A DNA stretch of 64,000 nucleotides, from positions 18,082 to 82,081 of the forward strand of contig CAZRWD010000009.1 of the NCBI GenBank assembly GCA_964603785.1, read 5' to 3'. The translations under genes were made by a program, and so were the position numbers. The number at the start of each line of letters is the position of its first letter. Positions within the stretch are counted from its first letter, which is position 1. This stretch comes from an uncultured bacterium. GTDB lineage: Bacteria > Fermentibacterota > Fermentibacteria > Fermentibacterales > Fermentibacteraceae. This document shows, one piece after another, positions 1 to 64,000 of the stretch. The notes under the pieces were generated by a model. The model was given only the letters and a program-made list of their open reading frames with translations. It ran no database searches and had not been told where the DNA came from.

Positions 1-1529
1 ATCCCCCCTCGCCGTCGCGGTCGTACGTGTAGACCGTCACCGCGTACTCCCCGCCGTCCCTGCTCAGGAAGGAGATCTCCTCGTCACCCGCGGCGTCGGA
101 TGCGCTGAGCCAGCCCTGGGCCATCCTGTCGAGACCGGGACCGGACACGAACAGGTCGAGGTCGGTCTCCCTGGATTCGCCCTCCAGCCTGACGCTGACG
201 AGGGAGCCGGGCTCCACCGCGAGCAGGCACTGGTGGACCGGAGCGGACGGCGAGAGGAACCCTTCGACGGGACCATCCAGATATGGCCCGGGAAGCTCAC
301 GGGATGTCAGCCTGCATGACGTCTCCACGGCGGAGCCGTCGTAACGGGGCATCACCCAGAGCGTGTCGCCGCGGCCCAGCCATGCGGCGATCGCATCGTC
401 GCCTCGCGCGGTGCGCATCTCCGCCACGGCGGGTCCGGTTCCGCGGAACAGGAGCAGATCCCCGTCGCGGAGCTTGTCGAACTCGGCCTCCACCGAGACG
501 CAGCAGTCGTGCCCGGCGACCAGGCCGGTGATGAACCGCGAGTCGTCCGTCAGGCCGACCACCCTGTCCATCTCGACGCCGGAGGCGGGTGACAGCCCGT
601 CGACGAGGCGGAGCCTGTACCGGATGGCGTCGCTCCCGCCGAAGTCGAATGCCCTGACCTCGGCGGTGAGGCTCCCGCCACGGGCGGGCAGCATGAGGGC
701 CTCGGCCGTCGAATAGCTCGAGGAGCCCGTGAGGTACTCCCCGGATGCGTCGATGAGGGCGAGGTCGATGTCGCCCTCCGCGGAAGGGCTGTCCAGCAGC
801 AGGAGGCGCCTGGAGGGAGATGGCTCGAGCATGAACCGCGCCACCTGGCAGCCTGCGTCCAGGGATCCCGAACGGGAGTCGGAGATGGTCGGGAAGGGGC
901 CGTCAGCCGCTGCAGTCAGCCTGAACGAGCCGTCTCCGACCTTGTTGTACCGCGTGACCACGACGATCAGGGACTCGGAGGGCGAGGCCGCGACGGACAC
1001 GGTCTCGTCGCCCCCCGTGGAATAGCTGCCCCCCCACAGGCTCATCCGGGAGCCGTAGACGTCCAGGTCGAGGTCGGTCTGGCTGTTCCCCCTGAGCCGG
1101 AAGGTCCATGTCCCAGCCGAGGGTGGGACGAACATGAAGGCCTCGCCCATCTCCGACGGCGACACCGAACCGGACGCCCGCTCGCCGGGAACGAGGGAGC
1201 CGGGGGGGAGCTCGTCGACCGACAGCCTGGTGCGGGTGCCGGGCTCGCCCTCCAGCAGGATCCAGAACCAGTAGTCCTCGAACGCCGACAGCGAGACGCC
1301 GCCTTCCTCCGAGGACGCCAGGACGCTCTCGTCCTCTCCGTACACCGTCACGCGGACGCCGGGATCGGTGGAGACCCCGAGGAAGACGTAGTCCTGCTCG
1401 AGAAGCCTGAGCCAGGCGGAGCCGTCCTCCAGCACGACGGACCGGGAGTCGCCGGTGACGAGCAGGGGCAGGTCGCCTGACGGCGGCAGGATCGACATGA
1501 TGAGCGCAAGCGCTGGCTGGACCGACATC
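1..1529 (-). CDS. Secreted protein with repeated PPC (bacterial pre-peptidase C-terminal)-like domains; partial, C-terminus lies beyond window start
   Basis: My own minus-strand translation from ATG near 1529 gives MSVQPALALIMSILPPSGD..., a signal-peptide-like N-terminus. It contains three or more repeats of the D-x-D-L-[FY/A]-[VL] ... G..Y motif (TDLDLFVSGPG...GGEYAVTVY; TDLDLDVYGSRM; DIDLALIDASGEY). GC3 bias is strong in this frame. It is absent from the ORF table because no stop codon falls inside the window. Confidence 0.55.
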
Positions 1530-1599
1530 TCGTCCTCCGTGCGGGGAAGGTTGCCTTCGGTGATCCGTTGGAGGCGACACTACGGAGGCATGGGGTTCC

Positions 1600-1860
1600 A
1601 TGGCAAGCCCCGGCGTCCGAAGGCAGCCTTTCCAGCCCGAAACCATGCCCGGCGTCCGAAGGCAGCCTTTCCAGCCCGAAACCATGCCCGGCGTCCGAGG
1701 GACCGCGGTACGCGGTGCCGAGGTAGCCAGCCCAGTCAAGAACCTGCCCGGCGTCCGAGGCACCGCGGTACGCGGTGCCGAGGTAGCCGCCCAAGCCAGA
1801 AGAGTGCCCGGCGTCCGGAGGTAGCCTTTCCAGCCCGTGCGATCTCCGGCGTCAGGGGCG
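1600..1860. repeat. Complex tandem repeat array: 39-bp unit x2, 60-bp unit x2 and a hybrid unit, each starting GCCCGGCGTCCGARGG
   Basis: Direct reading of the sequence. gcccggcgtccgaaggcagcctttccagcccgaaaccat is repeated twice perfectly. gcccggcgtccgagg[g/c]accgcggtacgcggtgccgaggtagcc... is repeated twice with 3'-end variation, followed by a fifth hybrid unit. The array lies between the start of the PPC gene and the end of the MBL-fold gene. Confidence 0.8.
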
Positions 1861-2508
1861 GGCGAAGGGGTTCTCCAGCCTCTCCCTTTCGATCGTGGTG
1901 TCCGGCCCGTGACCCGGATGGACCACGGTCTCCCCGGGCAGCGGGAACAGCCTGGTGCGGATGGACTCGATCTCCCTGTCCAGGGAGGCCCCCCACAGCC
2001 TGCCGACGCCCGGGATGCTGTCGACCCCGATCGAGCCCTCGAACAGGGTGTCGCCCGAGAACAGGTGGCCCGGGCAGAGGAGCCCGATGCTCCCGGGGCT
2101 GTGGCCGGGAAGGTGGATGACCGAGAAGGTCGCTTCTCCCGCCGTGATGACCGCCCCGTCGGCGAGGAGCGTGTCCAGCCCGCGGATGCGGACCTCCCGC
2201 CCGAAGAGGTGTGAGCCGTTGACATCCGGGTCGGTGAACAGGGGGATGTCGTCGGGATGGCCGGCGATCGGCGCATGGAGCCTCCCGCTCCAGTAGTCGG
2301 CGTCGCAGATGTGGTCGGGGTGGCCGTGCGTCAGGACCACGGCCTCCACGATCCAGCCCTCGGTCATACGCGAGACCTTCAGCCGCTCTCCGTCGTCCGT
2401 GGTGGCGGGGTCGACGAGGATCGCCCGCCTCGATGCCGGATCCCCCGCCAGCCAGCACCGTGTCCAGGTCCAGCCGGTGGCCACGCCGGTGCTCCTCACC
2501 GCGAGCAT
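1852..2508 (-). CDS. MBL-fold metallo-hydrolase (hydroxyacylglutathione hydrolase-like)
   Basis: ORF table protein carries the motif VLTHGHPDHICDAD and later HLPGHSPGSIG / HPGHGP, typical of the metallo-beta-lactamase fold. Confidence 0.85.
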   Translation of the reverse strand: MLAVRSTGVATGWTWTRCWLAGDPASRRAILVDPATTDDGERLKVSRMTEGWIVEAVVLTHGHPDHICDADYWSGRLHAPIAGHPDDIPLFTDPDVNGSHLFGREVRIRGLDTLLADGAVITAGEATFSVIHLPGHSPGSIGLLCPGHLFSGDTLFEGSIGVDSIPGVGRLWGASLDREIESIRTRLFPLPGETVVHPGHGPDTTIERERLENPFARP

Positions 2509-2509
2509 G

Positions 2510-3196
2510 TCAGGAGATCTCGTCGACGAACTCGCCGAAGGACTGGAACGGGCACCGGATCGCGTCGGAAGCCTTCAGCCTGGCCGCGAGGTCGAACATC
2601 ACCAGGAGGCAGTAGCCCCTCAGGGTCGTGCGCCAGGAGATGCAGGAGCCCGTCCGCAGCCCGGGCGCCGCGAGCGAGAGGGCCTCCAGGTCGCGGGGGG
2701 CCATGAACCTGGGCCATACCGAGACCGTCGCCCTGAGACAGGGGGCGAACGGGTCCGGCACCTTCATGAGCGTGAGAAGGGTGTCGAAGTCGCCTCCGAG
2801 ATGGTGTACGGCGGCCCTCATCTGGGCGGGCGTCCTTCTCGTGTTCTGGTTCGGGCCCGGGATCCTCGTCACGAAATCCAGACCCTCGCCCGCCGGATAG
2901 CCCAGCTCCAGGAGGGCCGGGGCCTCCTCCAGGGCCGCCGCCAGCAGGTCGGAGGCGGGACCGGCCGGGAGGGTCGCCGAGACCTCGGTCACGTCCGGCC
3001 ACAGGCTGAGCGTCCTCGAGAGCCTCTCGACCCTGGAGCCGGCCGCGGTCCTGGAGATCTCGCGGACATGGTTCCGGAGGGATGCGAACTGCGGGATCCA
3101 GACAGTGGCGCTTCGCCCGCCGCTCCACCCGGCCAGGCAGTGGAGCACCCTCGACACCTGCCACGGGTTGTCGAACACGGAGGGGAAGGCCTTCAT
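2510..3196 (-). CDS. Conserved hypothetical protein (228 aa), coupled to the upstream recombinase gene by an ATGA overlap
   Basis: Internal ATG ([13 protein letters not shown]...) inside ORF 2510..3532. The XerC/D stop TGA at 3193-3195 overlaps this ATG. The N-terminal 112 aa of the table ORF overlap the recombinase gene and look like a frame artifact. Confidence 0.55.
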
Positions 3197-4083
3197 CGCC
3201 TCGATCTCGGGTGGCATGTCCTGACGACCTCGGTGAGCCATGTCCTGTCGATGTTCGTGTAGATCTCCGTGGTCCTTATGTCGGCGTGACCCAGCAGCTC
3301 CTGCACGACCCTGAGATCGGCACCCCCCTCCAGGAGGTGGGTCGCGAAGGAGTGGCGCAGGGTGTGGGGATGGACCCGGGAGGCAAGGCCGGCCCTGAGC
3401 GCGGCCTGCCTGACGATCTCCCAGACGGACATCCTCGACAGCGGCCTCCCCGAGCGGCTGAGGAAGAGGGTCCGCGACGTCCTGTGACCCAGCAGGAGCG
3501 GTCGTGCCTCCAGCATGTACCTCTCGGTCCACCTACGAGCGGGTCCGCCCATCGGGAGCACCCTCTCCCTCGAGCCCTTTCCCAGGGGACGGACCCAGGC
3601 CTCCTCGATGGAGACGCGGTCGACGGTCAGGGAGACGATCTCGCTCTCCCTCAGCCCGCATCCGTAGCCCAGCTCCAGCATCGCACGGTTCCGGAGCGAC
3701 AGGGCCCCCTCGCCGTCCCATGCCTCCATCAGCAGGGCGCAGTCTCTCGCGGTGAGGACGTCGGGCAGGTCACGGGGCACCTTCGGGGAGGCGACGGAGG
3801 ATACCCGCCCTCTCCCGCCCAGCCCCTCGGACTCGAGGTAGGAGAAGAACCCCCTCAGGACGGAGAGCTTCCTCCTGACCGTCCTCGGAGCGAGACCCCT
3901 CGAGGAGAGGGCGGCCGAGAAGGATGCCAGGTCACCCTCGGAGCAGTCCTGAAGTACGGAGCCCCGTCCGGCGGACCAGGCCCCCGCCTCCTCCAGATCT
4001 GAGCGGTAGGCCGCCACGGTGGCCCTGGAGAGCGACCTCTCGAGGGCGATGAAGTCCAGGTAGTCCCTGGCGAGTTCATCCAT
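3193..4083 (-). CDS. Tyrosine site-specific recombinase XerC/XerD family
   Basis: Carries the C-terminal catalytic motifs [37 protein letters not shown] and [11 protein letters not shown]. The N-terminal phage-integrase SAM-like region reads [17 protein letters not shown]. Confidence 0.85.
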
Positions 4084-5179
4084 CGGAAGGGTTGAGCCAG
4101 GAGACGAATCCGCGCCTCCTGGCGGACGCCGCCCCCGGCCTGAGCGAGGCCGGGGCGATGCCCACGGTGATCCCGGGCGTCTCCAGCATCCCCGCGAGCT
4201 CCGAGGCCTTCTCCCTCGACGCAGTGCAGGCGATCCTCACCGGGCGGGGCGTCCCGAGCAGCGCCCAGGCCTCCTCGGGCCGGAAGTCGAGCCTGCCGCA
4301 CAGGACCTCCACGAAACGCTCGCCCGCATCCTCCGAACAGCCGTGCAGATAGATCCCCAGCGCGCCGGGTCTCGCGGGCGGCCTCCTGCAGACCACCGGG
4401 GGCGAGGGCGTCGTCACCGGGGGAATCATCTCCAGTGCCGCGGCATCCGGTGCAACGGGCGGAATCTCCGGCCTCCTGCCGGGGGCATGGAACCTGATGA
4501 TCCCGGGCGGCGTGTCCGGCCCCCTCGACACCGGCAGAACGGGAGGCGCCTCGAGCTCGGCGACCGGAGGCTCCTGGGGAGGCGGCGGGGTCTTCCTGAG
4601 GGGTTTCTCCTTCTGGGGCGCGGCTTCCGCGACCGGCTTCGGCGCAGCGGAGGCTGCGGATTCCGGCCCGGCCGCGGGGGCCGGGGCCCTCGCCGCAGCC
4701 CTGCGCACGGGGGCGGGCTGGGAGGACGCGCCGGCGGTCACTATCTCCACGATGCCGCCGGAGTCGACGAGGGCCTTCCGAATCCGCCTGGCGGTTTCGT
4801 GGTCGATCCCGTCCCTCAGGACGAAGGGGATCCTGGAGAGCCAGACGACGACCTGCTCGGGGGGGAGCCCCGACAGCTTCTGGAGCCTCTCCCTGAGCCG
4901 GGCCCTCTGACCCGGCTGGTAGCCCGTGAGGACGACCCTGTAGGAGGACGGGCCGGGCTCGCCGGTCGGAGCCTTCACCACCTGGCAGCTCATGCCCATC
5001 TCGGAGAGGGAGGCGGCAAGGGCCCTCGCCCTCTCCTCGGGGAAGCCCTCGCCTGCGACTACGCCGTTCCTGCGCAGGGCCAGGAGAACCTCCCCCCTGC
5101 CGAGCCCGGTCAGCTCCTCGAGGGTGGACAGGGTAAGGGGATCCGGGTTCTCTGCCCTTACCAGGACCCTCCAGCTCAT
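4076..5179 (-). CDS. Hypothetical protein with three internal ~55-aa repeats separated by a Pro/Ala-rich linker
   Basis: GC3-biased ORF of 367 aa. The three repeats are [25 protein letters not shown]..., [25 protein letters not shown]... and [26 protein letters not shown].... It overlaps the XerC/D start by 8 nt and the LysM gene stop by 4 nt. Confidence 0.5.
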
Positions 5180-6207
5180 CGCACTCCGCTGCCGGCCGTC
5201 TGCCTCCTGGCGAGGTGGATCCGGTCACCGGCCTGGACGAGGTCGGCGGTGACGTTCGCCGTGACCAGGACGGACGAGGTGGTGGATCCGGCGTCCAGGA
5301 CCAGCAGCTCGGCGATCGGGATGTCGGCGGTCACCAGCTCGGCGCCCGTGATGTCCTCGTCCAGGGTCCCGTACTTGTACAGAACGAAGACGTCGCCCTG
5401 GCGCAGGCCGCTGTCGCGGCCCCTGTTGATGTAGACGACGTCGTAGGCGAACGAGTCGGTGAAGTCCTTGTCCTGTACCGCTATCACCCATGCGGTGAGG
5501 CTCTCGACGGTCGGGGAGGTGTTGACTGGCACGTTCCCGGCCGGGGAGTACGGGACGAGGATGTCGCCGTCGTTGACGGGGATGTACGAATGCTCGACGA
5601 GGGCGATCGAGGTCGCCCCGGTCACCTCGAGGATCCTGACCACTCCGGCTACCCTGATGACGCTCCCGATGACGGCGTCCGTCTCGGGATCCCTGACCGT
5701 CTCACCCTGCTCGAGAACGTGCAGGACCATGCCCGACCTGGCCCCGTCGGCGTCCCCGTAGTCCAGCTCGACGAGGTCGCCCATGTAGCCGTTCTCGTTG
5801 CTGACGAAGCCCTGGTCCTCGATGTTGACCCTCAGCACCGCCCCGAGGGCGGGGATGGTCTGGCTGGTCACGAACCCGGCCGTCTCGAGCCTGAGCCTGC
5901 TTATCATGGGAGCGGTCGCCGCGAGAGTGGGTGACCGGACGGTCGACGTCACGTAGCTCCTGTCGACGGCCGCGGCCGGCAGCCCGGCGACTTCGGGGAG
6001 GAACAGCTCCATCCCGGGGACGAGGTACTCCGGGCCTGCGATCGACGGGTTGGCGGCGAGAATGTCGTCCCAGTAGTCAGGGCTGCCGTAGAAGCGGATG
6101 GAGAGGTCCCATAGGGTGTCGCCGTAGCCGACCTGGTAGGTCGAGGCTGCGGCCGAGACGCCAGCCAGGAGCGTCAAAGACATCAGAGAGCAAATCACCC
6201 CGCGCAT
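5176..6207 (-). CDS. Secreted LysM domain protein
   Basis: Signal peptide MRGVICSLMSLTLLAGVSAAAS, followed by the LysM motif YQVGYGDTLWDLSIRFYGSPDYWDDILAANP. Confidence 0.75.
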   Translation of the reverse strand: MRGVICSLMSLTLLAGVSAAASTYQVGYGDTLWDLSIRFYGSPDYWDDILAANPSIAGPEYLVPGMELFLPEVAGLPAAAVDRSYVTSTVRSPTLAATAPMISRLRLETAGFVTSQTIPALGAVLRVNIEDQGFVSNENGYMGDLVELDYGDADGARSGMVLHVLEQGETVRDPETDAVIGSVIRVAGVVRILEVTGATSIALVEHSYIPVNDGDILVPYSPAGNVPVNTSPTVESLTAWVIAVQDKDFTDSFAYDVVYINRGRDSGLRQGDVFVLYKYGTLDEDITGAELVTADIPIAELLVLDAGSTTSSVLVTANVTADLVQAGDRIHLARRQTAGSGVR

Positions 6208-6299
6208 CCGACACCTCCGTTGCCAGGCCGGACACCGCCGGCACGAATCTCATAACTTCATAAAATCTAAAGTTGGATGGCAGGCCGGGTCAATGACTT

Positions 6300-7004
6300 C
6301 TATTTCCTGGCGGGGTATATGACCACGGCGCCATCCCCCGGAGCCTCCCCCACCGTCACGGACACCGTGTAGAAGCCCTGCGCGACTCCCTCGGAGGGCA
6401 CGCTGACGGCAAGCCAGAGGCAGCCGCCCGTTCCGGCGACCCCCGCCCAGGACTCGCCCACGCCGAACGGCCGGCCATCCTCGCCGATCCTCGCCACCAG
6501 CTCGCCGTCCCGGGCCTCCGGGGCAAGAGCGACCGAGGAGGAGGTCCGCTCCGTGCCCGAGGGTCCCGTCGAGCCCGTTCCCATGTTGGTGCGCCCGCCG
6601 GCCAGGATCACGATCTGCGAGCCCTCGACCACCTCCACGTGGGTGCAGGTCCAGCCTGCGGCGGCGCTCACGTCCATGAGCAGGTTCTGCACGGAAGAAG
6701 GGCCCCAGGAGATGCTGGCGACCTCGCGGAGCGGCACCGTGGTGTCGTATCCCGACCCGTCCACCGTCAGGACCCTGTCCTCTATCGTGACCGCTCCCCT
6801 GGTGCGGACGCCGCTGCGCAGCAGGACGACCGCCTGGGAGGAGGGCACCCCGGTCGAGAAGCCGTCGAAGACGGCCTCGCCTCCGGAGAGCGAGCGGAGC
6901 CTGCCCATGACCACGCTGCCGTCGGCGGCAACCATCCTGTCCGGGGTCCGGCTGCAGCCGGCCGCCAGGCCGGCCGCTGCTGCGAGAGCAAGGATTCTTC
7001 TCAA
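6300..7004 (-). CDS. Lipoprotein, function unknown
   Basis: Lipobox [17 protein letters not shown]. Its ATG overlaps the lon stop (ATGA). Confidence 0.55.
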   Translation of the reverse strand: MRRILALAAAAGLAAGCSRTPDRMVAADGSVVMGRLRSLSGGEAVFDGFSTGVPSSQAVVLLRSGVRTRGAVTIEDRVLTVDGSGYDTTVPLREVASISWGPSSVQNLLMDVSAAAGWTCTHVEVVEGSQIVILAGGRTNMGTGSTGPSGTERTSSSVALAPEARDGELVARIGEDGRPFGVGESWAGVAGTGGCLWLAVSVPSEGVAQGFYTVSVTVGEAPGDGAVVIYPARK

Positions 7005-9337
7005 CTGCCACCGTCCTCGACGAGGAACACCCTCACGGCGTCCTCCATCTTCTCTATCGGGACGAAATCCATCTCCCCCCTGAGAGAAGGATCGACATCC
7101 TCGAGGTCCCTCATGTTGTCCCGGGGCAGGAGCACCGTCCCTATCCCGGCCGCGTGCGCACCCAGCACCTTCTCCTTCACACCGCCTATCATCATCACCC
7201 TGCCGTGGAGGGTAATCTCGCCCGTCACGGCGGCATCCGCACGGAGTGGCCTCTCAGTGAGGGCGGAGAGCAGGGACAGGGCCATGGCGACCCCGGCCGA
7301 CGGCCCGTCCTTCGGCGTGGCCCCGGCGGGAACGTGGACATGGATGTCCATCTTCTGGAAGTCGGCCGTGATCCCGTACCGCACCGAGCTGGACCTGACC
7401 CAGGTCAGGGCGGCCTGGGCGGACTCCCTCATGACCTCGCCCAGCTGGCCCGTGAGGACGAGCTTGCCGGTCCCGGGCATCACCGTGCTCTCGACGAAGA
7501 GGATCTCGCCCCCGGCGGGGGTCCACGCCAGGCCGGTGGCGACACCCGTCCTGGGCTTCCTGCCCGCGGTCTCCTGGAAGTACTTCACCGGACCGAGGTA
7601 GCCCGCCACGGAGGATGCCGTGATCCGCTCGGCCGGGTCCTCGCCCGAGGCGACCCGGACGGCAACCCGGCGGCAGATCTTGCCTATCTGCCTCTCGAGC
7701 TCCCTCACGCCCGCCTCCCTCGTGTACTTCTCGACCATGGCGGACAGGCCGCTCCTGTGGAACCTGACCTGCCTGCCGGTCAGGCCGTTGTTGCGGACCT
7801 GCTTCGGGATCAGGTACCGCCTCGCGATCTCGAGCTTCTCGGCGCCCGTGTAGCCCGAGAGCCTGAGGACCTCCATCCTGTCGAGGAGGGCGGAGGGAAT
7901 GGTGTCGAGCTGGTTGGCCGTGGTTATGAACTCGACCCTCCGGAGGTCGAACGGCACGTTCAGGTAGTTGTCCCTGAAGCTGAAGTTCTGCTCGGGATCG
8001 AGGACCTCCAGGAGCGCCGAGGTGGGGTCGCCCCTGAAGTCGCGCCCGACCTTGTCCACCTCGTCGAGCATGAAGACGGGGTTGTTCGACCCGGCCTCCC
8101 TGAGGCCCTGCACGATCCTGCCCGGCATCGCTCCCACGTAGGTCCGCCTGTGGCCCCTGATCTCGGCCTCGTCGTGCACCCCGCCCAGCGAGATCCTCAC
8201 GAATCTTCGCTGCATGGCCCTGGCTATGCTGCGGCCCATGGAGGTCTTGCCGACGCCGGGCGGGCCCACGAAGCAGAGGATGGGGCTGGAGGCCGACGGG
8301 TTGAGCCTCTTCACCGCGAGGAACTCGAGGATCCTCTCCTTGACGTCCCTGAGGTCGTAGTGGTCCTCGTCGAGTATCCTGCGGGCCGAGGAGATGTCCA
8401 TCTGGTCGTCGGTCCCCTCCAGCCAGGGGAGCTGGAGCACCCATTCGATGTAGGTCCTGGAGACGGCCACCTCCGGAGTGCCGGGGGGCATCTTCGCCAG
8501 CCTGTCGAGCTCCTCCTCGGAGGCCTTCCTGACCTCCTCCGGCAGGTTCTTGGTCGAAAGCCTCTCGCGCAGCTCGGCAGCCTCCGGGTTGTCCCCCTCC
8601 CCCGCCCCGAGCTCCCGCTGGATGGCCTTCATCTGCTCCTTGAGCCAGTACTCCTTCTGATCCTTCTCCATCTCGGATCGGACCTGGCTCTGGATGCGGT
8701 TCCTGAGCTTGAGGATCTTGACCTCGCGCGCCATGATGTCCGAGAGGAGCTTCAGCCTGCGCAGGATGTTGTTCTCCTCGAGTATGGCCTGCTTGTCCGG
8801 GATGTTGGCCTCGATGCCGCCCGCCGCGACGAAGCCGAGCCTCTCGGGGTCCCTCAGGAGGCTCACCAGCTGGACCTCGTCCGGGATGCCGGGGGACAGC
8901 TCGACGATCTGCTTCAGCTGCATCTCCACGTTCTTGCGCCAGGCCTCGATCTCGTCGGCCTTCGGGGGCCATTCGGTCTCGAGCTTCTCCACCCTGGCCC
9001 TGAAGTAGGGCCTGGTCTGGACGAATCCGGTGATCCGGAACCTGACGAGTCCCTTCAGGCTGAGCCTGATCACCTCCCCGGGGAACCTGTAGAGCTTGAC
9101 TATCCCTGCTGCGGTTCCCGTTCCGAAGAGGTCCTCGGCCTCGACCGGCGAGGTGTCCGGGGCGCGGACGGCCACGAGGCCCATCATCTTGTTGCCTACG
9201 ACCGCGTCGTCCACCAGCCCGATCTGGGCCGGGTCGGTGACGGTCAGCGGGATGATCGAGTAGGGGAACGCCACGCCGTCCTGGAGAGGGAGGATCGGCA
9301 GGGTCTGGGGCAGGTGGAATTCGCTCTCCGGGTTCAT
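7001..9337 (-). CDS. lon: ATP-dependent Lon protease
   Basis: N-terminal LON substrate-binding region, Walker [10 protein letters not shown], and the proteolytic domain [20 protein letters not shown]. The start is either at 9364 (table) or at 9337 (MNPESEF...), which abuts the hsp20 stop. Confidence 0.9.
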
Positions 9338-9705
9338 CACCCCTCCACTGAAACGTTCGAGCACTCGTCGGGGTCGATCCCGATCCTGACCGGACCGGCG
9401 GGCATCAGGGGCATCTCGATCCTCAGGACGCCGTCCCTCATCTCGGCCGTAGCTTCGGAAGCCTCGATCCTGGCCGGCAGATCGATCTCGCGCTCGAAGC
9501 GGCCCGTCCTGATCTCCAGCCTCTCGGCCGCGAGCCCGGGGAGTATGGGACCCCTGACGCCCCGCACGACGACCGATCTGCTCCTCGCGAAGACCTCCAC
9601 GTCCGGGGGCCGCATGCCGGGCAGCTCCACGAAGAGTATCAGGTGCGTCTGCGTCTCGTAGAGGTCCACGGCCGGGGACCAGTATCCGCCAAGGCTCTGC
9701 AGCAA
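9337..9705 (-). CDS. Hsp20/alpha-crystallin family small heat-shock protein
   Basis: Alpha-crystallin domain: VDLYETQTHLILFVELPGMRPPDVEV ... RSFRL-like REIDLP...GVLRIEMP. It lies immediately upstream of lon. Confidence 0.8.
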   Translation of the reverse strand: MLQSLGGYWSPAVDLYETQTHLILFVELPGMRPPDVEVFARSRSVVVRGVRGPILPGLAAERLEIRTGRFEREIDLPARIEASEATAEMRDGVLRIEMPLMPAGPVRIGIDPDECSNVSVEG

Positions 9706-9718
9706 TGTTCCTCCCGGC

Positions 9719-11956
9719 CTACTGGACGTCGAACCTGACCTGGACGGTCGTGGGCACTTCGACAGGCACCCCGCCCTGGGTGGCGGGCTGGAAGCGCCAC
9801 TGGCTGACGGCGTCCGCGGCGGCCTGGCCGCAGCCGAGCCCGAGCGGGTCGTTGACGACCCTGACGTCCGAGACCGAGCCGTCGGTCCGGACCGTGAGCT
9901 CGAGCGTCACGTATCCGTGGATGTCGCCTCTCTCGGCGGCCAGACCCGGAACCGTCGGCGCGACGGTGGAGATGGCGAACGGCGGGATGACCGGCTGTTC
10001 CTCGATGATGTCGGGCTGCTGCTGGACCTCGGCGGCCGTGTAGCGGATCATCGTGTCCTCGCCGAGGGTGATCGTGACCGTGCTCACCTGGTCTTCGTAG
10101 CCGGGGTTCGTGAGCCGCACGGAGTAGGTTCCCGGCTCGAGCTCGATCGGAGGGAGCGGGGTCTGTCCGTAGCTCTGGCCGTCGATGGTTACCTCGGCCC
10201 AGGGTTCCGGGCCGATCAGGAGCCGCCCTGTGGTGACGTTCCTCTCCGGGGTGACCGTGGCGCTGTACCCGTCGGGGCCGAGGGTTATCGACCTGGTCCA
10301 GTCCTCGTAGCCCTCGAGCCTCACGGTGAGGGTGTGGGTGCCCCTGTCGGCGATGTGGGTCAGCCTTCTGCCGGATCCGACGGATGTCCCGTCCACGAAG
10401 AAGCTGGCCGTGCCCTCGATGTCGCCGGCTAGGGTCAGCGAGATCTGGGATGTCTCCGAAGAGAGCAGCGCGAGGGGCTGCAGGAAGCTGCCCGGCGTGT
10501 CCACCAGCACCGTCTCGGGAAGCGAGTTGTAGCCTGTCAGAACGGCCTGGAAGACGTGCGTGCCGGTCGGCATCTCCGAGGAGAGGGAGGTGCCGGAAAC
10601 GCCGTCGACGAGGATGCTCACCGAGCCGGGCTGCGGGGTGGGCTCGCCGGCGGGCATCAGGATGTTGAACGTGACGTCGGCCGTGTTCGTCCCTAGCGGG
10701 GAGAGAACCAGAGTGTCCGTGACCTGCTGGCCCTGGGCCAGATCCAGCCTGGTCTGCAGCACCTCGTAGCCCTGCGCCCTGACCTCGATGCTCCTCTCGC
10801 CGAAATCGGTCCCGGTCAGCCTGTAGGCCCCCGTCGAGTCGCGCTCGATCTCCTGCCCGTCGACGGAGAGCAGGGCGTCATCTGCTCCCGCCAGGTACAG
10901 CGACACCGAATAGGGCTGCACCGGAGGCGCCTCGACGGGCTCCGGGGATCTACCGGAGAAGAGCTTGACGGCTCCGAAGGCGACGGCCGCCACGACCGCC
11001 GCCCCGACGAGGATGGGCACCAGGGGGAGCTTCCTGCGCTCCCTCTCCTCGCGCGCGGCGGGCTCTGCCGCCGCCGGGGCCGGCGCCGCCGCCGCGACCG
11101 GCACCGCCGCCGCGATCACGGGTTCGGGGGTTCTCTCCGCCGACCTGGAGACGGGGGCGGCCACCTTGCCCAGGCGCTCCGCCAGCCCGCGGATGGTCGG
11201 GTCGTCAGGGAACCTCTGCTGAGCCTCGCGAGCCTCCTGGAGGGCGAGGTCGAACTCGTTGCCGGCTATCAGCTCGCGGATCGCCGCTATCGCCCCGTCC
11301 ACACCGGCCGGGGTCTCCTCGACCTCGACAGGCTCCTCGGCCTCGAGAGTCCCGACACCATCTGCCGCAACGAACTCGTCCACCAGGTCCTCGTCGGAGA
11401 TCTCGCCGGCGGAGGAGGCATAGTCCTCCACCTCGGCCAGGAGCCTGTCGAGCGCGGGGGAGGTGGGCCAGAACTCGAATATCTTCCGGGCCTGCTCGAG
11501 GGCTCCGGCGGGATCCGACGCCCTCAGCCTGGTCAGCCCGAGGTCGGCCAGGTTGTTGGCCTTGATGCTTCGCTTGACCGACTTTATGCGCCGGTTGATG
11601 TCGACGTTCTCGTCATCCTGCCTGCGGGCCCTCTCGAGCTCCTGGAGGGCGCGGATCTCGTCTCCTGCCTCCAGGGCCTCGTCGGACCTCCTGACGCACT
11701 CCTCCACGAAGCCGGCCGCTGCGGGCGCCGCGGCCTCGGTCGGGCTGTGCGCCCTGATCGACCGTGTGCGCTTGAAAGCCTTCATCGCCGCTATCTCGCG
11801 CTCGATGGACTGGGCCTCTTCACGGACCTCGTCGTTGTCCGGCTCGAGATCCATGGCCTTGCGGAGCGTCCTCAGAGCCTGCTCGCGCTCGCCGGACTCC
11901 ATCTGCCTTCGTGCGGCTCGAAGCAGCTCAGTGACACGGCTTTCAGCAGCGCTCAT
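9719..11956 (-). CDS. Multidomain TonB-family protein: N-terminal TPR-like region, TM segment, PEGA domains, C-terminal TonB energy-transducer domain
   Basis: The C-terminus GYVTLELTVRTDGSVSDVRVVNDPLGLGCGQAAADAVSQWRFQPATQGG is a TonB_C signature. The PEGA-type motifs are TIDGQSYGQTPL...LEPGTYSVRLTNPGYED and VRLEGYEDW. The hydrophobic TM segment is LPLVPILVGAAVVAAVAFGAV. Confidence 0.7.
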   Translation of the reverse strand: MSAAESRVTELLRAARRQMESGEREQALRTLRKAMDLEPDNDEVREEAQSIEREIAAMKAFKRTRSIRAHSPTEAAAPAAAGFVEECVRRSDEALEAGDEIRALQELERARRQDDENVDINRRIKSVKRSIKANNLADLGLTRLRASDPAGALEQARKIFEFWPTSPALDRLLAEVEDYASSAGEISDEDLVDEFVAADGVGTLEAEEPVEVEETPAGVDGAIAAIRELIAGNEFDLALQEAREAQQRFPDDPTIRGLAERLGKVAAPVSRSAERTPEPVIAAAVPVAAAAPAPAAAEPAAREERERRKLPLVPILVGAAVVAAVAFGAVKLFSGRSPEPVEAPPVQPYSVSLYLAGADDALLSVDGQEIERDSTGAYRLTGTDFGERSIEVRAQGYEVLQTRLDLAQGQQVTDTLVLSPLGTNTADVTFNILMPAGEPTPQPGSVSILVDGVSGTSLSSEMPTGTHVFQAVLTGYNSLPETVLVDTPGSFLQPLALLSSETSQISLTLAGDIEGTASFFVDGTSVGSGRRLTHIADRGTHTLTVRLEGYEDWTRSITLGPDGYSATVTPERNVTTGRLLIGPEPWAEVTIDGQSYGQTPLPPIELEPGTYSVRLTNPGYEDQVSTVTITLGEDTMIRYTAAEVQQQPDIIEEQPVIPPFAISTVAPTVPGLAAERGDIHGYVTLELTVRTDGSVSDVRVVNDPLGLGCGQAAADAVSQWRFQPATQGGVPVEVPTTVQVRFDVQ

Positions 11957-12134
11957 CTATCCTCCTCGCCTGGTGCCCGCCATCAGGACAATGAGTATTC
12001 CCCGGACCGGCCGCCCTCCGCCGGCTCCGGGCCGCCTGCCGGATATCCTCGAAGCAATATTGAAAAGCCGCTTGCCACTGGCAACCGCGCCGACGATTCG
12101 CGTTCGCGGCGTGCGGCGGAGCGGCCATCCGTAC

Positions 12135-14177
12135 TCATATCATGTTGTTCTGCGTCAGTTTGTAGCGCCAGACCAGCTCCTCCTCCAGGCCCGGGCCGGG
12201 GCTGTGCGTTCTGACGAGCTCGGATGCCTCGGAGACGAGGGCGCCGTCCGTGGCCAGATCCGCCACCCTGAACTCGGGAAGACCGCTCTGCCGGGTTCCG
12301 AGGATGTCTCCCGGCCCCCTTATCTCGAGGTCCCTCCGGGCCAGCTCGAATCCGTCGGAGGTCCCGACCATGGCCGCGAGGCGCATCCGCGCCGATTCCC
12401 CCGCATCCTCCCCCGAGACCAGGAAGCACCAGGAGTCCCTGCTGCCGCGGCCGATCCTCCCCCTGAGCTGGTGGAGCTGGCTGAGCCCGAACCTCTCGGC
12501 GTCGGAGACGATCAGGACGGTCGCCTCAGGCACGTCCAGGCCGACCTCCACGACCGTGGTGCTCACGAGCACCCTCGTCCTGCCGGATGCGAAGTCGTCT
12601 GCGGCCGCCACCTTCCGCGCCGCCGGCATCGAGCCGTGGATGAGACCCGCCCCGAAGCGGCCGAGCGGCCCGGCGGCGATCCTCTCCCAGGCTGTCGTCG
12701 CATCCTTAAGGTCCTGCTTCTCGGAGGCCTCCCTGAGCGGATAGACTATGTACGCCCTCTCTCCCGCCTCCAGCCGCTCCCTGAGGACCTCATAGGCCCT
12801 TCGCCTGTCCTCCTCCCCTATCAGCTCCGTCATCGTCCTGCCCCTGCCCGGGGGGAGCTCGTCGAGGACCGAGAGGTCCAGGTCGCCGTAGAAGGCCATG
12901 GTGAGGGTCCTGGGGATCGGGGTGGCAGACATCACGAGAAGGTGAGGCCTCCTGAGCCTCCCCCTCATGAGCTCCTCCCTCTGCGCCACCCCGAACCTGT
13001 GCTGCTCGTCCACGACCACGAGCGCGAGTCCCGGAAGCTCCACCGGGGGCTCGAGAACGGCGTGGGTGCCGGTCAGGAGTACGGGCGCGCCGCTCGCGAG
13101 CTCCTCCAGGAGCGCCCTGCGCTCCCTCGCCGGGGTGCCCCCCGACAGCTGCCTGCACGCAATGCCGAGCGGAGCGGTCAGTCTCTGCAGCGTCCTGAGG
13201 TGCTGTGATGCCAGCACCTCGGTGGGTGCGAGGAGGACGGCCTGCATGCCCCGGGTGCACGCCAGGGCGCATGCTGCGGCCGCAACGACGGTCTTCCCCG
13301 ATCCCACGTCGCCCTGGAGCAGCCGGCGCATGGGAAGCGGGCCCGCCATGTCGGACAGGATCTCGTTCGTCGACCTCTCCTGGGCCCTCGTCAGACCGAA
13401 CCCGAGGCCGCCGAGGAACCGGGGGAGGAAGGATCCGTCGAGGGGGACCCGGATCCCCTCCGAGTCGCAGGCGGCTTCGCGGACCCTCGCGAGCGCGTGC
13501 TGGTGGAGGAATATCTCCTCCAGGGCGAGCGTGCGCCGGGCCCTCCCGGCCGAGGACGCCGAGGAGGGTCGGTGGGCCTCCACCAGCAGGTCCCTCCTCG
13601 ATGCGAAGCCGTGCATCGCCATGCGCCCCTCCGGGAGAACGGACCGGAGCCCTGCGGGGAGCGAGTCGAGGGCGGAGTCGATGATCCTCCTCATCACCCC
13701 CTGGGTGATGCCGGAGGTCAGCGGGTACACCGGCAGCAGGGAGGCGGGAGGGCACCCTCCGGCCTCCTCCCCGGGCACGAGCAGGTCGGGATGGGTCATG
13801 ACGGGACCCCTCAGGAAGACGACCTCGCCCGATGCGGTCACGCTGGAGCCGACGGGCAGCCTGGAGCGCATCCAGGCGGAGTTGAAGAAGGACAGTGCGA
13901 GCACGCCGGTTCCATCGGAGACGAATGCCTGCAGCAGGCGCCTCCCTCCGCGGAGCCGCCTCTCCGAGAGGTGCGTGACCGTGCCGGTCACGGTGGCCCT
14001 GGAGAGAGGTTCGAGCGAGCCGATCGACCGGACCTCCCCCCGGTCCAGGAAGCGCCTGGGCAGGTGGAGGACCAGGTCGCCAAGGCATCTGATGCCCAGC
14101 CGGGCGAGCATCCCGGCCCTTGCCGGACCGACTCCCCGCAGGTATCTGACCTCGTCTCCGAGCGCGGTTCCGATCAT
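12135..14177 (-). CDS. recG: ATP-dependent DNA helicase RecG
   Basis: Helicase motifs GDVGSGKTVVA, DEQHRFGV and SATPIPRTL. The likely start is MIGTALGDEVRYLRGVGPARAGMLARLGI (HhH wedge N-terminus) at aa 72 of the table ORF. The upstream 71 aa look like a non-coding extension. Confidence 0.88.
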   Translation of the reverse strand: MIGTALGDEVRYLRGVGPARAGMLARLGIRCLGDLVLHLPRRFLDRGEVRSIGSLEPLSRATVTGTVTHLSERRLRGGRRLLQAFVSDGTGVLALSFFNSAWMRSRLPVGSSVTASGEVVFLRGPVMTHPDLLVPGEEAGGCPPASLLPVYPLTSGITQGVMRRIIDSALDSLPAGLRSVLPEGRMAMHGFASRRDLLVEAHRPSSASSAGRARRTLALEEIFLHQHALARVREAACDSEGIRVPLDGSFLPRFLGGLGFGLTRAQERSTNEILSDMAGPLPMRRLLQGDVGSGKTVVAAAACALACTRGMQAVLLAPTEVLASQHLRTLQRLTAPLGIACRQLSGGTPARERRALLEELASGAPVLLTGTHAVLEPPVELPGLALVVVDEQHRFGVAQREELMRGRLRRPHLLVMSATPIPRTLTMAFYGDLDLSVLDELPPGRGRTMTELIGEEDRRRAYEVLRERLEAGERAYIVYPLREASEKQDLKDATTAWERIAAGPLGRFGAGLIHGSMPAARKVAAADDFASGRTRVLVSTTVVEVGLDVPEATVLIVSDAERFGLSQLHQLRGRIGRGSRDSWCFLVSGEDAGESARMRLAAMVGTSDGFELARRDLEIRGPGDILGTRQSGLPEFRVADLATDGALVSEASELVRTHSPGPGLEEELVWRYKLTQNNMI

Positions 14178-14288
14178 GGCCCGATAGTAGTCCGGCGCGC
14201 CTCCCGGGGCAAGCCCGGGAGGTCTTGACGGTCTGCTCCCGCGCTCATATTGACGGGCCAACGACAAGCCCGGAGGTCCTCTGAACGC

Positions 14289-14804
14289 ATGGAGCAAATC
14301 TCCGTCAAGGAGCTTCAGGAAGCCGTGGCCAGCAATCCAGGAGACATCGAGGCGCGGTTCCTGCTTGCCCGGAAGTACATGGACGACCACTCGCCGAGGA
14401 AGGCGATCGGCCTCCTCGAGCAGGTCATAAGGCTAGACCCGGAGAATGCCGAGGCATGGCTCAGGATAGGCCTCTGCTGGGGCATGGCCCTGCTCGAGAA
14501 CCTCTCCCCCCTCGACCTCTGGGGCGAGGAGAAGGACGAGGAGCTCATGGTCGACAACTGCCTCCACGCCCTGGAGAAGGCCATCGAGTTCGACCCCGAG
14601 CTCCTGGGCGCCTACAACGCCATGGGGCGCATCTACGTGATCAGGGGGCAGGACGAGGAGGCCATCGAGCTCTTCACCCAGTCCCTGCAGCTCGACCCCT
14701 CTCAGCTCGACGTCGTCGACGACCTGAAGGAGATCACAGGCAGCCCGGCCTGGGAGCTCCTGGACAAGGAGACCGACATGGGCGACGAAGAGGACGCCTT
14801 CTGA
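14289..14804 (+). CDS. TPR-repeat protein
   Basis: MEQISVKELQEAVASNPGDIEARFLLARKYMDD...AIGLLEQVIRLDPENAEAWLRIGLCW are tetratricopeptide repeats, and the C-terminus is acidic. ATG 14289 is preferred over the TTG at 14250. Confidence 0.6.
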   Translation: MEQISVKELQEAVASNPGDIEARFLLARKYMDDHSPRKAIGLLEQVIRLDPENAEAWLRIGLCWGMALLENLSPLDLWGEEKDEELMVDNCLHALEKAIEFDPELLGAYNAMGRIYVIRGQDEEAIELFTQSLQLDPSQLDVVDDLKEITGSPAWELLDKETDMGDEEDAF

Positions 14805-14894
14805 CCGTACTAGACCCCGGCCCCTCCCGTTCCTATCGTATCATGAGAAGGATGATCGCCGCCCGGGCCTGACCGGGCGGGCGGGAGGTTTGAG

Positions 14895-16304
14895 ATGATC
14901 ATGCTGGCATTCCTGGTCGCGGTTTCCTCGCTCGCTCCCCTGGAGGATCCCTCACCGGCCTGGTACGACGACGTCCTGGTGTGGGACATGCAGTACGACG
15001 CCTCCTGGTACGGGGTCGGCCAGGAGTACCTCGCGGGCGTCTGCAACTCCAACGGCAGGCTCTACGCCTGCGCAGTGACCGACAGCTCGCTCTCCAAGTC
15101 CGCCGTCCTCGCCTCCGCGAACGGGGGGGCGACCTGGTACACAGGCCACCTCAACACCTCCGAGACCTCGGCCTTCTACGACCCGCAGCTCTGCATCTAC
15201 ACCCAGTCCCCGTACGAGTACCTGTTCGAGTTCGTGGTCGACCGGCTGCCGGGCACCAGGGGCAGGGTCCTGTCGCTGCAGTTCCTGCTGCCCGGGATAT
15301 CCCTCTACGGCTTCTCCATCATCGAGATGAACCATCCTGCGGCGGACACGATTAGATCGATAAGCGCATGCGCCACGGAGGACACCGACGACCTCTGGGT
15401 CTGCGCCGACGACCAGGCGGGAAACCTGTTCATCTCGGGGGCGGACACCCCGGGGGCATGGACCGCATGGGAGCAGCTCCTGACCGGAGTGGAGAGGCCC
15501 TCCCTCTGCTGCGGCCCGGGGGGCTGGCTGCACATAGCGTTCCAGGACCACGCGACATCGCAGATCCGCTGCCTGTCGATGAGCCCGACGGACACCACCC
15601 TCGTCGCGCTCGGCGGCGGGCAGCCCTACGCGGGTCCGGTGGCGGCCTGCGAGTGGACGGGAAGCCAGATGGTGGGCGTGGTCTGGCATGACGCGGCGGG
15701 ACAGGTCCGATTCTCCACGTCGGCCGACCACGGCGCCTCGTGGAGCGCTCCGGCCGTCCTCGGACTGGGCACCTACCCGTTCCTCGACGTGAACAGGGCG
15801 ACCGGGAATGCCGTCTATTCCTATCTCGACGGCACGAACGGGCTGGCCAGGGTGGCCTCGGCCGCGAGCCTAGCGCAGCTCGTCTCGGCCATCCCGTACA
15901 TCCGTTCCGAGACTGTGCCCTGCCCCTCGACGCACGCGGTGGTCAGGCAGGGACCCTCCTCGACCAACCAGGCCCTCTTCTTCCTGGCCGAGGGACCGAG
16001 CGACCTGTGGTTCGACTCGTCGGTCCTGACGGGGATCGAGGAGGGCGACGGCGCCGGAGGGCTTCTCATCAGACCGGTCTCGAACCCGTCCCCGGCCGGA
16101 TTCGCCATCGAGTTCGCGACCGGCTCCGCCGGCCCCGTGACGGTCGAGCTCCGCTCGATCGACGGCAGACTGGTGGAGACCGTCTATCAGGGTGTTTCGT
16201 CATCCGGCACCGTGCAGGCGGGGGCGGGTCTCCCCGCCGGGGTCTATGTGGCCGTCCTGAGGTCCGGAGGCTCGGAGGAGTCCGTCAGGCTCGTGAAGTT
16301 CTAG
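14895..16304 (+). CDS. Secreted BNR/sialidase-like beta-propeller protein with C-terminal T9SS/FlgD-Ig-like sorting domain
   Basis: N-terminal signal MIMLAFLVAVSSLAP. BNR (Asp-box)-like S-x-D-x-G-x-[ST]-W motifs: SADHGASWSAP and ANGGATWYTG. The C-terminal ~80 aa (LLIRPVSNPSPAGFAIEF...AGVYVAVLRSGGSEESVRLVKF) resemble Por_Secre_tail/FlgD Ig-like sorting domains. Confidence 0.6.
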   Translation: MIMLAFLVAVSSLAPLEDPSPAWYDDVLVWDMQYDASWYGVGQEYLAGVCNSNGRLYACAVTDSSLSKSAVLASANGGATWYTGHLNTSETSAFYDPQLCIYTQSPYEYLFEFVVDRLPGTRGRVLSLQFLLPGISLYGFSIIEMNHPAADTIRSISACATEDTDDLWVCADDQAGNLFISGADTPGAWTAWEQLLTGVERPSLCCGPGGWLHIAFQDHATSQIRCLSMSPTDTTLVALGGGQPYAGPVAACEWTGSQMVGVVWHDAAGQVRFSTSADHGASWSAPAVLGLGTYPFLDVNRATGNAVYSYLDGTNGLARVASAASLAQLVSAIPYIRSETVPCPSTHAVVRQGPSSTNQALFFLAEGPSDLWFDSSVLTGIEEGDGAGGLLIRPVSNPSPAGFAIEFATGSAGPVTVELRSIDGRLVETVYQGVSSSGTVQAGAGLPAGVYVAVLRSGGSEESVRLVKF

Positions 16305-17145
16305 CCCTGACCAGGGCCGTCACGGCCTCCGCCACCGGCAGGCTACGTGAGGGGTTCCCGCAGGCGAGGCCCGTCAGGCAGTCGATCTCCGTGGGTCGTC
16401 CGTTCTCAAGATCCTCGAGCATGCTGCACCTGTTGTCCGACATGGCCATCAGCATCCCGAGCATTTCGCGGGCCCCGTCCTTCGCCTCATCGGAGAACTC
16501 CGGGGGGACCACTCCGGCGAGTTCGTCGAACAGGATCCAGAGGATCCTCTCGAGCCCCCTCCCGCGTAGATCCCTGTTGGTGCTTCCGGAAAGCGCGGCG
16601 ACGGGATTCAGCGTGCTGTTGACCAGCCATTTCGCCCAGAGCGACGGCTCCATCCCCGGTCGCGTCGAGACATCCAGCCCGGCTGCCCCGAGGGGCCCCG
16701 CCGCCTTCCCCCCCTCGAGGGCGAGCAGCCCGCCGGGATGGGTCTCCACCGCCCTCCGCGCCACCAGCCTGAAGCCGCCGACGACGACCACCCTCTCGAC
16801 GAGATCCCAGCCCGCGCCCCAGAACCGCTCCAGGCCCATCCCGTTGCACAGGCACGCCACGGGTCCCGTCGAAGCCCTCCGCATGGCTCTCGAGACGGCC
16901 TCCAGATGGTATGTCTTCACGGCGACGAAGGCCATGTCCGAGCGCGGAGGGTCGTCGGAGCAGGCGAGTCCGACCCTGGCACGGCCCTGCACGGCTCCCG
17001 AGGATCTGATGGTCGCCCGCCCCCCCGGCGAGCCGGGCGGGCCCACCAGGACGACGTCCGCAACACGGGAGAGGGCGACGGAGAGGCCCGTGCCGACCGC
17101 TCCGTCGCCCCACACCGCGATGGTCCCGAACGGTGCCCCGGGCAT
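16285..17145 (-). CDS. panE: 2-dehydropantoate 2-reductase (ketopantoate reductase)
   Basis: N-terminal Rossmann IAVWGDGAVG, VKTYHLE, and C-terminal NRCSMLEDLENGRPTEIDCLTG, characteristic of ApbA/PanE. Confidence 0.78.
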   Translation of the reverse strand: MPGAPFGTIAVWGDGAVGTGLSVALSRVADVVLVGPPGSPGGRATIRSSGAVQGRARVGLACSDDPPRSDMAFVAVKTYHLEAVSRAMRRASTGPVACLCNGMGLERFWGAGWDLVERVVVVGGFRLVARRAVETHPGGLLALEGGKAAGPLGAAGLDVSTRPGMEPSLWAKWLVNSTLNPVAALSGSTNRDLRGRGLERILWILFDELAGVVPPEFSDEAKDGAREMLGMLMAMSDNRCSMLEDLENGRPTEIDCLTGLACGNPSRSLPVAEAVTALVRARTSRA

Positions 17146-17153
17146 GGCGGGCG

Positions 17154-17411
17154 CTACTTCTCCGGCACCGTCCTGTCCTCGTACTTCTGGGCCAGGTCCT
17201 CCAGCTTGCGGCGTCCCCTGGCTATGACCTTGCCGGCCTCGGTCCTTCCCGACTCCACCAGCTCACCGCCCCTGGCGTAGACGTCCTCGGCCGTCTTCCT
17301 GATCCTCCCGCGGGTCTCCGAGCCCTTCGCGGGGGCCAGCAGCAGCGCGGTGACACCCCCTATGAAGACACCCGCGAGGAACGCCCACACATCTCCGCCC
17401 CGCTCCGACAT
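17154..17411 (-). CDS. YtxH-like small membrane-associated protein
   Basis: 85 aa with GVFIGGVTALLLAPAKGSETRGRIRK, followed by a coiled, charged C-terminus. Confidence 0.55.
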   Translation of the reverse strand: MSERGGDVWAFLAGVFIGGVTALLLAPAKGSETRGRIRKTAEDVYARGGELVESGRTEAGKVIARGRRKLEDLAQKYEDRTVPEK

Positions 17412-17423
17412 CTCGTCCTCCTC

Positions 17424-20468
<3,045 letters not shown>

Positions 20469-20469
20469 A

Positions 20470-20802
20470 TCAATCCCCCGAAGTGAAGAGGCCCGCCGCG
20501 GCGATACCGGCCAGCACGCCCGCGGCATCCGCAACGAGGTCGATCGGATCGAAGCCCCGTCCGCAGGAGGCGTCGGAAGCCTCCTTCGCCAGCCCGGCCC
20601 CGGCCGCCACGCAGGCCGCGATCGCCCTGGCATCCCCTCCGCCGGCGCCCAGGTGGCTCGCGACACCGGTCGTCAGGCAGGCGAGGTGGGCGGAGAACAG
20701 GACGTGTTCTATCCTGTCCCGCCTCAGGAGGCCGCACCCCGCGGAGGCGAACATAACCGGCAGGAGGGCCGCAGCGGTTGCCCTGCGGATCAGGGGCCGC
20801 AT
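20470..20802 (-). CDS. Small VanZ-like family lipoprotein/membrane protein
   Basis: GC3-biased 110-aa ORF. It has a lipobox-like MRPLIRRATAAALLPVMFASAGC and the motifs DRIEHVLFSAHLACL and GRGFDPIDLVADAAGVLAGIAAAG, resembling VanZ-like conserved blocks. Its stop lies 1-2 nt before the secA TTG. Confidence 0.5.
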   Translation of the reverse strand: MRPLIRRATAAALLPVMFASAGCGLLRRDRIEHVLFSAHLACLTTGVASHLGAGGGDARAIAACVAAGAGLAKEASDASCGRGFDPIDLVADAAGVLAGIAAAGLFTSGD

Positions 20803-20883
20803 TCGCGGAGCCTCCGGCCGACCTCCTCGGGATGCAGGGCCGACCTCACCGGGTGCCCGCCGAAGCCGCGGAGCTTCGACGGA

Positions 20884-21869
20884 TCAGCGGACCCCGGCCA
20901 GGGCGGCCGGGGCAGCGAGAGACCGGCCGCAAGAAGCAACAGGGCGGCGGCCCCCGCGAGCACGAGCCTGGAATTCATCCAACTCCCCCAAGATCGAGTC
21001 CGCGACGGCCCGGAACCCGTCCTCCCCGCGGCCGAGGCCCGAGGCTTCGACGAGCCTCTGCCTTGAGTGCTCCGGCCTGCCCTCCCTCAGATCCTCCAGT
21101 GCGGCACTCACCAGGGCCCAGCCGAGGTTCCGCGCGGCAGCCGCCGAGCGGCGCGCCTGCCAGGCCCGGCGCAGCGCCCAGACCCGCCTCTCGGTGTCTC
21201 CCTCCAGGAGAGCCACGCGGGCATGGGCGTCCCAGTACGACTGGTCGCGACAGCGCTCCCGCCTCAGTGCGAGAAGGTTCTCCATGGCCTCCCCCTGCAG
21301 GCCGGCGTCGCACAGGGCCTCGACGAGCATGGAGCGGTAGAAGCTCTCGCCCGGTCGGAGGGCGACGGCCTGCCGCAGCAGCCCGAGGTGCGCGGAGGAA
21401 TCACCCTCCGAAGCCGCCAGCACAGACAGCCAGCAGGCCGCATCGGCGGCGGTCGAGTCGTCCGGGGAGTTCAGCGCCTCCTCGAGGAAGGCCCTGGAGG
21501 GTTCGTGACCGCAGGCCGCGGCCTGGTACCTCGCCGGCCCCCCGCCCCGCAGGAGGGCGGCCAGCCGGACGACCTCGCCCGTCTTCCCCAGCCTCCTCAG
21601 GGTCTTCATGTACTCGGACAGGAGGAGTTCGCTCTGGGGCCTCATGCGCCAGGCCTCGCAGGCGAACGCGAGCGCGCTGTCCGGAAGGTCCATCTGGTTG
21701 TATGCCCAGGCTATCCGCCACGAGGTCCACGGATCGGGGCTCGACGCGCCGGAGCGCTCCGAGAGGAGGGCCGGTATGGCCTCCTCGATCAGGCCCTCGC
21801 GCACCAGGGAATCGCCGTTCGTGAGGAGAGCGATCGAGAACAGGACTGCTGCGGGTGCGGCCGGCGTCA
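20884..21869 (-). CDS. Hypothetical Ala/Leu/Arg-rich protein (possibly TPR-like); start uncertain
   Basis: Downstream part of table ORF 20884..22260 has good GC3 bias. The upstream 130 aa overlap the small secreted protein gene and look like an artifact. No ATG is nearby; candidates are the CTG/GTG at TPAAPAAVLFSIALLTNGDSLVREG. Confidence 0.4.
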
Positions 21870-22250
21870 GTTCCCCTGCAGCGCTTCGCCCGAGAAGGCC
21901 CCGTTGACGTGGAGCTCCAGGAGGAAGCTGTCGGAGGGCCTCCAGTCGATGCCGATACCGCCGAGGTACATGCCCGCGTCCGGACCCGAGAAGTCGAACA
22001 GGCGGGTGTAGCCGAGGCTCACCTCCGCGCTGACGTCGGGATGGAGGAGGAGCCCCATGGTCCCGAGATAGGTGCCGGTGCTCCAGGATCTCCCGCCGCC
22101 GGAGGTGAACGAGAAGGCCATGGAGCTCCCGAAGGACGGGGTGAGGAGCGGGGAGCCATCGCCTTCGAGCAGGTCGAATCCCGAAGGATCGAGACCGAAT
22201 GCGAGAGCTGCCGAAAGGGGCAGCAGGGACAGCAGGGTTACGAGTTTCAC
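21867..22250 (-). CDS. Small secreted protein (127 aa), possibly a small beta-rich outer-membrane/periplasmic protein
   Basis: GTG start giving MKLVTLLSLLPLSAALAFG (signal peptide), preceded by SD GGAGGTG at a 7-nt spacing. It is the C-terminal part of table ORF 21867..24200, which otherwise runs antisense through the ABC gene. Confidence 0.5.
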   Translation of the reverse strand: MKLVTLLSLLPLSAALAFGLDPSGFDLLEGDGSPLLTPSFGSSMAFSFTSGGGRSWSTGTYLGTMGLLLHPDVSAEVSLGYTRLFDFSGPDAGMYLGGIGIDWRPSDSFLLELHVNGAFSGEALQGN

Positions 22251-22381
22251 GACTGGCCACCTCCAGCGGGAATATTGGGCGCCGCGACCCGCACGGGCAA
22301 TGTCCGCGGATCCAGGGCGGCGAAGCCGCCAGGGCGTCGCATCCCCGGGTCTGCGCGGGCTGTCCGCGCGGCCGGATCCGC

Positions 22382-24193
22382 TCAGACCCGGTCGGGAGGA
22401 CCGCCCGGGCGTCGTCCGGACATGTCCTCGCGGCCAGGCCGCGCGGGAGACACCATGCGTGAGTATAGCCCGCAGGATACGAGCAGTTCCATGTGGGTGC
22501 CGGAGGCCGCCACCGCCCCGCCGTCGATCAGGAGCACCCGGTCTGCGGCCTCGAGCACAGTCGGGTCGTGGCTGACCGCTATGCACATGAGGTCGGCCGA
22601 TATGGAGCGGACGGTGTCGAGGAGCGCGGAGGCCATCGAGTGCTCGAGCGACGAGGTGGGCTCGTCCAGGACGAGGAGGGCCGGCTCGCGCACGAGAGCC
22701 CTGGCGAGGGATACCCGCCGCCTCTGACCCTCGGACAGGAGCACGCCCCGCTCTCCCACGGGCGTATCGGCGCCCAGCGGCAGGGATGCCGTGAATCCCG
22801 CCGAGCCCGAGAGCTCCAGCGCCTTCTCGACAGCCTCGCGGGATGCGTCCGGGCTCCCCGCCAGCACGTTCTCGAGGACGGTGCCCGGCAGGAGGGAGAC
22901 GACCTGGGGGACATAGCCGATCCTCGCGCGGAGGGCGGATGTCCCGTACTCGTCGGCATCCCTGCCGTCGAAGAGGATCCTGCCCCCGGAGGGCCTGTAC
23001 AGCAGCAGCATCAGTCTGAGCAGCGTCGTCTTGCCGGCTCCGCTGGGTCCGGCCATCGCCAGCAGCCCGCCCTTCGAAGCCCTGAAGGAGAGGCCGTCGA
23101 ACAGGGGCGCCCTGCCGGGATACCCGAAGGAGACCCCTTCGAACTCGAGGGTCGAGAAGGCGGGCGCCTCCGTCCGCCCGCCGGGCACGGCCGGTTCCTC
23201 CGGCTCCACCTGCCAGATCTCGTCCAGGCGCTCGAGCGCGGCCGCGGCTCCCTGGAGATCGAGGGAGGACGAGGCGAGGAACCTGGCCGGGCTGAAGACG
23301 GCCGCCAGGTAGGCCTGGAAGGCGATCAGGGTACCGAGGCTCATCGACCCGTCGAGGACCATGCCCCCTCCGGCGAGGAGCACGCCGAGGTGGACGGCAC
23401 CCTGCACGAGTTCGAGGGAGACCGCCGCCAGCGAGCCCTGCCTGGTCCTCTCTATCCCTATCCCCAGGAGCCTGTCGAGCCTCCCTGTGAAGCCGCCGAG
23501 AACCCGCCCCTCCATGCCGTAGGCCTTGACCACCTCCGAGGCGGCGACTCCCGACACGAGGTGTCCGACCGCATCGGCGTTGCTCTCCATCGCCCGGGCG
23601 GCCAGACGTCTCATCCTCCCCGCGAAGAGCGACGCGACGAGGAAGAGGAGGGGTACGGACAGGGTCGCCGCGAGGGCCAGCCTCCACTCCAGGATCATTA
23701 TCAGGACGACGCTCCCCGCGAGGCGCAGGGCGGAGGAGACCATCCCGGGGACCGCGCCGGTGAACACCCATCTGAGCGTTCCGAGGTCCGAGGTGAAGCG
23801 GGTGGCCAGATAGCCCTCCCCGAAGCGGTCGTGGAAGGCCAGGGGGAGCCTCAGCGTCCTCTCGAGGAACCTCTCCTGGAGCTCCAGCCCGATCCTCCTG
23901 TCCAGCCTGGCGGAGGTCATCTGCTGTGCGTAGCCTGCAGCCGTTCCGGCCAGCCTGAGCCCCGCCAGCAGGGCGGCCCCGGCGAGGAGCCAGCCCCGGT
24001 CGCCACCGAGCAGGGCCCTGTCCACGAGCGATCGCGTGACGGCCGGGAGCGCCAGGGTCAGGGCGGTGCCCGCCGCGAGCAGCAGCAGGACGGCCAGCAG
24101 CCCTCTTCCGCCGCTCCTGAACACCGGGACCAGGACCTCCCTGGAGAAGGGCCTGCCGTACAGCGCCCGGAGCCCCGGAGTCCGCTCTCTCAT
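22382..24193 (-). CDS. ABC exporter, fused permease + ATP-binding domains (MsbA/bacteriocin-exporter type, no C39 peptidase domain)
   Basis: Six predicted TM helices, followed by Walker A GPSGAGKTT, signature LSEGQRRRVSLARAL and Walker B LLVLDEPTSSLE. Its ATG overlaps the kinase gene stop (ATGA). Confidence 0.85.
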   Translation of the reverse strand: MRERTPGLRALYGRPFSREVLVPVFRSGGRGLLAVLLLLAAGTALTLALPAVTRSLVDRALLGGDRGWLLAGAALLAGLRLAGTAAGYAQQMTSARLDRRIGLELQERFLERTLRLPLAFHDRFGEGYLATRFTSDLGTLRWVFTGAVPGMVSSALRLAGSVVLIMILEWRLALAATLSVPLLFLVASLFAGRMRRLAARAMESNADAVGHLVSGVAASEVVKAYGMEGRVLGGFTGRLDRLLGIGIERTRQGSLAAVSLELVQGAVHLGVLLAGGGMVLDGSMSLGTLIAFQAYLAAVFSPARFLASSSLDLQGAAAALERLDEIWQVEPEEPAVPGGRTEAPAFSTLEFEGVSFGYPGRAPLFDGLSFRASKGGLLAMAGPSGAGKTTLLRLMLLLYRPSGGRILFDGRDADEYGTSALRARIGYVPQVVSLLPGTVLENVLAGSPDASREAVEKALELSGSAGFTASLPLGADTPVGERGVLLSEGQRRRVSLARALVREPALLVLDEPTSSLEHSMASALLDTVRSISADLMCIAVSHDPTVLEAADRVLLIDGGAVAASGTHMELLVSCGLYSRMVSPARPGREDMSGRRPGGPPDRV

Positions 24194-25107
24194 CCTGCAT
24201 CCCCGAGGAGGCTCCTGACCGCGGACCAGTCCGGACCCTCCAGCGTCAGCCCAGCCGTGGCGCAGGGCACCGAGAGCGCCAGGCGCCTAGCGAGCCCGGC
24301 GGCCTCGATGGCCACCGCCGGGGGCAGGTCGTCGTGACGGCACCAGCATCCTTCGTGGAGCCTGCGGATCGCCTCGCCCGAATCGATCCTGCACAGCGAG
24401 AAGGCGTCGGCCTTCTCGAGGAAGAGGACGGCCCCGAGCGGCGCAGGCCCGCCATCCGGTTCGAGGAGGCTCCAGCCGGTCGGATGGACGAGCGGCCGGT
24501 CTCCCTCGATGCTCACGGCGTTGCAGTCGTCCGACAGGATGCGCCCTCCGTGGCCGGAGAGGACTGCGGTGGTCTTCCCCCCCTCGTCGGGGGCTACCAT
24601 CAGGACTCCCCTTCCGTCCAGGACGACGGCGGAGCTGTGGATCAGCAGGGTCGAGAAGAGCGGCGTGAAGGGCGAGACGATCCCCGGGTTGAGGGTGAGC
24701 ACCGTGTCCAGGTCTTCGGGCACCCTGTCGCCGTTGGTCAGGGCCAGGGAGGCTGCGCGGTCGAAATCCCACAGCGTCAGTGTGTCGGTCCTGCGGTCCG
24801 CGGTCAGCCCGAAGGCGCGGGACGGCTCGGGACCGAACTCCCCCGCCAGGATGCGGGCAGCCTCGCCGCAGCCCGGCCCTCCCGAGGCGACCGCACGGGA
24901 CAGCCTGTCGAACGCGGGGCCGGGGAGCCTGTCGAACACGATCCCCACGGATCCGCGCGGGGCCGATCCGTCGTCGCCGGCTCCCAGGTCCCGGAAGGCG
25001 TACCTGGTCCTTGTCCTGATCGTGATCTGGAAGCTGATGCCCGCAAAAGCGAAACGGAGGCCGCACGGGCCTCCGATCTCGATCCTGCGGTTCCGGGGAG
25101 CGGTCAA
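24190..25107 (-). CDS. HprK-related kinase (HPr kinase/phosphorylase C-terminal-domain-like P-loop protein)
   Basis: LIHSSAVVLDGRGVLMVAPDEGGKTTAVLSG matches the HprK C-terminal-domain pattern LH(A/S)SAV...G.G.L..G.SG.GKST. TTG start lies 7 nt after the precursor B stop. Confidence 0.6.
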   Translation of the reverse strand: MTAPRNRRIEIGGPCGLRFAFAGISFQITIRTRTRYAFRDLGAGDDGSAPRGSVGIVFDRLPGPAFDRLSRAVASGGPGCGEAARILAGEFGPEPSRAFGLTADRRTDTLTLWDFDRAASLALTNGDRVPEDLDTVLTLNPGIVSPFTPLFSTLLIHSSAVVLDGRGVLMVAPDEGGKTTAVLSGHGGRILSDDCNAVSIEGDRPLVHPTGWSLLEPDGGPAPLGAVLFLEKADAFSLCRIDSGEAIRRLHEGCWCRHDDLPPAVAIEAAGLARRLALSVPCATAGLTLEGPDWSAVRSLLGDAG

Positions 25108-25114
25108 GGCCGCT

Positions 25115-25330
25115 TCAGGCCATCGATCCGGTTCTGCAGCCGTAGGCGACCTGGGAGCCGAGAATGCACTCGATGGACCAGTCGGGAGCTATCCCCGTGG
25201 GGCGGCACTGGTTCTGTATGGGCTGGGAACCGGGGAGGCAGATGCCCCTGGATCCGTCGTCCGTTAATCCCCTGTCCCCCGAGAGGTCTATGGAGCCAGG
25301 CGCCTCGTAAAGCGATCTGTAGCCCGGCAT
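25115..25330 (-). CDS. Cys-rich precursor-like peptide B (71 aa), paralog of peptide A
   Basis: ATG with SD GGGGGTGA 2-3 nt upstream. Sequence: MPGYRSLYEAPGSIDLSGDRGLTDDGSRGICLPGSQPIQNQCRPTGIAPDWSIECILGSQVAYGCRTGSMA. Four Cys spaced 12/12/9, conserved with peptide A. GC3 bias is good. Confidence 0.6.
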   Translation of the reverse strand: MPGYRSLYEAPGSIDLSGDRGLTDDGSRGICLPGSQPIQNQCRPTGIAPDWSIECILGSQVAYGCRTGSMA

Positions 25331-25480
25331 TTCACCCCCGTTTCCATGCTCCCGGCTCAACAGGTCCGGGATGGCGCGTGAGCGGCTTCCACACCCTTAG
25401 AATACGGTCCGGGGGGGATGGTTCCCGTCTCCCGGCAAAGGCGAGCATAAGACGAACCCTCCGGAAACACCAGAGGCCGG

Positions 25481-25693
25481 TCAGACCATGGACCCCGCGT
25501 TGCACATGTAGGCCACCTGCCCGCCGACGTTGCAGCGGATCGGGATGTGCGGGGCGTGACCGACCGGCGAGCACTGGTTCTGGACCGGATGGGTCCCCGG
25601 ATTGCAGATGCCCGTCACACTTCCCCCCTGGAGACCGGGACCCCCGGACAGGTCCATGCAGCCGGGGGATTCGTAAAGCCTTCCCTCAGGCAT
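25481..25693 (-). CDS. Cys-rich precursor-like peptide A (70 aa)
   Basis: ATG start. Sequence: MPEGRLYESPGCMDLSGGPGLQGGSVTGICNPGTHPVQNQCSPVGHAPHIPIRCNVGGQVAYMCNAGSMV. It shares with peptide B the motifs LYExPG, DLSG, GICxPG, QNQC, QVAYxCxxGSM. It lies immediately downstream of the second rSAM gene. Confidence 0.65.
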   Translation of the reverse strand: MPEGRLYESPGCMDLSGGPGLQGGSVTGICNPGTHPVQNQCSPVGHAPHIPIRCNVGGQVAYMCNAGSMV

Positions 25694-26828
25694 CCCGCCC
25701 GCCTTCCATGCCTTGCGCCCTGAGCCTGGACGCGGGGAACAGACCGAGCGACTCGGCCATGCCGCAGAAGGCGTTGCCGGAGGATATGCTCCTGCCCGCC
25801 AGATAGTTCAGGGCCACGCAGTCACCCCTGCAGAAGTCCCTGTGGATGCAGCGCGAGCATGTCCCCCCGAGCCCGGACGGGATGGTCTCCCGTATCTCCC
25901 GCAGCACCGGCGCACTCCTCCAGACCTCCTCCAGCCCGTCGCTCCGGATGTCGCCGAAGACCAGGCCCGGAAGCGACACCCCCGCCCCGCATATCGAGAT
26001 CTCTCCCGTGTGGAGTATGCCGAGGACGGTGTGTATGTCGCAACGGGAGCAGCCCTGCCTGAAGAGGTAGCCGGGAGGGAGGAACGCGGGGGGCAGGTGC
26101 AGGATGATCCGGGGGCCGGGCTTCGAGGCCCGCTCCGCCAGCTCGGAGCCCGCCCGGAGGAGGTCGCGGGGCTCGAGGAGCTCCTCCCCGGGGACGTCGC
26201 CCCCCCTTCCGATCGGCTGGATGTGGTTGAACTTGACCGATCCGCAACCCAGGCGCTCCGCCATGTCGATCACGTCCGTGACCTCGCCCGCGTTGCCCTT
26301 GTGGAGAGTGCAGATGAGCTGCGGCCTGATGCCCCGCCCGACGAGCCTTCCGATCCCCTCCATTGCCCGCCCGAAGCAGCCCGGCACCCCCCTGAGGGCC
26401 TCGTGGGTCTCCGCCGTGGCGCCGTCGACGCTCACGGAGATCGACCTGAGCACGCCGCATCCGGCGAGCAGGTCTGCGGTGGATTCGGTGAGGAGGGTCC
26501 CGTTGGTCTCCACCACGAGCTGGATGCCGTGCTCCGCGACCATGTGCACTATCTCGCCGAACGCGGGGTTCAGAAGGGGTTCGCCGCCCGTCAGCTTGAC
26601 GCTTGCCAGGCCCAGGGGCACGGCCTGTTCGACGGCGCTCCGCGCGACTTCCGGAGACATGTGGAGCGACGGGCCGGGGGCGTCTCCCTGGACGGGGCTG
26701 ATCCAGCAGTGCCTGCAGGAGAGGTTGCATGCCCCGGAGACGTACATGTAGAGTGATGCCAGAGGAGGGACTCCGGCACAGGGTCCGGGGGGGGCGGCGG
26801 CTCCGCAGGCCGGCGGGTCACACGGCAT
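25686..26828 (-). CDS. Radical SAM/SPASM-domain protein 2 (peptide-modifying maturase-like)
   Basis: CNLSCRHC (CxxxCxxC) near the N-terminus. C-terminal SPASM cysteines CSRCDIH...ISICGAG...GGTCSRCIHRDFCRGDC. The start is ATG 26828 (strong SD GAGGGGGG) or ATG 26750; the 26 codons between them have weaker GC3 bias. Confidence 0.85.
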   Translation of the reverse strand: MPCDPPACGAAAPPGPCAGVPPLASLYMYVSGACNLSCRHCWISPVQGDAPGPSLHMSPEVARSAVEQAVPLGLASVKLTGGEPLLNPAFGEIVHMVAEHGIQLVVETNGTLLTESTADLLAGCGVLRSISVSVDGATAETHEALRGVPGCFGRAMEGIGRLVGRGIRPQLICTLHKGNAGEVTDVIDMAERLGCGSVKFNHIQPIGRGGDVPGEELLEPRDLLRAGSELAERASKPGPRIILHLPPAFLPPGYLFRQGCSRCDIHTVLGILHTGEISICGAGVSLPGLVFGDIRSDGLEEVWRSAPVLREIRETIPSGLGGTCSRCIHRDFCRGDCVALNYLAGRSISSGNAFCGMAESLGLFPASRLRAQGMEGGRDA

Positions 26829-27918
26829 CGGACACCCCCCTCGAAACGGCGAACCTCCTGTAGCAGTCGACCGGGACGACGGCGTTCATGTCGCCGGTCA
26901 TCTCCAGGGCGAGCCCGGGACAGCTCCCGGTGCACCATGCCGAATAGGCGCACCCGCCGCAGCCCGGCACCTCCTCCATCGGGATATCCGCCCTCGCCCT
27001 CAGCGCCTTCATCACGGGGTGGTCCAGCCAGACTCCGGCGAGCCCGTCGGTGGTGACGTTCCCCATCACCATCCCGTGCAGGATGTGGCAGGGGACGATG
27101 GAGCCGTCGTGCATGACGTCGATCCTGGACCATACGCAGCCGCATCCGGACAGGAACCCGCCGCGGTATCCCGAAGGGGGCGCTCCCGTCCGGGACGAGG
27201 CGGCGATCGAGTCGAAGAACCCCGTCCGGGCGGCGGGGCCGGCCTGGGCCTGTATCCGCCCGGGATACCTCGCCATGAGCTCCCTGAAGTCATCCATGGC
27301 CCTCCAGGACTCCTCGGGCGTGAGGACCCCCCCGGAGGGACCGCAGCCGGAGCCCATGCCGAAGGCCTCGTTGGTCCCGAAGGAGTCGAGGCCCAGGTCC
27401 TCCAGCAGGAACCTGGCGAGGTCCCCCAGGTGGTCGACGTTGTGCCTGCCGATGGTTGCCCGGACCGCCACGGGGAGCCCCGCGGCGCGGGCTCTCTCCA
27501 GACCCGCGACGGCGGCTTCGAACCCTCCAGGGCGGGAGCGCTCGTGGACTTCCGCGCAGTGCCCGTCGATGGAGATCTGCAGATAGTCCATCCTGGTCCT
27601 CCGCCTGCCTTCGGCCAGCCTGCCGGCCATCTCCTCCGTGAGGAGGGTGCCGTTGGAGAGTATGGAGTACCGGAGCCGGTTCTCCACCGCCCTGTCCACC
27701 AGGTCGACGAAGCCGGGCCGCAGCAGGGGCTCCCCGCCCGTGAACAGGACCCTCATGACACCCATCGAGCCGAGCTGGTCGATGAAGGAGAGCCAGTCCC
27801 GGTCGGGGAGGTCGGGCAGCAGGTTCATCTCGTTCGCATAGAAGCAGTAGCCGCACGAAAGGTTGCACCGGCCGGTGACGGCGATGCCCACGGTCCTGGG
27901 GGCTTCCGGCAGCTGCAC
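26818..27918 (-). CDS. Radical SAM/SPASM-domain protein 1 (peptide-modifying maturase-like)
   Basis: GIAVTGRCNLSCGYCFYANE (CxxxCxxC at residues 17-24, so there is no N-terminal RRE domain). SPASM cysteines CGCVWSRIDVMHDGSIVPCH and CGGCAYSAWCTGSC. GTG start lies 1 nt after the PqqD stop. Confidence 0.85.
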   Translation of the reverse strand: MQLPEAPRTVGIAVTGRCNLSCGYCFYANEMNLLPDLPDRDWLSFIDQLGSMGVMRVLFTGGEPLLRPGFVDLVDRAVENRLRYSILSNGTLLTEEMAGRLAEGRRRTRMDYLQISIDGHCAEVHERSRPGGFEAAVAGLERARAAGLPVAVRATIGRHNVDHLGDLARFLLEDLGLDSFGTNEAFGMGSGCGPSGGVLTPEESWRAMDDFRELMARYPGRIQAQAGPAARTGFFDSIAASSRTGAPPSGYRGGFLSGCGCVWSRIDVMHDGSIVPCHILHGMVMGNVTTDGLAGVWLDHPVMKALRARADIPMEEVPGCGGCAYSAWCTGSCPGLALEMTGDMNAVVPVDCYRRFAVSRGVSDAV

Positions 27919-27919
27919 T

Positions 27920-28228
27920 TCAGGCGGGCGGGATCCGGAGGACGAAGCCGGCCTTCTCCATGTCCTCGAGGAAGGAGGCCACGTCGTCCTCCACCCGCCC
28001 GGCCGGGGCTTCCTCGAAGGCCCCGGCCAGCGATGCTGCTATGTCGGAGACCGGCCGGACGCCGTCGAGGCCCGACCACACGAAGAGGCCGGTCGCATTG
28101 AGTATCCTCACCCTGTTGGCATCGGGATCGAACAGGAGCCCGCCCTCCCGGTCCTCCTCCCGGAGGGTCACGACCGGGTTGCGCGAGTAGACAGCTCTCC
28201 CCCGGGGGGTCGATTCATGCTCCGTCAT
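27920..28228 (-). CDS. Standalone PqqD-family peptide chaperone (RiPP recognition element)
   Basis: LLFDPDANRVRILNATGLFVWSGLDGVRPVSDIAASLAGAFEEAPAGRVEDDVASFLEDMEKAGFV is a classic PqqD fold signature. The preferred start is ATG at M8 of the table ORF, with SD GGAGGT upstream. Confidence 0.8.
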   Translation of the reverse strand: MTEHESTPRGRAVYSRNPVVTLREEDREGGLLFDPDANRVRILNATGLFVWSGLDGVRPVSDIAASLAGAFEEAPAGRVEDDVASFLEDMEKAGFVLRIPPA

Positions 28229-29189
28229 CCGGACCTCCGGTTTCCACAACGCATCCGACTGGCGCGGAGTTCCTGCGGCCGGTCCTCTCGATCGCGAGGA
28301 ACACGGCCCCGATCAGAACCGCGAACCACAGGGTGGCGAAGCGCATGAGCAGTGTGACCGCCGCCGCGCCGGCCCCGCCGAGCGGGCCCGACAGGATCCC
28401 GTCCATCGTCAGCTCGGTGAGCCCCAGTCCCCCCGGTATCATGGACACGGCCCCGGCGATGGTCCCCGCGGAATGAGCCAGCAGTGCGGTCCCCGCACCC
28501 GTCCCGAGGCCTATCGATCTCGCCGCGGCCGCTATGACCATCGCCTCGAGACCCCACGACAGGACCCCGAGCGGAACGGAGACGGCGAGGCTGGCGGGTC
28601 CGAGGAGATCGCCGCAGGTATCCCTGAACGAGCACAGGGAATCGCTCCTCCCCCTGAGCGGGCGGATGCGGCAGGCGAGGCCGGCGAGCGCGCCGAAGAT
28701 CCTCCTCGAGGAGAGAACGGCCACGGAGGCGGCCGTCACGAGAGCGCCGGCGGCTATCACGGGCGCCACCGCGGCGCCTCCGGCGAGGGCGGCTCCCGCG
28801 GCCGCGAGCACCGTCATGCTCATGAGGTCGGTGATCCGCTCCGCAACGACGACGGGAGATGTCCGCGAGACGGGGATGCCCTCCCTGTCGCGGAGGAGGC
28901 AGGACTTCAGGAGCTCGCCGAACTTGCCCGGAGAGACGGTCATCGAGAAGCCGGCCAGGAACACCTGCAGGCTCCGTCCGAATCCGGGTCTGATCCCGGC
29001 GCGCCCGAGGAAGTAGTGCCATTTCAGGAACCTGAGGAAGTAGTTCGCCAGGGGCAGGCCGAGGATCGCGGGCAGCCACCGGGGGTCGAACGATTCGAGG
29101 GCCGCGCCTGTGCCGCGCATGTCGCCCGCCAGGACCAGGACCGAGTAGACGACGATCGCCAGGGCCGCGGTCAGGAGCAGCTTCTTCAA
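28218..29189 (-). CDS. UPF0104 / lysylphosphatidylglycerol-synthase-TM-like ('flippase-like') integral membrane protein
   Basis: C-terminal 324 aa of table ORF 28215..30152 (the upstream part is antisense to the TPR gene). Motifs DPRWLPAILGLPLANYFLRFLKWHYFL...GKFGE, with multiple TM helices. The putative TTG start overlaps the upstream TGA (TTGA). Confidence 0.65.
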
Positions 29190-29992
29190 GAAGACGCTTC
29201 CCGGCCCCCGCCGTCCCCGCCGCAGAAGGCGGCGAGCTCGCCGTGCAGCTTCTCCCAGCCGGGCAGGCCGCCGACCAGCTTCATCGCCTTGCGGGCCAGG
29301 TCGATCGCCTCGGTGCCCTCCCCGAGGAGCCTGCTGGCCCTGGCCGCCAGCGCCAGGGCCTGGGCCCTGGGCCCCCTCGTGAGGTCGGAGGACGAGAGCA
29401 GCTCGTAGCCGGTCATCGCATGCACCAGGGCGTCCCTCGGCTCCCTCCTCTCGAGGTGGAGCAGGGCCAGGTTGACGTGGACCCCGCTCCTGGCGGAGCC
29501 CTGCCTGAGCTCCAGCGCCTCGCAGAGCAGCTCCTCGGCCTCGTCGAGCCTCTCCCGCCGCTCGAGGAGCAGGCCGGCCAGGTTCACCGCGAGGGTTGCC
29601 TTCAGGGAGGGGTCCTTCTCCATGGCCTTGCGGTAGTACTGCTCGGCCTGCACGGCGTCCCCCCTGCCTGCCGAGATGTATCCGAGCTGCCCGATGGAGG
29701 CGGCGCTGCGGTCGCCCTTCTCGATGGCCTGCACGACGACCCGTTCGGCCTCGTCGAACCTGCCCGAGCGGATCAGGAAGTAGACGAGGGCGTTGGTCAG
29801 GGGCTCGACCACCGACGACCTGTCCCTGTTCCTCTCGAGGTAGTGGATCATCTCGTCCACCCTGTCGGCGGCCGCGAGCCTCGAGGCCTTCTGGAGCTGC
29901 AGTCGCTTCCATGCCATCGATCTGGTGAGCATGATGCCTCCCAGGGCGAGGAGGACCAGGAGCGCGAGCGCCCAGGCCTGCCAGGGAATCAT
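29186..29992 (-). CDS. Membrane-anchored TPR-repeat protein
   Basis: Start MIPWQAWALALLVLLALGGIMLTRS (TM anchor) at aa 52 of the table ORF. Its ATG overlaps the PBP1A stop (ATGA). TPR repeats follow. Confidence 0.6.
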   Translation of the reverse strand: MIPWQAWALALLVLLALGGIMLTRSMAWKRLQLQKASRLAAADRVDEMIHYLERNRDRSSVVEPLTNALVYFLIRSGRFDEAERVVVQAIEKGDRSAASIGQLGYISAGRGDAVQAEQYYRKAMEKDPSLKATLAVNLAGLLLERRERLDEAEELLCEALELRQGSARSGVHVNLALLHLERREPRDALVHAMTGYELLSSSDLTRGPRAQALALAARASRLLGEGTEAIDLARKAMKLVGGLPGWEKLHGELAAFCGGDGGGREASS

Positions 29993-32241
29993 CTCGGGCC
30001 TCCCGTTCCGAGGATCCTGTCGAACTCGGTGAAGTCGGGAATGGTCGTGTCCGAGAGGAAGGGCGAGGAGGACGTGTGTATCGGGCAGGACGAGACGGGC
30101 GGCGTGCCGGCCCAGAACAGCTCGTCCACGGCCTTGTCGCCGCACTCCGCATTGGCGAGGAAGCCGGACTGCCTGCAGATGACCGCGTGCTCGACCGCGC
30201 TGGAGGGGATGGAGGGGAAACGCGGGGCCGAGGACGGATCGGCGTCGCGGAAGACCCGCCTCATGAACCTGCCCCAGATGGGGACGGCGATGTCGCCGCC
30301 GGCCTCACCACGGCCGCTCTGCAGCCTGATCCTGATCACATGGTTGTCGTACCCGACCCAGACCGAGGCCACCAGGTCGGGTGTGAACCCGATGAACCAG
30401 GCGTCGGCGTAGTCGCTGGTGGTGCCGGTCTTGCCACCGGCATCCCTTCCGGCGTACGCACCTCCCCAGTACCAGCGCGTCCCCGTCGCCGTACCGGCCC
30501 TGACAACGCTCTGCAGCAGGTTGTTCATGAGCCAGGCGCCCGTCTCGGACATCACGCGCGTGCCGGCCGCCACCTGCTCGTTCGACTCCAGCACGTTCCC
30601 GTACCTGTCCTCGACCCGCAGGATCCCGGTGGCGCGCCTGGCGATGCCGCCCGTGGCGAACGGTATGTAGGCCTGGGCCATCTCCAGGGGGCTCAGCATG
30701 CAGCTCCCCAGGGGCAGGGAGTTCACCACCGGGAGGTCGCTCTCGATGCCCATCGACCTGGCCCTGGCCGCGACGGCCTCGATGCCCACGGCCATCCCCA
30801 GCCTGACCGCCGCGACGTTGTACGACCTCGCGAGGGCTTCGCGGAGGGTGACCATGCCGTGGAAGCGGCCGTCGTAGTTCCTGGGCCTCCACTGGCCCGG
30901 GGAGAGGTCCACGACCACCGGCTGGTCGAGGATGACGTTGCCCGGAGACCAGCCCTGCTCTATCGCCTCGGCGTACACGAACGGCTTGAAGGAGCTTCCC
31001 GGCTGCCTCCTGGCCTGGACGGCCCGGTTGAACTCGCTGTCCTGGAAGTCCCTGCCGCCGACCATCGCCCTTATGTAGCCGGTCCTGGGATCGACCGCGA
31101 CGAGTGCGCACTGGATGTAGTCGGGGGCTCCCGATGCCGTGTCCCCGACCACCTGCCACCTGTCGTAGGAGCTCTCGTACCGGAGCCGTGTGAGGTCTCT
31201 GGCGAAGGTGTCGGTAACGGGATCCCAGACGGGCTCCACGAGGGCCATCACGCTGTCCACCGCCATCTCGGCGGCGGCCTGCATGTCCGGGTCTATGGTG
31301 GTCCAGACGACCAGCCCCTGCTCGTAGACCGCCGACCAGCCGTACCTCGCGACGAGGTACTGCCGTATGTACTCGGAGAAGTAGTCCCACTGCTCCTCGA
31401 GCTCCGGCCTGGAGATGCTCACGCCCAGAGGCGCGGCCGAAGCCTGCTCCATCTGGTCGCCCGTGATGAAGCCCTCCTCGCGCATCATCGCCAGGACGAC
31501 GTTCCTCCTGGCCATGCACCTCTCGGGATTGCGGAGGGGGCTGTACCCGGAGGGGTTCCGGGGCATGCCCACCAGGAGCGCGGCCTGGCTCAGGGTCAGG
31601 GCGGAGGATGAGGTGCCGTCGAAGTAGGTCTGGGCCGCCGCCTCGATCCCGTGGGCGCCCTGGCCGAAGTAGATCAGGTTGAGGTACATCTCCAGGATCT
31701 CCTCCTTGGAGAACTGCCTCTCGATCTCCATCGCGATGAACATCTCCTGGAGCTTCCTCTGCACGGTCTGGTCGGGCACGAGGAAGAGCCCCCTGGCGAG
31801 CTGCTGCGTTATCGTGCTCCCGCCGTGCCTCGCCCCGGTGGTGAGGTCGACCCAGACCGCCCTGAGGAGGCCCCTGACGCTCACTCCCGAGTGCTCGTAG
31901 AAGTTCTTGTCCTCGGTCGCTATGAATCCCATGGCCACCCAGGGGCTTATCCTGTCCATGGTGACGGGCTGCCTGTTCTCGACGAACGCGCAGGCCATCT
32001 CGTTGCCGTGGGAGTCGTAGATCCTCGTCGCGGCGGAGGGCTCCTGCCCCCTGAGGCCGGCCACGAGGATGTTCCCCCTGGCCTGCCTGAAGGCCACGCT
32101 GCAGTCGTTGTACACCCGAAGGAGGAAGCCCCCCCCGAAGAAGGCGCTCATCACCAGGGCGATGAGAAGCCAGCCCGCCACGGCCGCCGGCGTCGAAGTC
32201 CGCGCGGAGGCCCCTGCAGAGGTCCTATTCGGCGGAGCCAA
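29989..32241 (-). CDS. Class A penicillin-binding protein (PBP1A-type bifunctional transglycosylase/transpeptidase)
   Basis: GT51 motifs EDKNFYEHSGVS, GGSTITQQLAR and RKLQEMFIAMEIE. Transpeptidase motifs SSFKPF, SYN and KTGTT. Confidence 0.9.
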   Translation of the reverse strand: MAPPNRTSAGASARTSTPAAVAGWLLIALVMSAFFGGGFLLRVYNDCSVAFRQARGNILVAGLRGQEPSAATRIYDSHGNEMACAFVENRQPVTMDRISPWVAMGFIATEDKNFYEHSGVSVRGLLRAVWVDLTTGARHGGSTITQQLARGLFLVPDQTVQRKLQEMFIAMEIERQFSKEEILEMYLNLIYFGQGAHGIEAAAQTYFDGTSSSALTLSQAALLVGMPRNPSGYSPLRNPERCMARRNVVLAMMREEGFITGDQMEQASAAPLGVSISRPELEEQWDYFSEYIRQYLVARYGWSAVYEQGLVVWTTIDPDMQAAAEMAVDSVMALVEPVWDPVTDTFARDLTRLRYESSYDRWQVVGDTASGAPDYIQCALVAVDPRTGYIRAMVGGRDFQDSEFNRAVQARRQPGSSFKPFVYAEAIEQGWSPGNVILDQPVVVDLSPGQWRPRNYDGRFHGMVTLREALARSYNVAAVRLGMAVGIEAVAARARSMGIESDLPVVNSLPLGSCMLSPLEMAQAYIPFATGGIARRATGILRVEDRYGNVLESNEQVAAGTRVMSETGAWLMNNLLQSVVRAGTATGTRWYWGGAYAGRDAGGKTGTTSDYADAWFIGFTPDLVASVWVGYDNHVIRIRLQSGRGEAGGDIAVPIWGRFMRRVFRDADPSSAPRFPSIPSSAVEHAVICRQSGFLANAECGDKAVDELFWAGTPPVSSCPIHTSSSPFLSDTTIPDFTEFDRILGTGGPR

Positions 32242-33565
32242 GCCCGCTCCTCCCGAAGACCGGCACCCCGCCCTCGTACCTGAGGGTGTACTCGTAGATC
32301 CCCTCGCTTCCGACCAGGGTCACCTCCCTGGATGACGACCCCGCCACGGGCTGGGAAGAGAACTCGCAGTGGAGGTCGCTCTCGTACCCCTCGTATGTCC
32401 TCCAGACGAGCCTGTAGCCCGAAGGCCTGCCCTCGTACAGGAACAGGTTGCCGGCCCAGTAGACCACCCTCTCGGGGTCCTGGTCGCCGTTCATCTCGAC
32501 GCCCAGGGCGCGCCAGACCGTTATTCCGATGTCGTTCTCGAAGCGCTGCTCGGTCAGGTGCGGGTCAAGGCTGATGACCATCTCCTCGAGCGGTTCGTCG
32601 ACTCCGGTGGTCAGGAGGGCCGGCCAGGTCGTGCCGAGACTGTCCAGCTCCTCCACCAGGTCGCTCACGGCGAGGAAGCTGCTCCTGAGGACGGCCAGCC
32701 TGGCCAGGTCCAGCGTCGAGTCGGGCACAGGAGCCCACTCGCCGGTCGACCGGAGGACCTGCATCGCCTCGTGCCTGTTGCGAAGGACGGCCTTGGAGAG
32801 GTATGCGAGCTCCCTCCAGGAGGCGACGAAGCCGTTCAGCTCCACGGGGACGTTGGTCAGGTTGTAGGTGGCCCGGTCCTGGACGATCTGCAGCTTCGCC
32901 GAGCGCCTGATGTTGGAGAACGCCAGGCGGGCGTAGTCCTGCGGCTCGAGTGACGCGACGTAGTCCTCGAACGCCACCCCGGACGCCAGGGCGGCGTCGA
33001 GGGACGCACAGGCCTGGACGGAGTCGATCCGGCAGTCGTCGAGGAGCTGCCTGGCGAACCTCATCTCGAAGCGCATCTGCGGGTTCGCCGTTATCATGCG
33101 GGCGATCCGCTCCACGTTCAGCGAGTCCATCACCTCGTCGGGGATCTCCTCGCCGAAGGCCTCGATGAGCCATCCGTCCGCGCAGAGGAGGAAGTCGATG
33201 CGGACTATCGCCGGGTCGTCCATCCTGCGGATGCTGCAGTAGTAGGACGTCCTCGAGCCGGTGCTGTCGGTAAGCACCTCGGTGAGCCTGCCCGAGGGGT
33301 CGAAGCCCCTCCAGCGGCCGAAGATGTCCCATGGCTGGACGTCGAGGGCGGCCAGGGAGTCGCGCGTCCGGGGCACGATCAGGTCGAGGCATTCCGGATC
33401 GTTCAGGGCGAGGAGGTTCGAGAACTCCAGGGCGACCTCCAGCGGTGACGCGGGCATGGCGACCACCTGCGTCGTGTCGGGCCCGGACGACACGCCGTCC
33501 CCGCCCCCGCAGCCCGGGAGGGCGGGGAGCAGAGCCGCGAGGAGCGCGGGAAGGAGATGCTTCAT
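32225..33565 (-). CDS. Lipoprotein, function unknown
   Basis: Internal ATG giving MKHLLPALLAALLPALPGC (lipobox) at aa 160 of the table ORF. Immediately follows the GspE/PilB stop. The upstream 159 aa are Arg-rich frame noise. Confidence 0.55.
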   Translation of the reverse strand: MKHLLPALLAALLPALPGCGGGDGVSSGPDTTQVVAMPASPLEVALEFSNLLALNDPECLDLIVPRTRDSLAALDVQPWDIFGRWRGFDPSGRLTEVLTDSTGSRTSYYCSIRRMDDPAIVRIDFLLCADGWLIEAFGEEIPDEVMDSLNVERIARMITANPQMRFEMRFARQLLDDCRIDSVQACASLDAALASGVAFEDYVASLEPQDYARLAFSNIRRSAKLQIVQDRATYNLTNVPVELNGFVASWRELAYLSKAVLRNRHEAMQVLRSTGEWAPVPDSTLDLARLAVLRSSFLAVSDLVEELDSLGTTWPALLTTGVDEPLEEMVISLDPHLTEQRFENDIGITVWRALGVEMNGDQDPERVVYWAGNLFLYEGRPSGYRLVWRTYEGYESDLHCEFSSQPVAGSSSREVTLVGSEGIYEYTLRYEGGVPVFGRSGLGSAE

Positions 33566-35262
33566 TCCAGTCCCATCGTTACGGCCATCATCTCGTTGGG
33601 GGTCGTCACGCCGTCGTAGACCTTCATCGCGGTGCCGGACCGCAGGGTCCTCATGCCGTCCTCGACCGCCAGCCTCCTGAGCTCGTCTATCGTCGCCGAG
33701 CGGGCCAGGGCGGAGCGGAACCTCTCGGTCACCTCCAGCACCTCGAAGACCGCGGTGCGTCCCTTGTATCCGGTCCCCCGGCAGGCCCTGCAGCCCCTCC
33801 CCCGCCTGAAGCGGGCGTTCTCCCGGCCCGTGAGCCCGGAGGCCTGCAGCACGGAGGCGGGAGGCTCCCATTCCTCGGCGCACTCCTCGCAGACCTTCCT
33901 GACGAGCCTCTGCGCGACTATCCCGACGAGCGTGCTGCACAGGAGGAAGGGCTCCACCCCCATGTCGAGCATCCGGATCGCGGTGGAGGCGGTGTCGTTG
34001 GTGTGCAGGGTGCTGAGGACGAGGTGCCCGGTCAGCGCGCACCTGATGGCGCTCTTCGCGGTCTCCTGGTCCCTCACCTCGCCTACCATGATGATGTCGG
34101 GGTCCTGCCTCAGGATGTGCCTGAGGGCGTTCGAGAAGGTGACATCTATGGCCGGCTGCACGGCGATCTGGTTGAACTCGTCGGTGACGAACTCGATAGG
34201 GTCCTCTATCGTGGTGATGTTCTTCTCGGCCGTGGCGAGCGTGGTCAGGGTGGAGTAGAGCGTCGTGGTCTTGCCGGACCCGGTCGGCCCCGTCACGAGG
34301 ATGAGCCCCATGGTGTGGCGCACCAGCCGCTGGTACCTCTCGCGCTCGTCCTCCTCGAACCCCAGGCTGGAGAGGTCCTGCATCAGTATGCCGGGGTCGA
34401 GGATCCTCAGGACGGACTTCTCCCCGAACGCCACCGGGATCGTGGACACCCTGATCTCCACGGGCTTGCCCTCGAAGTGGGTCCTTATCCTGCCGTCCTG
34501 GGGCCTGCGCTTTTCCGCTATGTTCATGCCCGATATCATCTTGACTCGCGAGAGTATGGGGAGGTGCAGCTTCTTCGGGATGCTGTAGACGTTGTGCAGC
34601 ACCCCGTCGATCCTCAGCCTGACGACCGTGCCCTCCCTGTGGGGCTCGAGGTGTATGTCGCTTGCCCTCTCCTCGAAGGCATACTGCAGCAGGTGGTTGA
34701 CCGCGTTGACGACCGGCCTGTCGGTCGGTTCCAGATTGCCCGAGGTCTCGCTCGAGACGTACCTCTCGAGGTTCCCCAGGTCCACATCGTCCTCGCCGAC
34801 GGCCCCCACCTCCTTCGCCGCGGCGACGATCGAGCTGTGCAGGCCGTAGAACTGCCGTATCACCTTCGCAATGTCGGACGGCCTGCTTATGAAGAGGTCG
34901 ATCTCCCTGCCCAGGAGGTGGGGCAGGTCCTCCAGGGGGCGGGGGTCGACGAGGTTGCAGGTGGCCACCATCAGACGGTCTCCGGAGTTCCCGACCACCA
35001 CGACGTGGTTCCTCTGCGCGAAGGCGCCGGGCAGGGAGGATGTGACCAGCTCGTAGTCGAGCTCCAGCGGATCGAGATTGCGGAACGGGACGCCTATCAT
35101 GCCGGCGAGGAAGGTGTACAGGTCCTCCTCGGTGATCAGCCCCCTGCCCACGAGCACGTTCAGGAGGCCGGGGTCGGAGCCCTTCCAGAGGCGCGAGAGC
35201 CTCTCGAGCCCCTGCCTGCTCAGCAGGCCGGCTTCCGCGAGCTTCGCGGGGAGCGAGGCCAT
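33562..35262 (-). CDS. GspE/PilB-family secretion ATPase (type II secretion / type IV pilus assembly)
   Basis: GTPTGSGKTTTLYS Walker A, the His box and tetracysteine motif CEEC...CRACRGTGYKGR, and an N-terminal GSPII-type domain. Start MASLPAKLAEAGLL at aa 97 of the table ORF. Confidence 0.85.
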   Translation of the reverse strand: MASLPAKLAEAGLLSRQGLERLSRLWKGSDPGLLNVLVGRGLITEEDLYTFLAGMIGVPFRNLDPLELDYELVTSSLPGAFAQRNHVVVVGNSGDRLMVATCNLVDPRPLEDLPHLLGREIDLFISRPSDIAKVIRQFYGLHSSIVAAAKEVGAVGEDDVDLGNLERYVSSETSGNLEPTDRPVVNAVNHLLQYAFEERASDIHLEPHREGTVVRLRIDGVLHNVYSIPKKLHLPILSRVKMISGMNIAEKRRPQDGRIRTHFEGKPVEIRVSTIPVAFGEKSVLRILDPGILMQDLSSLGFEEDERERYQRLVRHTMGLILVTGPTGSGKTTTLYSTLTTLATAEKNITTIEDPIEFVTDEFNQIAVQPAIDVTFSNALRHILRQDPDIIMVGEVRDQETAKSAIRCALTGHLVLSTLHTNDTASTAIRMLDMGVEPFLLCSTLVGIVAQRLVRKVCEECAEEWEPPASVLQASGLTGRENARFRRGRGCRACRGTGYKGRTAVFEVLEVTERFRSALARSATIDELRRLAVEDGMRTLRSGTAMKVYDGVTTPNEMMAVTMGLE

Positions 35263-35282
35263 GTCTATCCTGGGTATGGCTC

Positions 35283-36569
35283 TCACATGACCTCCAGGAT
35301 CAGCGGCCGGTTGGGCGCGTCCCAGATGAAGCCGCCCTCCAGGGTCCCCGCGGCCTCCTCCGCCTCCGCGGCGCTCCGCGCGTGGACCCATCCCACTATC
35401 TGCCCGTCCTCGACCTGGAACCCGGAGTCGGCGGCCTGCTCCCAGCCCACGTCGTGCATCACCTCGTCGTCCATCCTGTAGCGGCCGGCTCCGAGAGCCC
35501 TGACCGCCTCGCCCGCCACACGGGCGTCGACCCCGGTCCAGTACCCGCACCTGTCGCTGCGGACCTCGCGCACCACCGGAGCCGGCCGTCTGCTCCTGAA
35601 GGCCTCCAGGTCACCGCCCTGCGCCCCGACCATCGAGGCGAACCTCTCCATGGCCGCCCCGGACGAGAGAAGGGCGGCGCACTCCGCCCTCGCCGCGGCG
35701 ATGCCGCCGGTCGAACCCCGCGCGATGGAGACCATCATCGCTGTCAGCTCGACCGAGAGGTCGCGGACCGCGCCTCCCGAACGGCCCTCGAGGATGTCCA
35801 GCGCCTCGGCGGTCTCGAGCGCGTTGCCCGCGGTCCGGCCGAGGACGGTGTCCATGTCGGTGACGGCAGCCCCCACCTCGAGGCCGCACCGCCTGCCCAC
35901 CTCGGCCAGGGTCGCGGCCAGGCCGGAAGCCTCGGAGGTGGAGGTCATGAAGGCCCCGCGGCCGGCCTTCACGTCCAGCACCAGGGTGCCTATGCCCTCC
36001 GCGAGCTTCTTGCCCAGTATGCTCGCGCAGATGAGCGGCACCGACTCGACCGTGGCTGTTGCGTCCCTCAGCGCATAGAGGATCCTGTCGGCCGGGGCGA
36101 GGGCGGCGGTCTGCCCTCCCATCGCCAGACCCGTCTCCGCTACCAGCCTCTCGAACTCGGCCGGCTCCAGGGAGGTCCTCATGCCCGGGATGGCCTCGAG
36201 CTTGTCGAGGGTGCCTCCCGTGTGACCCAGGCTCCTGCCGCTCAGCATGGGCACCCTCAGACCGGCCGCCGCGGCCAGCGGGGCCACGATGAGCGAGACC
36301 TTGTCGCCCACCCCGCCGGTGCTGTGCTTGTCCGCAACCGGCCCGCCGGGCCCGGGCCAGGCCATGACGGTGCCGCTGTCGCGGATGGCCAGCGTTAGCT
36401 CGACGGTCTCCTCCCGGTCGAGCCCCCTGATGAAGCAGGCCATGAGGAGGGCCGCCGCCTGGTACTCGGTCACGGAGCCCGACACGAGCCCGGCGACGAA
36501 CTCCGCCAGAGCGCCCGGGGGCAGCCTGCGACCGTCCCTCTTCAGGGCTATCAGCCCGGACGGCTTCAA
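35283..36569 (-). CDS. Thymidine/pyrimidine-nucleoside phosphorylase
   Basis: KHSTGGVGDKVSL, GRSLGHTGGTLDKLE and SKKLAEG-like motifs. TTG start overlaps the upstream TGA (TTGA), giving MKPSGLIALKRDGRRL, which aligns to the family N-terminus. Length ~428 aa. Confidence 0.85.
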   Translation of the reverse strand: MKPSGLIALKRDGRRLPPGALAEFVAGLVSGSVTEYQAAALLMACFIRGLDREETVELTLAIRDSGTVMAWPGPGGPVADKHSTGGVGDKVSLIVAPLAAAAGLRVPMLSGRSLGHTGGTLDKLEAIPGMRTSLEPAEFERLVAETGLAMGGQTAALAPADRILYALRDATATVESVPLICASILGKKLAEGIGTLVLDVKAGRGAFMTSTSEASGLAATLAEVGRRCGLEVGAAVTDMDTVLGRTAGNALETAEALDILEGRSGGAVRDLSVELTAMMVSIARGSTGGIAAARAECAALLSSGAAMERFASMVGAQGGDLEAFRSRRPAPVVREVRSDRCGYWTGVDARVAGEAVRALGAGRYRMDDEVMHDVGWEQAADSGFQVEDGQIVGWVHARSAAEAEEAAGTLEGGFIWDAPNRPLILEVM

Positions 36570-37636
36570 CTGATACCCAGCCGCTCCAGAATCCTGAGGT
36601 CCAGGTCGAGGGGGTCGATAAGCAGGAAGACCACGGCCAGGGCCAGGACCGTGAGGACCCAGAAGAGCCATCCGGGCAGGCCCCTGCGCCTTCCCCGGAG
36701 CAGCTCGAGGGCCCGTCCGACGCTGCATCTGCCGTCGGGCAGGCCGGGATGAACCACGTCGTCGAAAGAGTTGATCCTCCTCCTGCGGAGCAGGCGGGCT
36801 ATCTCGCGGGCATCGCCGGCCGTCACGACTCCCCTGGATGTGACGATCCTGTACTGCTCCGTCCCGTCCCCGCCGCCGGACGCCTGGAGAGCGGCCCCAT
36901 CGGCAGGCACGGTAACGGCTGCCGGCCCGCCTGCCGCCTTGCCGTCGGCCGGGACGCCTTCCGCCGCCGCCTCGAGCATGGCCTCGGCCTCTTCCTCGTC
37001 GGGCTCGTCGGAGACCGTCTCCCCCCATGCCCCGCGCGGCCAGGCCTCGGGCTCGAATGCGCCGCATTCCGATATGGGCTCCCAGGGTCCTCCCGAGAGC
37101 GAGATCTCCGCGTCCACGGCGACCCGCGACTCGGCTATCCACCGCTTGATGGTCTCGATGTCGCCCGGATGGTATTCGACACCGTCGATCCGCAGCCGCG
37201 GAGGCGATCCGGGGCCCTGGACCAGAGGCGGCCTGAGGAAGGGCGCCAGCCTCGGCAGCCCCTGGGCGAGCACGCCCCCGGGAGGCGTTCTCGGCCCCTC
37301 TATGACCGCATCGCTCGTGACGCGGCCCTCCCGCGTCCACAGCACTATGGCCTCGAAATCGGGGGCGATGTAGGAACGATCCCCCATCTTGACGGTCCAC
37401 CAGTTCGAGGGGTCGAGAAGCCTGGCGATCTCGGGCATCTCTCCCGCCGGCTTCCAGTCGGCCCCGCCGACGGGTCTCACACCATCCTCCGCGGAGATGC
37501 GTCTCTCGCGCGCCCAGCGCTCCAGGACATCCATGGAGGCTGCCCTGTAGACCTTATCCCCACGCCTGAGCTCGAAGGCGCCGCTTTCCGCCATCTCACC
37601 CTCCCAGCGTTCCATGGCTTTCGCAACGGTCAACAT
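36566..37636 (-). CDS. Hypothetical protein with three GYF-like/DUF4339-like repeats and C-terminal TM helix
   Basis: Repeats YRAASMDVLERWARERRISAEDGVRPVGGADW, EYHPGDIETIKRWIAESRVAVDAEISLSGGPWEPI and QYRIVTSRGVVTAGDAREIARLLRRRRINSFDDVVHPGL. TM helix WLFWVLTVLALAVVFLLI. Confidence 0.5.
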   Translation of the reverse strand: MLTVAKAMERWEGEMAESGAFELRRGDKVYRAASMDVLERWARERRISAEDGVRPVGGADWKPAGEMPEIARLLDPSNWWTVKMGDRSYIAPDFEAIVLWTREGRVTSDAVIEGPRTPPGGVLAQGLPRLAPFLRPPLVQGPGSPPRLRIDGVEYHPGDIETIKRWIAESRVAVDAEISLSGGPWEPISECGAFEPEAWPRGAWGETVSDEPDEEEAEAMLEAAAEGVPADGKAAGGPAAVTVPADGAALQASGGGDGTEQYRIVTSRGVVTAGDAREIARLLRRRRINSFDDVVHPGLPDGRCSVGRALELLRGRRRGLPGWLFWVLTVLALAVVFLLIDPLDLDLRILERLGIS

Positions 37637-37675
37637 AACAGGAGTGACCGCCCGGTGCGAGAGCAGGCTCCCGGG

Positions 37676-39652
37676 TCACCTGAACCGCACCCGGGCGCCC
37701 ATCGCCCCTTCCGCCTCCGCCTGACCGATCCCCCCCCTGTTCCGGGCGTAGAGGATCAGCCTGTCCAGATAGTCCTCCCACCAGCCCGGCACCTCCCCGC
37801 GCTCGAAGAACCTGTGATAGATCCTCGGCCCCGGCAGTATCGAGACCAGGAAGGCCGTCTCGCGGATGCCCATCCCGGAGGCGCCCACGCCGAAGTAGTA
37901 CCTGGCCCCCTGGTCGAATCCGAAGACCCCCGGACCCAGCTCGACGATGTTCGCGTAGATCTCGAGGATCCTGTCCTTCGACAGGGCGCTCTCCAGCCTC
38001 CAGGTCAGGAAGACCTCCTGCAGCTTCCTTGCCAGGGTGCGCTCCCTGGACAGGAACAGGTTGCGCGCGAGCTGCATCGTTATCGTCGACCCCCCACGCA
38101 CGAACCTCCCGGCCCTGAGGTCGTCCACCAGGGATCCCCTGATGTGGTCGAGGCTGAACCCGTGATGCCTCCTGAACGATCCGTCCTCGGCGCAGCAGAG
38201 GATGGGCTCGAACCAGGGCGGCATCTCCGACAGCCGGACGAAGGAGTCGTTGAGCGCCGGGTCCAGTTCGATCCACCGGCTTCCTCCCCAGCTGTCGCGC
38301 ATCCGGACTCCGCCTCCGTATGCGTACCGGCCGACGGCGACGGGGGAGTAGCCCACCCCGAGGCCCGAAACGTCGATGTCGACCGAGACGTCCGAGCTCT
38401 CCGGGACGTCGGCGTCGGCATGGAGGAGGATCTCGAACGACATCTCCCCCGTGAGGGACAGCCCCTCGAGCGGGCCCAGGAGAGCCGAGGGAACGGACGC
38501 GGCGAGGTCCTCCCCCCTGATCCGGGTGCTCCACACCCTCAGGTCGACCACGCGCGACGCACCCGGCAGGTCGACCGAGAAGAACAGGGGGAGCCTGCCC
38601 AGGAGCAGCAGGCCCTCCTCGACGGTCACGCCGCGGGGTCCGGCCGTCCCCCGCATCCCGAGGGAGCAGGACGGCACGAAGACGGTGTCGGAGGCGATCC
38701 GCGCCGAGGAGAGCACTGTGCTGTCCAGCCTCGCGGAGACCTCGAACAGGCAGCTGTCCCCGCCGTCGTAGGTCACCCTCACCGTGCCCGACGGCCTGGA
38801 GGATACGCATGCCCCGGGATCGAGGAGCCTCACTGCGGCCTCCACGGTGCCCCCCGTCCCGGAGACGTCCGTCTCGAGGACGACACTCCCCGAGGACCGC
38901 CCGGCGCGCAGCGAGAAGGGCAGGACGGCCCCGCCGCCGTCGAGTCCCGCGACTCTGCCGGAGAGTGTCAGGGAGTCCCCGGCCAGCCTCCCCTCGACCG
39001 ATCCGGAGAGCAGGAGCCCCCTGAACGAGCAGGAAGGTCCCGTGAGCCCGTCCGGGATGCTCGAGCAGCGTATGAACTCGGCGCTGAGGGAGTCGCCCCC
39101 GGGAAGGCCCTCGATGCGGATGACGGCAGATCCCCAGCGGCCCGAAGCCGTTCCGGAGAGCATCCTGTCGCTTCCCGAGGAGCAGGCCGTGCCGCTGAAG
39201 AACGTGGTGTCCGAGCCGTGCACGACGAGCGCCCGTCCGATCCTGGTGGGGGGCAGGTCATGCCCGCCGCTGCCGCCTCCGCGGCCGCCCTCCCGGCCCG
39301 GGAACGCCTCGAGCGTGCAGGCGGGGACGAGCAGGCTGTCGATCACGGGGCGGAGGCCCTCGATGTGCCACCATGCGTAGACCTCCCCCGCATGGAAGCC
39401 CCTCGACGGGAGCATGACGTCCGAGATCAGCAGGATTCCCGGCGCCACGACCGCAGCCCCGGCGGAGGCGGCGGGGTCTATTCGGCGGAGAGCCCGCCTG
39501 GTGAGGGATGCCGGCGCCTCCCGCAGCAGGAGGAAGATGAGCACGGGCAGGAGGACCGCCAGGGCGGGACGGACCGCCCGAGCCCACGGAAGGCCGTCCC
39601 GGGGCCGCCCGGCCCTACTGCCGGGCCCGGGCGATCTCGTCGAGTATCGCAA
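37676..39652 (-). CDS. Membrane-anchored protein with large N-terminal domain and C-terminal monofunctional peptidoglycan glycosyltransferase (GT51) domain
   Basis: C-terminal RHHGFSLDHIRGSLVDDLRAGRFVRGGSTITMQLARNLFLSRERTLARKLQEVFLTWRLE is a GT51 transglycosylase signature. N-terminal Arg-rich tail plus TM LAVLLPVLIFLLL. Start (TTG 39652, 38 nt overlap with pyrF) is uncertain. Confidence 0.72.
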   Translation of the reverse strand: MRYSTRSPGPGSRAGRPRDGLPWARAVRPALAVLLPVLIFLLLREAPASLTRRALRRIDPAASAGAAVVAPGILLISDVMLPSRGFHAGEVYAWWHIEGLRPVIDSLLVPACTLEAFPGREGGRGGGSGGHDLPPTRIGRALVVHGSDTTFFSGTACSSGSDRMLSGTASGRWGSAVIRIEGLPGGDSLSAEFIRCSSIPDGLTGPSCSFRGLLLSGSVEGRLAGDSLTLSGRVAGLDGGGAVLPFSLRAGRSSGSVVLETDVSGTGGTVEAAVRLLDPGACVSSRPSGTVRVTYDGGDSCLFEVSARLDSTVLSSARIASDTVFVPSCSLGMRGTAGPRGVTVEEGLLLLGRLPLFFSVDLPGASRVVDLRVWSTRIRGEDLAASVPSALLGPLEGLSLTGEMSFEILLHADADVPESSDVSVDIDVSGLGVGYSPVAVGRYAYGGGVRMRDSWGGSRWIELDPALNDSFVRLSEMPPWFEPILCCAEDGSFRRHHGFSLDHIRGSLVDDLRAGRFVRGGSTITMQLARNLFLSRERTLARKLQEVFLTWRLESALSKDRILEIYANIVELGPGVFGFDQGARYYFGVGASGMGIRETAFLVSILPGPRIYHRFFERGEVPGWWEDYLDRLILYARNRGGIGQAEAEGAMGARVRFR

Positions 39653-40346
39653 TTGCGGCGGAGCGGGGGTCGGGCGAGGCCGTGACCGGCCTTCCTACGA
39701 CGAGCGCATCTGCGCCTGCCCTCACGGCGTCGGCGGGGGTGGAGAACCTCTGCTGGTCGCCGGGAGCCGAGCCGGCCGGCCTGATGCCTGGCGTGACCAC
39801 CATGAAGCCGGGGCCGCGGGACTTCCTGACCCCGGCGGCCTCGAGGGGCGAGCAGACCACGCCGTCGAGGCCGGATTCCCCGGCGAGGGCTGCCATCCGG
39901 AGGGCCAGCCCGGACGGATCTCCCCCGTAGCCTATCTCGCCCAGGTCGTCGGAGGAGAGGCTCGTCAGGACGGTTACGGCTATCACGCGGACCCCGGTGC
40001 CGGAAGCCGCCTCGGCGGCCGCCCTCATCATGGCCCTGCCGCCGGAGGCATGCACGTTCAGGATGGAGGGGCCCAGGGTGCACGCGGCACGGACCGCGCC
40101 GGCGACCGTGTGGGGGATGTCGTGGAACTTGAGATCGAGGAAGACCGGGAAGCCCATTCCGGAGAGCCTCCGGACCAGGTCGGGGCCCTCCGCCGCGAAG
40201 AGCTCCAGCCCGATCTTGATGCCCACGCCCAGGCCCGAGAGCGGGCGTGCCAGATCCTCCGGCGTCCTGCCCATGTCGCTGGTCATCGCGATGTAGAGAG
40301 GGGCATCGCCCGTCCCCGGCGTACCGCTGCCACGGCTGTCGATCAC
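39615..40346 (-). CDS. pyrF: Orotidine-5'-phosphate decarboxylase
   Basis: [12 protein letters not shown]..., [24 protein letters not shown] start overlaps the rlpA TGA (GTGA) with SD GGAGGG upstream. 243 aa. Confidence 0.85.
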
Positions 40347-40765
40347 TCCCGGCCCTCCGATTCCCGCACGCCTACCACCCTGAGACGGACTTCCGCGGTG
40401 CCCTGGGACAGCATGCCGATGCGGTCCGCGGCCCCCTTCGACAGGTCGACTATCCTGCCCGAGACGAACGGACCCCTGTCGTTCACGCAGACGACCACGG
40501 TGCGCCCGTTGGAGATGTTCTCGACCTCCAGCATCGTGCCGAACGGCAGCGTGCGGTGCGCGCAGGTCATGGCGTACATGTCGAACCGCTCGCCGCTCGC
40601 GGTCAGCCTCCCGTGGAAGGCGTCGGCGTAGAAGCTGGCCGTGCCGCGCTGCTCGAATCCGTCCACGAGGCTGGCGACGCACCTTGCGCTCCCGCGGTAA
40701 ACGGGGCGGGGCACGAGGCAGCCCGAGGCGAGGAGGATCAGCGCGACGAACGCGAGGCGCCTCAT
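40343..40765 (-). CDS. rlpA: Septal ring lytic transglycosylase RlpA-family lipoprotein (DPBB domain)
   Basis: [16 protein letters not shown] lipobox. DPBB motifs [22 protein letters not shown] ... [32 protein letters not shown]. Confidence 0.8.
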
Positions 40766-41649
40766 CGCCGCCCACCCGAGAGGCGTGCGATCTCCGCGGC
40801 GATCTCGGAGGGCAGCCCCGGTCTCCTGAGGACTCCGGTGCCGATCTGGACCATCGACGCGCCGGCCGCGAGCAGCTCGAGCACGTCCACGGCCTCCCAT
40901 GCCCCGCCCGAGGCTATCACGGGGATGCCGACGCTGCGCGAGACCTGCCAGACCCTGGCGACCACGAGCGGGAGGAGGGCCGGGGAACTGTACCCCCCGA
41001 CTCCCCTGGAGAGGGCGGATTCGCCCGTCCTCCAGTCCAGCTTCATGCCGAGAAAGGTGTTGCAGACCGTTACGGCATCCGCTCCGGCAGCCTCGGCGGC
41101 CCTGGCCGCCTCGATCATGTCGCCGGCGTTCGGGGTCAGCTTCACCGAGAAGGGCCTCTCCGTGGCCTGCCTGACCGCAGCCGTCACCCGGGCGACCATT
41201 TCCGGATCGGCTCCGAAGGCCATCCCGCCGGACTCCACGTTCGGACACGAGACATTCACCTCGTAGCCGGCTTGCACGGCGCTCTCCTCGAGCACCCGCA
41301 CCACCCCGGCGTACTCCCCCACCGACTCGCCGGCGATGTTGACGACGATCGGGGGGCCGAGCCCGGCGGCCTCCGGGAGTATCTCCGAGACGACCCTGCG
41401 CGAGCCGGGATTGGCCAGGCCGATGGAGTTCAGGAGGCCCCAGCCCGTGTCCGAGAGCCTGGGTGGCGGGTTGCCCGCGCGCGGCTCGAGGGTGACCGCC
41501 TTGGTGAAGATCATCGCGACGTCGCGGAGCGCCCCGAGGTCGCGGAGCTCCAGACCGAACCCGCAGGTTCCCGAAGCCAGCGCCACGGGACCGGGGACTG
41601 GGATCCCCCAGAAGCTCTCCGGGATTACCGCCGGGCGGCCGTTCGTCAC
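40762..41649 (-). CDS. pyrD: Dihydroorotate dehydrogenase, class 1B catalytic subunit
   Basis: [27 protein letters not shown] and IIASGG motifs. GTG start overlaps the pyrK TGA. 295 aa. Confidence 0.85.
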
Positions 41650-42401
41650 ATCGCACCCCAGTCCAGCTCGGTAGCCCTGAAAACCGGTCCGTCGATGCAG
41701 CACGAGAGGTAGCCGCCCCCCGACGCCGGCACGGCGCATCCTCCGCATACGCCCCAGCCGCAGCCCATCCTGCTCTCCATCGACACCTGGATCCTCTCCA
41801 GGACGCCGGAGGGAGCGGCCAGGACCACCGCCTTCATCATCGCGAGCGGGCCGCAGACGGCCACGGCATCCCACGCATGCCAGTCGGTCCGCGCGAGAAG
41901 GTCGGTCACGAGGCCGGCCGTGCCTCTCGAGCCGTCCTCCGTCGCCACCTCCGCCCAGTCCGGGCAGCAGGCAACCCTGTCGGCTCGGGACGCCCCGACG
42001 AGCATCCCCCCGCAGGTGAACTCCGAGAGGAGGAAGGGGAACCCGGCGGTGCCCATCCCGCCTCCGACGAGGAGCCACCTCCCGTCCACCGGCTCGTATC
42101 CCCTGCCGAGGGGTGCGAGCATGCGTACGGTCGATCCGGCGCTCCTTCCCGCGAGCAGCGCCGTCCCCCTCCCGACAACCTCGAACACGAAGGAGGCCGT
42201 GCCCCGCCCGCGGTCGACCCCGCTGAGCGTGAGCGGTCTGCGCGTCACGGGGAACCTGTCCCCGGACGGCTCGAGCATCGCGAACTGGCCCGGGACGGCC
42301 ATCCTCACGGCCTCGGGAGCCTCGAGGACCATCCTCCGGACCCCGGGGAGGATCTCCTCGTTCTCGATGACTTCGGCCTCGGTGTCAACCGCGCTACTCA
42401 C
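41646..42401 (-). CDS. pyrK: Dihydroorotate dehydrogenase electron-transfer subunit (FAD/2Fe-2S)
   Basis: FAD-binding RPLTLS, NAD-binding [12 protein letters not shown], and C-terminal 2Fe-2S cysteines [11 protein letters not shown]...CC. Confidence 0.8.
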
Positions 42402-44046
42402 CCCCGCCCCCTTCCCCGCCGGTCCGGCCGAGGCGAAGGGCTGCCGCGGCGGCCTCGTCCGTCCCCGGGTGATCCCTGACGAGAGCCGCGAGGTAGCCCT
42501 CGACGAGGCTGTCGTCCATCTGCGCGGCCTCGGCGGCGAGGTAGGCGACCCATAGGAGCCCGGCTTCCGCGTCGAGGCTCCACCGCGACCGCAGGGCGCT
42601 CGAGGCTGTCTCCCAGGCCTCCGCGAAGGAGCCCTCCCCGTACAGCTCCCAGGCCCGCTCGAGGAGCGCCGAGGGCCTGACGGCCGCTGCTGGACCCGGT
42701 GGGAGCCCGAGCTGCAGCTCGATCCTCCCCGCGAGATCGCCGGAATCGGCCAGCGCCAGGGCCTCCATGAGCATCGCCCCGGCGGAGTCCGGATCGTCGG
42801 TGAAGCGCTCGGCCATCAGCACGAGGGCCATGGACGCCGTGCGCGGGTCGGCCGACAGGGCGAGGGTCTCGAGCTCCCCAGAGATCCCCGGGGCCTCGCC
42901 GTAGAGGTCCAGCCGCTTCTCCGCGGCAAGCAGCCGCAGCAGGTCGCGGTCGGCCGGATCGGCGAGGGGGAGGCTGTCGGTGTAGGTCGCCAGGAGGTCG
43001 AGATCGGCCTTGCGGTCGGCCGCCAGCCTGATCCACACATGGTCGCCGCTCCTGGACGAGAGCTCCCCGAGAGCCCCGACCGCCTCCTCCGTCCTGCCGA
43101 GCTCCTCGAGGAGCAGGGCACGCCGCCAGAGGGCCTCCGCCCCGACCTCCCTCGAGAGGTCGAGCTGGGCGGCATCCTCCCAGGCCGAGAGAGCCCCGGC
43201 GTCATCACCCGCGGCCTCGCTGGCGCGTCCCGACAGGAGCGAGATGGCGGCCAGCTCCCTGCTGGAGCTGTAGGATGTCCGCAGCGGGGCGAGAACGGCC
43301 GCGGCCTCGCCCGGGCGGCCCGCCTCGAGGAGCGCCTCGGCGGCACCGGTGACCGCCCTGTAGAGACCCTGCCCCCTCCTGAAGTACCTCGAGGCCTCCA
43401 GGGAGGCGGATGCCGCGCTGTCGGGCAGGCCCATCCCCAGGAGGGCCGCCCCGCGGGCAATCCACACCTCGCCCCTGAGACTGTCGCTGAGCCCACGGTC
43501 GCCGAGGCTGTCGAGGACTGCGAGGGCTTCGAGGGACCTGCCGTCGAGCGTCAGCGCCTCGGCCAGGCCCAGCCTCGCGGCCGTCCGGATGTCCCGCTCC
43601 GAGTCGCCCACCGCCCCGAACGAGGCGGCAGCGTCGGTGTAGCGCCCGAGCTCCATGGCGGACCGGCCCATGCCCAGGAAGGCCCGTTCGCGTATCCCGG
43701 GGTCGTCGGTCATCACGATGGCTGAGCTGTAGGCCCTCATGGCGTCCTCGAAGCTGGAGGTCCCGCTGCCCGTGACCGATCGTCTGCCGAGGAGCAGGAG
43801 CGCGTCGCCGATGAGGAGCTGGGCGTCGTCGGCCCACCTGCTCCCCGGATAGAACGAGAGGACCTTCCCGGCGCCCTCGATAGCCTCCCGGAGCTTCTCC
43901 GCCTCCGCCGCCGAGGGGTTGTCGGGGTTCTGGCGGGCGGCCCGCAGGGCCTCGTCGTAGTTCTGGCGGGCGTTGTAGAAGGTGTTGAAATAGGCGCAGC
44001 CCGACGCCATGAGCACCACCAGGGCGAGAACGGCCGGTCTAGACAA
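42394..44046 (-). CDS. TPR-repeat lipoprotein
   Basis: MSRPAVLALVVLMASGCAYF lipobox, then ~12 TPR-like helical repeats. Sits between pyrC and pyrK. Confidence 0.6.
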   Translation of the reverse strand: MSRPAVLALVVLMASGCAYFNTFYNARQNYDEALRAARQNPDNPSAAEAEKLREAIEGAGKVLSFYPGSRWADDAQLLIGDALLLLGRRSVTGSGTSSFEDAMRAYSSAIVMTDDPGIRERAFLGMGRSAMELGRYTDAAASFGAVGDSERDIRTAARLGLAEALTLDGRSLEALAVLDSLGDRGLSDSLRGEVWIARGAALLGMGLPDSAASASLEASRYFRRGQGLYRAVTGAAEALLEAGRPGEAAAVLAPLRTSYSSSRELAAISLLSGRASEAAGDDAGALSAWEDAAQLDLSREVGAEALWRRALLLEELGRTEEAVGALGELSSRSGDHVWIRLAADRKADLDLLATYTDSLPLADPADRDLLRLLAAEKRLDLYGEAPGISGELETLALSADPRTASMALVLMAERFTDDPDSAGAMLMEALALADSGDLAGRIELQLGLPPGPAAAVRPSALLERAWELYGEGSFAEAWETASSALRSRWSLDAEAGLLWVAYLAAEAAQMDDSLVEGYLAALVRDHPGTDEAAAAALRLGRTGGEGGGGE

Positions 44047-45331
44047 AGCGGCCCTCCATGAATGCGAGCCCGTTCCTCCAGACCGCGCGGACCCTGCCCT
44101 TCAGCGTGCGGTTCCGGAAGGGGGAGTTCGAGGAGGCGGAGAAGCCCGCCGTGCGCGCGGGCACCCACTCCTCCGAAGGATCGAAGAGCACGGCCTCGAG
44201 GGGTGCGCCGGGGGTGAAGCCCCCGTGCGGCAGGCCGAGTATCGCCTCGGGCCCGGTCGTGAAGAGGGCGATGCAGTCCGCGGGGCTCATCCCGGCCTCC
44301 CCGGTGAGGACTCCGAGCGTGACGGACAGGGCTGTCTCCAGCCCGGTCACGCCGAAGGCGGCGCCAGCGAGGCCCCCCTCCTTGAGGCATGCGGCGTGGG
44401 GGGCATGGTCGCTCGCGACGGCGTCGACCATGCCTGCGGCGACCATCCCGACCAGCGCCTTCCTGTCCCCGGGCGACCTCAGGGGCGGGTTCATCTTCGC
44501 ATCCGCCCCCAGCTCGATGACCGCCGTCTCGTCGAGCGCCAGGTGGTGGGGCGTCACGTCGCAGGTTACCCGCGCCCCCCCGGAGACCGCTTCCGCGCAG
44601 AGGGAGACGGACTCGGGAAGCGAGAGATGGGTCAGGTGGATGCGTCCCCCCGCCGCCGCCGACAGGGCCCTCTCGACCCCGCGCGTCTCGGATGCGGCCG
44701 GGATTCCCCGGAGGCCGAGGACCCGCGATACGGGACCCTCGTTGACCGCCCCGCCTGCCGAGAGGGATGCGTCCTCCGGATGCTCGATCACCGTCACGCC
44801 GAGCTCCCCGCATATCCTGACCGCCTCGGCCAGGAGGCTCCCGTCCGCCACGGGAGATCCGTCGTCACTGAAGGCCCTTGCGCCCGCACTGGCCATCCCG
44901 GCCAGCGGGGCCAGGGTCCCGCCCCCGCGCCCGAGGGTGACGCAGCCCACGGGGACGATTCCGGCCAGGCCCAGCCCGGAGCTCCTCTCGACGGCCTCCG
45001 CTATCATGGCGGGGGAGTCGGTCGGCGGAGAGGTGTTGGGCATCGGCGCGACCCTCGTGAAGCCGCCTGCAATGGCCGCCCTGAGACCGCTTTCGTAGGT
45101 CTCGGACCTCCCGTCCCCCGGCTCCCTCAGGTGGACGTGCATGTCCGTGAGGCCGGGGAGGAGCCAGAGGCCGCGGCAGTCCACGATGCGGACCCCCGGG
45201 GGCGCGGGGGTGCCGGGCGATGCCAGGAACCCGTCCTCGACCAGGATGTCCGCGACCTCGTCCACCGGTCCGGCCGGATCTATCAGCCGGGCTCCCGAGA
45301 GGAGGATCGGAGCCCTGCGGGGATCAGTCAG
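44039..45331 (-). CDS. pyrC: Dihydroorotase
   Basis: GLTDMHVHLREPG, the carboxylated-Lys region, and ASDHAPH. The N-terminus ILLSGARLIDPAGPVDEVADILVEDG aligns to the family. Start tentatively CTG at L27 of the table ORF; the first 26 aa look like frame noise. Confidence 0.8.
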   Translation of the reverse strand: MTDPRRAPILLSGARLIDPAGPVDEVADILVEDGFLASPGTPAPPGVRIVDCRGLWLLPGLTDMHVHLREPGDGRSETYESGLRAAIAGGFTRVAPMPNTSPPTDSPAMIAEAVERSSGLGLAGIVPVGCVTLGRGGGTLAPLAGMASAGARAFSDDGSPVADGSLLAEAVRICGELGVTVIEHPEDASLSAGGAVNEGPVSRVLGLRGIPAASETRGVERALSAAAGGRIHLTHLSLPESVSLCAEAVSGGARVTCDVTPHHLALDETAVIELGADAKMNPPLRSPGDRKALVGMVAAGMVDAVASDHAPHAACLKEGGLAGAAFGVTGLETALSVTLGVLTGEAGMSPADCIALFTTGPEAILGLPHGGFTPGAPLEAVLFDPSEEWVPARTAGFSASSNSPFRNRTLKGRVRAVWRNGLAFMEGRFV

Positions 45332-46592
45332 AGTAGTCCCTCCCGTCGGCCCTCGCGCCCTTCGAGGCGTCCGGGGCCGCATCCGGCCCGTAGTCGGCCC
45401 TGTCCGCAACTATCCCGACCGTCGGCGTCGCGTTCCAGTCGCCCCTGCGGACGATGTCCGCGATCACCTCGGAGCCCGTGCCTATCGAGCCGAAGGCCTC
45501 GAAGTAGCGAAGGGCCCACTCCTCCGTCTCCCTGACGATCCTCTCGCGGTACTCCCGCGGCATCGAGACGGTGTAGGCGTGGAACGGGAGGTTGAGGCTC
45601 TTGTAGTCCCCGGAGGACCGTGAGAAGCCCCTCCTGTCCGCTTCGGCGACGATCGCGGCCCAGAGGTCGTCCGGAACGCCCCTGTCGGGTCTCTTCACGT
45701 AGGAGCCGTTCTCGATTACCGCGTTCCCGCTTGAGGGATCGACCTCCAGGCCGAACACCACGTTCTGCCAGAGGGTCCCGACGTTGCCCTTGTGGATGCC
45801 GTACTCGCGGAAGTGCCCGACCTTGTCGAGGGGTGTGCCGCTGATGCCGTGCTGGGCAATCACGCATCCGAACCGGGAGATGGCGTTCGCTATGTCCCGG
45901 GTCCTCGGGAGGTCTATGCCCTCGCTCTCGCCGGCCGACGCATCGTAGGTGCCGTGCTTCGAGCCGTTGGAGATCGCCAGGTAGTCCGGGAAGACGCCCC
46001 AGGAGTTCAGGCCGCCGACGAAGTAGGAGGCCTCCTCGACCGTGGACAGGACCCCGGCGCCCTTGATCTCGCCCACCTCGACCTCGAGGCCGATGTAGGA
46101 GGGGATGTGCATCGCGACGTCCCTCGTGAAGACGAGGTTGGTGTGGTCCGGGTTGTGCGAGGCGTCTATCGCGACGGATGTCCACCCCCCGGCGAGAGCC
46201 CTGGGGATCGAATGCACCGCCTCGTCCCTGTCGGTCTCCGACTTGACCGCGTAATGGTCCATGTGCAGCGCGAAGACGACCTGGTCGCCGAGGTCGGCCG
46301 ATATCGACAGGGCGGTTGCCGGAAGGTTCCCGTAGGTCACGCCGGTGTACCTCGCCTCCGACTTGGCCAGCTCGAGCATCACGAAGGAATCCGCCCTGCG
46401 GGCCGCCGACAGGATGCCCGCGGCGCTGAGAGGATTGCGGATGTTGGCGGCCATCACTATGGCACCGCGCCTCCTGGCCGCCGCGCAGATGTCGCGCCCG
46501 CTGACGAGGGCGCATCTCGAGCCGGGGAGGGCGGTTCTGACGTTGAGCGGGCGGAGGGCGAGAAAATCGTCGTACGATGAAGCGCTGGACAT
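45324..46592 (-). CDS. Class II (metal-dependent) aldolase family protein, fructose-bisphosphate-aldolase-like, long form
   Basis: IVMAANIRNPLSAAGILSAARRADSFVMLELAKSEARYTG...VVFALHMDHY resembles the class II FBA/tagatose-bisphosphate aldolase N-terminal half and the HxDH zinc site. Start MSSASSYDD at aa 40 of the table ORF. Confidence 0.65.
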   Translation of the reverse strand: MSSASSYDDFLALRPLNVRTALPGSRCALVSGRDICAAARRRGAIVMAANIRNPLSAAGILSAARRADSFVMLELAKSEARYTGVTYGNLPATALSISADLGDQVVFALHMDHYAVKSETDRDEAVHSIPRALAGGWTSVAIDASHNPDHTNLVFTRDVAMHIPSYIGLEVEVGEIKGAGVLSTVEEASYFVGGLNSWGVFPDYLAISNGSKHGTYDASAGESEGIDLPRTRDIANAISRFGCVIAQHGISGTPLDKVGHFREYGIHKGNVGTLWQNVVFGLEVDPSSGNAVIENGSYVKRPDRGVPDDLWAAIVAEADRRGFSRSSGDYKSLNLPFHAYTVSMPREYRERIVRETEEWALRYFEAFGSIGTGSEVIADIVRRGDWNATPTVGIVADRADYGPDAAPDASKGARADGRDYSD

Positions 46593-46756
46593 GCTATCCC
46601 CTCTCTTGCACGGCTTGACCGCGGTGTCCGGTTCGCTAATATGCGGCTGTCGGAGGGCGGAGGGAATGACGACCCCCGGCTTCCGGGCACGGGACTGCAC
46701 GGGATGCACGATCGAACGCGGACGATGCCGTATCCCGGCCGGAGAGTGGAGACTCG

Positions 46757-48475
46757 ATGAGGCTCAAGGCGGGTCTGCGCCTGATGGACATCGCCAGGTC
46801 GACCTGGCTGGCGGCGGTCGTTCCGGTTCTCACGGTGGCCCACTACGGGGCGGGGATACCCGCACGGTGGGTATGGCCCGCCTTCCCGGCGATCGCCCTG
46901 CTGCACCTGCTGGCGATTGTCCTGCCGGACGGCAGGACCATTCGCGAGAGGATCGCCGACGACGCCTGGACCTCCCTGATCGTCGCGCTGCTCGTCCTGT
47001 CGCTCATCGCCCTCGAGCTCCTGCCCGGCGGAGCGGACCTGCGCGCCTCGAGGCTGCTCGTCGGCGGCGCCATGATGCTCGTCTCCGCCAGGATCCTGAC
47101 GGTCCGCTCCGGGTCGGCCCTCACCGAGAGACTGCCCCTCTGGGCCATACTCCCGGTGTCCTTCGGCTGCATAATCGCGGCCGGGACGGCCCTCCTGCTC
47201 CTCCCGATGTCGACGCACGGAGGCATCAGGCTGCTCGACGCCCTCTTCACCTCGACCTCCGCCGTCTGCGTGACCGGTCTCGTCGTGGTCGACACGGGGA
47301 CTTTCTTCACGACCTTCGGTCAGGCGGTCATACTCCTCCTGATACAGGTCGGCGGCCTCGGCCTGATGAGCTTCTTCGCCTTCTTCGCCCTCTTCCTGGG
47401 ACACGGGGTGGGCATAGTCCAGAGCGTCACGCTGAGCAAGGCTGTGGACGCCCAGTTCCTGAGCGACCTGAAGAGGACCATAGCCTCGGTGATAGGCTGG
47501 ACCTTCACGATCGAGGCGGTGGGCGCCATCCTGCTCTACACCTCGATGCAGCCGGCGAGGGTGGGCGCGGGTTCCGCCAGGCTCGCCTGGGAGGCCGTCT
47601 TCCACAGCATATCCGCCTTCTGCAACGCGGGCTTCAGCCTGTTCCCCGACAATCTCGAGCAGTTCGCGAACAACCCCTCCGTCTGCTTGACGGTCTCGTT
47701 CCTGATCATCGCGGGCGGCCTGGGCTTCGTCGTGCTGACCGGGCTGGCCGGATGGATGATCGCAAGGCTCCGCGGGTCGGGCGGGTACAGGCTGGACGTG
47801 CATTCGAGGCTCGTGCTGCTGGTCTCGGGGGTCCTGCTGGTCGGCGGCATGATCCTCTTCGCGCTTCTCGAGTGGGACAACACGCTGTCCGGCATGGGTT
47901 TCCTGTCTAGATTGAGCAACTCCTTCCTGGAGGCGGCCACGCCTCGCACGGCCGGGTTCAACACCGTCCCCACGGCGTCCCTCGGGGCCGCCACACGATG
48001 GCTCTTCGTCATCCTCATGTTCATCGGCGCCTCGCCGGGAGGCACGGGGGGAGGAGTGAAGACGACCACGGTGGGGCTGCTCGCGGCCTCGGCGCTCTCG
48101 CTCCTGCACAAGAGGCCCCAGCCGGAGATGTGGCGCAGGATGATCCCCCTGGCCGACCTGCAGAGGGCCGCGGTGATCTGCTTCGCCTCGATCGTCCTGG
48201 TGGTCGTCTCGGGAGGTCTCCTGCTCCTGTCCGAGAGCGCGGCCATAAGGCCCTGGGGGTTCGCGGCGGACGACTACGTCTTCGAGACCTTCAGCGCCTT
48301 CGGCACCGTCGGGCTCTCGACCGGCGTCACCCCGCATTTGACCACGGCGGGCCGCTGGATAATCATATTCACCATGTTCCTCGGCAGGGTCGGGATCTCG
48401 GCGCTGGCGGCGCTCATCGTGAGGTCCAGGATCCTTCCGTACCGCTACCCGGTCGGCAGGATCGGGATGGGATAG
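46757..48475 (+). CDS. trkH: Trk-type K+ transporter membrane subunit
   Basis: Repeated selectivity-filter-like motifs TSAVCVTGL, NAGFS, TAGFNTV, GGTGGGVKTTT and STGVTP. Confidence 0.88.
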   Translation: MRLKAGLRLMDIARSTWLAAVVPVLTVAHYGAGIPARWVWPAFPAIALLHLLAIVLPDGRTIRERIADDAWTSLIVALLVLSLIALELLPGGADLRASRLLVGGAMMLVSARILTVRSGSALTERLPLWAILPVSFGCIIAAGTALLLLPMSTHGGIRLLDALFTSTSAVCVTGLVVVDTGTFFTTFGQAVILLLIQVGGLGLMSFFAFFALFLGHGVGIVQSVTLSKAVDAQFLSDLKRTIASVIGWTFTIEAVGAILLYTSMQPARVGAGSARLAWEAVFHSISAFCNAGFSLFPDNLEQFANNPSVCLTVSFLIIAGGLGFVVLTGLAGWMIARLRGSGGYRLDVHSRLVLLVSGVLLVGGMILFALLEWDNTLSGMGFLSRLSNSFLEAATPRTAGFNTVPTASLGAATRWLFVILMFIGASPGGTGGGVKTTTVGLLAASALSLLHKRPQPEMWRRMIPLADLQRAAVICFASIVLVVVSGGLLLLSESAAIRPWGFAADDYVFETFSAFGTVGLSTGVTPHLTTAGRWIIIFTMFLGRVGISALAALIVRSRILPYRYPVGRIGMG

Positions 48476-48482
48476 GAGAGAA

Positions 48483-49154
48483 GTGCAGTCTCCCCCGCGC
48501 AAGTTCGCCGTCCTCGGCCTCGGGAACTTCGGCAGCGGCCTGGCCTGCAGCCTGGCCAGGGCCGGAGCCGAGGTCATCGCTGTGGACTCCGACGAGACGA
48601 GGCTAGAGGATGTCTCGGAGGAGGTCTCCCTCGCCGTGTCCTTCGACGTCACCGACGAGCATCTCCTCAGGGCCAACGGAATCGACAAGGTGGACATAGC
48701 CGTGGTTGCGATGGGCTCCGACTTCCGCGCGAGCGTGCTCGTGACCACGATCCTCCACGAACTCGGGGTCAAGGTGCACTCCCGCGCCACCACCGAGAGG
48801 GAGGAGAAGATCCTCCGCGCCGTGGGCGCCAGCCACATCTACATGCCGGAGAAGGAGCAGGGCGAGCGTGTCGCGAAGATGCTCATGCACGACAACGTGG
48901 CCGCCTACGTGCCGCTGGCCGACGGGGTCGACTTCATCAAGGCCAAGCCCAAGCAGGGGATGGTCGGCAGGAGCGTGAAGGACATCGACATCCGGAAGGT
49001 CTTCGGCGTCAACATCGCCTACATAGGCAGGCTGTCCGAGGCGGAGGGGCTCATGACCTACCGGATACCCCTGCCGGACGACGTCCTCCAGGCCGGGGAC
49101 GACCTCTTCATCCTGGGCGGCAGGCCCGATCTCGAGAGATATCTGAACTCCTGA
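48483..49154 (+). CDS. trkA: Trk-system K+ uptake NAD-binding peripheral subunit
   Basis: Rossmann FAVLGLGNFGSGLA followed by an RCK_C-like domain. Lies immediately downstream of trkH. Confidence 0.85.
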   Translation: MQSPPRKFAVLGLGNFGSGLACSLARAGAEVIAVDSDETRLEDVSEEVSLAVSFDVTDEHLLRANGIDKVDIAVVAMGSDFRASVLVTTILHELGVKVHSRATTEREEKILRAVGASHIYMPEKEQGERVAKMLMHDNVAAYVPLADGVDFIKAKPKQGMVGRSVKDIDIRKVFGVNIAYIGRLSEAEGLMTYRIPLPDDVLQAGDDLFILGGRPDLERYLNS

Positions 49155-49164
49155 GCCCGGGAGG

Positions 49165-50118
49165 CTACTGGCCCCCCTCGAGGAGCGAGGCTATCCCCAT
49201 GGCCTCCAGCGCGAGCTTGCTGTGCTTGTTCGAGCTCAGGAACAGCTTGTTGCACGCGCCGGGCGACGGATGCTTCCTGCACATCGTGCGCACGATGTTC
49301 GCGAAGACCGAGGGGATCTTCTCCGTCTCGGCCGGGAGGGCCTCCAGGAAGAGCCCGTCCTCCACGTCGTAGGAGAAGCTGGAGAGGCACTCCTCCTTCT
49401 GCTTCAGGGTCTTGAAGACCGTCGAGGCGATGTTCGCGCACTCGGGCCAGGTCGGCCTGGCCGCCTCCAGCCAGTTGTTGAACGAGGATACCAGCAGCTG
49501 CGCCTCGGATATCCCTACCCCGGCGGGCTCGGCGGTCTGCCCCGGGTATAGGTCCGCGACGGCCTTCGGGGGCAGCTGCTCGGTCAGATAGGTCAGGATG
49601 GCCTTGCCCTTGAGGATGGATCCCGGGCCGAAGGCCATCTGCAGCTTCCCCTTCTCGACCGGGACCAGGGTGGACTGCCCGAGCGCCCTTATCCTCAGCA
49701 GGCCGGACTCCTCCTTTCGCCTGAGGGCCCGGAGGACGTCCATGATGTCTCCCGTGTCGTTGTCGAGGTCCTGGAGGACGGGCTCCTCGGTGCAGCAACG
49801 CAGGAGATACGGCAGGGAGTTGTGCTCCATGAACCTGTAGGTGAGTGTCAGCTCCCTCTTGTCCTTGCGGAGCCAGTTCATGAAGGCGTTCACGCTGGGC
49901 CCGGAGTAGCCGATGATCCTGTAGGGCCTGCCGCCGCGGAGGATCAGGTAGGCCTGCGGTATGTCCTCGGAATCGATCTGCCAGTAGGCGTCCCCGGCGA
50001 ACCTCCGGTCCTCGAGGGAGCCCTTCACGAGCTCGTCGAGGTTGATGAACTGGAGGGGCACCTTCTCGAAGAACGTCCGGCTGAACGGCAGGGCGTCCTT
50101 GACGACGATGCCGCTCAA
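49165..50118 (-). CDS. Hypothetical Lys/Phe-rich protein (317 aa), compositionally atypical for this genome
   Basis: TTG start overlaps the lepB TGA (TTGA), giving MSGIVVKDALPFSRTFFEKVPLQFINLDELVKG.... I recognise no family with confidence; there is a faint resemblance to DUF4388-type N-terminal domains. The upstream 94 aa of the table ORF are frame noise. Confidence 0.45.
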   Translation of the reverse strand: MSGIVVKDALPFSRTFFEKVPLQFINLDELVKGSLEDRRFAGDAYWQIDSEDIPQAYLILRGGRPYRIIGYSGPSVNAFMNWLRKDKRELTLTYRFMEHNSLPYLLRCCTEEPVLQDLDNDTGDIMDVLRALRRKEESGLLRIRALGQSTLVPVEKGKLQMAFGPGSILKGKAILTYLTEQLPPKAVADLYPGQTAEPAGVGISEAQLLVSSFNNWLEAARPTWPECANIASTVFKTLKQKEECLSSFSYDVEDGLFLEALPAETEKIPSVFANIVRTMCRKHPSPGACNKLFLSSNKHSKLALEAMGIASLLEGGQ

Positions 50119-50846
50119 CGGGCTATCCTCGCGATCCTGTCGAGCCTGGGAAGCCCGTGGCCGGGCGCCCACGACCAGTAGATGAACAGCATCTCGCCCT
50201 TGACCAGATCGACGTCGAGCGGGCCCCACACGCGGCTGTCGCTCGAATGGTCCCTGTTGTCGCCCATCATGAAGACGTGGTGCGGAGGGACGACGTAGGC
50301 GACCTCGCCGCCCGGCGTGAGGAAGCAGCCGGCCGCGATCTCGTCGAAGGCCAGGTCGGCGACCCGGTTCCGCAGCTGGGGCAGGCAGCCCGGCCAGCAC
50401 TCGTCGAGTATGCCGGGGGCGAGCCTGTCCTGGTCGGCGACCGCCCAGGGAGAGGGCTCGCCGTTCACCAGCAGGGTGTCGTTCCTCACCATCACGGTGT
50501 CACCGCCGACCGCAACCACGCGCTTTATGAAGTCCCTCTCCAGGTCGGCGGGATAGCGGAAGACGCATATCTCGCCGGGCTGCACGGTGTCCAGCGCGGG
50601 CATGAGCAGGCCGTGCCCGCCGCCGCGGAACGAGTGCAGGAGCGGCTCGACCCGGTCGGTCCACGGGATCCTCTGGCCATGTGCGGCCTTCAGGAGGAGC
50701 AGGTGGTCGCCTATGAGCAGGGTGCCCTCCATGCTCGGGGAGGGTATCCGGAAGCTCTCGACCACGTATGGCCTCAGGAAGCCGAAGAAGATGACCAGAG
50801 CCAGGGCAAGCTGCACGAACCAGTCGAGAATCCTCGCCCTCGACAA
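50115..50846 (-). CDS. lepB: Signal peptidase I
   Basis: TM anchor, SPSMEGTL (box B Ser), KRVVAVGGDTV, GDNRDHSSDSRVWG (box E). Confidence 0.85.
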   Translation of the reverse strand: MSRARILDWFVQLALALVIFFGFLRPYVVESFRIPSPSMEGTLLIGDHLLLLKAAHGQRIPWTDRVEPLLHSFRGGGHGLLMPALDTVQPGEICVFRYPADLERDFIKRVVAVGGDTVMVRNDTLLVNGEPSPWAVADQDRLAPGILDECWPGCLPQLRNRVADLAFDEIAAGCFLTPGGEVAYVVPPHHVFMMGDNRDHSSDSRVWGPLDVDLVKGEMLFIYWSWAPGHGLPRLDRIARIAR

Positions 50847-51037
50847 TTCAACCTCCGGTCAGGAGTTCAGGCAGGCAATGAATAGGCCGGACTCCTCACC
50901 GCGTCAACATCCGGACCGTTCTCCCGGGATCGTGCCCCGCGCCGGGGGGCCCGGGCCGTTGACACGGATGAGCGGGCCTGTTCATCATGCCCGGGCACCC
51001 CGGTCCCGCCGGGGTTCCCGGATGGAGGGGTCCTGCC

Positions 51038-51724
51038 TTGAGAACCGGCTGCGAGGGGCACAGGGGCCGGCTGAGAGAGCGCTACATGCGTGCGGGCCTC
51101 CGCGGCTTCGACGATCGCGAGATCATCGAGCTGCTCCTCGGCTACGCCGTCCCGAGGAGGGACCAGAGGGAGACCTCCTTCCGCCTGATGGAGGCCTTCG
51201 GCAGCCTCCACGGCGTGATATCCCAGCCGGTGGCCATGCTCGAGAAGGTCGAGGGGGTCGGCGGCGCCTCGGCCGTCCTGCTCTCTCTGGTCTCCCAGGT
51301 CACCGCCCGCGCCCTCGGGCCGGAGAGGGGCGCGGTCGTGCTGGACAGCGCGGCCTCGGTCAGGGAGTACCTGAGGCAGAGGCTTGGTACGCAGAGGAGG
51401 GAGCGCCTCGTGGCGCTGCTGCTCGACTCGGGCGGCCGCCTCCTGGCGGAGAAGGATCTCGAGCTGGGGACCGTCGACCGAGCCTCGGTGCACCCCAGGA
51501 ACCTCGTGGAGCAGGTGATAGCCCACAACGCGACCTCGGTGATCCTCGTCCACAACCACCCCGGCGGGAGGCTCGAGGCCAGCAGGGAGGACAGGGCGCT
51601 GACCGCTCGGCTCGAGGACCTCGGCCGCAGCCTGGGCTTCAGGATACTCGACCACTTCATAGTGACCGACGGCGGCGTGCTGAGCCTGCGCGAGCTCGAC
51701 TCGGGCGCCGCGGGGCGGCCGTGA
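51038..51724 (+). CDS. radC: RadC-family JAB-domain protein
   Basis: N-terminal Hh[39 protein letters not shown] motif HNHPGG. TTG start preferred (SD GGAGGGG 8 nt upstream) over the table ATG at 50987. Confidence 0.78.
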   Translation: MRTGCEGHRGRLRERYMRAGLRGFDDREIIELLLGYAVPRRDQRETSFRLMEAFGSLHGVISQPVAMLEKVEGVGGASAVLLSLVSQVTARALGPERGAVVLDSAASVREYLRQRLGTQRRERLVALLLDSGGRLLAEKDLELGTVDRASVHPRNLVEQVIAHNATSVILVHNHPGGRLEASREDRALTARLEDLGRSLGFRILDHFIVTDGGVLSLRELDSGAAGRP

Positions 51725-52407
51725 CTGCTGTTCTTCTGGCTGCGGCGATGCACCTCGCCGCGCCCTCCCAGCCCTTCTATGCCACGGACGGAGCGGGGGT
51801 GCGCAGGGTGAGCCTCTCCCCCGAGGTCGACCTCGAGGTCATAGGAGCCGACTCCTCGTGGTCGTCGGGGGAGATCAGCCTGTCCTACTCGGTGGAAGGC
51901 CTCCGGCTGATCTCCAGGCACGGGGCCGACACCCTGGCCTGGGTCTCGACGACCCCCGCCGAGGCCATCGCATCGGCGCTCTCGGCCGGCGCCGTCCGCT
52001 CCCACGAGAGCAGGACGCTGAGGATACTCGCCTGCACCATGAGCTACGTGGGGGGAGTGGTCGAGGTCGACGCCTCCCGCGACGGCAGGACCACGATGGA
52101 CTACGAGGCCTTCAGGAGCTGGCTCATCGACGGCACCCCGCTGGATGTGGAGTCGGTCGTCCAGACCGACTCGCTCTTCCAGGCCAGGCTGCGCTCGGCC
52201 CTGGGCGTTCCGGAGGGTGCGAGGATTGAGGCCTGGCTGTGGACCGACGGCCACTGGCTGGATCCGCAGAGCTTCCTGATCTGGCGGAGCGGCGACGAGG
52301 CGGTGCTGGTCCTGGGCCTGCCGGCCTGGAGGGGCGGCGAGGCCATGAAGGTCGTGCAGCTGGACCTGGACAGCCTGAACACCGCCCACGGAGCGATGCT
52401 GGACTAG
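51721..52407 (+). CDS. Hypothetical secreted protein (228 aa)
   Basis: GTG start overlaps the radC TGA (GTGA), giving MTAVLLAAAMHLAAPS (signal-like). GC3-biased C-terminal part of table ORF 50587..52407. Confidence 0.5.
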   Translation: MTAVLLAAAMHLAAPSQPFYATDGAGVRRVSLSPEVDLEVIGADSSWSSGEISLSYSVEGLRLISRHGADTLAWVSTTPAEAIASALSAGAVRSHESRTLRILACTMSYVGGVVEVDASRDGRTTMDYEAFRSWLIDGTPLDVESVVQTDSLFQARLRSALGVPEGARIEAWLWTDGHWLDPQSFLIWRSGDEAVLVLGLPAWRGGEAMKVVQLDLDSLNTAHGAMLD

Positions 52408-52931
52408 CTCCCCCCGCCTGCCCCCGCGTACTCGAAGAGCCCGCCCGCGAGGTAGATGTCCTTCGCGACCCCGCTCATCGGCCTTCCCTGCCGCGAGCCG
52501 GCGGCCCCGGTGACCAGACCGGTCTCCAGTTCGACGATCACGCTCTCGTGGTGCCGGAAGAAGCCGTCCGGCAGGCCGGGGAGCTCGACGACCGGCAGGG
52601 CGCTGTTCACGGCGTTCCGCCTGTAGATGGCCCCGAAGGAGCGCGCGAGGATCGCCTGGACGCCCAGGGCCTTGAAGCAGTCGACCGCGTGCTGCCTCGA
52701 GCTCCCGGAGCCGAAGTTGTCTCCCGCCAGCACGATGTCGCCGGGTCTCGCCTCCCGCGCGAAACCCTCGTAGCCCGCGAGGTTGCCGAAGGCGTACTGC
52801 CCCATCGCCGAGACGTCGGTCACCGCGAGGTGGGCGTTGTGGTAGATCATGTCGGTGTCGATGTCGGAGACGAGGCTCCCGTCCCGCCGGAGCACCCAGA
52901 GGCGCCCCTCCAGCCTGAGTGACGCTCCCAC
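52404..52931 (-). CDS. Aconitase-family small subunit (3-isopropylmalate/homoaconitate dehydratase LeuD-like, short type)
   Basis: GDNFGSGSSRQHA and VIARSFGAIY-like motifs. At 175 aa it is typical of the short LeuD/HACN small-subunit type. Confidence 0.78.
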   Translation of the reverse strand: MGASLRLEGRLWVLRRDGSLVSDIDTDMIYHNAHLAVTDVSAMGQYAFGNLAGYEGFAREARPGDIVLAGDNFGSGSSRQHAVDCFKALGVQAILARSFGAIYRRNAVNSALPVVELPGLPDGFFRHHESVIVELETGLVTGAAGSRQGRPMSGVAKDIYLAGGLFEYAGAGGGS

Positions 52932-52933
52932 GG

Positions 52934-54181
52934 CTATACCCCCTCGAGTTCGCCGACGCCGGCTATGCGTCCGAGCACGGCGGAGGCCACCGCCGTGCCG
53001 ATCCCTGCCAGGTAGGTGTCCCCGCCGCCCTGCTTGCCGGGGAAGTTCCGGTTCGAGGTGCTGACCTGGATCTCACCCCTGCCGGTCATCCCGATCTGAC
53101 CGGAGGCGCATCCGCCGCACCCCGGGTTGCTTATTATCCCGCCGGCCTCGAAGATCGTCCTGATGAGGCCCTCCTCCATCATGACCCGCCAGACCTCCCT
53201 GGTGGCCGGCACCACCTTGAGCATGACCCCGGGGGCTGCGTGACGGCCCTCGAGAAGGCGCGCCGCCAGCCTCATGTCCTCGATGGTGCCGTTGGTGCAG
53301 CTCCCTATGAAGACGCCGTCGACCCGCACGTCCGAGTACTGATCGACGGGGTGGACGTTGTTGGGGTTGGGCGGCGCGGCGACCAGTGGCTCGAGCCCCT
53401 CGACGGACAGGGTGAACTCGCTCTCGTAGACGGCGTCCGGATCGGCATAGACGGCCTCCTCCGCGCTCATCCCGAAGAAGTCCAGGACCTGGCGGCCGGG
53501 GGGCAGGAGGATCGTGACCGCGCCCATCTCCGTGGCCAGGCTGGCCAGGGTGATGCAGTCGGAGAGCCCGGCCTGCTCCACCCATGCCCCCGTTACCTCG
53601 ACCGACTTCCCGAGCAGCTCGTGATGGTTGAACCTGCCGAGCATGGCGAGCGCCACGTCCTTGGCCTCGCTGCCGGGGGCGGGCATCCCCTCGAGGGTCA
53701 CCTTCACGGAGGGAGGCACCTCGAACCAGACCTTCCCCGAGACGAAGGAGAAGGCTATGTCGACGTCGCCCATGCCCTGCCCGAAGGCTCCGACCGCGCC
53801 CATGATGTTCAGGTGGCTGTCGGTGCCGACCGTGGTCGACCCGGGGGTGGCGAGGCGCTTCTCGATCACCACATGCGAGCCGATCCCGGCGTCCACGTCG
53901 TACACCCTCAGGTCGTGTCTCCTCGCGAACTCCCTTATGACCTGCTGGTTGTTCGCGTAGGGGATCGTGTTGGCTGGCGCGTTGCAGTCGAACGTGAAGA
54001 AGGTCTTCGAGGCGTCGGCAACGGGCCTGTCCCCTCCGTGCCTCTCCAGGTTCGCCACGACGCTGGCTCCCGCGAAGTCGCGGGCGGTCCTGTTGTCTAT
54101 GCCTATCCAGACCTCGTCGCCGGGACGGCAGTCACCGCCTCCGTGGGCTCCCAGGATCTTCTCGATCATTGTCCGGCCCAT
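52934..54181 (-). CDS. Aconitase-family large subunit (3-isopropylmalate/homoaconitate dehydratase LeuC-like, short type)
   Basis: VGTDSHLNIMG, GSCTNG, NPGCGGCASG (the 4Fe-4S ligand cysteines). 415 aa. ATGA overlap with the small subunit. Confidence 0.85.
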   Translation of the reverse strand: MGRTMIEKILGAHGGGDCRPGDEVWIGIDNRTARDFAGASVVANLERHGGDRPVADASKTFFTFDCNAPANTIPYANNQQVIREFARRHDLRVYDVDAGIGSHVVIEKRLATPGSTTVGTDSHLNIMGAVGAFGQGMGDVDIAFSFVSGKVWFEVPPSVKVTLEGMPAPGSEAKDVALAMLGRFNHHELLGKSVEVTGAWVEQAGLSDCITLASLATEMGAVTILLPPGRQVLDFFGMSAEEAVYADPDAVYESEFTLSVEGLEPLVAAPPNPNNVHPVDQYSDVRVDGVFIGSCTNGTIEDMRLAARLLEGRHAAPGVMLKVVPATREVWRVMMEEGLIRTIFEAGGIISNPGCGGCASGQIGMTGRGEIQVSTSNRNFPGKQGGGDTYLAGIGTAVASAVLGRIAGVGELEGV

Positions 54182-54938
54182 CTCTGCCTCCAGTATGTGT
54201 CATCCGTGTGCCACTGCCCCCTGGGGTCGCGCCCGAGGGCGATCGATCTCGTGAACACGTCCGGCACGCCCGCCGAACGGCAGTCGGCCTCGTAGCCTTC
54301 GAAGTCGTAATCCAGCCGCACCCACGCAGGGCACGGCCCGCCCTTCCTCGACGGCTCCAGTATCATCGCCGTGCCCGCGGCAGGAAGAGTGCCGCCGCCC
54401 ACGCTGCCCGGATTCAGTATCCAGCCGGCCGGCCTGCGCACCAGCGCGGGGGAGTGCGTATGCCCCACCACCAGCACGTTGCACGAGTTCCTCTGCAGAA
54501 GGATGTCGAAGAGCTCGTCGGCGCCGGACCCCGGGAGGGACCCGGCGACGACCCCGGGAAGCCCGTGGGTGAAGAGGATCTTCAGTCCGTCGAACTCGAA
54601 TCGGATCTCGTCGGGGAGGTCCCTCAGCCAGGCCCTCGACCTGCTGTCGAGCATCCCGCGGGTTCGGACGAGGTGCTCGGCGGCAAGGTCCTCCCAGTAG
54701 GTGTTGACGAAGGCGTCGCCGGTGGCCTTCCTCCCCCTCGCCACGGCCCTGTCGCAGTTGCCCTGGATCGAGGACATCTCCGTCTCCATGGCCAGGCGGA
54801 CGCACTCCCCCGGCGAGGGGCCGTACTGCACCAGGTCACCCAGGTTCACCAGCTGGTCGACGCCCTCCCGTTCGAACAGCTCGAGCGCGGCCCTCATCGC
54901 GGGCAGGTTGGCATGGATGTCCGAGAGAACGCCTATCC

Positions 54939-54942
<4 letters not shown>
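54166..54942 (-). CDS. Calcineurin-like metallophosphoesterase (YfcE-like)
   Basis: TTG start overlaps the upstream TGA (TTGA), giving MRIGVLSDIHANLPAM. Motifs GDLVQYG, GNCD and VVGHTHS. Confidence 0.75.
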
Positions 54943-56105
<1,163 letters not shown>

Positions 56106-56107
56106 CG

Positions 56108-56872
56108 TCAGAAGTTCAGGCGGTCGCCCCGCATGAGGAGCACCGCGCCGTCGCTGAACTGCCTCGACAGGTCGCGGTCGATCTCCTGCCTGAACCAGGG
56201 CTTGAGGTGGAATGCGTAGATGGGCACGCCGGGCCTGTCCAGCTTCCTCATCTCCCTCTTGAGGAGGTTCGGGGTGAGGTGGTCGCTCGATATGGCCAGG
56301 TCCTCCAGCTTGTCGGGGAAGGAGACCTCCGCCACGACGGCGCGCAGGTCCTCCATCTGCGACGCCCTCGCCCAGAGCTCGTCGGTGGGGCCGGTGTCGC
56401 CGGTGTAGACCAGGCTGCCCGAGCCCGAGGAGAAGACGAAGCCCCTGGCGCCCGCCCCGTGGTTGACGGGTACCGGCAGCGCCCGGAACCCGCCCGGCAG
56501 GTCCAGCCATTCGAAGTCGACGAGCTCCTCGTAGATGATGGCCGGGCCGTGGCTGGTCCTTATCCGGCTGAAGTCGGGCCATACCAGGTCGTTCATGTAG
56601 TGGGTCCGCACCGCGTCGATGCAGGCCGGGCTGGCGATCACCCGGAGCGGCGAGTTGCGCAGGCTCGCGGCGGCGTCGGCCAGGAAGCCCAGCTCGAGGA
56701 TGTGGTCGAGGTGGGCGTGCGTGAGGAGGAGGACCTCTATCCCGCGCTGCTCGTCGTCCCGCAGCCCAGCGGCCGACCCGGCGTCCAGGAGCACGGACTG
56801 GCCGAGGCGCATCGACACGAGGTTGCTCCCGGCATGCTTGCCGCCGTCGGCGCCGAGGACGTCTATGAACAT
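56108..56872 (-). CDS. MBL-fold metallo-hydrolase (class II cyclic-nucleotide phosphodiesterase-like)
   Basis: LLLTHAHLDHILELGF, then VNHGAGARGFVF...GDTGPT. Start MFIDVLGADGG at aa 382 of the table ORF. Confidence 0.65.
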   Translation of the reverse strand: MFIDVLGADGGKHAGSNLVSMRLGQSVLLDAGSAAGLRDDEQRGIEVLLLTHAHLDHILELGFLADAAASLRNSPLRVIASPACIDAVRTHYMNDLVWPDFSRIRTSHGPAIIYEELVDFEWLDLPGGFRALPVPVNHGAGARGFVFSSGSGSLVYTGDTGPTDELWARASQMEDLRAVVAEVSFPDKLEDLAISSDHLTPNLLKREMRKLDRPGVPIYAFHLKPWFRQEIDRDLSRQFSDGAVLLMRGDRLNF

Positions 56873-58029
56873 GCCCCAGCCTCCGTTCCGGGACCACGCC
56901 CGGCATCGACAACCGCCCTCGGCAGGAGAGGGCTTATCCTGGTGACGATCTCGTAGTTGATGGTACCCGCCCACGAGGCCATTGTTTCCGCGGAGACGGT
57001 CTCCGCACCGCTCCCGCCCAGCAGGGTGACCTCCTCCTCCAGGACGGGATCGGGGATGTCGGTGAGGTCTATCATGGTCAGGTTCATGCAGACTCGGCCG
57101 ACGATCGGCGCACGCCTGCCCCTCACGAGCACGAAGGCCGTGTTGCCGAGACCCCTGTCGAGACCGTCGGAGTAGCCGACGGGCAGGACCCCGATGAGGC
57201 TGCGCCTGGTGGTCCGGTATGTGCACCCGTAGCCGATGTAGCTGCCCTCGGGCATGTCCTTGACCTGGACGACGCGGGTCTTCCAGGAGAGCACCGGGCG
57301 CAGGTCGGGCACGCGGCCGCCTCCGGAGACCGCCGAGAGGTAGGTCTCCCGCGAGGGCCAGAGGCCGTAGAGCCCGATGCCGGTTCGGACCATGTCGAAC
57401 ACGGTCTCCCTGAACAGTATGCAGGCCGCGGTGCATGCCGTGTGGACGACGGGCGGCCGGTCGGGGCCCAGCGCGTCCAGCACCCGGCCGAAGATCTCGA
57501 GCTGCATCTCGGCGTACGAGTGGTTCAGCGTGTCCTCGATGTTGGCGAAGTGCGTGGAGAGGCCCTCGACCTCCACTCCGGGGATCTCCCTGGCCCGTCT
57601 GACGAGGGCCAGCGCCCCGGCGGGCTGGATGCCCTGCCGGCCGGTACCGGTCTCGACCTTGATGTGGATCCTCGCGGGCCTGGACGCCGAGGCGGCCGAC
57701 TCCAGGGCGGCGACCGTCTCCGGATTGTAGACCGTGAGCCTGAAGCCGCCGTCCAGGGCCTCGCCCAGCCTGCAAAGCGGAACGTGCCCCAGTATCAGGA
57801 CGGGCCTGGTGACACCGAGGGAGCGGAGCTCGACGGCCTCCTCGAGGGAGTTGACCGCGAACCAGTCGGCGGAGGGCAGAAGGGGGACGATCTCGCGGAC
57901 TCCGTGGCCGTATGCGTTGCCCTTGACCACCGCGCACATGAGCGCCTTCCCGCCGGCGGCCGTCCGCAGCTCCCGGAGGTTGCGGTCCGGCGCCTCCCTG
58001 TCGATTTCGACCCATACGAGGCTGCTCAT
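56863..58029 (-). CDS. alr: Alanine racemase
   Basis: AVVKGNAYGHG (PLP lysine region), the YGLWP-type motif, the C-terminal VCMNLTMID and GTINYEI. Confidence 0.85.
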   Translation of the reverse strand: MSSLVWVEIDREAPDRNLRELRTAAGGKALMCAVVKGNAYGHGVREIVPLLPSADWFAVNSLEEAVELRSLGVTRPVLILGHVPLCRLGEALDGGFRLTVYNPETVAALESAASASRPARIHIKVETGTGRQGIQPAGALALVRRAREIPGVEVEGLSTHFANIEDTLNHSYAEMQLEIFGRVLDALGPDRPPVVHTACTAACILFRETVFDMVRTGIGLYGLWPSRETYLSAVSGGGRVPDLRPVLSWKTRVVQVKDMPEGSYIGYGCTYRTTRRSLIGVLPVGYSDGLDRGLGNTAFVLVRGRRAPIVGRVCMNLTMIDLTDIPDPVLEEEVTLLGGSGAETVSAETMASWAGTINYEIVTRISPLLPRAVVDAGRGPGTEAGACS

Positions 58030-58083
58030 GACGAAAGCATAAGGACGCCCCCCTCTCGCAACAATCCCCGTCGGGGTTCCGTC

Positions 58084-58097
58084 GGGGTCAGGCTACT
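58084..58097. repeat. Copy 1 of 14-nt motif GGGGTCAGGCTACT (minus-strand sense AGTAGCCTGACCCC), ~55 nt upstream of alr
   Basis: Exact 14-mer seen three times in the window. This copy sits within a larger imperfect match including CTGCAATAG. Confidence 0.7.
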
Positions 58098-58137
58098 CAA
58101 GGCGCAATCCCTTCTATTGCAGCAAGGTGCAATTTCC

Positions 58138-58151
58138 GGGGTCAGGCTACT
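58138..58151. repeat. Copy 2 of 14-nt motif GGGGTCAGGCTACT
   Basis: Exact repeat 54 nt downstream of copy 1, preceded by CCGG as in copy 1 (GTCGGGG context). Confidence 0.7.
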
Positions 58152-58351
58152 TTGTGCGTAACACACCGGTCGCAGCTGATCCGCGTCCGTATCCAACAGC
58201 AGCGCAATTGCATGGCAGGATGCTGACCGTCCGCGACGTCGGCCGGCAGACTCTTCCGTCGCGATCGGCCTGCGGGGGCATGCGCAGTGTCGTCCTTGAC
58301 TGTTCGCTGCGATGCAGATATCTCCCTTTCATGTGGACGAAGGGGGGCGTC

Positions 58352-58978
58352 ATGAGACTTGTGGTCCTTCTCGCTTTCGCGACGGTCTTCGCATCGACGG
58401 CTTCTGCCGACGGGCTGCGCCTCGACAGGCCGGTCACCGTCGATTCTCCCGATCTGGTTCTCCAGTACGACGACGGAAGCGCCTACTGGCTCACATGGAC
58501 CGGGCTGTACAAGGGGGTCTGGTTCAACATCGACGACTTCGGCCAGGGGCTCATGTGGGTGGCCGAACAGAGCCAGCTCTGGTTCTATCACCACCCGAGC
58601 TACTCCTGGGACACGTCATCCTTCTACTGCGAGCTGTACAACGGCGACCAGTCCGGTCCGGTCCCGGTCAGCCTGATGGATCAGACCTCGATGGCCGCCA
58701 TACACTACCAGCCGGTGTACACCTACCACTGGCCGGCACCCCAGTGCGGCCCCGACTTCTGGATAGTCGTGAACTCGGAGATGTCCTCCGGCGGGTGGCC
58801 GTCGCTGCTAAGCGACGGATCGACGAGACCCGTCGCGCACAGCTTCCACAGCGACGACTTCGAGGTCTGGGAGCCCTGGTTGTCGGCCACCCAGAAGTGC
58901 GACTACATGATACGCTCCACCGGGTGGCAGACCGCCCTGGAGAGCGCGACCTGGGGTTCGATAAAGGCCATCTTCTGA
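58352..58978 (+). CDS. Secreted Trp/Tyr-rich hypothetical protein (208 aa)
   Basis: ATG with SD AAGGGGGG at a 4-nt spacing. Signal peptide MRLVVLLAFATVFASTASA. GC3-biased. The upstream 75 aa of the table ORF cross a lower-GC intergenic region. Confidence 0.55.
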   Translation: MRLVVLLAFATVFASTASADGLRLDRPVTVDSPDLVLQYDDGSAYWLTWTGLYKGVWFNIDDFGQGLMWVAEQSQLWFYHHPSYSWDTSSFYCELYNGDQSGPVPVSLMDQTSMAAIHYQPVYTYHWPAPQCGPDFWIVVNSEMSSGGWPSLLSDGSTRPVAHSFHSDDFEVWEPWLSATQKCDYMIRSTGWQTALESATWGSIKAIF

Positions 58979-59163
58979 AACGGGGCAGGCTGCTCGGCTC
59001 GTAAACGACTGATCTGCAGCAATCTGACAGAATCGTATCAAGACTGCTCGAATGCAGCCCGACTGGTCGTATCTACCCGGGGCACCTGCAAGCCTTTCGC
59101 CGATGGACGAGGAGCCTGACACCGCCCTTTTCAAGCCATTGCTGATCAGGCATCTGCAATAGC

Positions 59164-59177
59164 AGTAGCCTGACCCC
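59164..59177. repeat. Copy 3 of the 14-nt motif, here AGTAGCCTGACCCC on the plus strand, ~40 nt upstream of the DUF362 gene ATG
   Basis: Reverse complement of copies 1 and 2, preceded by CTGCAATAGC as in the minus-strand reading of copy 1. Confidence 0.7.
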
Positions 59178-59216
59178 CTCCACTTGCCTTATGAATACCT
59201 CCTCACGGAGGTGGCC

Positions 59217-60302
59217 ATGTCCACAGTGTTCCTGAAGAGGATGGAGCCTGGCGGGGGGACGGGCGACCTCACCCCCCTCCTCGGGCGGTTCGCGGGATCG
59301 GTCGCCGCCAGCCCCACCGACCTCGTCGCGGTCAAGATCCATGCGGGCGAGGCGGGGAACACGAGATTCATACCGCCGTCCGGCATCAACGAGGTGGTCA
59401 GGGCGCTGGAGCTCCCCGGGGGGAGTACGTTCCTCACCGACACCACTGTGCTGTACCGCGGACGCCGGCTCACCGCTCCGGCATACCTGCAGCTGGCCCA
59501 CGAGCACGGGTTCGGCCTGCCCTCGACCCCGCCCTTCATAGTGGCGGACGGGCTGCGCGGCACGGACGAGACTGCGGTGAAGCTTCCCTCCTGCTGCGAC
59601 GGGCCGTCGGCCAGGATCGCCAGCCTCATCTGCGAGGCCGACTCGATGGTGGTGGTGAGCCACTTCAAGGGGCACCTCCTGGCGGGGTTCGGCGGCGCGA
59701 TCAAGAACATCGGCATGGGCTGCGCCTCCCGCGGGGGCAAGCTCTACATGCACTCCTCGGTCAAGCCTGCGGTCCGCGAGGCGAAGTGCACGGCATGCGG
59801 CACATGCGTCGAGCACTGCCCCGTGGGGGCCATCACGGTCCGATCGAAGGCGGTCATCGGCGACTCGCGGTGCGTGGGATGCGGAGAGTGCATACAGCGG
59901 TGCCCCTTCGGGGCGATAGGCGTGAACTGGAACCAGGAGCGCGGAGTGTTCACGACACGACTGGCGGAGTATGCGGTGGCGGTGGCCTCGGTCACGCGAA
60001 TCCCCGTCTATGTGAACTTCCTCGTGAACATCGCCGGGGACTGCGACTGCCTGGCGGACTCGGGCGGGCTGCTGGTCCCGGACATCGGGGTCGTGGCTTC
60101 CACCGACCCGGTGGCCGTCGACCAGGCCTCGCTCGACCTGGTGACCTCGGCGGCGGCGGGGACGGGGTCGCCCGTAGCCGGCGCGGGGCCCGGCGTGGAC
60201 AAGTTCAGGGCGCTGCGGAAGGACATCGACGGCTCGGAGGTGCTCGAGACCGCCCAGTCCTTCGGCCTCGGCTCCCGCCGATACCTCCTTGAGGAAGTCT
60301 AG
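59217..60302 (+). CDS. DUF362-domain protein with central 2x[4Fe-4S] ferredoxin domain
   Basis: CTACGTCVEHCPVGAI and CVGCGECIQRCPFGAI (two CxxCxxCxxxCP motifs), flanked by DUF362-like N- and C-terminal regions (VKIHAGEAGN..., VNFLVNIAGDCDC). ATG 59217 with SD GGAGGTG. Confidence 0.75.
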   Translation: MSTVFLKRMEPGGGTGDLTPLLGRFAGSVAASPTDLVAVKIHAGEAGNTRFIPPSGINEVVRALELPGGSTFLTDTTVLYRGRRLTAPAYLQLAHEHGFGLPSTPPFIVADGLRGTDETAVKLPSCCDGPSARIASLICEADSMVVVSHFKGHLLAGFGGAIKNIGMGCASRGGKLYMHSSVKPAVREAKCTACGTCVEHCPVGAITVRSKAVIGDSRCVGCGECIQRCPFGAIGVNWNQERGVFTTRLAEYAVAVASVTRIPVYVNFLVNIAGDCDCLADSGGLLVPDIGVVASTDPVAVDQASLDLVTSAAAGTGSPVAGAGPGVDKFRALRKDIDGSEVLETAQSFGLGSRRYLLEEV

Positions 60303-60313
60303 TCCGGGGTCAC

Positions 60314-60357
60314 AGTCAGAAAAGACAGAAAAGACAGAAAACGGTGACGACCGGTCC
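60314..60357. repeat. 44-bp A-rich direct repeat, copy 1: AGTCAGAAAAGACAGAAAAGACAGAAAACGGTGACGACCGGTCC
   Basis: Perfect 44/44 identity with 61424-61467. Begins 11 nt after the DUF362 gene stop. Contains an internal tandem AGAAAAGAC x2.5 and a small hairpin CGGTgacgACCG. Confidence 0.9.
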
Positions 60358-60594
60358 TGACCCGGGGGCCCCGCAGTACGAAGCCCATGCCCCGAACGAC
60401 CTGCTCACGAGAGGTGCGCCCTCGACACCTCGCACCCCCCAGGGAGGTGTGATAGACCACCTCCCGTAACCAGCCTGTCTACATCCGCCTGCCCCCCGGC
60501 CTCCCCGATGTCGCCGTCGACCGCCGTCCCCGATTTCCTTCCCACTTGGCATTGTTGTATCATGCCGCAACATTCTCCAGCGGAGGTTTAATGA

Positions 60595-61425
60595 ATGACA
60601 TGCCTTGCGGTCCTGATGGCTCTCTCGCAGGTGATGACGGACAAGGGGCAGGCGGCCTACTTCTACGGGGAGTTCGAGGAGGGGATCGCGGTCGTCTGGT
60701 GCGAGGCCGCTCTCCTGTCCGGCCCCGTGGAGGATGCTGACACCGTGGAACTCGTCACTCCAGGCACGATGGTGGAGATCTGCGGCCCCCCCGACGGTTC
60801 GCTGATCAGGAACGGTGCTGGCACCGAGTGGTACCCGGTGGTGACGGACAGGCATCAGGGCTACCTCGCCGGCATCGAGCTGGCGATGGCCTTCACAACC
60901 CTGGACGACGGGACCGTCCTCGCATGTGCCCTGACCGACCGCTCCGGGAAGGTCTACCCGGTGTTCCACGGCGCCGTGATCGCGCTCGACGGGCACGGGG
61001 GAGTCCTCGACTCCGTGCCGGTCGACATGCCCCACATGCTCGACGAGATACCGCCGGAGGGCGTGTACGGATACTGCGCTGCATTCGAGGAGGCCGACAC
61101 CGAAGGTCTCGAAGGCATCCCCCTCGGGGCGATGCTCGCCTTCGACTACGGCGCCTGCGGCTATGCGAACACCGACCAGCTCGTCGGGTGGGACGGGGAG
61201 AGGCTCGTTCCAGGCCCGAAGGTCGCAATGGTAGTCGAGGCCGGCGTCTTCCACTGGACCCAGACCATGGTCCTGCCCTCGGACGAGGGTGGGCGTCCCA
61301 ACGAGGTGCTGGTGGTCGAGGTCAGCGAGGAGTTCTCGGAGGATGACATGGCCTACTACGAGACCGCCCGCGACACCACAGTGGTCTTCTGGGATGGAGA
61401 GGACTTCTCCGGCCCGGACTCGTAG
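60595..61425 (+). CDS. Hypothetical acidic protein (276 aa)
   Basis: ATG with SD GGAGG 8 nt upstream. Good GC3 bias. No family recognised. Flanked by the two 44-bp repeat copies. Confidence 0.55.
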   Translation: MTCLAVLMALSQVMTDKGQAAYFYGEFEEGIAVVWCEAALLSGPVEDADTVELVTPGTMVEICGPPDGSLIRNGAGTEWYPVVTDRHQGYLAGIELAMAFTTLDDGTVLACALTDRSGKVYPVFHGAVIALDGHGGVLDSVPVDMPHMLDEIPPEGVYGYCAAFEEADTEGLEGIPLGAMLAFDYGACGYANTDQLVGWDGERLVPGPKVAMVVEAGVFHWTQTMVLPSDEGGRPNEVLVVEVSEEFSEDDMAYYETARDTTVVFWDGEDFSGPDS

Positions 61426-61467
61426 TCAGAAAAGACAGAAAAGACAGAAAACGGTGACGACCGGTCC
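61424..61467. repeat. 44-bp A-rich direct repeat, copy 2
   Basis: Identical to 60314-60357. Its first two bases overlap the TAG stop of the 60595..61425 gene. Confidence 0.9.
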
Positions 61468-61472
61468 GGGGG

Positions 61473-62075
61473 TCAGTCGGGTTCCCCCGACCGCTCCCAG
61501 CTGCTCCTGAAGACCCTGTAGACGTGGTAATGAACCGGCGCGGTGACCTCCCGCACATCCGGCGGGAAGGTGTAGACACCCTCGTCGACCTTCTCCCCGC
61601 CCACTGCCTCCTGCATGCGGATCGATGCCGCATTGTCCCTGTTAGGGATCGCCTCCACGGCCGTGCAGCAGGTATGTGTGAACAGGTGGTCCAGCAGCAT
61701 CAGCTTGGTCTCTGTTCCATAGCCCCTCCCCTGGCGTGCGGGGAGCAGCTTGATGTCCGTCCGGGCGATCCCCCGGACGTCGGGTCTGTGCATCATGCAC
61801 TCCCCGATCGGCTCGCCCGATGACATCTCGACCACTACAAGCAGTTGGCCCAGGAGGCCCTCGCCCATGCAGGCGATGCGGTCGCGCACACCGTCCACGT
61901 CCACGGCCAGCCCCTCGGGGAAGCCCACCCAGGCCATGACGCGAGGGTCCGTCCACAGCTCGACGAGCAGCTCCGCGTCGGCTACGACCGCTCTGCGCAC
62001 CATCAGCCTGGATGACCTCAGATCTGCCGGGCCTGCTCCTCCCGGGTCCGATCTCCGTCCTGCCACCCGCAACAT
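61473..62075 (-). CDS. GNAT-family N-acetyltransferase
   Basis: RLMVRRAVVADAELLVELWTDPRVMAW..., and LLPARQGRGYGTETKLMLLDHLF (acetyl-CoA binding Q/RxxGxG/A). Start MLRVAGRR at aa 50 of the table ORF. Confidence 0.72.
   Translation of the reverse strand: MLRVAGRRSDPGGAGPADLRSSRLMVRRAVVADAELLVELWTDPRVMAWVGFPEGLAVDVDGVRDRIACMGEGLLGQLLVVVEMSSGEPIGECMMHRPDVRGIARTDIKLLPARQGRGYGTETKLMLLDHLFTHTCCTAVEAIPNRDNAASIRMQEAVGGEKVDEGVYTFPPDVREVTAPVHYHVYRVFRSSWERSGEPD
61476..61491. terminator. GC-rich hairpin GTCGGG-TTCC-CCCGAC between the convergent 60595..61425 (+) and GNAT (-) genes
   Basis: 6-bp perfect stem with a 4-nt loop. On the minus strand it is followed ~25 nt later by the T-rich complement of the 44-bp repeat (TTTTCTGTCTTTTCTGTCTTTTCT). 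No U-tract directly abuts the stem, so terminator function is uncertain. Confidence 0.3.
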
Positions 62076-62229
62076 CCCTCCATCCTGCACCCGGCCGACT
62101 ATGATCGTCAGCCCACGCCGACCGCCAGCACGGGAGCGGGAGCAGGTGACCCTCACCGGACCTGCCGTTCCCGGCCGGATCGATGAAGGCCGGCGACCAT
62201 CCGGTGCCCCAGAATGTGACATCGATATC

Positions 62230-62264
62230 TTGACATCTTGACATCAGACTGTCATAATCCTCCC
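62230..62264 (+). promoter_or_regulatory. Sigma70-like promoter of the MerR-family gene, with operator dyad TTGACA-N6-TGTCAT inside the spacer; likely leaderless transcript
   Basis: -35 TTGACA at 62230-62235; -10 CATAAT at 62253-62258 (17-nt spacer) or TAATCC at 62255-62260 (19-nt spacer, the MerR-type geometry). A second TTGACA at 62238-62243 forms an inverted repeat with TGTCAT at 62250-62255. ATG 62265 lies ~7 nt after the -10, with no SD between. Confidence 0.45.
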
Positions 62265-62642
62265 ATGAAGCAACAGAGATACACCATCGGCGAGCTCGCT
62301 GCCCTCACGGGGGTCAGCCGCCGCACGGTCCGGTTCTACGTGCAGAGGGGGCTCATCCCCCCTCCCCTGGGCGCAGGACGGGGCAGCTTCTACACGGACG
62401 AGCACCTCGGACTGATCAGGGGCATCAGAAGCAGGCAGGCCGCGCCCGCGCCCTGCAGCCCTTCGTACACGTCACCGACGAAGCCGGCGCGCCGGGTCGC
62501 AGTGACCCGGATAGAACTGGACCATGGTGTCACCATCGAGCTGTCGGCGGGGCTGCCCGTCCCGTCCGACCGCGTGCTGGGCGAGATCGCCCGAATCCTC
62601 ATGACAGGAGAGTGCACAAGTGTCTCCGAGGAAGAGCGTTAG
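62265..62642 (+). CDS. MerR-family transcriptional regulator
   Basis: N-terminal HTH YTIGELAALTGVSRRTVRFYVQRGLIPP. ATG 62265 preferred over the table TTG 62238, which lies inside the promoter. Confidence 0.8.
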   Translation: MKQQRYTIGELAALTGVSRRTVRFYVQRGLIPPPLGAGRGSFYTDEHLGLIRGIRSRQAAPAPCSPSYTSPTKPARRVAVTRIELDHGVTIELSAGLPVPSDRVLGEIARILMTGECTSVSEEER

Positions 62643-64000
62643 AACCGGCAGCGGAGGAGGAGCCCCGGAGCCCGAAGGGCCCGGCCTCCGCACGACCGGG
62701 GGAGCACCGGTCCCCCTCCTGGGGGTCGATGTCGCCGTCACCATGACCGATCTCGCGGTGCGCACCGTCCTCACACAGCGGTTCCGCAACCTCGAGGGCG
62801 AGCCGATCGAGGCCGTCTACAGCTTCCCGCTCCCCGAGGACAGCGCCGTCTGCGGCTTCGAGGCCGAGCTGGGCGGCAGGCTCGTGAAGGGCCGCATCGA
62901 GGATCGGGAGAAGGCCTTCGAGGACTACGACAAGGCTCTCGCGGAAGGCCATTCCGCGCTCCTCCTCGACCAGTCCAGGCCCGACATCTTCGTCGTCTCC
63001 GTCGGCAGGCTGATGCCGGGCGAGGAGGCGACGGTGAGGATCAGCCACGTCTCGAGGGCCGAATCGCACGACAGGGGCCTCCGACTGCGCATCCCGACAA
63101 CCGTCTCGCCGAGGTACGTCCCCCCGGAGCAGCTCCGCACCGGCGACCCCGCAGACCTCGACGCGATACTGCCGCCAACGGTCCTGGGCCGGGTCCCCTA
63201 CGGCCTGACAATGAAGGTGGAGCTGTCCGCCCCCGGCCCGGTCAGGCGCATCGCCTGCCCGTCCCATCCGGTCGAGGTTTCCGTCAAGGGCAGGAGGGCG
63301 ACGGTCGCCCTCGCCGGACGCGACATCCAGCTCGACTCCGACTTCGTCCTGGAGATCGAACTCGAGAAGCCCTCGGCGCCCGCGGTAACCGTTTGCCGCG
63401 ACGGCGACGGCTTCGCCCTGATGGTCCGCACGAGACCCGACGTCCCGGCCGGGGACGACGGGCCGCGCGACGTCCTCTTCGTCATCGACAGGTCCGGCTC
63501 CATGCAGGGCGAGAGCATGGAGGAGGCCAGGTCGGCCCTCCTGCTCGCCCTCAAGTCCCTGCGGGAGGGAGACCGTTTCAACGTCACGGGCTTCGGCAGC
63601 AGGTGGGAGAGCATCTTCGACAGGCCGGCTGACTGCACGCAGGAGTCCGTGAGCGGCGCCCTGAAGGCCATCGGGGGGTGGGACGCCGACATGGGCGGCA
63701 CCGAGATCCTCCAGCCCCTCAGGGCTGCTCTGGAGAGCCTGGACGGCAAGAGGCCGGCCAGCATCATCCTCCTTACAGACGGGGAGGTCGGGAACGAGGC
63801 CGAGGTGATCGCGCTGGCCGGGAAGCACCGGTCGCGGTGCAGGATCTTCACCTTCGGCATAGGCAGGGGCGCGAGCGGCACGCTCGTCAGGGGCGTCGCG
63901 GCGGCCTCCGGGGGCGCCGCCGAGTTCATCTACCCAGGCGAGCGCATCGAGCCCAAGGTCATGCGCCAGATGGCGCGCCTCTCGGGGATGTCCGCCCTGT
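62620..64000 (+). CDS. VIT-domain + von Willebrand factor type A (vWA) domain protein; partial, continues past window end
   Basis: My own translation of the plus strand (it is not in the ORF table because there is no stop within the window). The VIT block is TDLAVRTVLTQRFRNLEGEPIEAVYSFPLPEDSAVCGFEAELGGRLVKGRIEDREKA. The vWA MIDAS is VLFVIDRSGSMQGESM...ILLTDGEV. Start GTG 62620 (overlaps the MerR 3' end by 23 nt) or ATG 62743. Confidence 0.78.
   Translation, partial: MSPRKSVRTGSGGGAPEPEGPGLRTTGGAPVPLLGVDVAVTMTDLAVRTVLTQRFRNLEGEPIEAVYSFPLPEDSAVCGFEAELGGRLVKGRIEDREKAFEDYDKALAEGHSALLLDQSRPDIFVVSVGRLMPGEEATVRISHVSRAESHDRGLRLRIPTTVSPRYVPPEQLRTGDPADLDAILPPTVLGRVPYGLTMKVELSAPGPVRRIACPSHPVEVSVKGRRATVALAGRDIQLDSDFVLEIELEKPSAPAVTVCRDGDGFALMVRTRPDVPAGDDGPRDVLFVIDRSGSMQGESMEEARSALLLALKSLREGDRFNVTGFGSRWESIFDRPADCTQESVSGALKAIGGWDADMGGTEILQPLRAALESLDGKRPASIILLTDGEVGNEAEVIALAGKHRSRCRIFTFGIGRGASGTLVRGVAAASGGAAEFIYPGERIEPKVMRQMARLSGMSAL

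Follow-up and report, generated by a model that had tools for sequence, protein, structure and literature searches.

Does the run of eight minus-strand genes lying between the PBP1A and SecA genes of an uncultured member of the Fermentibacteraceae encode a RiPP pathway and, if so, is it of a kind already recorded? In the 64,000-nt stretch of DNA that we analysed (the window), all eight open reading frames (ORFs) called by a first-pass annotation were found in place. Pfam and NCBIfam searches also bore out its domain calls: Radical_SAM plus SPASM in two proteins, PqqD, ABC_membrane plus ABC_tran without a peptidase domain, and LPG_synthase_TM.

28215..29189, minus strand: flippase-like membrane protein (LPG_synthase_TM, formerly UPF0104; PF03706, 150.9 bits)
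27920..28228, minus strand: ScmD, standalone PqqD-type RRE (PF05402, 53.2 bits; TIGR04248, 51.5 bits, cutoff 100)
26818..27918, minus strand: ScmE-like radical SAM/SPASM protein, 366 aa (TIGR04250, 303.6 bits, cutoff 400)
25686..26828, minus strand: ScmF-like radical SAM/SPASM protein, 380 aa (TIGR04251, 333.4 bits, cutoff 400)
25481..25693, minus strand: precursor peptide A, ScmA-like, 70 aa (HMM E 1.1e-18; GC3 0.83)
25115..25330, minus strand: precursor peptide B, ScmA-like, 71 aa (HMM E 8e-20; GC3 0.79)
24190..25107, minus strand: ScmC-like HprK/PEPCK-type P-loop protein, 305 aa (TIGR04352 HprK_rel_A, 18.5 bits, residues 153-201)
22382..24193, minus strand: ABC exporter, fused permease and ATPase, 603 aa (PF00664, 137 bits; PF00005, 109 bits)

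At the gene junctions we found overlaps of 4, 8, 11 and 14-35 nt and gaps of 1 and 7 nt. The two peptide genes, described earlier as 120 nt apart, are separated by 150 nt when the annotated ATG starts are used, and by 120 nt only if peptide B begins at the TTG at 25360, to which its ORF reaches upstream. The ScmD ORF likewise reaches further upstream, to a TTG at 28249, and its ATG at 28228 has GGAGG 5 nt upstream.

Relation to the SynChlorMet cassette

The first-pass annotation had taken this combination of genes to be undescribed, a claim that did not hold, as a PqqD protein, two radical SAM/SPASM enzymes, an HprK-related protein and a precursor together constitute the catalogued SynChlorMet (Scm) cassette, represented by models for ScmA (TIGR04252), ScmC (TIGR04249 and Pfam PF27840), ScmD (TIGR04248), ScmE (TIGR04250) and ScmF (TIGR04251). 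Profile searches of each protein, the check that the annotation had proposed, gave the corresponding Scm model as the top NCBIfam match of ScmD, ScmE and ScmF, by a wide margin for the two enzymes (runner-up family 145 bits for ScmF and 125 bits for ScmE), but all five Scm models stayed below their NCBIfam curated cutoffs for the window proteins, and in the NCBIfam search TIGR04249 was unmatched by the window ScmC and TIGR04252 by the window peptides. More than 1,400 ScmF homologs were found, many of which, including the nearest ones, are labelled ScmF by JGI; the closest share just 45-50% identity with the window ScmF. The window cassette reads ScmD, ScmE, ScmF, two tandem ScmA-like precursors and ScmC, followed by the ABC exporter, and neighbourhood mapping revealed that the order D-E-F-peptide-C recurs broadly, being shared by the related loci L012-L017 and the majority of 80 metagenome loci. 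The flippase-like gene accompanies it in only 2 of 29 loci.

These results support the earlier view of a RiPP-type radical SAM peptide-maturation locus: it is a genuine gene cluster for modified Cys-rich peptides. Taken as a whole, and together with the mechanism proposed below, it is probably best explained as a divergent Scm ribosomal-peptide maturation cassette. While the cassette type is already in databases, its chemistry and product appear not to have been worked out by anyone, and our literature search found no paper on the Scm cassette, its chemistry or its product.

ScmE and ScmF carry complete radical SAM and SPASM motifs

The CX3CX2C motif and all seven SPASM Cys of ScmF are 100% conserved among 58 homologs, and the CX3CX2C motif and seven SPASM Cys of ScmE are at least 98% conserved among 46, so that, judged from these cluster-binding Cys, both are predicted to be competent enzymes. 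The AF2 model of ScmF (pLDDT 88) is closest in fold to SkfB, SuiB, PqqE, CteB and anSME (TM 0.62-0.70), and SkfB is also the closest solved relative of ScmE by sequence. Second-tier radical SAM matches comprise AhbD, NirJ, MftC, PqqE, WgkB and SuiB. The heme and heme d1 enzymes among them, along with the many spurious long ORFs in a window of ~69% GC, could be cited for a non-peptide pathway in which the radical SAM proteins mature cofactors or sulfatases and the small ORFs are chance frames in GC-rich DNA. We find this barely credible: the Scm models outscore the heme models by >180 bits, the PqqD recognition protein adjoins the radical SAM genes in every case, the annotated genes of the cluster and its surroundings include no sulfatase and no heme-pathway gene, and the conservation of the peptides (see below) contradicts it. 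Neither enzyme groups with sulfatase maturases or any other non-peptide family.

Two tandem precursor genes

The peptide genes lie in tandem between scmF and scmC, the start of peptide A overlapping the scmF stop (ATGCCTGA). As noted earlier, they are paralogous, with 56% identity and four invariant Cys. Both have Shine-Dalgarno-like sequences (GGGGGTG for peptide B), their GC3 values of 0.83 and 0.79 compare with ~0.88 in neighbouring genes (total GC of the spacer, 0.64), and dN/dS between A and B is ~0.25. Both were also called as genes in independent assemblies, peptide A in 14 contigs. A recognisable peptide is present in 39 of 55 sampled loci, and in 31 of the 55 it lies immediately 3' of ScmF; by HMM, one or two such ORFs directly follow ScmF in all close loci examined (L012-L017), but precursor-type ORFs do so in only part of the 80 metagenome loci. 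Loci with position-conserved homologs span 31% to 69% GC, and about nine more small precursor homologs came from a profile search covering 1.84 billion proteins. The small ORFs are therefore genuine genes and no chance ORFs, and since they are conserved precursors, the tests that the first-pass annotation had set against its own RiPP reading do not refute it. Aligned by hhalign, the window-type and ScmA-type precursor profiles match with 98% probability (E 1e-13), and distant members of the precursor family match TIGR04252 weakly.

Peptide B consists of a leader, LYEAPGSIDLSG, and a core of four Cys modules. Across 52 precursors the leader consensus is K/R-x-x-Y-E-x-P-x4-L, which resembles lasso leaders, although the Y and P frequencies follow by construction because this set was partly gathered with a leader regex; both window leaders contain the lasso-like motif L-Y-E-x-P-G-x-x-D-L-S-G, and the lasso_leader_L3 model weakly matched one Scm leader. 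The core of the family repeats a ~10-11-residue module, C-x-x-G-x-x-[A/P/V], for which no Pfam or NCBIfam precursor model gave a match except, weakly, ScmA. In the same 52 precursors (264 Cys), Gly occupies Cys+3 in 79% and A, P or V occupies Cys+6 in 59%, C..G motifs number 206 against 48 ± 6 in shuffled sequences, Cys spacing peaks at 10-11 residues and the last Cys stands 6-9 residues before the C-terminus. The window cores have four Cys modules spaced by 10-13 residues, of the form C-x-x-G except for the second (C-x-P-x-G).

A remote HprK/PEPCK-type P-loop protein

The HPr-kinase-like protein of the first-pass annotation appears to be only remotely related to that class: beyond the HprK_rel_A score, the precomputed Pfam match to PF27840 is weak, and a ScmC profile searched against the PDB gave weak matches to ATP-PEPCKs (E 0.016-0.6) and HprK/P (E ~1), all over the same motif block. 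The relationship thus appears to lie in a ~50-residue block with non-significant E-values. The window ScmC retains the Walker-A GGKTT and the DD motif of the HprK/PEPCK P-loop class, and H157, G177-K178 (GGKTT) and D193-D194 (LSDD) are invariant in an alignment of 15 sequences. A single-sequence structure model reached a pLDDT of only 32.

A proposed route to thioether rings

In the route that we propose, ScmD recruits the precursor by its leader and offers the core to the enzymes. ScmE and ScmF may then, by 5'-deoxyadenosyl radical chemistry, link every Cys to an acceptor residue a short way downstream, which would yield a series of small unnested thioether rings with one ring in each module; we give this step about even odds. 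ScmC would carry out an ATP-dependent modification of the peptide, tentatively phosphorylation of Ser/Thr hydroxyls as the most likely form, by analogy with the HprK-type kinases of lasso clusters, which likewise depend on a PqqD-type protein, and the ABC transporter would export the product. Against the phosphorylation step, a Ser/Thr at Cys+4 of the last module is almost invariant in the window-type subfamily but not throughout the family, so that it does not define a phospho-acceptor. The predicted thioether linkage is plausible. Streptosactin has 4-residue sactionine rings in an unnested 'type 2' topology, and PapB and CteB make beta/gamma-thioethers (PMC9389541). Lasso precursors receive a phosphate on their C-terminal Ser from HprK homologs (PMC8498205), and in the bsf lasso cluster phosphorylation requires the RRE BsfB1, the lasso leader carrying YxxPxL (PMC10368454).

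The kinase-like P-loop protein, present in 22 of 29 Scm loci, belongs to the core of the cassette, and Ser/Thr are enriched at Cys+1, +2, +4 and +5. Both observations would also suit a lanthionine-like route in which ScmC phosphorylates core Ser/Thr, elimination yields dehydro-amino acids to which Cys adds, and ScmE and ScmF perform further tailoring, for instance epimerisation or C-C linkage; lanthipeptides are a precedent for heterolytic, ATP-dependent beta-thioether formation (PMC9389541). We nevertheless consider the lanthionine-like route quite unlikely, as Gly at +3, not Ser/Thr, is the best-conserved core residue, Pfam and NCBIfam detected no lyase or cyclase homolog in the window cluster, and it would leave no obvious task for the two SPASM enzymes, which carry their full set of motifs and have a thioether synthase as closest solved relative.

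SPASM enzymes catalyse diverse reactions, as the second-tier matches illustrate, and radical SAM chemistry is not predictable from sequence alone (PMC10288494). ScmE and ScmF could accordingly install C-C or C-O cross-links, epimerise residues or oxidise Cys, in which case the Cys of the product would bind metal or form disulfides. Such chemistry seems unlikely here, given that each module is defined by its regularly recurring Cys, that the aromatic and Lys partners of known C-C links are not conserved, and that at least ~6 residues always follow each Cys, which fits pairing with a downstream acceptor.

Comparison with known systems

With the Scm family the window shares five components and their order (PqqD, two radical SAM/SPASM enzymes, a Cys/Gly-rich precursor and an HprK-related protein), and its precursors are profile-homologous to ScmA-type peptides. 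It differs in scoring below the equivalog cutoffs (333 vs 400, 304 vs 400 and 51.5 vs 100), in its longer precursors with a C-x-P-x-G second module and two tandem copies, in lacking the S26/SipW-like peptidase and NTP_transf_5, and in having a flippase-like partner gene.

Sacti- and ranthipeptide systems (SkfB, CteB, PapB, GggB/streptosactin) are likewise built from a precursor with a leader and a Cys-rich core, an RRE of PqqD type and SPASM enzymes bearing two auxiliary clusters; SkfB, a thioether synthase, is the nearest solved relative of the window enzymes in sequence and fold, and streptosactin is the precedent for the short unnested rings proposed here. However, the window enzymes do not reach their maturase models (PapB 80 vs 340, StsB 109 vs 625), the window RRE is a separate protein and not an N-terminal domain, and the window has two maturases and a P-loop protein, with a cross-link that we infer.

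Kinase-tailored lasso clusters (paeninodin PadeK, BsfK, the pseudomycoidin kinase plus nucleotidyltransferase) resemble the window in their discrete PqqD-type RRE, HprK-related P-loop protein, ABC exporter and leader (Scm Y-x-x-P-...-L, lasso YxxPxL), and an NTP_transf_5 nucleotidyltransferase likewise occurs in other Scm cassettes. The window instead has two radical SAM/SPASM enzymes, lacks the Asn-synthetase-like cyclase and the B2 transglutaminase-like protease, and encodes precursors that are not Ser-terminated. PQQ, mycofactocin (PqqD/PqqE, MftB/MftC) and GeoRSP systems also pair a standalone PqqD-family chaperone with a SPASM enzyme and a small peptide, but their models are second-tier (PqqE 73-90 vs 381, MftC 99-118 vs 265, GeoRSP 109-117 vs 400), PqqA/B/C and MftA/D/E/F are missing from the window, and its precursor is unrelated.

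A fixed chromosomal slot with a fast-diverging cassette

Upstream, the co-directional overlapping run continues through a TPR gene and PBP1A (29989-32241), suggesting that the transcription unit may exceed eight genes.

29186..29992, minus strand: TPR-repeat protein, overlapping both neighbours, possibly co-transcribed

The syntenic locus L014 has the matching PBP1A-TPR-flippase-...-SecA arrangement, in agreement with the earlier suggestion of a lineage-conserved and not mobile system. PBP1A is 81%, SecA 76% and TPR 58% identical, and ScmF, in the same PBP1A-SecA slot, is 48% identical. The flippase-like protein (TIGR00374, 64.4 bits, exceeding the cutoff of 43.2) is encoded by a gene that overlaps the PqqD gene; in L014 its ortholog is fused in frame to PqqD as a single 437-aa protein, and the window genes are split exactly at the linker of this fusion. 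This physical or genetic tie hints that maturation takes place at the membrane. The flippase-like partner is limited to the window lineage among the Scm loci sampled. Three features thus mark this lineage: the flippase-like partner, the missing protease and nucleotidyltransferase, and a fixed PBP1A-SecA position despite fast divergence.

Retention of the slot in two relatives, even with ScmF only 48% identical, the co-directional overlap with PBP1A, TPR and flippase-like genes, the PqqD-flippase fusion and the lost leader peptidase would all fit a domesticated cell-envelope system in this lineage, in which the peptide is matured on a membrane flippase-like scaffold and acts in or on the producer's envelope and is not a secreted antimicrobial. 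As a proposal about biological role, it does not conflict with the chemistry put forward above. We regard it as rather doubtful, since the cassette proteins are 28-48% identical to those of L014 against 58-81% for the flanking genes, a pattern more typical of diversifying secondary metabolism, the dedicated ABC exporter is kept and the flippase association is seen in just two loci.

Missing genes, hairpins and the exporter

The S26/SipW-like (signal-peptidase-like) leader protease of most Scm cassettes is absent from the window, which counts against the proposed pathway and suggests that a protease encoded elsewhere cuts the leader or that the leader is retained. The NTP_transf_5 nucleotidyltransferase common in other Scm cassettes is absent as well. 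Two terminator-like hairpins follow the peptide genes:

25458..25476, minus strand: terminator-like hairpin, 5 nt past the peptide A stop
25055..25075, minus strand: terminator-like hairpin from a consensus scan (8 bp, 7 G-C, T-rich tail), 40 nt past the peptide B stop

The first is only suggestive of partial termination because the A-B spacer taken whole shows no more folding than shuffled versions of it (z = -0.22). The second lies within the 5' end of scmC, in a non-conserved N-terminal extension of ScmC, with no in-frame start codon after the hairpin. The exporter gene overlaps the scmC stop by 4 nt. Its product has no peptidase domain by Pfam and NCBIfam, and its top NCBIfam matches, none over cutoff, are MsbA-related or type I secretion exporters. 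An ABC gene stands 3' of the cassette in 15 of the 29 loci with at least 3 kb of downstream sequence.

Eight coupled genes form a divergent SynChlorMet cassette

The first-pass annotation had drawn up, from sequence alone, a parts list of eight genes for a RiPP-type pathway, and we found this list to be right, as all eight genes are real and their domains are backed by Pfam and NCBIfam models:

22382-24193, minus strand: ABC exporter (ORF with Pfam/NCBIfam domains)
24190-25107, minus strand: P-loop protein of 305 aa, ScmC-like
25115-25330, minus strand: small ORF, peptide B
25481-25693, minus strand: small ORF, peptide A
25686-26828, minus strand: radical SAM/SPASM protein, ScmF-like
26818-27918, minus strand: radical SAM/SPASM protein, ScmE-like
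27920-28228, minus strand: PqqD gene (ScmD), whose ORF extends to 28249
28215-29189, minus strand: LPG_synthase_TM/flippase-like gene, overlapping the PqqD gene

Within this cassette, neighbouring genes either overlap slightly or lie 1-7 nt apart, except at the spacer between the two peptide genes, which measures 150 nt; the 120 nt originally given for it holds only if an upstream TTG start is used. Because the GC content of the window is ~69%, it harbours many long spurious ORFs. The GC3 of the cassette genes is 0.79-0.92, versus a total GC of 0.64 in the spacer, and an identical locus is present in independent assemblies in which both small genes are called. The co-directional, overlapping run extends upstream into a TPR gene and then PBP1A.

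The order PqqD, radical SAM (rSAM)/SPASM, rSAM/SPASM, small precursor and HprK-related protein is common to the window and related loci. The RiPP-type reading was supported. The claim that the combination is undescribed was not, since the same set is modelled in NCBIfam and Pfam as the SynChlorMet (Scm) cassette (precursor ScmA, HprK/PEPCK-type P-loop protein ScmC, PqqD-type ScmD and the rSAM/SPASM proteins ScmE and ScmF). The ScmF-like protein scores 333.4 bits on TIGR04251 (NCBIfam), below the cutoff of 400 and 188 bits ahead of the next family (145); this cutoff is narrow, as even the ScmF of L012, a related Scm locus closer to canonical, obtains 376.5 bits. Likewise, the ScmE-like protein reaches 303.6 bits on TIGR04250 (cutoff 400; next family 125, a lead of 179 bits), and the best match of the PqqD protein is to the ScmD model TIGR04248, at 51.5 bits versus a cutoff of 100, followed by 29.8 bits for the next family. 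The P-loop protein has no match to the ScmC model TIGR04249 (cutoff 125 bits) even at E<=10, and its syntenic ortholog in the related locus L014 scores 18.5 bits on that model. A precomputed Pfam match to PF27840 (ScmC), marked as weak, is recorded for the window protein, which aligns over its full length with PF27840-positive proteins of three related loci (L012, L013 and L015), the GK and DD motifs being invariant.

Over 1,400 homologs of ScmF exist, many of them named ScmF by JGI, the nearest being just 45-50% identical. A scan of genome contigs with a single ScmF protein returned just two distant Cloacimonadota rSAM genes (28-29% identity) and no cassette, and a word-indexed homolog search with ScmC returned the query proteins themselves only. 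Because every curated cutoff was missed and the accessory gene set differs, we file the window cassette as a divergent variant of the catalogued Scm kind, not as an equivalog member. No paper naming the Scm cassette or its models was found in the literature searched, nor any that deals with its chemistry or product; database models are its only record. While the locus is not a new system in kind, it is a good, well-defined target in the search for new RiPP chemistry.

Both radical SAM enzymes look competent and ScmC resembles an HprK/PEPCK-type protein

ScmE and ScmF each carry the CX3CX2C motif and seven SPASM cysteines, every one of which is at least 98% conserved among 46 ScmE and 58 ScmF homologs, and the Radical_SAM and SPASM domains score above the Pfam threshold in both. 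Since all cluster-binding cysteines are conserved, the two enzymes look catalytically competent, with two predicted auxiliary [4Fe-4S] clusters. By sequence, their nearest solved relatives are SkfB, PqqE, BlsE, CteB and SuiB. An AlphaFold model of ScmF (pLDDT 88) matches SkfB, SuiB, PqqE, CteB and anSME with TM scores of 0.62-0.70 at 17-24% identity, and no close structure was found for it. The scores on curated sacti- and ranthipeptide maturase models stayed below the cutoffs (PapB, 80 versus 340 bits; StsB, 109 versus 625; SkfB, 58 versus 300), and neither enzyme falls into AlbA, a further curated family of this kind. Two other identities were discarded: that of a heme or heme d1 rSAM enzyme (AhbD, NirJ), with AhbD at just 117-145 bits versus a cutoff of 500, and that of an anaerobic sulfatase maturase, with anSME absent from the best 25 matches listed. 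The annotated genes of the cluster and its surroundings include neither a sulfatase nor a heme-pathway gene.

An HprK/PEPCK-like protein is defined here by an HprK-like fold that carries a Walker-A motif (GxxGxGK[ST]) and, after it, a catalytic DD motif. ScmC is 20-28% identical to its homologs, with H157, G177-K178 (GGKTT) and D193-D194 (LSDD) invariant. It matches HprK_rel_A weakly (18.5 bits), and a PDB profile search gave sub-significant hits to ATP-PEPCK (E 0.016) and HprK/P (E ~1), all on the GK/DD block; a dTALE match in the same search was dismissed as spurious. A single-sequence AlphaFold model of ScmC had a pLDDT of 32. Taken together, the motifs and profile hits are consistent with ScmC being an HprK/PEPCK-type P-loop enzyme.

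The small ORFs belong to a conserved precursor family with a periodic core

Peptides A and B are 56% identical, share four invariant cysteines and show a dN/dS of ~0.25; both genes are preceded by a Shine-Dalgarno-like sequence, and the ATG of peptide A overlaps the scmF stop codon. A word-indexed search with the peptide alignment retrieved the window peptides only, whereas an index-free search with a profile retrieved ~9 further small homologs from 1.84 billion proteins. P0140, a cluster mate of one such match (P0129), is encoded in a cassette, where it comes shortly after the genes for ScmD, ScmE and a fragmented ScmF. In the window and in the related loci L012-L017, the peptide HMM picks up one or two ORFs that follow ScmF immediately, and inspection revealed analogous small ORFs in most metagenome loci. 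A recognisable peptide is present in 39 of 55 eligible loci, in 31 of these 39 directly after ScmF. The small ORFs had initially been called precursor-like, and this is borne out by homologs in the same post-ScmF position across Scm loci. In one metagenome locus, L063 (7183-10126), five tandem precursor genes (MNNIKKG...YEPPKA.RL...) accompany two ScmF-like genes, an expanded form of the tandem-precursor arrangement.

The idea that the Scm precursor had gone unidentified was dropped, as a ScmA model (TIGR04252, cutoff 35 bits) exists. The window peptides do not match this model and distant family members match it weakly, at 15-20 bits; profile-profile alignment with hhalign detects homology between the window-type and ScmA-type profiles (98% probability, E 1e-13), so that peptides A and B can be taken as divergent precursors of the ScmA type.

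We derived precursor statistics from 52 curated sequences with 264 cysteines. The leader has K or R at -3 (78%), Tyr at 0, Glu at +1 (56%), Pro at +3 and Leu at +8 (85%), the Tyr and Pro frequencies being partly imposed by the regular expression used for collection. This motif is akin to the lasso YxxPxL motif (PMC10368454), and one Scm leader matches the lasso_leader_L3 model weakly. Gly, Ser, Ala, Cys and Thr abound in the core, which is strikingly periodic, with a Cys-Cys spacing peak at 10-11 residues, Gly at Cys+3 in 79% (206 C..G motifs versus 48 +/- 6 in shuffled cores), A, P or V at Cys+6 in 59% and the last Cys 6-9 residues before the C-terminus. Cores contain 3 to 16 cysteines, and loci 1 to 5 precursor genes. 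In peptide A, Cys 30, 41, 54 and 64 lie in the contexts CNPG, CSPVG, CNVG and CNAGS, respectively; the window-type subfamily almost always has Ser or Thr at Cys+4 of its last module, which does not hold for the family as a whole.

Most related loci encode a probable peptidase that the window lacks

In six relatives the genes recur in one order: ScmD, ScmE and ScmF, then one or two small peptides, next ScmC and a protein of ~200 aa, often followed by an ABC exporter and an NTP_transf_5 nucleotidyltransferase, and the picture from a sample of 80 metagenome loci agrees with this.

Components among the 29 loci with at least 3 kb of sequence downstream of ScmF
ScmC: 22/29
Peptidase: 21/29
ABC exporter: 15/29
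NTP_transf_5: 10/29
Flippase-like gene: 2/29 (the window and L014)

The ~200-aa protein, encoded by most Scm cassettes, resembles archaeal/SipW-type signal peptidase I (TIGR02228 at ~41 bits, a weak match). It carries GxSM and VHRV motifs and is probably a Ser/His leader peptidase. In four related loci it follows ScmC:

L012, 10273-10887: ~200-aa peptidase-like protein
L013, 10269-10868: ~200-aa peptidase-like protein
L014, 10772-11371: ~200-aa peptidase-like protein
L016, 12603-13217: ~200-aa peptidase-like protein

Neither an S26-like peptidase nor an NTP_transf_5 gene is present anywhere in the 64-kb window.

Scm cassettes occur in loci of 31% to 69% GC, which points to a very wide taxonomic spread. 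In two of these loci, L083 (31% GC) and L016, ScmC is present as two or three paralogs, and every paralog is paired with a separate precursor gene. In five others (L018, L064, L080, L082 and L085) ScmF comes directly after ScmD with no ScmE between them, and the second rSAM enzyme may therefore not be universal. In L015, a second RiPP-like set (865-4930, minus strand) divergently adjoins the Scm cassette and comprises a ScmC-like protein, two rSAM genes without a SPASM match, a PqqD gene and an S24-like peptidase.

The cassette is coupled to a flippase-like gene at a fixed core-genome position

In L014, the syntenic relative of the window, PqqD is joined to the flippase-like LPG_synthase_TM protein in one fusion protein of 437 aa (5584-6897). 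The window has them as two overlapping genes in different frames (27920-29189), split exactly at the L014 linker, and since this split is seen in independent assemblies it is not a sequencing error. The arrangement of PBP1A, TPR gene, flippase-like gene, cassette and, further on, SecA is common to both loci.

Protein identity between the window and L014
PBP1A: 81%
SecA: 76%
Flippase-like: 66%
TPR: 58%
ScmF: 48%
ScmE: 47%
PqqD: 47%
ABC: 37%
ScmC: 31%
Peptides: ~28%

The low identity of the cassette proteins (28-48%) compared to PBP1A and SecA (76-81%) indicates rapid diversification or replacement in place. The surroundings in the window are core genome (Lon, RecG, SecA, a PilB/GspE-type ATPase, a second transglycosylase and DHODH). 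Upstream of PBP1A lie a secretion ATPase of the PilB/GspE type that has an MshEN domain (33562-35550, minus strand) and a protein with a C-terminal transglycosylase domain and an N-terminal region of ~460 aa without a Pfam match (37676-39652, minus strand). Between PBP1A and the PilB-like ATPase, a 446-aa protein without a Pfam match (32225-33565, minus strand) is encoded, with 61% identity to its counterpart at the same position in L014.

A proposed maturation route

By analogy, the Scm pathway may be likened to a sacti- or ranthipeptide route combined with lasso-like leader recognition and kinase tailoring, although its proteins fall outside those families by their membership tests. ScmD, as the PqqD-type recognition element (RRE), would bind the leader and present the core to the enzymes, whereupon ScmE and ScmF would each abstract a peptide hydrogen and link the sulfur of every Cys to a carbon a short way downstream, so that small rings form one after another without nesting. 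Precedents are the four-residue sactionine rings known from streptosactin, a 'type 2' topology among sactipeptides, and beta/gamma-thioethers that PapB and CteB form (PMC9389541). ScmC may phosphorylate the precursor, by analogy to lasso clusters in which HprK homologs phosphorylate the C-terminal Ser of the precursor (PMC8498205). In the bsf cluster phosphorylation needs a PqqD-type RRE (PMC10368454), and in pseudomycoidin a nucleotidyltransferase glycosylates the phosphate after phosphorylation (PMC8498205). The ABC transporter would export the product last. No cluster gene encodes an Asn-synthetase-like lasso cyclase or a transglutaminase-like leader protease domain; the likeness to lasso clusters is confined to the leader motif and to three proteins, namely the RRE, the ABC exporter and the kinase-like protein.

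A more far-reaching reading, which we offer tentatively and consider rather unlikely, is that Scm peptides constitute an uncharacterised RiPP class of tandem ~10-residue modules with small thioether rings and phosphorylation, whose pathway was recruited to the envelope in this lineage. Each C-x-x-G-x-x-[A/P/V] module would then be closed by one of the two dedicated SPASM enzymes, the HprK-type enzyme would further phosphorylate the peptide, and the product would have its place of action in or on the envelope of the producer itself, instead of being secreted as an antibiotic. Envelope recruitment is suggested by the fusion or coupling of RRE and flippase, the fixed position from PBP1A to SecA and the loss of the leader protease. 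If the string of mini-rings is real, with or without phosphorylation, it would be a new scaffold among radical-SAM RiPPs; if not confirmed, the locus is an ordinary divergent case of a known-but-unstudied cassette. Our analysis yields a testable picture, comprising a defined family of precursors in which a lasso-like leader precedes periodic C-x-x-G modules, two enzymes whose SPASM cluster-binding motifs are complete, a P-loop partner and accessory genes that recur in many cassettes (SipW-type peptidase, nucleotidyltransferase and ABC exporter). The window itself offers two short precursors, a minimal enzyme set fit for heterologous reconstitution and an unusual link of a RiPP RRE to a flippase-like membrane protein.

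A terminator-like hairpin lies behind each precursor gene

No Rfam family or tRNA was found in the window, no sigma-70-like promoter was detected, and the peptide-gene spacer folds no better than shuffled sequence. Terminator-like sites show no overall enrichment (4 found versus 2.6 +/- 1.9 expected). Hairpins of this kind with a T-rich tail lie 3' of each precursor gene:

25055-25075, minus strand: terminator-like hairpin, inside the non-conserved 5' end of scmC
25458-25476, minus strand: terminator-like hairpin

The two hairpins could be an attenuation device that raises precursor transcript levels, or could be due to chance.

Follow-up and report, generated by a model that had tools for sequence, protein, structure and literature searches.

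A Divergent ScmC of a SynChlorMet-Type Cassette as a Putative Precursor-Adjacent Peptide Kinase

The gene directly downstream of two CxxG-repeat precursor peptides in the window (the whole 64-kb stretch of DNA analyzed here) encodes a protein of the HprK/PEPCK P-loop superfamily in which the phosphotransfer residues are kept. This fold, its catalytic residues, and the place of the gene after the precursors suggest that the protein, a divergent ScmC, probably phosphorylates the adjacent peptides. We see about even chances for the full reading, in which the ScmC of a SynChlorMet-type cassette is a precursor-binding, ATP-phosphotransferring peptide kinase whose leading candidate site is a Ser in the precursor tail.

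Results

A divergent SynChlorMet cassette

Its predicted proteins identify the operon as a SynChlorMet (SCM) cassette of divergent type, made up of ScmD, ScmE, ScmF, two ScmA-like precursors, ScmC, and an exporter (Table 1). For the ScmD-, ScmE-, and ScmF-like proteins the respective Scm model is the best-scoring family, all three scores lying below the equivalog cutoffs: TIGR04248 for ScmD (E = 8.8e-14; 51.5 bits, cutoff 100), with Pfam PqqD at E = 3.8e-14; TIGR04250 for ScmE (E = 1.6e-90; 303.6 bits, cutoff 400); and TIGR04251 for ScmF (E = 1.9e-99; 333.4 bits, cutoff 400). The MsbA-like exporter (TIGR02204, E = 5.6e-94) is without a peptidase domain. No lasso cyclase, B2 protease, or NTP transferase was found among the operon proteins, and no S26-like peptidase anywhere in the 64-kb window. 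An S26 peptidase is common in relatives, where it follows ScmC in 16 of the 30 related loci, but it is missing from this operon. Genes to either side of the cassette in the window lack conservation across related loci and were therefore not counted as part of the system.

Table 1. Features of the operon in window coordinates
Feature	Position	Strand	Basis or detail
ScmD-like PqqD-family RiPP recognition element (RRE), 109 aa	27920..28249	-	TIGR04248, Pfam PqqD
ScmE-like radical SAM/SPASM enzyme, 366 aa	26818..27918	-	TIGR04250, Pfam Radical_SAM + SPASM
ScmF-like radical SAM/SPASM enzyme, 380 aa	25686..26828	-	TIGR04251, Pfam Radical_SAM + SPASM
Precursor A1, divergent ScmA, 70 aa	25481..25693	-	ends CNAGSMV (Ser68)
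Precursor A2, A1 paralog, 71 aa from ATG at 25330	25115..25330	-	ends CRTGSMA (Ser69)
ScmC-family HprK/PEPCK-fold P-loop protein	24190..25107	-	305 aa, TTG start
ScmC catalytic core: His157, P-loop A-P-D-E-G-G-K178-T-T, Asp193-Asp194	24526..24645	-	translation, homolog invariance
MsbA-like ABC exporter, 603 aa	22382..24193	-	TIGR02204, Pfam ABC_membrane + ABC_tran

The partners ScmA, ScmD, ScmE, and ScmF are common to this operon and to the cassettes of the catalogued ScmC (TIGR04249; PF27840), as is the place of ScmC after the precursor, whereas the SynChlorMet cassette has five CxxG repeats and the window has two precursors with four each. The original prediction had regarded radical-SAM crosslinking combined with a kinase as unusual; genes for radical-SAM enzymes and for a kinase-like protein are both here, but their combination is already known bioinformatically as the catalogued SynChlorMet cassette. 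A literature search found no paper mentioning SynChlorMet, and no relevant ones for ScmE/ScmF or for haloarchaeal lasso kinases.

The ScmC gene and its family

The ends of the ScmC ORF are identical in an independent public gene call, which bears out the ORF as real, and the predicted P-loop motif is present in its translation (24526–24645, minus strand: LIHSSAVVLDGRGVLMVAPDEGGKTTAVLSGHGGRILSDD). The gene starts at 25107, 8 nt after the second precursor (stop codon 25117–25115), and so is immediately downstream of the precursor peptides, as had been claimed. Its TGA stop and the ATG start of the ABC exporter that follows share the letters ATGA, as would fit translational coupling within the RiPP operon.

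The protein scores below every curated family cutoff. Its only direct model match is to HprK_rel_A, over residues 153–201 (E = 8.4e-4; 18.5 bits, cutoff 200); for PF27840, 'ScmC', a weak precomputed match exists. TIGR04249 gave no match even at E ≤ 10, nor did any family in our local copy of Pfam, Hpr_kinase_C, Hpr_kinase_N, and PEPCK_ATP included, and a sequence search of the PDB was likewise empty. A word-indexed homolog search with the single sequence returned nothing useful, and the family surfaced only via exhaustive search with phmmer, in which 483 cluster representatives reached E ≤ 1e-3, 94 of them E ≤ 1e-10. We aligned 72 homologs (~25% identity), 25 of which match the TIGR04249 model (best E = 8.9e-13) and ten of which match HprK_rel_A. 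On these sequence comparisons, the window ORF is probably a divergent member of the catalogued ScmC family. Some members of the family carry the NCBI label 'phosphoenolpyruvate carboxykinase (ATP)'.

Fold and catalytic residues

Five residues of the predicted active site (H157, G177, K178, T180, and D193) are invariant among the 72 aligned homologs, and G176 and D194 are kept in at least 90% of them. The phosphotransfer residues of the P-loop are kept in this alignment, K178 and T180 being among the invariant positions. With 483 homolog clusters and invariant catalytic residues, chance does not account for the P-loop motif.

An AlphaFold2 (AF2) model of ScmC is confident (pLDDT 87.8, pTM 0.87), and a Foldseek search with it retrieved ATP-dependent PEP carboxykinase (1ayl, E = 9e-7) as well as HPr kinase/phosphorylase (HprK/P; E from 7e-5, for 1knx, to 1e-3); against HprK/P 1jb1 the TM-score is 0.50 on the target, the HprK/P domain. 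The catalytic residues align to PEPCK His232, Lys254, and Asp268-269, the P-loop block lying residue for residue against HCSA..GLSGTGKTT..GDD. They also align to HprK/P LHG..GDSGxGKSE..ADD by way of a bridging homolog (P0180), which matches the window protein (BLASTP E = 2e-10, hhalign 98%) and directly matches the HprK/P crystal sequence 1ko7 (E = 5.6e-5). Residue alignment, modeled fold, and bridging homolog support, at the level of the superfamily, the predicted assignment to an HprK-type P-loop.

ATP-PEPCK is the best profile and structure match of ScmC, over both domains, but at ~540 aa it is about twice the size of ScmC, which has no PEPCK_ATP match in Pfam and sits in a peptide-maturation operon. 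HprK/P (1ko7, 1jb1, 1kkl, 1knx) and ScmC have in common the C-terminal P-loop fold and the His, G-K-[S/T], and D-D motifs, but there is no direct sequence match between them, their N-terminal domains differ, and the genomic context of ScmC is unlinked to either HPr or carbon catabolite control. The N-terminal domain of ScmC is family-specific, is duplicated in homologs of ~415 aa, and could not be linked by homology to the N-terminal domain of the haloarchaeal kinases; modeled alone for RRE resemblance, it reached a pLDDT of 46, and this model was set aside.

Pairing of ScmC with precursors

With a 12-sequence alignment as query for ScmC loci, we found a ScmC homolog directly 3' of a precursor with a YxxP leader and CxxG repeats in 28 of 30 ScmC-anchored loci; the remaining two are interrupted by contig ends. 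This synteny is maintained across phyla. ScmC is present in 48 of 51 loci anchored on ScmF, and the gene order of the cassette recurs in ~10 genome loci and in 39 of the 51 metagenome loci. In at least eight loci the precursor–ScmC pair occurs without ScmD, ScmE, or ScmF within 7.5–10 kb, and two loci (L006 and L036) have two precursors and two ScmC genes. Neither a lyase-like gene adjoining ScmC nor metabolic genes near it are conserved in the related loci.

The precursor tail

Both precursors are called as genes in public assemblies. A1 has a leader with Y7..P10 and DLSG, and a core of four CxxG repeats; the ScmA model TIGR04252 is matched by one member of the precursor family (E = 1e-3). 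The predicted G-S-M-A/V ending, with Ser at -3, is seen in A1 and A2 alike. Among 30 close relatives, 18 have a Ser four residues past the last Cys, compared with 24 of 120 at the same position in other repeats; in a broader set of precursors a tail Ser occurs in 16 of 43. Tails lacking any Ser or Thr exist (CLNGGVPN, CGAGNVPM), and only two of the 43 family precursors have Ser as the last residue. A Ser near the C terminus is hence enriched in the family, not universal. We sought a universally conserved Ser or Thr in the precursors and found none, the invariant positions being Tyr, Pro, Cys, and Gly. The Ser of the leader DLS and the residues after a GQ motif were considered as alternative sites and set aside, neither being universal. 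Precursor cores have a median of five Cys and 12 Ser/Thr, with no enrichment of a hydroxyl residue per CxxG repeat (0.828 observed, 0.81 in column shuffles).

Discussion

A role in RiPP tailoring is proven for HprK-like kinases, which act on lasso precursors and on Ser3 of the cores of linear polyphosphorylated peptides (LPP), so that the general premise of the original prediction, that HPr-kinase homologs can serve in RiPP maturation, is sound. These lasso and LPP kinases are the closest characterized analogues of ScmC. LppK, the HprK-like kinase of LPP, modifies an internal residue, Ser3, adjacent to the point where the leader is cleaved, in clusters with a discrete RRE, a YxxP-type leader, a signal-peptidase-like protease, and an MsbA-like exporter (Nat Commun 2026, PMC13381572). 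LPP clusters and the window operon are both non-lasso and share an HprK-superfamily protein, a YxxP leader, a discrete RRE, and an MsbA-like exporter; the likeness of LppK to the window ScmC is one of published description (PMC13381572), not of sequence comparison. The signal-peptidase-I-like protease of LPP clusters has a counterpart in ScmC-related loci but is missing from the window, and LPP clusters, unlike this operon, are from Bacillota and have an NTP transferase, no radical-SAM enzyme, and cores without cysteine repeats.

In the putative order of steps, ScmC would bind ScmA-type precursors from the genes just upstream, linear and with the leader still attached, and would move phosphate from ATP onto a peptide hydroxyl, for which the Ser of the G-S-M-x tail (Ser68 of A1, Ser69 of A2) is the leading candidate, in keeping with its enrichment in close relatives and with the tails of the haloarchaeal lasso precursors described below. 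Presentation of the YxxP leader would fall to the PqqD-like ScmD, the CxxG cysteine repeats may be modified by ScmE and ScmF, and the product would leave the cell through the MsbA-like pump.

Were ScmC a scaffold that binds ATP or a chaperone that binds the leader, possibly in place of an RRE, or else a kinase with a target other than a peptide, the lack of a universal Ser or Thr in the precursors would fit. Where precursor–ScmC pairs occur with no PqqD gene nearby, something must bind the YxxP leader, and a family-specific N-terminal domain that is duplicated in the longer homologs would suit such a role; the best matches of ScmC are moreover to PEPCK, which phosphorylates a small molecule. 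We nevertheless consider these roles unlikely. A full set of catalytic residues kept at ~25% identity is unexpected of a pure scaffold, the strict adjacency to the precursor and the pattern of one ScmC per precursor point to a peptide partner, and the lack of conserved metabolic genes nearby argues against a non-peptide target.

Phosphorylation by ScmC could instead be transient, the phosphate being eliminated or displaced for a Cys crosslink so that the product is phosphate-free. Class III and IV lanthipeptide synthetases phosphorylate and then eliminate, and so provide a precedent. The precursor cores are rich in both Cys and Ser/Thr, and in the loci where the pairs lack radical-SAM enzymes the core maturase may be ScmC by itself. 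A decidedly low probability is all that we give to this route, given that no lyase-like gene is conserved beside ScmC, that Ser/Thr shows no per-repeat enrichment, and that the characterized HprK-like RiPP kinases leave stable phosphates.

The original prediction had likened the protein to lasso kinases of the paeninodin type, and this part does not hold. These HprK homologs (PadeK, ThcoK, SyanK) work on the linear precursor ahead of the other maturation steps and require Ser as its last residue (PMC8498205). That ScmC is strictly of this type, within HprK_rel_A and phosphorylating the precursor's C-terminal residue, is very improbable. The operon does have a lasso-like YxxP leader and a discrete PqqD RRE, and there is the weak HprK_rel_A match of ScmC and of ten of its homologs. 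On alignment to HprK_rel_A, however, that match is confined to the short segment given above and falls far under the cutoff, Hpr_kinase_C is not matched, the last residue is Val in A1 and Ala in A2, with Ser at -3, a terminal Ser is rare in the family, and the operon is without the Asn synthase-like cyclase and the B2 protease of lasso clusters. The strict lasso-type reading thus fails on two defining features, the HprK_rel_A score and the C-terminal Ser. A housekeeping HPr kinase/phosphorylase or PEP carboxykinase lying beside the operon by chance, as the common superfamily and the NCBI label on some members might suggest, is excluded for practical purposes by size (305 against ~540 aa), by the missing Pfam Hpr_kinase_C, Hpr_kinase_N, and PEPCK_ATP matches, by the overlap of the ScmC stop with the exporter start, and by synteny with the precursor across phyla.

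Beyond the peptide-kinase reading of ScmC in SynChlorMet-type cassettes, a broader one concerns haloarchaeal members of the family, which occur inside true lasso clusters: their loci (L119–L121), unlike the window operon, carry a lasso cyclase and a B2 protease, and eight of nine haloarchaeal lasso precursors adjoining ScmC-family genes end in [T/V]-G-S-[V/I/T] followed by one to four residues. PF27840 could be one class of precursor-adjacent kinases recognizing a G-S-hydrophobic tail near the C terminus that is common to haloarchaeal lasso peptides and bacterial ScmA cysteine-repeat peptides, two RiPP classes unrelated in other respects, with the kinase, not the radical-SAM pair, as the constant, class-defining maturase of ScmA. 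We regard this as doubtful, if conceivable; were it true, the product of the window would be a peptide with both radical-SAM modifications and phosphate.

The SCM cassette occurs widely among uncultured anaerobes, with at least 530 ScmF relatives in a metagenome scan alongside the 483 ScmC clusters, and the pairing of precursor and ScmC offers a simple rule for genome mining. If ScmC is a peptide kinase, a chemistry would be assigned to a whole catalogued family, HprK-like RiPP kinases would extend past lasso and LPP peptides, and the predicted product would combine radical-SAM-modified cysteine repeats with phosphorylation.

Gene context

Judged by sequence matches, the operon in the window is a SynChlorMet (SCM) cassette as defined by TIGRFAMs, with ScmA-like precursors (A1 and A2), ScmC, the PqqD-like ScmD and the radical-SAM/SPASM proteins ScmE and ScmF. 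Its genes all share the minus strand, with neighbours contiguous or overlapping: ScmC, the HprK-like P-loop protein under study, begins with TTG 8 nt past the stop codon of A2, and its TGA overlaps the ATG of the following exporter gene as ATGA. Public assemblies' gene calls give the ScmC ORF identical ends, and the minus-strand translation of 24526–24645 is LIHSSAVVLDGRGVLMVAPDEGGKTTAVLSGHGGRILSDD. The original prediction had described the ORF, its motif, its adjacency to the precursors and their ...G-S-M-A/V tails accurately, as translation, coordinates and public gene calls confirm. Every cassette member scores under the equivalog cutoffs, so this is a divergent example; TIGR04252 (ScmA) is matched by one member of the precursor family (E 1e-3). 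The gene combination is already catalogued, with ScmC models in NCBIfam and Pfam, and the locus is therefore a divergent further member of a known cassette type.

Genes of the cassette and an adjoining gene in the window
Feature	Position	Strand	Length	Match or C-terminus
LPG_synthase_TM (flippase-like) membrane protein	28215–29189	-		
ScmD-like PqqD protein	28249–27920	-		ScmD, E 8.8e-14 (NCBIfam/Pfam)
ScmE-like radical-SAM/SPASM	27918–26818	-		E 1.6e-90 (NCBIfam/Pfam)
ScmF-like radical-SAM/SPASM	26828–25686	-		E 1.9e-99 (NCBIfam/Pfam)
A1 precursor	25693–25481	-	70 aa	CNAGSMV; no direct NCBIfam/Pfam match
A2 precursor	25330–25115	-	71 aa	CRTGSMA; no direct NCBIfam/Pfam match
Target ORF (ScmC)	25107–24190	-	305 aa	Weak HprK_rel_A match
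MsbA-like ABC exporter	24193–22382	-		TIGR02204, E 5.6e-94

The window genes on either side of the cassette (LPG_synthase_TM, TPR proteins) show no conservation in related loci. The LPG_synthase_TM gene, found in none of those loci, overlaps the ScmD start and is for that reason probably co-transcribed with ScmD.

Family, fold and catalytic residues of ScmC

As a single sequence, ScmC matches HprK_rel_A only weakly, over residues 153–201 (E 8.4e-4; 18.5 bits, where the cutoff is 200), and has no match in a Pfam search or among PDB sequences; its precomputed Pfam label is PF27840, named ScmC. When 1.84 billion cluster representatives were searched exhaustively with phmmer, 483 relatives emerged at E ≤ 1e-3. 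Across 72 aligned relatives (~25% identity), no substitutions occur at H157, G177, K178, T180 or D193, and conservation is at least 90% at G176 and D194; 25 of the 72 match TIGR04249 (ScmC), ten HprK_rel_A and one HprK_rel_B. The family profile matches ATP-dependent PEP carboxykinases (PEPCKs) at the block HCSA..GLSGTGKTT..GDD. A confident AlphaFold2 model from the ScmC alignment (pLDDT 87.8, pTM 0.87) resembles ATP-PEPCK over both domains in Foldseek (E ~1e-6, query TM 0.43–0.50), as well as HPr kinase/phosphorylase (HprK/P; 1knx, E 7e-5; 1jb1 and 1kkl, target TM ~0.45–0.50).

The haloarchaeal homolog P0180 bridges ScmC and HprK/P: BLASTP (E 2e-10) and hhalign (98% across the C-terminal domain) relate it to the window protein, and it directly matches HprK/P crystal sequences (1ko7, E 5.6e-5). 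Its LHASAV..GPRGAGKST..MEDD aligns with LHGVLV..GDSGIGKSE..VADD of 1ko7; H157, K178, T179 and D193-D194 of ScmC are therefore the counterparts of HprK/P's catalytic His, of the Lys-Ser in its P-loop and of its Asp-Asp. Fold and residues place ScmC in the HprK/PEPCK superfamily, and context and homolog network make the window protein a divergent ScmC. Loss of the P-loop or phosphotransfer residues, which would speak against a kinase, is seen neither in the 72-relative alignment nor in the PEPCK and P0180–HprK/P comparisons. The HPr-kinase-like reading thus stands at superfamily level, phosphotransfer residues included, but not as a lasso-kinase equivalog, given the HprK_rel_A score. Tests of their defining features led us to reject both that equivalog and HprK/P proper for ScmC. 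In four homologs of ~415 aa (P0151, P0155, P0033, P0046), the family-specific N-terminal domain is tandemly duplicated.

Pairing of precursor and ScmC

A ScmC-anchored scan of GTDB species genomes yielded 30 loci from Chloroflexota, Aminicenantes, Acidobacteriota and others. ScmC lies directly 3' of a small ORF of a single family in 28, the other two ending at contig edges, and the order ScmD-ScmE-ScmF-precursor-ScmC occurs in about ten. Seven loci with 7.5–8 kb of flank on each side have the precursor–ScmC pair without ScmD, E or F (L007, L013, L015, L019, L022, L028, L035), as does an eighth with shorter flanks (L016). Two precursors of different sequence go with two ScmC genes (L006, L036). 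A second sample, anchored on ScmF and independent of ScmC, was taken from at least 530 metagenome relatives, with 80 loci kept; where downstream sequence was adequate (n = 51), ScmC is on the same strand within 3 kb in 39, elsewhere in the locus in nine and missing from three. Precursor and ScmC are the tightest and most general pairing of the system, an argument for the peptide as the partner of ScmC.

Several radical-SAM-less pairs adjoin TonB C-terminal-domain and ExbB genes (L013, L016, L019; also L014, L017, L028; Aminicenantes, Acidobacteriota). This neighbourhood is a possible sign that the cysteine-rich peptide is linked to uptake, e.g., as a metallophore. One variant (L037:2418–3564) has one PqqD gene, one radical-SAM/SPASM gene, a 65-aa precursor and then ScmC; this precursor has a YEPPRIV leader and ends in Ser (...CPLGPIQS).

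Directly 3' of ScmC, 16 of the 30 loci carry an S26 (signal-peptidase-I-like) gene (L001, L002, L003, L005, L006, L008–L012, L018, L020, L021, L023, L027, L029), whose product has a C-terminal extension of ~100 aa and, by analogy with clusters for linear polyphosphorylated peptides (LPPs), is likely the leader peptidase. The window holds no such gene.

PF27840 is present in P0180 and its haloarchaeal relatives, alone or alongside PF07475, and their UniRef name is Hpr(Ser) kinase; the NCBI name "phosphoenolpyruvate carboxykinase (ATP)" on some haloarchaeal family members looks like a misannotation. Haloarchaeal lasso clusters contain one to three PF27840 genes, each adjoining its own YxxP-leader precursor. 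Three are full clusters with PqqD, B2 protease, Asn-synthase-like cyclase and ABC transporter (L119–L121); L034, a shorter contig, shows cyclase and transporter only.

Precursor peptides and the tail serine

The precursor leader has an invariant Y..P, mostly as YExPxAxDLSG followed by GQ; Y..P is the lasso-type RRE-binding motif (PMC13381572). The core has four to seven Cys ~11 residues apart; position +3 is Gly in 87% and position +6 is Pro, Ala or Val in 70%, and only Tyr, Pro, Cys and Gly positions are invariant. A1 and A2 have four CxxG repeats (spacing 11, 13, 10) where most relatives have five, the first being missing in alignment. Longer ScmA-like precursors of ~110–140 aa, one with 15 Cys, occur in the ScmF-anchored metagenome loci (L065, L066, L067, L072, L083, L085, L092, L094, L103), with the leader unchanged and a denser, irregular cysteine pattern. 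At L035:9252–9941, a public 229-aa gene call overlies an opposite-strand 96-aa ScmA-like precursor (9609–9899, +); spurious calls can thus hide such precursors in GC-rich genomes.

The Ser proposed as conserved lies four residues past the last Cys (AGSMV in A1, TGSMA in A2). Among close relatives this position is Ser in 18/30 and Thr in 3/30, against 24/120 and 12/120 at the equivalent position of other repeats; in the broader ScmF-anchored set the counts are 16/43 and 2/43. Some precursor tails have no hydroxyl residue (e.g., CLNGGVPN, CGAGNVPM). The tail Ser is thus present in both peptides and enriched, yet no family constant.

Eight of nine haloarchaeal precursors end in [T/V]-G-S-[V/I/T] plus one to four residues (PLVGSVQ, PLVGSVVDA, PLVGSISPAS, EIVGSTSPYP, SLTGSIFG, GLTGSVFS, PLTGSVN, GLTGSVF). 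These peptides, the window peptides and relatives' AGSVPSPS, VGSVPN and AGSIVL share a tail of the G-S-hydrophobic type in which Ser lies between −3 and −6. At the sequence level this is a suggestive link between lasso and ScmA peptides, the interrelated haloarchaeal tails counting as roughly one independent observation.

Possible function of ScmC

In the best reading, ScmC would be an ATP-dependent kinase acting on the adjacent ScmA peptides; we regard a peptide kinase as about an even prospect, and the tail serine (Ser68/Ser69) as a doubtful, though possible, phosphorylation site. LppK puts several phosphates on core Ser3 of LPPs, in whose cluster a discrete RRE stands alongside an MsbA-like exporter and a protease of the signal-peptidase-I type (PMC13381572); SCM-type loci share this toolkit and additionally have one or two radical-SAM/SPASM enzymes.

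A non-kinase role for ScmC in binding ATP or the leader seems unlikely, and transient phosphorylation as an activation step rather less likely again. In lasso systems, HprK homologs act on the linear precursor and phosphorylate its C-terminal Ser, and the last residue must be Ser (PMC8498205); Ser is final in just 2/43 peptides of the broader set, and a strict lasso-type C-terminal-Ser kinase is very improbable. A housekeeping HprK/P or PEPCK, for all the likeness in fold, can practically be dismissed.

The searched literature holds no report of ScmC function, of a residue-level link between ScmC and HprK/P, of precursor–ScmC pairs without radical-SAM genes or of the shared G-S-hydrophobic tail. 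If true, the kinase hypothesis, which is cheap to test, would provide an annotation for a large family.

Follow-up and report, generated by a model that had tools for sequence, protein, structure and literature searches.

Peptides A and B are very probably genuine precursors of ScmA-class RiPPs (ribosomally synthesised and post-translationally modified peptides), served by a divergent cassette of the SynChlorMet (SCM) type, a reading to which we assign a probability of about 85%. The two lie in tandem on the minus strand of the window, by which we mean the whole 64-kb stretch of DNA that was analysed. The first-pass annotation had already proposed that they are paralogous precursor peptides served by the adjacent rSAM and PqqD genes, and this is borne out by the presence of homologues at 57 of 80 related loci; it had recognised the rSAM/PqqD gene set, while missing that the set corresponds to a catalogued system with a precursor model of its own. 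SynChlorMet is an orphan rSAM/SPASM system that is defined by database models only: TIGR04252 for the precursor ScmA, TIGR04249 for ScmC, TIGR04248 for ScmD, TIGR04250 for ScmE and TIGR04251 for ScmF. Our search of the literature found no experimental study or paper on the product of any SCM cassette. Since the system is catalogued in databases and no experimental study of it was found, we regard the cluster as a sound lead for genome mining and not as a new kind of system.

The cassette and its relation to SynChlorMet

The genes follow one another, tightly packed, in the order ScmD-like, ScmE-like, ScmF-like, A, B, ScmC-like and ABC exporter (table 1). A PqqD protein, two rSAM/SPASM enzymes, a small Cys- and Gly-rich peptide and ScmC are thus co-linear on one strand, with junctions that overlap or abut: between the stop of the ScmF-like gene and the ATG of peptide A there is an 8-nt overlap (ATGCCTGA), the ScmC-like gene starts 7 nt past the stop of B, and its own stop overlaps the start of the ABC gene by 4 nt.

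Table 1. Features of the cluster and their positions in the window
Feature	Positions	Strand	Remarks
ScmD-like PqqD-family protein	27920..28228	minus	102 aa from ATG 28228; ORF reaches TTG 28249
ScmE-like radical SAM/SPASM enzyme	26818..27918	minus	366 aa
ScmF-like radical SAM/SPASM enzyme	25686..26828	minus	380 aa
Precursor peptide A	25693..25481	minus	70 aa + stop
Peptide A, predicted leader, residues 1-28	25610..25693	minus	Y7-E-S-P10-G-C-M-D14-L15-S16; ends G28
Peptide A, predicted core, residues 29-70	25484..25609	minus	from module statistics and subfamily alignment
Terminator-like hairpin, weak T tail	25458..25476	minus	starts 4 nt past stop of A
Precursor peptide B	25330..25115	minus	71 aa + stop
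Peptide B, predicted leader, residues 1-29	25244..25330	minus	
Peptide B, predicted core, residues 30-71	25118..25243	minus	
GC-rich hairpin followed by TTTCGCTTTT	25055..25075	minus	40 nt past stop of B, inside first ScmC-like codons
ScmC-like P-loop protein	24190..25107	minus	305 aa; TTG start
ABC exporter, permease-ATPase fusion	22382..24193	minus	603 aa

The window cassette has the same genes in the same order as SCM cassettes, and the top NCBIfam matches of its ScmD, ScmE and ScmF counterparts are the SCM models. The ScmE-like protein matches TIGR04250 with E 1.6e-90 (303.6 bits, model positions 1-353 of 358) and the ScmF-like protein TIGR04251 with E 1.9e-99 (333.4 bits, positions 2-353 of 353), both below the cut-off of 400; for the latter, the runner-up model, AhbD, follows far behind with 145 bits, and homologues that are 45-50% identical carry the JGI name ScmF. 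Pfam assigns Radical_SAM and SPASM domains to the ScmE-like protein, and both enzymes have the CxxxCxxC motif (CNLSCGYC at residue 18 in ScmE-like, CNLSCRHC at residue 34 in ScmF-like) and the SPASM motif CxxCx5Cx3C (CGGCAYSAWCTGSC at residue 320 and CSRCIHRDFCRGDC at residue 324, respectively), with neither an N-terminal extension nor a fused recognition domain. Seven C-terminal Cys residues are invariant in 25 ScmF homologues. The ScmD-like protein, which matches TIGR04248 with E 7e-14 and 51.8 bits (the cut-off of 100 is not reached), also matches PqqD (29.9 bits) and the lasso PqqD model NF033530, and Pfam PqqD is on record for the ScmD-like gene in locus L001; we presume that it is the leader-binding recognition element.

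This likeness needs to be qualified, because all five cassette proteins of the window remain below the curated cut-offs and its counterparts of ScmC and ScmA have no match to TIGR04249 and TIGR04252, respectively, at E <= 0.1 (the cut-off of the ScmA model is 35 bits). For the ScmC-like protein, a precomputed match to PF27840 (ScmC) is marked weak, and the match to the NCBIfam model of HprK-related kinase A is weak too (E 8e-4). Its full-length alignment with 13 cassette homologues leaves H157, G177-K178 and D194 invariant; among these 14 sequences, four match TIGR04249 and five match HprK_rel_A, again weakly (E 8e-4 to 2e-5). A profile search of the PDB with the same alignment gave matches at the level of the P-loop only, with HprK at E 0.16-0.28, the single-sequence AlphaFold2 model (pLDDT 32) was unusable, and a word-indexed search of 5.8 billion proteins returned the ScmC-like protein itself only. 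From these sequence features we would venture that it acts as a kinase only tentatively, with the odds somewhat against it.

The exporter lacks a C39 peptidase domain, as the first-pass annotation had stated: Pfam gives ABC_membrane and ABC_tran only, the alignment to NHLM peptidase-type exporters begins only at model position 158, and the membrane region begins around residue 30. No protease gene was found in the cluster or elsewhere in the 64-kb window, whereas an S26-type peptidase gene (archaeal-type signal-peptidase-I) is present in 49 of the 80 related cassettes. The flanking genes for PBP1A, a TPR protein and an LPG_synthase_TM protein, together with ORFs of 84, 306 and 110 aa, were considered as cassette members and rejected, having no homologues in the 80 loci. 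Of the two hairpins listed in table 1, the one downstream of B is possibly a partial terminator or attenuator; terminator-like sites number two in 8.5 kb versus 1.5 +/- 1.1 expected, so that their position alone is suggestive. A structured RNA in the 150-nt spacer between A and B was discarded on a folding z-score of 0.36, and Rfam and tRNA scans of the window gave no matches.

The precursor peptides and their family

By the comparative measures that follow, A and B are genuine genes. Translating the minus strand at 25481-25693 and 25115-25330 reproduces exactly the two peptide sequences quoted in the first-pass annotation; in the mechanical list of ORFs, the frame of B starts at TTG 25360, and ATG 25330 gives the 71-aa form. 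The paralogy that had been claimed is confirmed by 55% identity over 65 aligned residues (BLASTP E 9e-25), with 39 invariant columns. At the nucleotide level, identity is 60%, pN is 0.32 versus a pS of 0.66, dN/dS is about 0.25 with saturated dS, and different codons are used at 18 of the 39 residues that are identical between the peptides. The coding-type GC3 also holds, with 0.83 for A and 0.79 for B; the genes around them have 0.88-0.94, and the 150-nt spacer has 0.66. Purine-rich runs of G lie 5' of both start codons (GGAAGGCGGGCGGG-ATG and GGAAACGGGGGTGAA-ATG). With an HMM built exclusively from peptides found in other genomes, A and B reach an E of about 6e-8 (8353 small ORFs), while none of the remaining ORFs of the window scores. 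Nine metagenome contigs of the source organism are 100% identical to one another and consequently carry no information on population variation.

Further family members, which the first-pass annotation had proposed to look for, were found with profiles. When 1.84 billion proteins were searched exhaustively with an HMM of A+B, nine remote homologues of 72-100 aa were retrieved (E 6e-7 to 5e-4), and all four for which the genomic context was looked up sit between ScmF and ScmC genes. Iterated HMMs applied to the small ORFs of ScmF loci then gathered 71 peptides from the 57 loci mentioned above, in the vicinity of orthologous rSAM/PqqD genes, where their absence had been named as the observation that would speak against the proposal. 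In 46 of the 72 loci with enough room downstream of ScmF, a peptide lies no more than 700 nt past that gene and on its strand; most of the 80 loci show the order D-E-F-[peptide]-C-ABC, and tandem precursors are frequent, with five copies in locus L061 and three each in L046, L055 and L075. Sixteen of 73 aligned peptides (A and B together with the 71 of the loci) match the ScmA model, and hhalign relates the window-type profile to the short ScmA-type profile with a probability of 97.3% (E 2.5e-11). The 80 ScmF loci gave nothing at E <= 1e-3 when queried directly by tblastn with A and B; profile methods were needed. A word-indexed search with the A+B profile retrieved, out of 5.8 billion proteins, A and B only. 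The family extends over Fermentibacteria, Chloroflexota, Aminicenantes, Desulfobacterota, Acidobacteriota, Bacteroidota and methanogens, and is much wider than the curated ScmA model; the hosts of the cassette are mainly strict anaerobes (Syntrophales, Desulfobacterales, Anaerolineae, methanogens, Aminicenantes and Fermentibacteria).

Conservation had been thought to run along the whole length of the two peptides. The family presents instead a short leader motif at the N-terminus (Y-x-x-P-x-x-x-D-L-S), a variable linker (around residues 18-27, where A and B differ too) and a modular Cys core. Its leader reads K-Y-E-x-P-x-[LA]-x-D-L-S, with Y or W in 100% of the peptides, P at +3 in 100%, L, A, V or I at +5 in 91% and L at +8 in 85%, and resembles the YxxPxL motif of lasso type, to which PqqD-like recognition proteins bind. 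Both A and B have Y7 and P10, which are invariant in the subfamily; at +5 there is C in A and S in B, not L or A. A and B share with ScmA-type peptides the Y-E-x-P...L leader and the C-x-x-G modules, but in window-type precursors the leader and linker (DLSG...G-x-C) are longer and the modules (C-x-P-G-x-x-P) are rich in Pro.

The core is modular throughout the family: it has between 2 and 14 modules, each about 10 residues long, with the pattern C-x-x-G-[STG]-x-[APV], which to our knowledge matches no characterised motif. Over 380 core Cys, Gly follows at +3 in 86%, S, G or T at +4 in 67% and A, P or V at +6 in 65%; the modal spacing from Cys to Cys is x9-x10, and in 81 of 82 peptides the last Cys has at least six residues after it. 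The four modules of peptide A are C30-NPG-THP, C41-SPVG-HAP, C54-NVG-GQV and C64-NAG-SMV, and the corresponding Cys of B are C31, C42, C55 and C65. The first-pass annotation was right that the four-Cys spacing is common to both peptides, but its value is C-x10-C-x12-C-x9-C and not C-x12-C-x12-C-x9-C; moreover, A has a fifth Cys in its leader, C12, which B lacks. Near the C-terminus of both peptides there is a G-S that is near-invariant in the subfamily, its Ser lying 2-3 residues from the end. Ahead of the first Cys, the family has small residues at -4 and G or A at -2, the latter position corresponding to G28 of peptide A, and such a pattern suggests that the leader would be cleaved before the first core Cys, after small-x-Gly.

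Two other accounts of the peptides have to be considered against these data. High-GC DNA is rich in spurious ORFs and no Pfam or NCBIfam family model matches A or B, which could make them chance ORFs in GC-rich 3' untranslated or intergenic DNA, or disulfide peptides that carry no modification and have nothing to do with the enzymes next to them; yet the BLASTP similarity between A and B, their dN/dS and coding-type GC3, the homologues at equivalent position in dozens of phylogenetically distant genomes and the NCBI and Logan records of the source organism, which call both ORFs as genes, leave this account hardly any credibility, and chance ORFs are contradicted by the comparative data. The idea that A and B are double-glycine precursors (class II bacteriocin or NHLP-type), cut by the exporter after the G-G of DLSGG, derives from the possible processing site noted in the first-pass annotation and could draw on G17-G18 of peptide A, as well as on the NHLP-type and bacteriocin ABC exporters that are among the NCBIfam matches of the exporter. 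Such a C39-ABC bacteriocin system is nonetheless very improbable and the processing site is not supported, since the corresponding residues of peptide B are G-D, Gly is the residue after DLS-G in only 23% of the family, the exporter is devoid of the C39 domain, and related cassettes contain the S26-type peptidase instead.

Candidate chemistries and comparison with known systems

If A and B are ScmA-class precursors, what would the two enzymes do to their cores? Read from the genes alone, the prerequisites for sactipeptides and ranthipeptides are present in the window, namely rSAM/SPASM enzymes with complete Cys motifs and invariant core Cys. Ranthipeptides have repeated CX3D motifs and freyrasin repeated Cys modules. 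Systems such as freyrasin/PapB, thermocellin/CteB and sporulation killing factor/SkfB likewise combine Cys cores with rSAM/SPASM maturases that have full auxiliary-cluster motifs, and the SkfB, CteB and PapB models score against both ScmE and ScmF of the window. The invariant Cys with at least six residues following it fits a ring in which Cys is the donor and a downstream residue the acceptor, like that of the ranthipeptide CX3D repeats. These systems, however, use one maturase with a fused recognition domain, whereas the window has two maturases and a separate PqqD protein, and its rSAM enzymes are nearer to the PqqE/MftC lineage than to the maturases of ranthi- and sactipeptides. By analogy, thioether formation would be the chemistry of the two enzymes with a likelihood just short of even.

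The same cassette and precursors might serve a different chemistry, with C-C or C-O cross-links, epimerisation or oxidation of Cys to formylglycine- or thioaldehyde-type products, the conserved Cys being then either the oxidised residue or a later ligand for a metal or a disulfide. After the Scm models, AhbD, MftC, NirJ and PqqE outrank sactipeptide maturases among NCBIfam models, and the solved structures that are closest to the rSAM proteins are those of PqqE, SkfB, SuiB and CteB, with PqqE on top for ScmF; this proximity to PqqE, MftC, AhbD and NirJ rather than to dedicated sactisynthases makes C-C cross-linking or oxidative chemistry possible. It also counts for such chemistry that anSME, with which the SPASM group was founded, oxidises Cys or Ser (reviewed in PMC10114670). 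We still consider it rather unlikely, given that the thioether-forming SkfB, CteB and StsB score as well, that no side chain of a module other than Cys is invariant and that at least six residues are kept after the Cys of each module. More improbable still is that the modified peptides are not exported but are turned, inside the cell, into a redox cofactor or a metal-binding peptide for anaerobes, comparable to PQQ or mycofactocin. This could be argued from the rSAM enzymes and PqqD, which are nearest to the PqqE/PqqD and MftC lineages, from the predominance of strict anaerobes among the hosts and from the Cys- and Gly-rich cores; PQQ (PqqA/D/E) and mycofactocin (MftA/B/C) also combine a small precursor with a PqqD-family chaperone and a PqqE/MftC-like rSAM/SPASM enzyme. 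But their precursors hardly vary, and the cofactor is made from just one or two residues of them, while the SCM-family cores have a variable number of modules, hypervariable sequence and frequent tandem paralogues, all typical of secreted RiPPs. Furthermore, an ABC exporter is part of the window operon and recurs in many loci, and no conserved partner oxidoreductase was seen.

Beside the thioether reading, the cassette bears comparison with the lasso module, in which a PqqD-like B1 protein, HPr-kinase-like proteins (PadeK, ThcoK, BsfK) and an ABC exporter are found. The family leader similarly has Y-x-x-P followed by a hydrophobic residue at +5, and the matches of ScmD and ScmC to the lasso PqqD and HprK-related kinase A models point in the same direction. 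In lasso peptides, YxxPxL is conserved and bound by the RRE, and a kinase of the same cluster carries out an RRE-dependent phosphorylation (PMC10368454, PMC9266682), its target being the C-terminal Ser of the precursor and the recognition protein being required (PMC9266682, PMC10368454). The window leaders differ at +5, where they have C or S, and the Ser that is conserved does not end the peptide. A lasso peptide was rejected as the product, for neither an asparagine-synthetase-like cyclase domain nor a transglutaminase-like protease (B2) domain is present among the cassette proteins, which include two rSAM enzymes instead.

A possible route of maturation and its significance

The following route would accommodate these features. 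With the overlaps observed between genes, ScmD, ScmE, ScmF, A, B, ScmC and the ABC exporter would be co-transcribed, and the D-E-F-A and B-C-ABC junctions may be translationally coupled. The leader, through Y7-x-x-P10 ... D14-L15-S16, would be bound by stand-alone ScmD, by analogy with lasso YxxPxL leaders and PqqD-like B1 proteins, and ScmD would hand the core to the two rSAM/SPASM enzymes for modification of each of the four modules of about 10 residues. The expected outcome would be one intramodule cross-link per Cys, joining the sulfur to one of the six residues that follow, as a thioether of the sactionine or ranthionine type. ScmC keeps the His, the Gly-Lys-Thr P-loop and the Asp-Asp of HPr kinase/phosphorylase and could contribute an ATP-dependent step, most plausibly the phosphorylation of Ser or Thr in the core, for example at the near-invariant C-terminal G-S. 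The leader would then be removed after the conserved small-x-Gly ahead of the first Cys, a function that the S26 gene would serve in the related cassettes having it, whereas in the window, from which this gene is absent, an unlinked protease would have to act. Products of 42 residues would finally leave through the C39-less transporter.

Taken further, ScmA-class peptides could be the substrates of a RiPP class in which two cooperating rSAM/SPASM enzymes install a previously undescribed cross-link in each module, e.g. from Cys(i) to residue i+6, and an HprK-like ScmC adds phosphate or uses ATP for a further step; we advance this as a speculation more apt to fail than to hold. Were it true, a poly-cyclic modular scaffold would be widespread in uncultured anaerobes, and the window would constitute its minimal two-precursor version, working without the usual S26 leader peptidase. 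For chemists, four modules, two enzymes and one kinase-like protein provide a clear and testable substrate logic, and the cluster, which is compact with its seven genes and offers two natural variants of the substrate, is suited to heterologous reconstitution. A, B and their relatives are today unnamed hypothetical proteins, to which a broader ScmA model would give names.

Tandem peptide genes and their gene cluster

The peptides A and B are encoded in tandem downstream of two radical-SAM (rSAM) genes (see table), and their exact translations, as quoted in the first-pass annotation, are those of paralogous proteins having 55% identity in BLASTP (E 9e-25) and 39 invariant columns in their alignment. 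Their nucleotide sequences are 60% identical, with different codons at 18 of the 39 identical residues, and dN/dS between them is approximately 0.25, dS being saturated. GC3 values are 0.83 for A and 0.79 for B; the spacer that separates them has 0.66, and neighboring genes have 0.88-0.94. A G-rich Shine-Dalgarno-like run precedes each ATG, and the start of A shares 8 nt with the end of the preceding ScmF-like gene. The two ORFs behave like coding sequences, in line with the separate ribosome-binding sites and clean GC3 bias initially reported for them. The cysteine spacing common to both is C-x10-C-x12-C-x9-C, not x12-x12-x9 as first read, and A has an additional Cys12 in its N-terminal part.

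Features of the A/B cassette (window positions) and peptidase genes of related loci (locus positions)
Feature	Position	Strand	Remark
PqqD-family protein (ScmD-like)	28228..27920	-	first in gene order
rSAM/SPASM enzyme (ScmE-like)	27918..26818	-	second in gene order
Second rSAM/SPASM enzyme (ScmF-like)	26828..25686	-	immediately ahead of A
Peptide A	25693..25481	-	70 aa
Terminator-like hairpin	4 nt past stop of A	-	from hairpin scan
A-B spacer	150 nt	-	between A and B
Peptide B	25330..25115	-	71 aa
305-aa protein (ScmC-like)	25107..24190	-	begins 7 nt past stop of B
GC-rich terminator-like hairpin with T-run	25055-25075	-	40 nt past stop of B, within first 18 codons of ScmC-like gene
603-aa ABC exporter	24193..22382	-	4-nt overlap with ScmC-like gene
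S26-type peptidase, locus L016	7999-8610
S26-type peptidase, locus L012	12531-13142
S26-type peptidase, locus L011	8378-8968
S26-type peptidase, locus L037	4363-4992
S26-type peptidase, locus L027	11696-12346

The three proteins encoded upstream of A find their best NCBIfam matches, all full length and with the next family far behind, in TIGR04251 for the ScmF-like enzyme (333 bits), TIGR04250 for the ScmE-like enzyme (304 bits), and the ScmD model TIGR04248 for the PqqD-family protein (52 bits), scores that all lie under the curated equivalog cut-offs of 400, 400, and 100 bits, respectively. The system is evidently related to the SynChlorMet (SCM) cassette of TIGRFAMs/NCBIfam (ScmA, C, D, E, and F) and works alike, while not being a member by these cut-offs. 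The 305-aa protein has a weak precomputed match to PF27840 (ScmC). Both rSAM enzymes possess CxxxCxxC near the N-terminus and the SPASM signature CxxCx5Cx3C; the former lies so near the N-terminus that neither enzyme has a fused recognition domain. Contigs identical to this one are present in several metagenomes, and the closest ScmF homologues, 46-49% identical, come from MAGs of Fermentibacteria, Verrucomicrobiota, and Anaerolineae.

The two terminator-like hairpins compare with 1.5 expected, which is not above chance; we infer only that their placement would be compatible with precursors being made, as is usual, in excess over the enzymes. The sole in-frame start of the ScmC-like gene is a TTG, and no unusual folding was found in the A-B spacer. 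Counterparts of the flanking genes (PBP1A, TPR, LPG_synthase_TM, small ORFs, and SecA) are missing from related loci, and these genes were rejected as members of the system. The LPG_synthase_TM or flippase-like gene (28215-29189, minus strand) overlaps the ScmD start by ~35 nt and has tightly packed PBP1A and TPR genes upstream; none of these genes has homologues in other SCM loci, and this is probably mere compact genome organization. Just 3' of the exporter, an 84-aa ORF (21867-22121, minus strand; MAFSFTSGGGRSWSTGTYLG...) is called as a gene; it has no recorded domain match, and the 80 related loci contain no homologue of it.

Relatives of the peptides

Among 5.8 billion proteins, a word-indexed search returned A and B themselves and nothing more, and no Pfam or NCBIfam model matches them, the two peptides being invisible also to the ScmA precursor model, TIGR04252. 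When an A+B profile was run exhaustively as an HMM against 1.84 billion representatives, it picked up nine small proteins (72-100 aa; E from 6e-7 to 5e-4), which keep the layout of A and B; for example, the C-terminus of one of them, P0126, is ...AVAYACSAGSLV vs. QVAYMCNAGSMV in A. All four of these homologues whose context was checked are encoded between ScmF-like and ScmC-like genes. By an independent route based on gene position, small ORFs were listed in 80 genomic loci fetched through ScmF homologues, most of which have a peptide immediately after ScmF. Iterated HMMs over 8353 small ORFs, from these loci and the window, collected 71 peptides in 57 of the 80 loci; 46 of the 72 loci having downstream sequence carry a peptide no more than 700 nt from ScmF and in the same orientation. 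Homologous small ORFs do accompany orthologous rSAM genes, and the core interpretation of the first-pass annotation, that of paralogous precursors beside rSAM/PqqD genes, was right.

An HMM built from the foreign peptides alone recovers A and B at E ~6e-8 and matches nothing in the rest of the 64-kb window. Once the 71 peptides are aligned with A and B, 16 of the 73 match TIGR04252 at E <= 0.01, and profile-profile comparison relates the window-type subfamily to the short canonical ScmA type with 97.3% probability (E 2.5e-11). By these sequence comparisons A and B belong, as divergent representatives, to the ScmA precursor family. Their identification as two RiPP precursors of an orphan rSAM cassette that is defined by database models is well supported.

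Tandem paralogues are frequent in the ScmA family, with five in locus L061 and three each in L046, L055, and L075. The five precursors of L061, from a Bacteroidetes MAG (6305-7505), and the two of L085 (2343-3117) are short, with just two Cys modules and the leader E-Y-Q-x-P-E-L-x-D-L-N-N, and lie upstream, not downstream, of ScmF. Unusually long precursors with 14 Cys occur in L056 (7345-7704) and L063 (9188-9574), where CC, CxC, and C-x4-C spacings depart from the regular ~10-residue module. In L012, an Anaerolineales MAG, the unit of precursor plus ScmC is duplicated, each precursor (9126-9374 and 10929-11183) being followed by its own ScmC-like paralogue (9675-10586 and 11616-12527), a hint of pairing between ScmC and substrate.

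Leader, core, and leader removal

The family leader is [KR]-x-K-Y-E-x-P-x-[L/A/V/I]-x-[D/N]-L-S, with Y/W and P(+3) in 100% of peptides; position +5 is hydrophobic in 91%, and +8 is L in 85%; in A it reads Y7-E-S-P10-G-C-M-D14-L15-S16. The linker that follows is variable across the family and differs even between A and B, contrary to the initial claim of conservation along the whole length. The junction ahead of the first core Cys has a small residue at -4 and Gly/Ala at -2 (68%). The core is formed by repeated units with a modal Cys-to-Cys spacing of x9-x10, in which the 380 core Cys are followed by Gly at +3 (86%), S/G/T at +4 (67%), and A/P/V at +6 (65%); in 81 of 82 peptides the last Cys has six or more residues behind it. 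Peptides of the family have from 2 to 14 modules, A and B four each, and their subfamily shows invariant C30, G33, C41, P43, G45, P48, C54, G57, C64, and G67, a nearly invariant P36, and a near-invariant C-terminal C-x-x-G-S.

How, then, would the leader be removed? The DLSGG of A had been considered a possible double-glycine site, with the caveat that the adjacent ABC transporter lacks a C39 peptidase domain. This absence is confirmed, B has G-D at the site, and Gly occurs there in only 23% of the family, which together count strongly against double-glycine processing. In 49 of the 80 loci, among them the nearest from Fermentibacteria, Anaerolineae, and Verrucomicrobiota, a ~200-aa protein with GxSMxPTFxPGD...VHRV...GDNN is encoded between ScmC and the exporter; it matches the archaeal-type signal peptidase I model TIGR02228 with E values between 1e-12 and 3e-14 and the Pfam models S26 and S24 weakly. 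No Scm-specific model matched it in NCBIfam and Pfam searches. It is probably the leader peptidase of the related cassettes. With its small(-4)-x-Gly(-2) pattern, the junction ahead of the first Cys agrees with the -3/-1 rule of signal-type peptidases, from which cleavage is predicted after G28 in A and G29 in B, leaving 42-residue cores. Most related SCM cassettes carry the S26-type peptidase, whereas the window (1-64000) has no homologue of it (best tblastn E 0.59); the cassette would hence be a reduced version depending on an unlinked protease for leader removal.

Proposed modification and export

The layout of the cassette, the relationship of its components to their homologues, the leader motif, and the modular build of the core are directly shown; the steps of modification and export are proposals. 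In its leader motif the family agrees with the YxxPxL found in leaders of lasso peptides, where it is linked to recognition by PqqD-like B1 proteins (PMC10368454), and ScmD also matches a lasso PqqD model; by this analogy, ScmD may bind residues ~5-16 and then hand the core to ScmE and ScmF. The window has one PqqD gene. Two, one ahead of each rSAM gene, are found in L019 (154-402 and 1587-1847), L023 (6228-6491 and 7658-7939), and L039 (4529-4783 and 7680-7886), which suggests that each rSAM enzyme could have its own recognition partner.

Since Cys is the sole invariant side chain of every module and about six residues are needed after it, the most economical product would carry a single cross-link in each module, joining the Cys sulfur to a residue further along, as known from sacti-/ranthipeptides. 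Thioether-forming SkfB and CteB are among the closest solved relatives of the rSAM enzymes, but so is PqqE, and the NCBIfam ranking favors PqqE-, MftC-, and AhbD-like enzymes; on both these grounds rSAM chemistry other than thioether formation, though rather unlikely, stays a serious rival to thioether cross-linking.

Aligned with its cassette homologues, ScmC shows a His that never varies, the P-loop sequence G-G-K-T-T, and the motif S-D-D, which correspond to the constellation of HPr kinase/phosphorylase; weak matches are to the "HprK-related kinase A" model and HprK structures. HprK-like kinases of lasso clusters phosphorylate the C-terminal Ser of the precursor, and phosphorylation by BsfK requires the B1 recognition protein (PMC9266682, PMC10368454). 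ScmC could plausibly act likewise as a kinase on core Ser/Thr. Export of the product is presumably the task of the ABC protein, which lacks C39. In L027, and similarly in L028, the interval between ScmC and the exporter also encodes a sulfotransferase-like domain fused to PqqD (10878-11696) and a CxxCxxCC protein, putatively Zn/Fe-chelating (12400-12891), possible further tailoring steps in some Chloroflexota cassettes.

In the open literature searched, no paper was found that deals with what an SCM cassette makes or with its chemistry. The cassette of A and B constitutes a good experimental lead, and we hold it possible, if doubtful, that the SCM class hides new cross-link chemistry.

Follow-up and report, generated by a model that had tools for sequence, protein, structure and literature searches.

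A probably intact, divergent SynChlorMet-type operon in Fermentibacteraceae with one PqqD ahead of two different radical SAM/SPASM enzymes

The window analyzed here is a 64,000-nucleotide stretch of contig CAZRWD010000009.1 from an uncultured bacterium of the Fermentibacteraceae. On its minus strand, as checked on the sequence, seven genes follow one another in the order ScmD, ScmE, ScmF, two ScmA-like precursors, ScmC and an ABC exporter. The genes of this cassette overlap or nearly abut at the junctions checked on the sequence, which supports their co-expression. The start of the first radical SAM gene (rSAM1) is found beyond the stop of the PqqD gene after a gap of exactly 1 nt. The further junctions are overlaps, of 11 nt between the ATG of the second radical SAM gene (rSAM2) and the end of rSAM1, of 8 nt between the ATG of precursor 1 and the stop of ScmF, and in the form ATGA between the start of the ABC exporter and the stop of ScmC. 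All seven genes are full-length with their catalytic residues kept, and the same operon is seen in intact form on contigs that stem from four or more sequencing runs. We consider it probable that the region is an intact operon for a modified, Cys-rich, exported peptide in which one PqqD is placed ahead of two different radical SAM enzymes. With comparable confidence, it can be regarded as the enzymatic core of an intact but divergent RiPP operon of the SynChlorMet type.

The first gene of the cassette (27920-28228) encodes a 102-aa ScmD-like peptide chaperone (RRE) of the PqqD family, which scores 53.2 bits on PF05402 (gathering cut-off 23.4) and is thereby assigned to the PqqD-type RREs. Its ATG at 28228 is preceded by GGAGG at 28238-28234, 5 nt upstream, and its TGA stop occupies 27922-27920. 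Both the coordinates and the junction agree with an earlier sequence-only reading, which described a discrete 102-aa PqqD directly upstream of the radical SAM genes with a 1-nt gap. The top NCBIfam match is TIGR04248 ScmD with 51.5 bits (E 8.8e-14), below the cut-off of 100 bits, while a canonical ScmD (locus L046) scores 135.3 bits. Matches in the PDB include the PqqD family protein 9X8Z_B and PqqD 3G2B.

The rSAM1 gene (26818-27918, GTG start at 27918) encodes a 366-aa ScmE-like radical SAM/SPASM enzyme. Its best match is the ScmE model TIGR04250 at 303.6 bits (E 1.6e-90), which misses the cut-off of 400; the runner-up family gives 125 bits, and a canonical ScmE (L036) reaches 602.5 bits. 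The rSAM2 gene (25686-26828) encodes a 380-aa ScmF-like enzyme with TIGR04251 as the best match (333.4 bits, E 1.9e-99), again below a cut-off of 400. On this model canonical ScmF proteins score 537-630 bits and the window clade 351-377. With such E-values the two genes are not chance open reading frames. The two enzymes give 92.7 and 88.9 bits for Radical_SAM (PF04055) and 31.6 and 27.1 bits for SPASM (PF13186), all above the Pfam thresholds, so that both domains, the CxxxCxxC motif and a seven-Cys SPASM region of the radical SAM/SPASM subfamily are found in each. The maturase models for StsB, PapB and SkfB yield only 58-109 bits for the window enzymes against cut-offs of 300-625. JGI annotation of homologues with 45-50% identity names them ScmF.

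The cluster-binding cysteines are kept at or near 100% in both enzyme types. In ScmE, C18, C22 and C25 of the CxxxCxxC motif and SPASM cysteines 259, 277, 320, 323, 329, 333 and 352 are 100% conserved (n = 44); in ScmF, C34, C38 and C41 and SPASM cysteines 263, 280, 324, 327, 333, 337 and 355 are conserved (n = 45). Such conservation suggests that both enzymes are probably active. The identity between rSAM1 and rSAM2 is 31%, consistent with the earlier statement that they are not recent tandem duplicates. Identity is at least 33-35% within the ScmE or the ScmF type and at most 30.9% between the types, and the 44 ScmE and 45 ScmF sequences separate perfectly. Judged from this comparison, ScmE and ScmF are ancient paralogues that form two clean groups.

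Neither ScmE nor ScmF has a fused N-terminal RRE, as the sequence-only reading had maintained. Residues 9-15 of ScmE align opposite residues 110 of SkfB, 101 of CteB and 134 of SuiB, which are solved RRE-fused maturases. In the rSAM2 model from AlphaFold (pLDDT 86.4), residues 1-15 are a disordered tail and the first core strand comes at residue 25; its top Foldseek matches are SkfB, SuiB, PqqE, anSME and CteB. Sactisynthases generally have fused N-terminal RREs; SkfB and CteB carry a fused one, whereas ScmE and ScmF would depend on a separate RRE. The CxxxCxxC motif had been placed within the first ~25 residues of both enzymes, which is correct for rSAM1 but not for rSAM2, where it occupies C34/C38/C41 when the start is taken at 26828; this is still too N-terminal for a recognition element of ~85-100 aa. 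The start of rSAM2 can be fixed at 26828, since three residues upstream of the internal Met28, namely P21, L23 and Y27, show no variation among 20 homologues. It should be mentioned that the internal ATG previously given as 26750 is actually at 26747, with no further in-frame start between the two ATGs.

Two ScmA-like precursor peptides are encoded after ScmF. Precursor 1 (25481-25693) has 70 residues, which include a leader of the YxxP type and four C-x-x-G modules, and precursor 2 (25115-25330) has 71; the two are 56% identical with leader and module architecture in common. Precursor 2 begins at an in-frame ATG at 25330 after a purine-rich GGGGG stretch, and gene calls on four independent metagenome contigs give it 71 aa. 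An HMM built from 39 precursors, all of other genomes, gives 29.8 bits (E 3e-7) for precursor 1 and 31.0 bits (E 1.2e-7) for precursor 2. TIGR04252 ScmA (cut-off 35 bits) has no match to the window peptides, and a peptide from a relative scores 24.8 bits. Residues Y7, P10, C30, G33, C54, G57, C64 and G67 are invariant among the precursors, and Gly is at +3 in 159 of 176 modules. The window precursors have proline-rich modules with four Cys only, and the closest relatives have one module more. Both window leaders place Cys or Ser two residues past the Pro, where the YxxPx[LVI] consensus has a hydrophobic residue. A terminator-like hairpin, possibly an attenuator, is directly 3' of the precursor 1 stop (25458-25476, minus strand; 7-bp stem, T-rich tail). 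Another one is located 40 nt 3' of the precursor 2 stop (25055-25075, minus strand; 8-bp stem with 7 G-C pairs, then TTTCGCTTTT), in the first ScmC codons and inside the coding sequence of the conserved motif LRFAFAGISF. These hairpins are consensus matches only, with 6 such matches in 13 kb compared to 2.9 ± 1.7 expected.

The ScmC-like gene (24190-25107) encodes a 305-aa HPr-kinase/phosphorylase-like P-loop protein. It matches PF27840 ScmC weakly and has no match to TIGR04249 ScmC (cut-off 125 bits) up to E 10, a model on which ScmC of a sister genome has 17.6 bits. A local ScmC HMM, with the window sequence among its seeds, gives 154 bits (E 1e-46). For a profile of 26 ScmC proteins, the best match is HPr kinase/phosphorylase 1JB1/2QMH (E 2.7e-6), spanning the H, P-loop and DD region, and NCBIfam HprK_rel_A is matched at E 8e-4. 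Residues H157, G177, K178 and D194 are invariant, T180 and D193 nearly invariant, and an extra N-terminal region of ~150 aa is poorly conserved. Lasso tailoring kinases of the PadeK/ThcoK/PsmK type are HPr-kinase-like as well. The last gene (22382-24193) encodes a 603-aa MsbA-like ABC exporter with permease and ATPase parts (ABC_membrane 33-302, ABC_tran 366-514; top NCBIfam match MsbA_rel) and without a C39 peptidase domain. Nowhere in the 64-kb window is there an archaeal-type signal-peptidase-like gene, the sole weak signal-peptidase match being the housekeeping LepB (signal peptidase I, 50115-50846), and no NTP_transf_5 nucleotidyltransferase homologue is found anywhere in the window.

The cassette was compared with 48 related loci, which span Verrucomicrobiota, Acidobacteriota, Desulfobacterales, Chloroflexi, Chlorobiaceae, Nitrospirae, Brocadiaceae, Methanospirillum and others. 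Across these anaerobic phyla and methanogens, ScmD-ScmE-ScmF-precursor-ScmC is the commonest order. A ScmD homologue is in the cluster at 38 of the 48 loci, usually adjoining ScmE or ScmF, so that PqqD homologues do neighbor these radical SAM genes in relatives, as the sequence-only reading would have it. ScmE and ScmF are inherited together at 42 of the 48 loci; two loci, L032 and, within the reach of its contig, L038, have ScmD-ScmF and no ScmE that could be detected. Homologous small ORFs directly follow ScmF in ~34 loci. Among the precursor-positive loci, 31 have one precursor, 2 have two and 1 has three, with both ScmE and ScmF retained. Two precursor paralogues beside two enzymes are found in the window and in each of two syntenic sister genomes (L008 and L089). 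The ABC exporter is inside the cassette in 27 of the 48 loci. The archaeal-type signal-peptidase-like gene, with TIGR02228 as its best match, accompanies 31 of the 48 cassettes, those of both syntenic sisters among them, and a nucleotidyltransferase is present in ~22, both sisters being without it.

The twin-radical-SAM-plus-PqqD architecture is not new, being listed in databases as the in-silico-defined SynChlorMet cassette (TIGR04248-04252). All five component types are clustered in the window, namely PqqD, two SPASM paralogues, a small precursor and ScmC. Their arrangement follows the usual D-E-F-A-C (here D-E-F-A-A-C), and the ScmD, ScmE and ScmF models are on top by a wide margin. On the ScmE/ScmF models, the window clade reaches 300-377 bits, compared to 537-630 for the canonical cassettes of Chlorobiaceae, a deltaproteobacterium and Methanospirillum. 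Since all NCBIfam scores are below the curated cut-offs, the sequences place the window cassette as a divergent sister clade of SynChlorMet, and its functional equivalence with the canonical cassettes is not assured. Its two precursors, proline-rich modules and four Cys, as well as the missing signal-peptidase-like and nucleotidyltransferase genes, are further differences. No experimental study or characterized product of any SynChlorMet cassette was found in the searchable literature.

At the family level only, the cassette resembles the linear polyphosphorylated peptide (LPP) clusters of Bacillota (Nat Commun 2026, PMC13381572), as the window has a stand-alone RRE, a kinase of the HprK-like kind, an MsbA-like exporter and a YxxP leader. 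The signal-peptidase-like gene and the nucleotidyltransferase of its relatives correspond to the LPP accessory gene set, whereas the window itself is without an LPP-type leader peptidase or NTP transferase. LPP clusters, in turn, have no radical SAM enzymes and make linear products; their description does not mention radical SAM/SPASM proteins and restricts LPPs to Bacillota (PMC13381572). Paeninodin-type kinases (PadeK, ThcoK, PsmK) are precursor-directed and encoded beside a PqqD-type RRE and a nucleotidyltransferase (PMC9266682). ScmC keeps the His, P-loop Lys-Thr and Asp-Asp signature, but has its additional N-terminal region, and SCM cassettes have no lasso cyclase or B2 peptidase.

The sequence-only reading took the locus for a duplicated PqqD/PqqE arrangement from PQQ biosynthesis. 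The two systems share RRE-less SPASM radical SAM enzymes with a discrete PqqD, and PqqE is among the closest solved structures. However, the interpretation as a duplication does not stand, with ScmE and ScmF being ancient paralogues that score only 90.5 and 73.1 bits on the PqqE equivalog TIGR02109 (cut-off 381); the PqqD equivalog TIGR03859 is also missed (29.8 vs 46). No pqqA, pqqB or pqqC homologues are near the cassette, and its substrate is Cys-rich and modular, with a product that is presumably exported instead of serving as a cofactor. Thuricin CD offers another parallel, with two SPASM radical SAM enzymes (TrnC/TrnD), two precursors and ABC export, although a close sequence relationship of ScmE/ScmF to TrnC/TrnD was not found and the SCM pair mostly goes with one precursor only.

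The conserved YxxP leader motif is the ligand of PqqD-type RREs in lasso and LPP systems (PMC13381572). By this precedent, ScmD would bind the Y-x-x-P leader of each precursor and present the core, consisting of four C-x-x-G modules of ~10 residues, to the two RRE-less radical SAM/SPASM enzymes. ScmE and ScmF would both act on the same peptide, each with a radical SAM cluster and two auxiliary clusters, and each would most likely install its own type or set of Cys-derived crosslinks, thioether or other radical crosslinks. The HPr-kinase-like ScmC may add a further modification, probably Ser/Thr phosphorylation, as RiPP precursors are phosphorylated by HprK-like kinases in paeninodin (PMC9266682) and LPP (PMC13381572) biosynthesis, and the MsbA-like transporter would export the product. 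From these analogies we infer a product that is thioether-crosslinked, phosphorylated and exported. The presence of ScmC in the cassette and of the signal-peptidase-like gene in relatives suggests that PqqD probably serves more than the two radical SAM enzymes; cleavage by the archaeal-type signal peptidase of the LPP system depends on the RRE (PMC13381572).

Two crosslinks or two peptide specificities via a shared chaperone had both been suggested by the sequence-only reading. Installation of two distinct crosslinks is the most economical reading, while two specificities are disfavored by the single-precursor loci. It is very improbable that one radical SAM enzyme is dedicated to each precursor: the equal numbers of precursors and enzymes in the window and its two syntenic sisters would fit, but most loci keep the enzyme pair with one precursor, and the window peptides, so similar in sequence and built alike, offer little basis for discrimination. 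Another possibility is an obligate ScmE-ScmF heterocomplex that makes one kind of crosslink jointly, with only one radical SAM activity strictly needed. The thuricin CD enzymes form such a tight complex and cooperate on their precursors (PMC12093266), and the window likewise has two enzymes and two precursors; the 11-nt ScmE/ScmF overlap suggests stoichiometric co-translation, and the pair is co-inherited in most loci. We nevertheless regard the heterocomplex as unlikely, because all radical SAM and SPASM cysteines are maintained in both types, which argues against a mere scaffold, because ScmD-ScmF is found without a detectable ScmE at L032 and, as far as its contig reaches, at L038, and because one precursor instead of a two-component pair is present in most loci.

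The window cassette could also be a decaying remnant that has lost its leader peptidase and nucleotidyltransferase and yields no mature product. Both genes are missing here, the former in spite of its presence in most related loci and both sisters, and the window precursors are one Cys module short of their closest relatives. Considering that the seven genes are full-length, tightly coupled and complete in catalytic residues, that the sisters also have no nucleotidyltransferase, and that the housekeeping signal peptidase I or another protease could cut the leader, we regard decay as very improbable.

Returning to the two-crosslink reading, the comparison predicts that both enzymes act on the same peptide, that Y7 and P10 are the leader contacts and that the C-x-x-G modules are the reaction sites. 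Among methanogens and uncultured anaerobes the SynChlorMet-type cassette is widely distributed, and the compact seven-gene version, whose precursors are short and have four modules, would be convenient for reconstitution. The accessory genes link it to the tailoring machinery of LPP and paeninodin, which suggests that one RRE can serve radical SAM enzymes, kinase and leader peptidase in a single pathway. As a tentative and less than even proposal, SynChlorMet-type cassettes may combine an LPP-like chassis (RRE, HprK-type kinase, signal peptidase, nucleotidyltransferase and exporter) with a radical SAM/SPASM crosslinking pair, one PqqD-type RRE coordinating as many as four classes of enzyme on a single Cys-module peptide. 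Their radical-crosslinked and phosphorylated products would then be an undescribed RiPP class across anaerobic phyla and methanogens, with the window as a stripped-down version without a dedicated peptidase. If one RRE does serve all these enzymes, the LPP-type chassis would extend well beyond Bacillota.

Upstream, the PqqD start overlaps by 14 nt a flippase-like LPG_synthase_TM gene (28215-29189, minus strand; PF03706, 150 bits). This flanking gene is conserved lineage context outside the cassette: its Fermentibacteria homologues stand alone, with a PqqD fusion in only 1 of 120. In one relative, it is CRISPR-Cas I-E instead of the cassette that is located downstream of the flippase-like gene.

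The operon lies on the minus strand and reads, in order, PqqD, rSAM1, rSAM2, two precursor genes, a kinase-like gene and an ABC exporter. The PqqD gene (102 aa) starts at ATG 28228, behind a GGAGG at 28238-28234, and ends with TGA at 27922-27920. The GTG of rSAM1 (366 aa, 27918 to 26818) follows exactly 1 base past this stop, in agreement with the sequence-only reading of a discrete 102-aa PqqD placed directly upstream with a 1-nt gap. rSAM2 (380 aa, ATG 26828 to 25686) overlaps rSAM1 by 11 nt. Long spurious ORFs are common in the window because its G+C content is about 69% throughout; the three genes are backed by strong family matches despite this, with 53.2 bits for PqqD in Pfam and both the Radical_SAM and the SPASM domain in each of rSAM1 and rSAM2. 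The base composition carries no island signature. The start of rSAM2 had been left between 26828 and 26750. In a 20-homologue alignment P21, L23 and Y27 are invariant and all precede the internal Met28, and no other in-frame start occurs between the two ATG codons, so the start is assigned to 26828; the internal ATG, earlier placed at 26750, lies at 26747. A promoter scan found no sigma-70-like promoter, and an Rfam scan of the window gave no matches. At least four sequencing runs contain the operon in this same intact form.

Neither radical SAM protein carries a fused RiPP recognition element (RRE). The CxxxCxxC cysteines are C18, C22 and C25 in rSAM1, within the first ~25 residues as had been read from the sequence, and C34, C38 and C41 in rSAM2, to which that description does not apply. 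In alignments to solved structures, rSAM1 residues 9-15 lie opposite residue 110 of SkfB, 101 of CteB and 134 of SuiB, each of which has an N-terminal RRE, while for the RRE-less PqqE the alignment starts at residue 24-26. An AlphaFold model of rSAM2 built from a 20-sequence alignment (pLDDT 86.4, pTM 0.87) shows residues 1-15 disordered and the first core strand at residue 25, ruling out a hidden RRE at this N-terminus. The Foldseek neighbours of the model are SkfB, SuiB, PqqE, anSME, BlsE and CteB. The TM-scores are lower when normalised to the RRE-bearing targets than to the rSAM2 query, as would be expected if the RRE of the target is left unmatched. rSAM1 and rSAM2 are thus RRE-less enzymes encoded alongside a discrete RRE.

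The three proteins find their closest families in the SynChlorMet (SCM) cassette of NCBIfam. The best model for PqqD is ScmD (TIGR04248, 51.5 bits, cut-off 100). rSAM1 matches ScmE (TIGR04250) at 303.6 bits and rSAM2 matches ScmF (TIGR04251) at 333.4 bits, both against a cut-off of 400, with the next-best families at 125 and 145 bits, respectively. JGI also names rSAM2 homologues of 45-50% identity ScmF. Scores of 537-630 bits are reached by the canonical cassettes of a Chlorobiaceae genome, a deltaproteobacterium and a Methanospirillum, compared with 300-377 bits for the window, its syntenic sister genome L008 and the related locus L005. These sub-cut-off scores place the window cassette in a sister clade that has diverged from the curated SCM families. 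The nearest solved sequence to the window PqqD is chain B of PDB 9X8Z, a recent deposition labelled "PqqD family protein" (E 0.0026). The architecture of twin rSAM enzymes with PqqD is already catalogued and therefore not categorically new. No paper on the SynChlorMet cassette was found in the searchable literature, and two surveys of rSAM-RiPPs do not mention it; as far as can be told, it is defined in silico only. The window cassette is a compact entry point to a RiPP cassette that is widespread and uncharacterised.

Scanning species-representative genomes and looking up further contigs yielded 48 non-redundant orthologous loci, many on truncated contigs. The sources are Verrucomicrobiota, Fermentibacteraceae, Acidobacteriota, Desulfobacterales, Syntrophales, Chloroflexi, Aminicenantes, Nitrospirae, Chlorobiaceae, Brocadiaceae, Campylobacterota, Methanospirillum and Methanoregulaceae. 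Typically the genes run ScmD-ScmE-ScmF-precursor-ScmC, then a small peptidase-like gene where present, then the ABC exporter. With the truncated contigs included, ScmD is present in 38/48 loci, ScmE in 42, ScmC in 39, the peptidase-like gene in 31 and the exporter in 27. Some genomes have duplicated or expanded cassettes (L019, L022, L042 and L069); L022 contains three precursors and two ScmC genes, L042 a second ScmE-ScmF pair, and L069 two near-identical precursors.

The 44 ScmE sequences form one cluster and the 45 ScmF sequences another, with perfect separation and with a minimum identity of 33-35% within either type and a maximum of 30.9% between them. rSAM1 and rSAM2 of the window are 31% identical. 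A recent tandem duplication is rejected on this basis, as the sequence-only reading had maintained, and ScmE and ScmF are ancient paralogues. The same reading had described a duplicated form of the PqqD/PqqE arrangement, which does not fit with such paralogues, nor with the PqqE model scores of 90.5 and 73.1 bits for the two enzymes against a cut-off of 381. The cluster ligands of both enzymes are conserved: the CxxxCxxC triad and all seven SPASM cysteines are kept at or near 100% in ScmE and in ScmF, and both are for this reason expected to be active three-cluster enzymes.

Two precursor genes follow rSAM2 on the minus strand, closely spaced or translationally coupled. Precursor 1 (25481-25693, 70 aa) comes directly after rSAM2 and precursor 2 (25115-25330) encodes 71 aa; the two peptides are 56% identical. 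An iterated HMM search of the fetched loci found a homologous ORF of 60-110 aa in about 34 loci, mostly just after ScmF. When an HMM was built from 39 precursors of other genomes only, the window peptides scored 30-31 bits (E ~1e-7). The family is conserved in two respects. The leader has an invariant Tyr and Pro (Y-x-x-P), and the core consists of tandem modules of ~10 residues, each starting C-x-x-G, with the module Gly at +3 in 159/176 and a commonest Cys-Cys spacing of 10 residues. The window precursors contain four Cys modules and their closest relatives one more. Relatives match the ScmA model (TIGR04252, cut-off 35) weakly at 24.8 bits, and the window precursors do not match it. A two-peptide profile searched against 1.84 billion representative proteins returned only about nine further short proteins that share the precursor subtype.

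It should be mentioned that Cys12 of precursor 1 (25658-25660) is an extra leader cysteine (PGCMDLSG), replaced by Ser in precursor 2 and by hydrophobic residues in relatives. In both window leaders, the position two past the conserved Pro deviates from the hydrophobic consensus. Two terminator-like hairpins were located by consensus match only. One lies directly 3' of precursor gene 1 (25458-25476, minus strand). The stronger one (25055-25075, minus strand; 8-bp stem with 7 G-C pairs and a T-rich tail) sits 40 nt past precursor gene 2, within the first ScmC codons. These hairpins could set the ratio of precursor to enzyme transcript. For the spacer between the precursor genes, predicted folding does not exceed that of shuffled sequence (z = 0.36).

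The ScmC-like gene (24190-25107, minus strand) has a weak precomputed match to Pfam PF27840 and scores 154 bits on a local ScmC HMM that had the window protein among its seeds. A word-indexed homologue search returned the window protein itself as the sole match. When 26 ScmC proteins were combined into a profile, its best matches were HPr kinase/phosphorylase structures (E 2.7e-6), over a region that contains a fully conserved His, the P-loop G-K-(S/T) and an Asp-Asp pair. Since the single-sequence AlphaFold model was unusable (pLDDT 31.9), the HprK assignment is based on these profile matches and conserved residues. The last gene of the operon (22382-24193, minus strand) encodes an MsbA-like ABC exporter that lacks a C39 peptidase domain.

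The ~200-aa protein encoded after ScmC in the 31 loci (for example L005:10273-10887, L008:10772-11371 and L036:9386-9976) has its best match in the signal peptidase I family of archaeal type (TIGR02228, E 1e-10 to 1e-14) and a weak one in SipW. About 22 related loci contain an NTP_transf_5 nucleotidyltransferase. Linear polyphosphorylated peptide (LPP) clusters of Bacillota, defined in 2026, have a gene set that includes a nucleotidyltransferase and an MsbA-like exporter, and their RRE binds a YxxP leader and presents the cleavage site to the peptidase (PMC13381572). The ScmC, ScmD, ABC exporter, peptidase-like gene and nucleotidyltransferase of the SCM relatives reproduce this core gene set. 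LPPs were described as restricted to Bacillota, and radical SAM enzymes go unmentioned (PMC13381572). Judged by protein-family matches, SCM cassettes look like an LPP-type chassis to which two radical SAM/SPASM enzymes have been joined.

We propose that ScmD binds the precursor leader and probably serves ScmE and ScmF, and also ScmC and, where present, the leader peptidase. ScmE and ScmF would share one peptide substrate, and the crosslinks that each installs at its Cys modules would differ. Given SPASM enzymes and a Cys-rich core, thioethers come to mind first, and other linkage types are equally compatible with the data. ScmC would phosphorylate Ser or Thr, and the ABC transporter would export the product.

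The observation behind the earlier interpretation is confirmed, and the interpretation itself is supported in part; its option of two peptide specificities is unlikely. Where precursors were detected, their number is one in 31 loci, two in 2 and three in 1, so the enzyme pair is not explained by a pair of substrates, and an arrangement of one rSAM enzyme per precursor peptide is disfavoured. An obligate ScmE-ScmF complex performing a single chemistry has a precedent in thuricin CD (PMC12093266); we consider it unlikely here. ScmD-ScmF without a detectable ScmE is seen at L032:6585-8161, with 7 kb on each side, and at L038:108-3379, within the contig. These loci hint that ScmF may be the core enzyme and ScmE an add-on, limited for L038 by the contig edge. 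No window component reaches its curated equivalog threshold, and the cassette has a reduced gene content; a decaying cassette is disfavoured because the genes are intact and the catalytic residues conserved.

The reduction concerns the signal-peptidase-like gene, which is absent from the window and present in both syntenic sister genomes, L008 and L089; the nucleotidyltransferase is absent from all three. The only S26 match in the window is an ordinary LepB-type signal peptidase I (50115-50846, minus strand) with SPSMEGTL and GDNRDHSSDSR motifs, so a dedicated leader peptidase elsewhere in the window is rejected. It is possible that this LepB serves as leader peptidase in trans.

Upstream of PqqD is a flippase-like LPG_synthase_TM gene (28215-29189, minus strand), whose closest named homologues are in Candidatus Fermentibacterota, which makes that lineage the probable source of the window. 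L008 and L089 (GCA_030373045.1) share the context of T2SS ATPase, PBP1, TPR, flippase-like gene, SCM cassette and, farther on, SecA. A related Fermentibacteria genome (L090:9001-18670) has the same upstream synteny from T2SS ATPase to the flippase-like gene, directly followed by a type I-E CRISPR-Cas system in place of the cassette. The site therefore resembles a variable island, of which the flippase-like gene is part of the surroundings and not of the cargo. Its membership in the cassette is rejected, as it is a conserved stand-alone Fermentibacteria gene, found without the cassette in L090 and fused to PqqD in 1/120 homologues. In that one case (L008:5584-6897, protein P0121) the two Pfam domains share a single 437-aa ORF, perhaps through a fusion that occurred once or through a frameshift in the assembly. 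The two genes overlap by 14 nt in different frames in the window, are separate in L089, and are fused in 0/119 other homologues.

Between the ABC exporter and SecA (20470-22121, minus strand), the window encodes an 84-aa ORF, a 306-aa TPR-like protein and a 110-aa ORF whose N-terminus resembles that of a lipoprotein and which matches VanZ very weakly. Similarly sized counterparts occupy the same position in L008 and L089.
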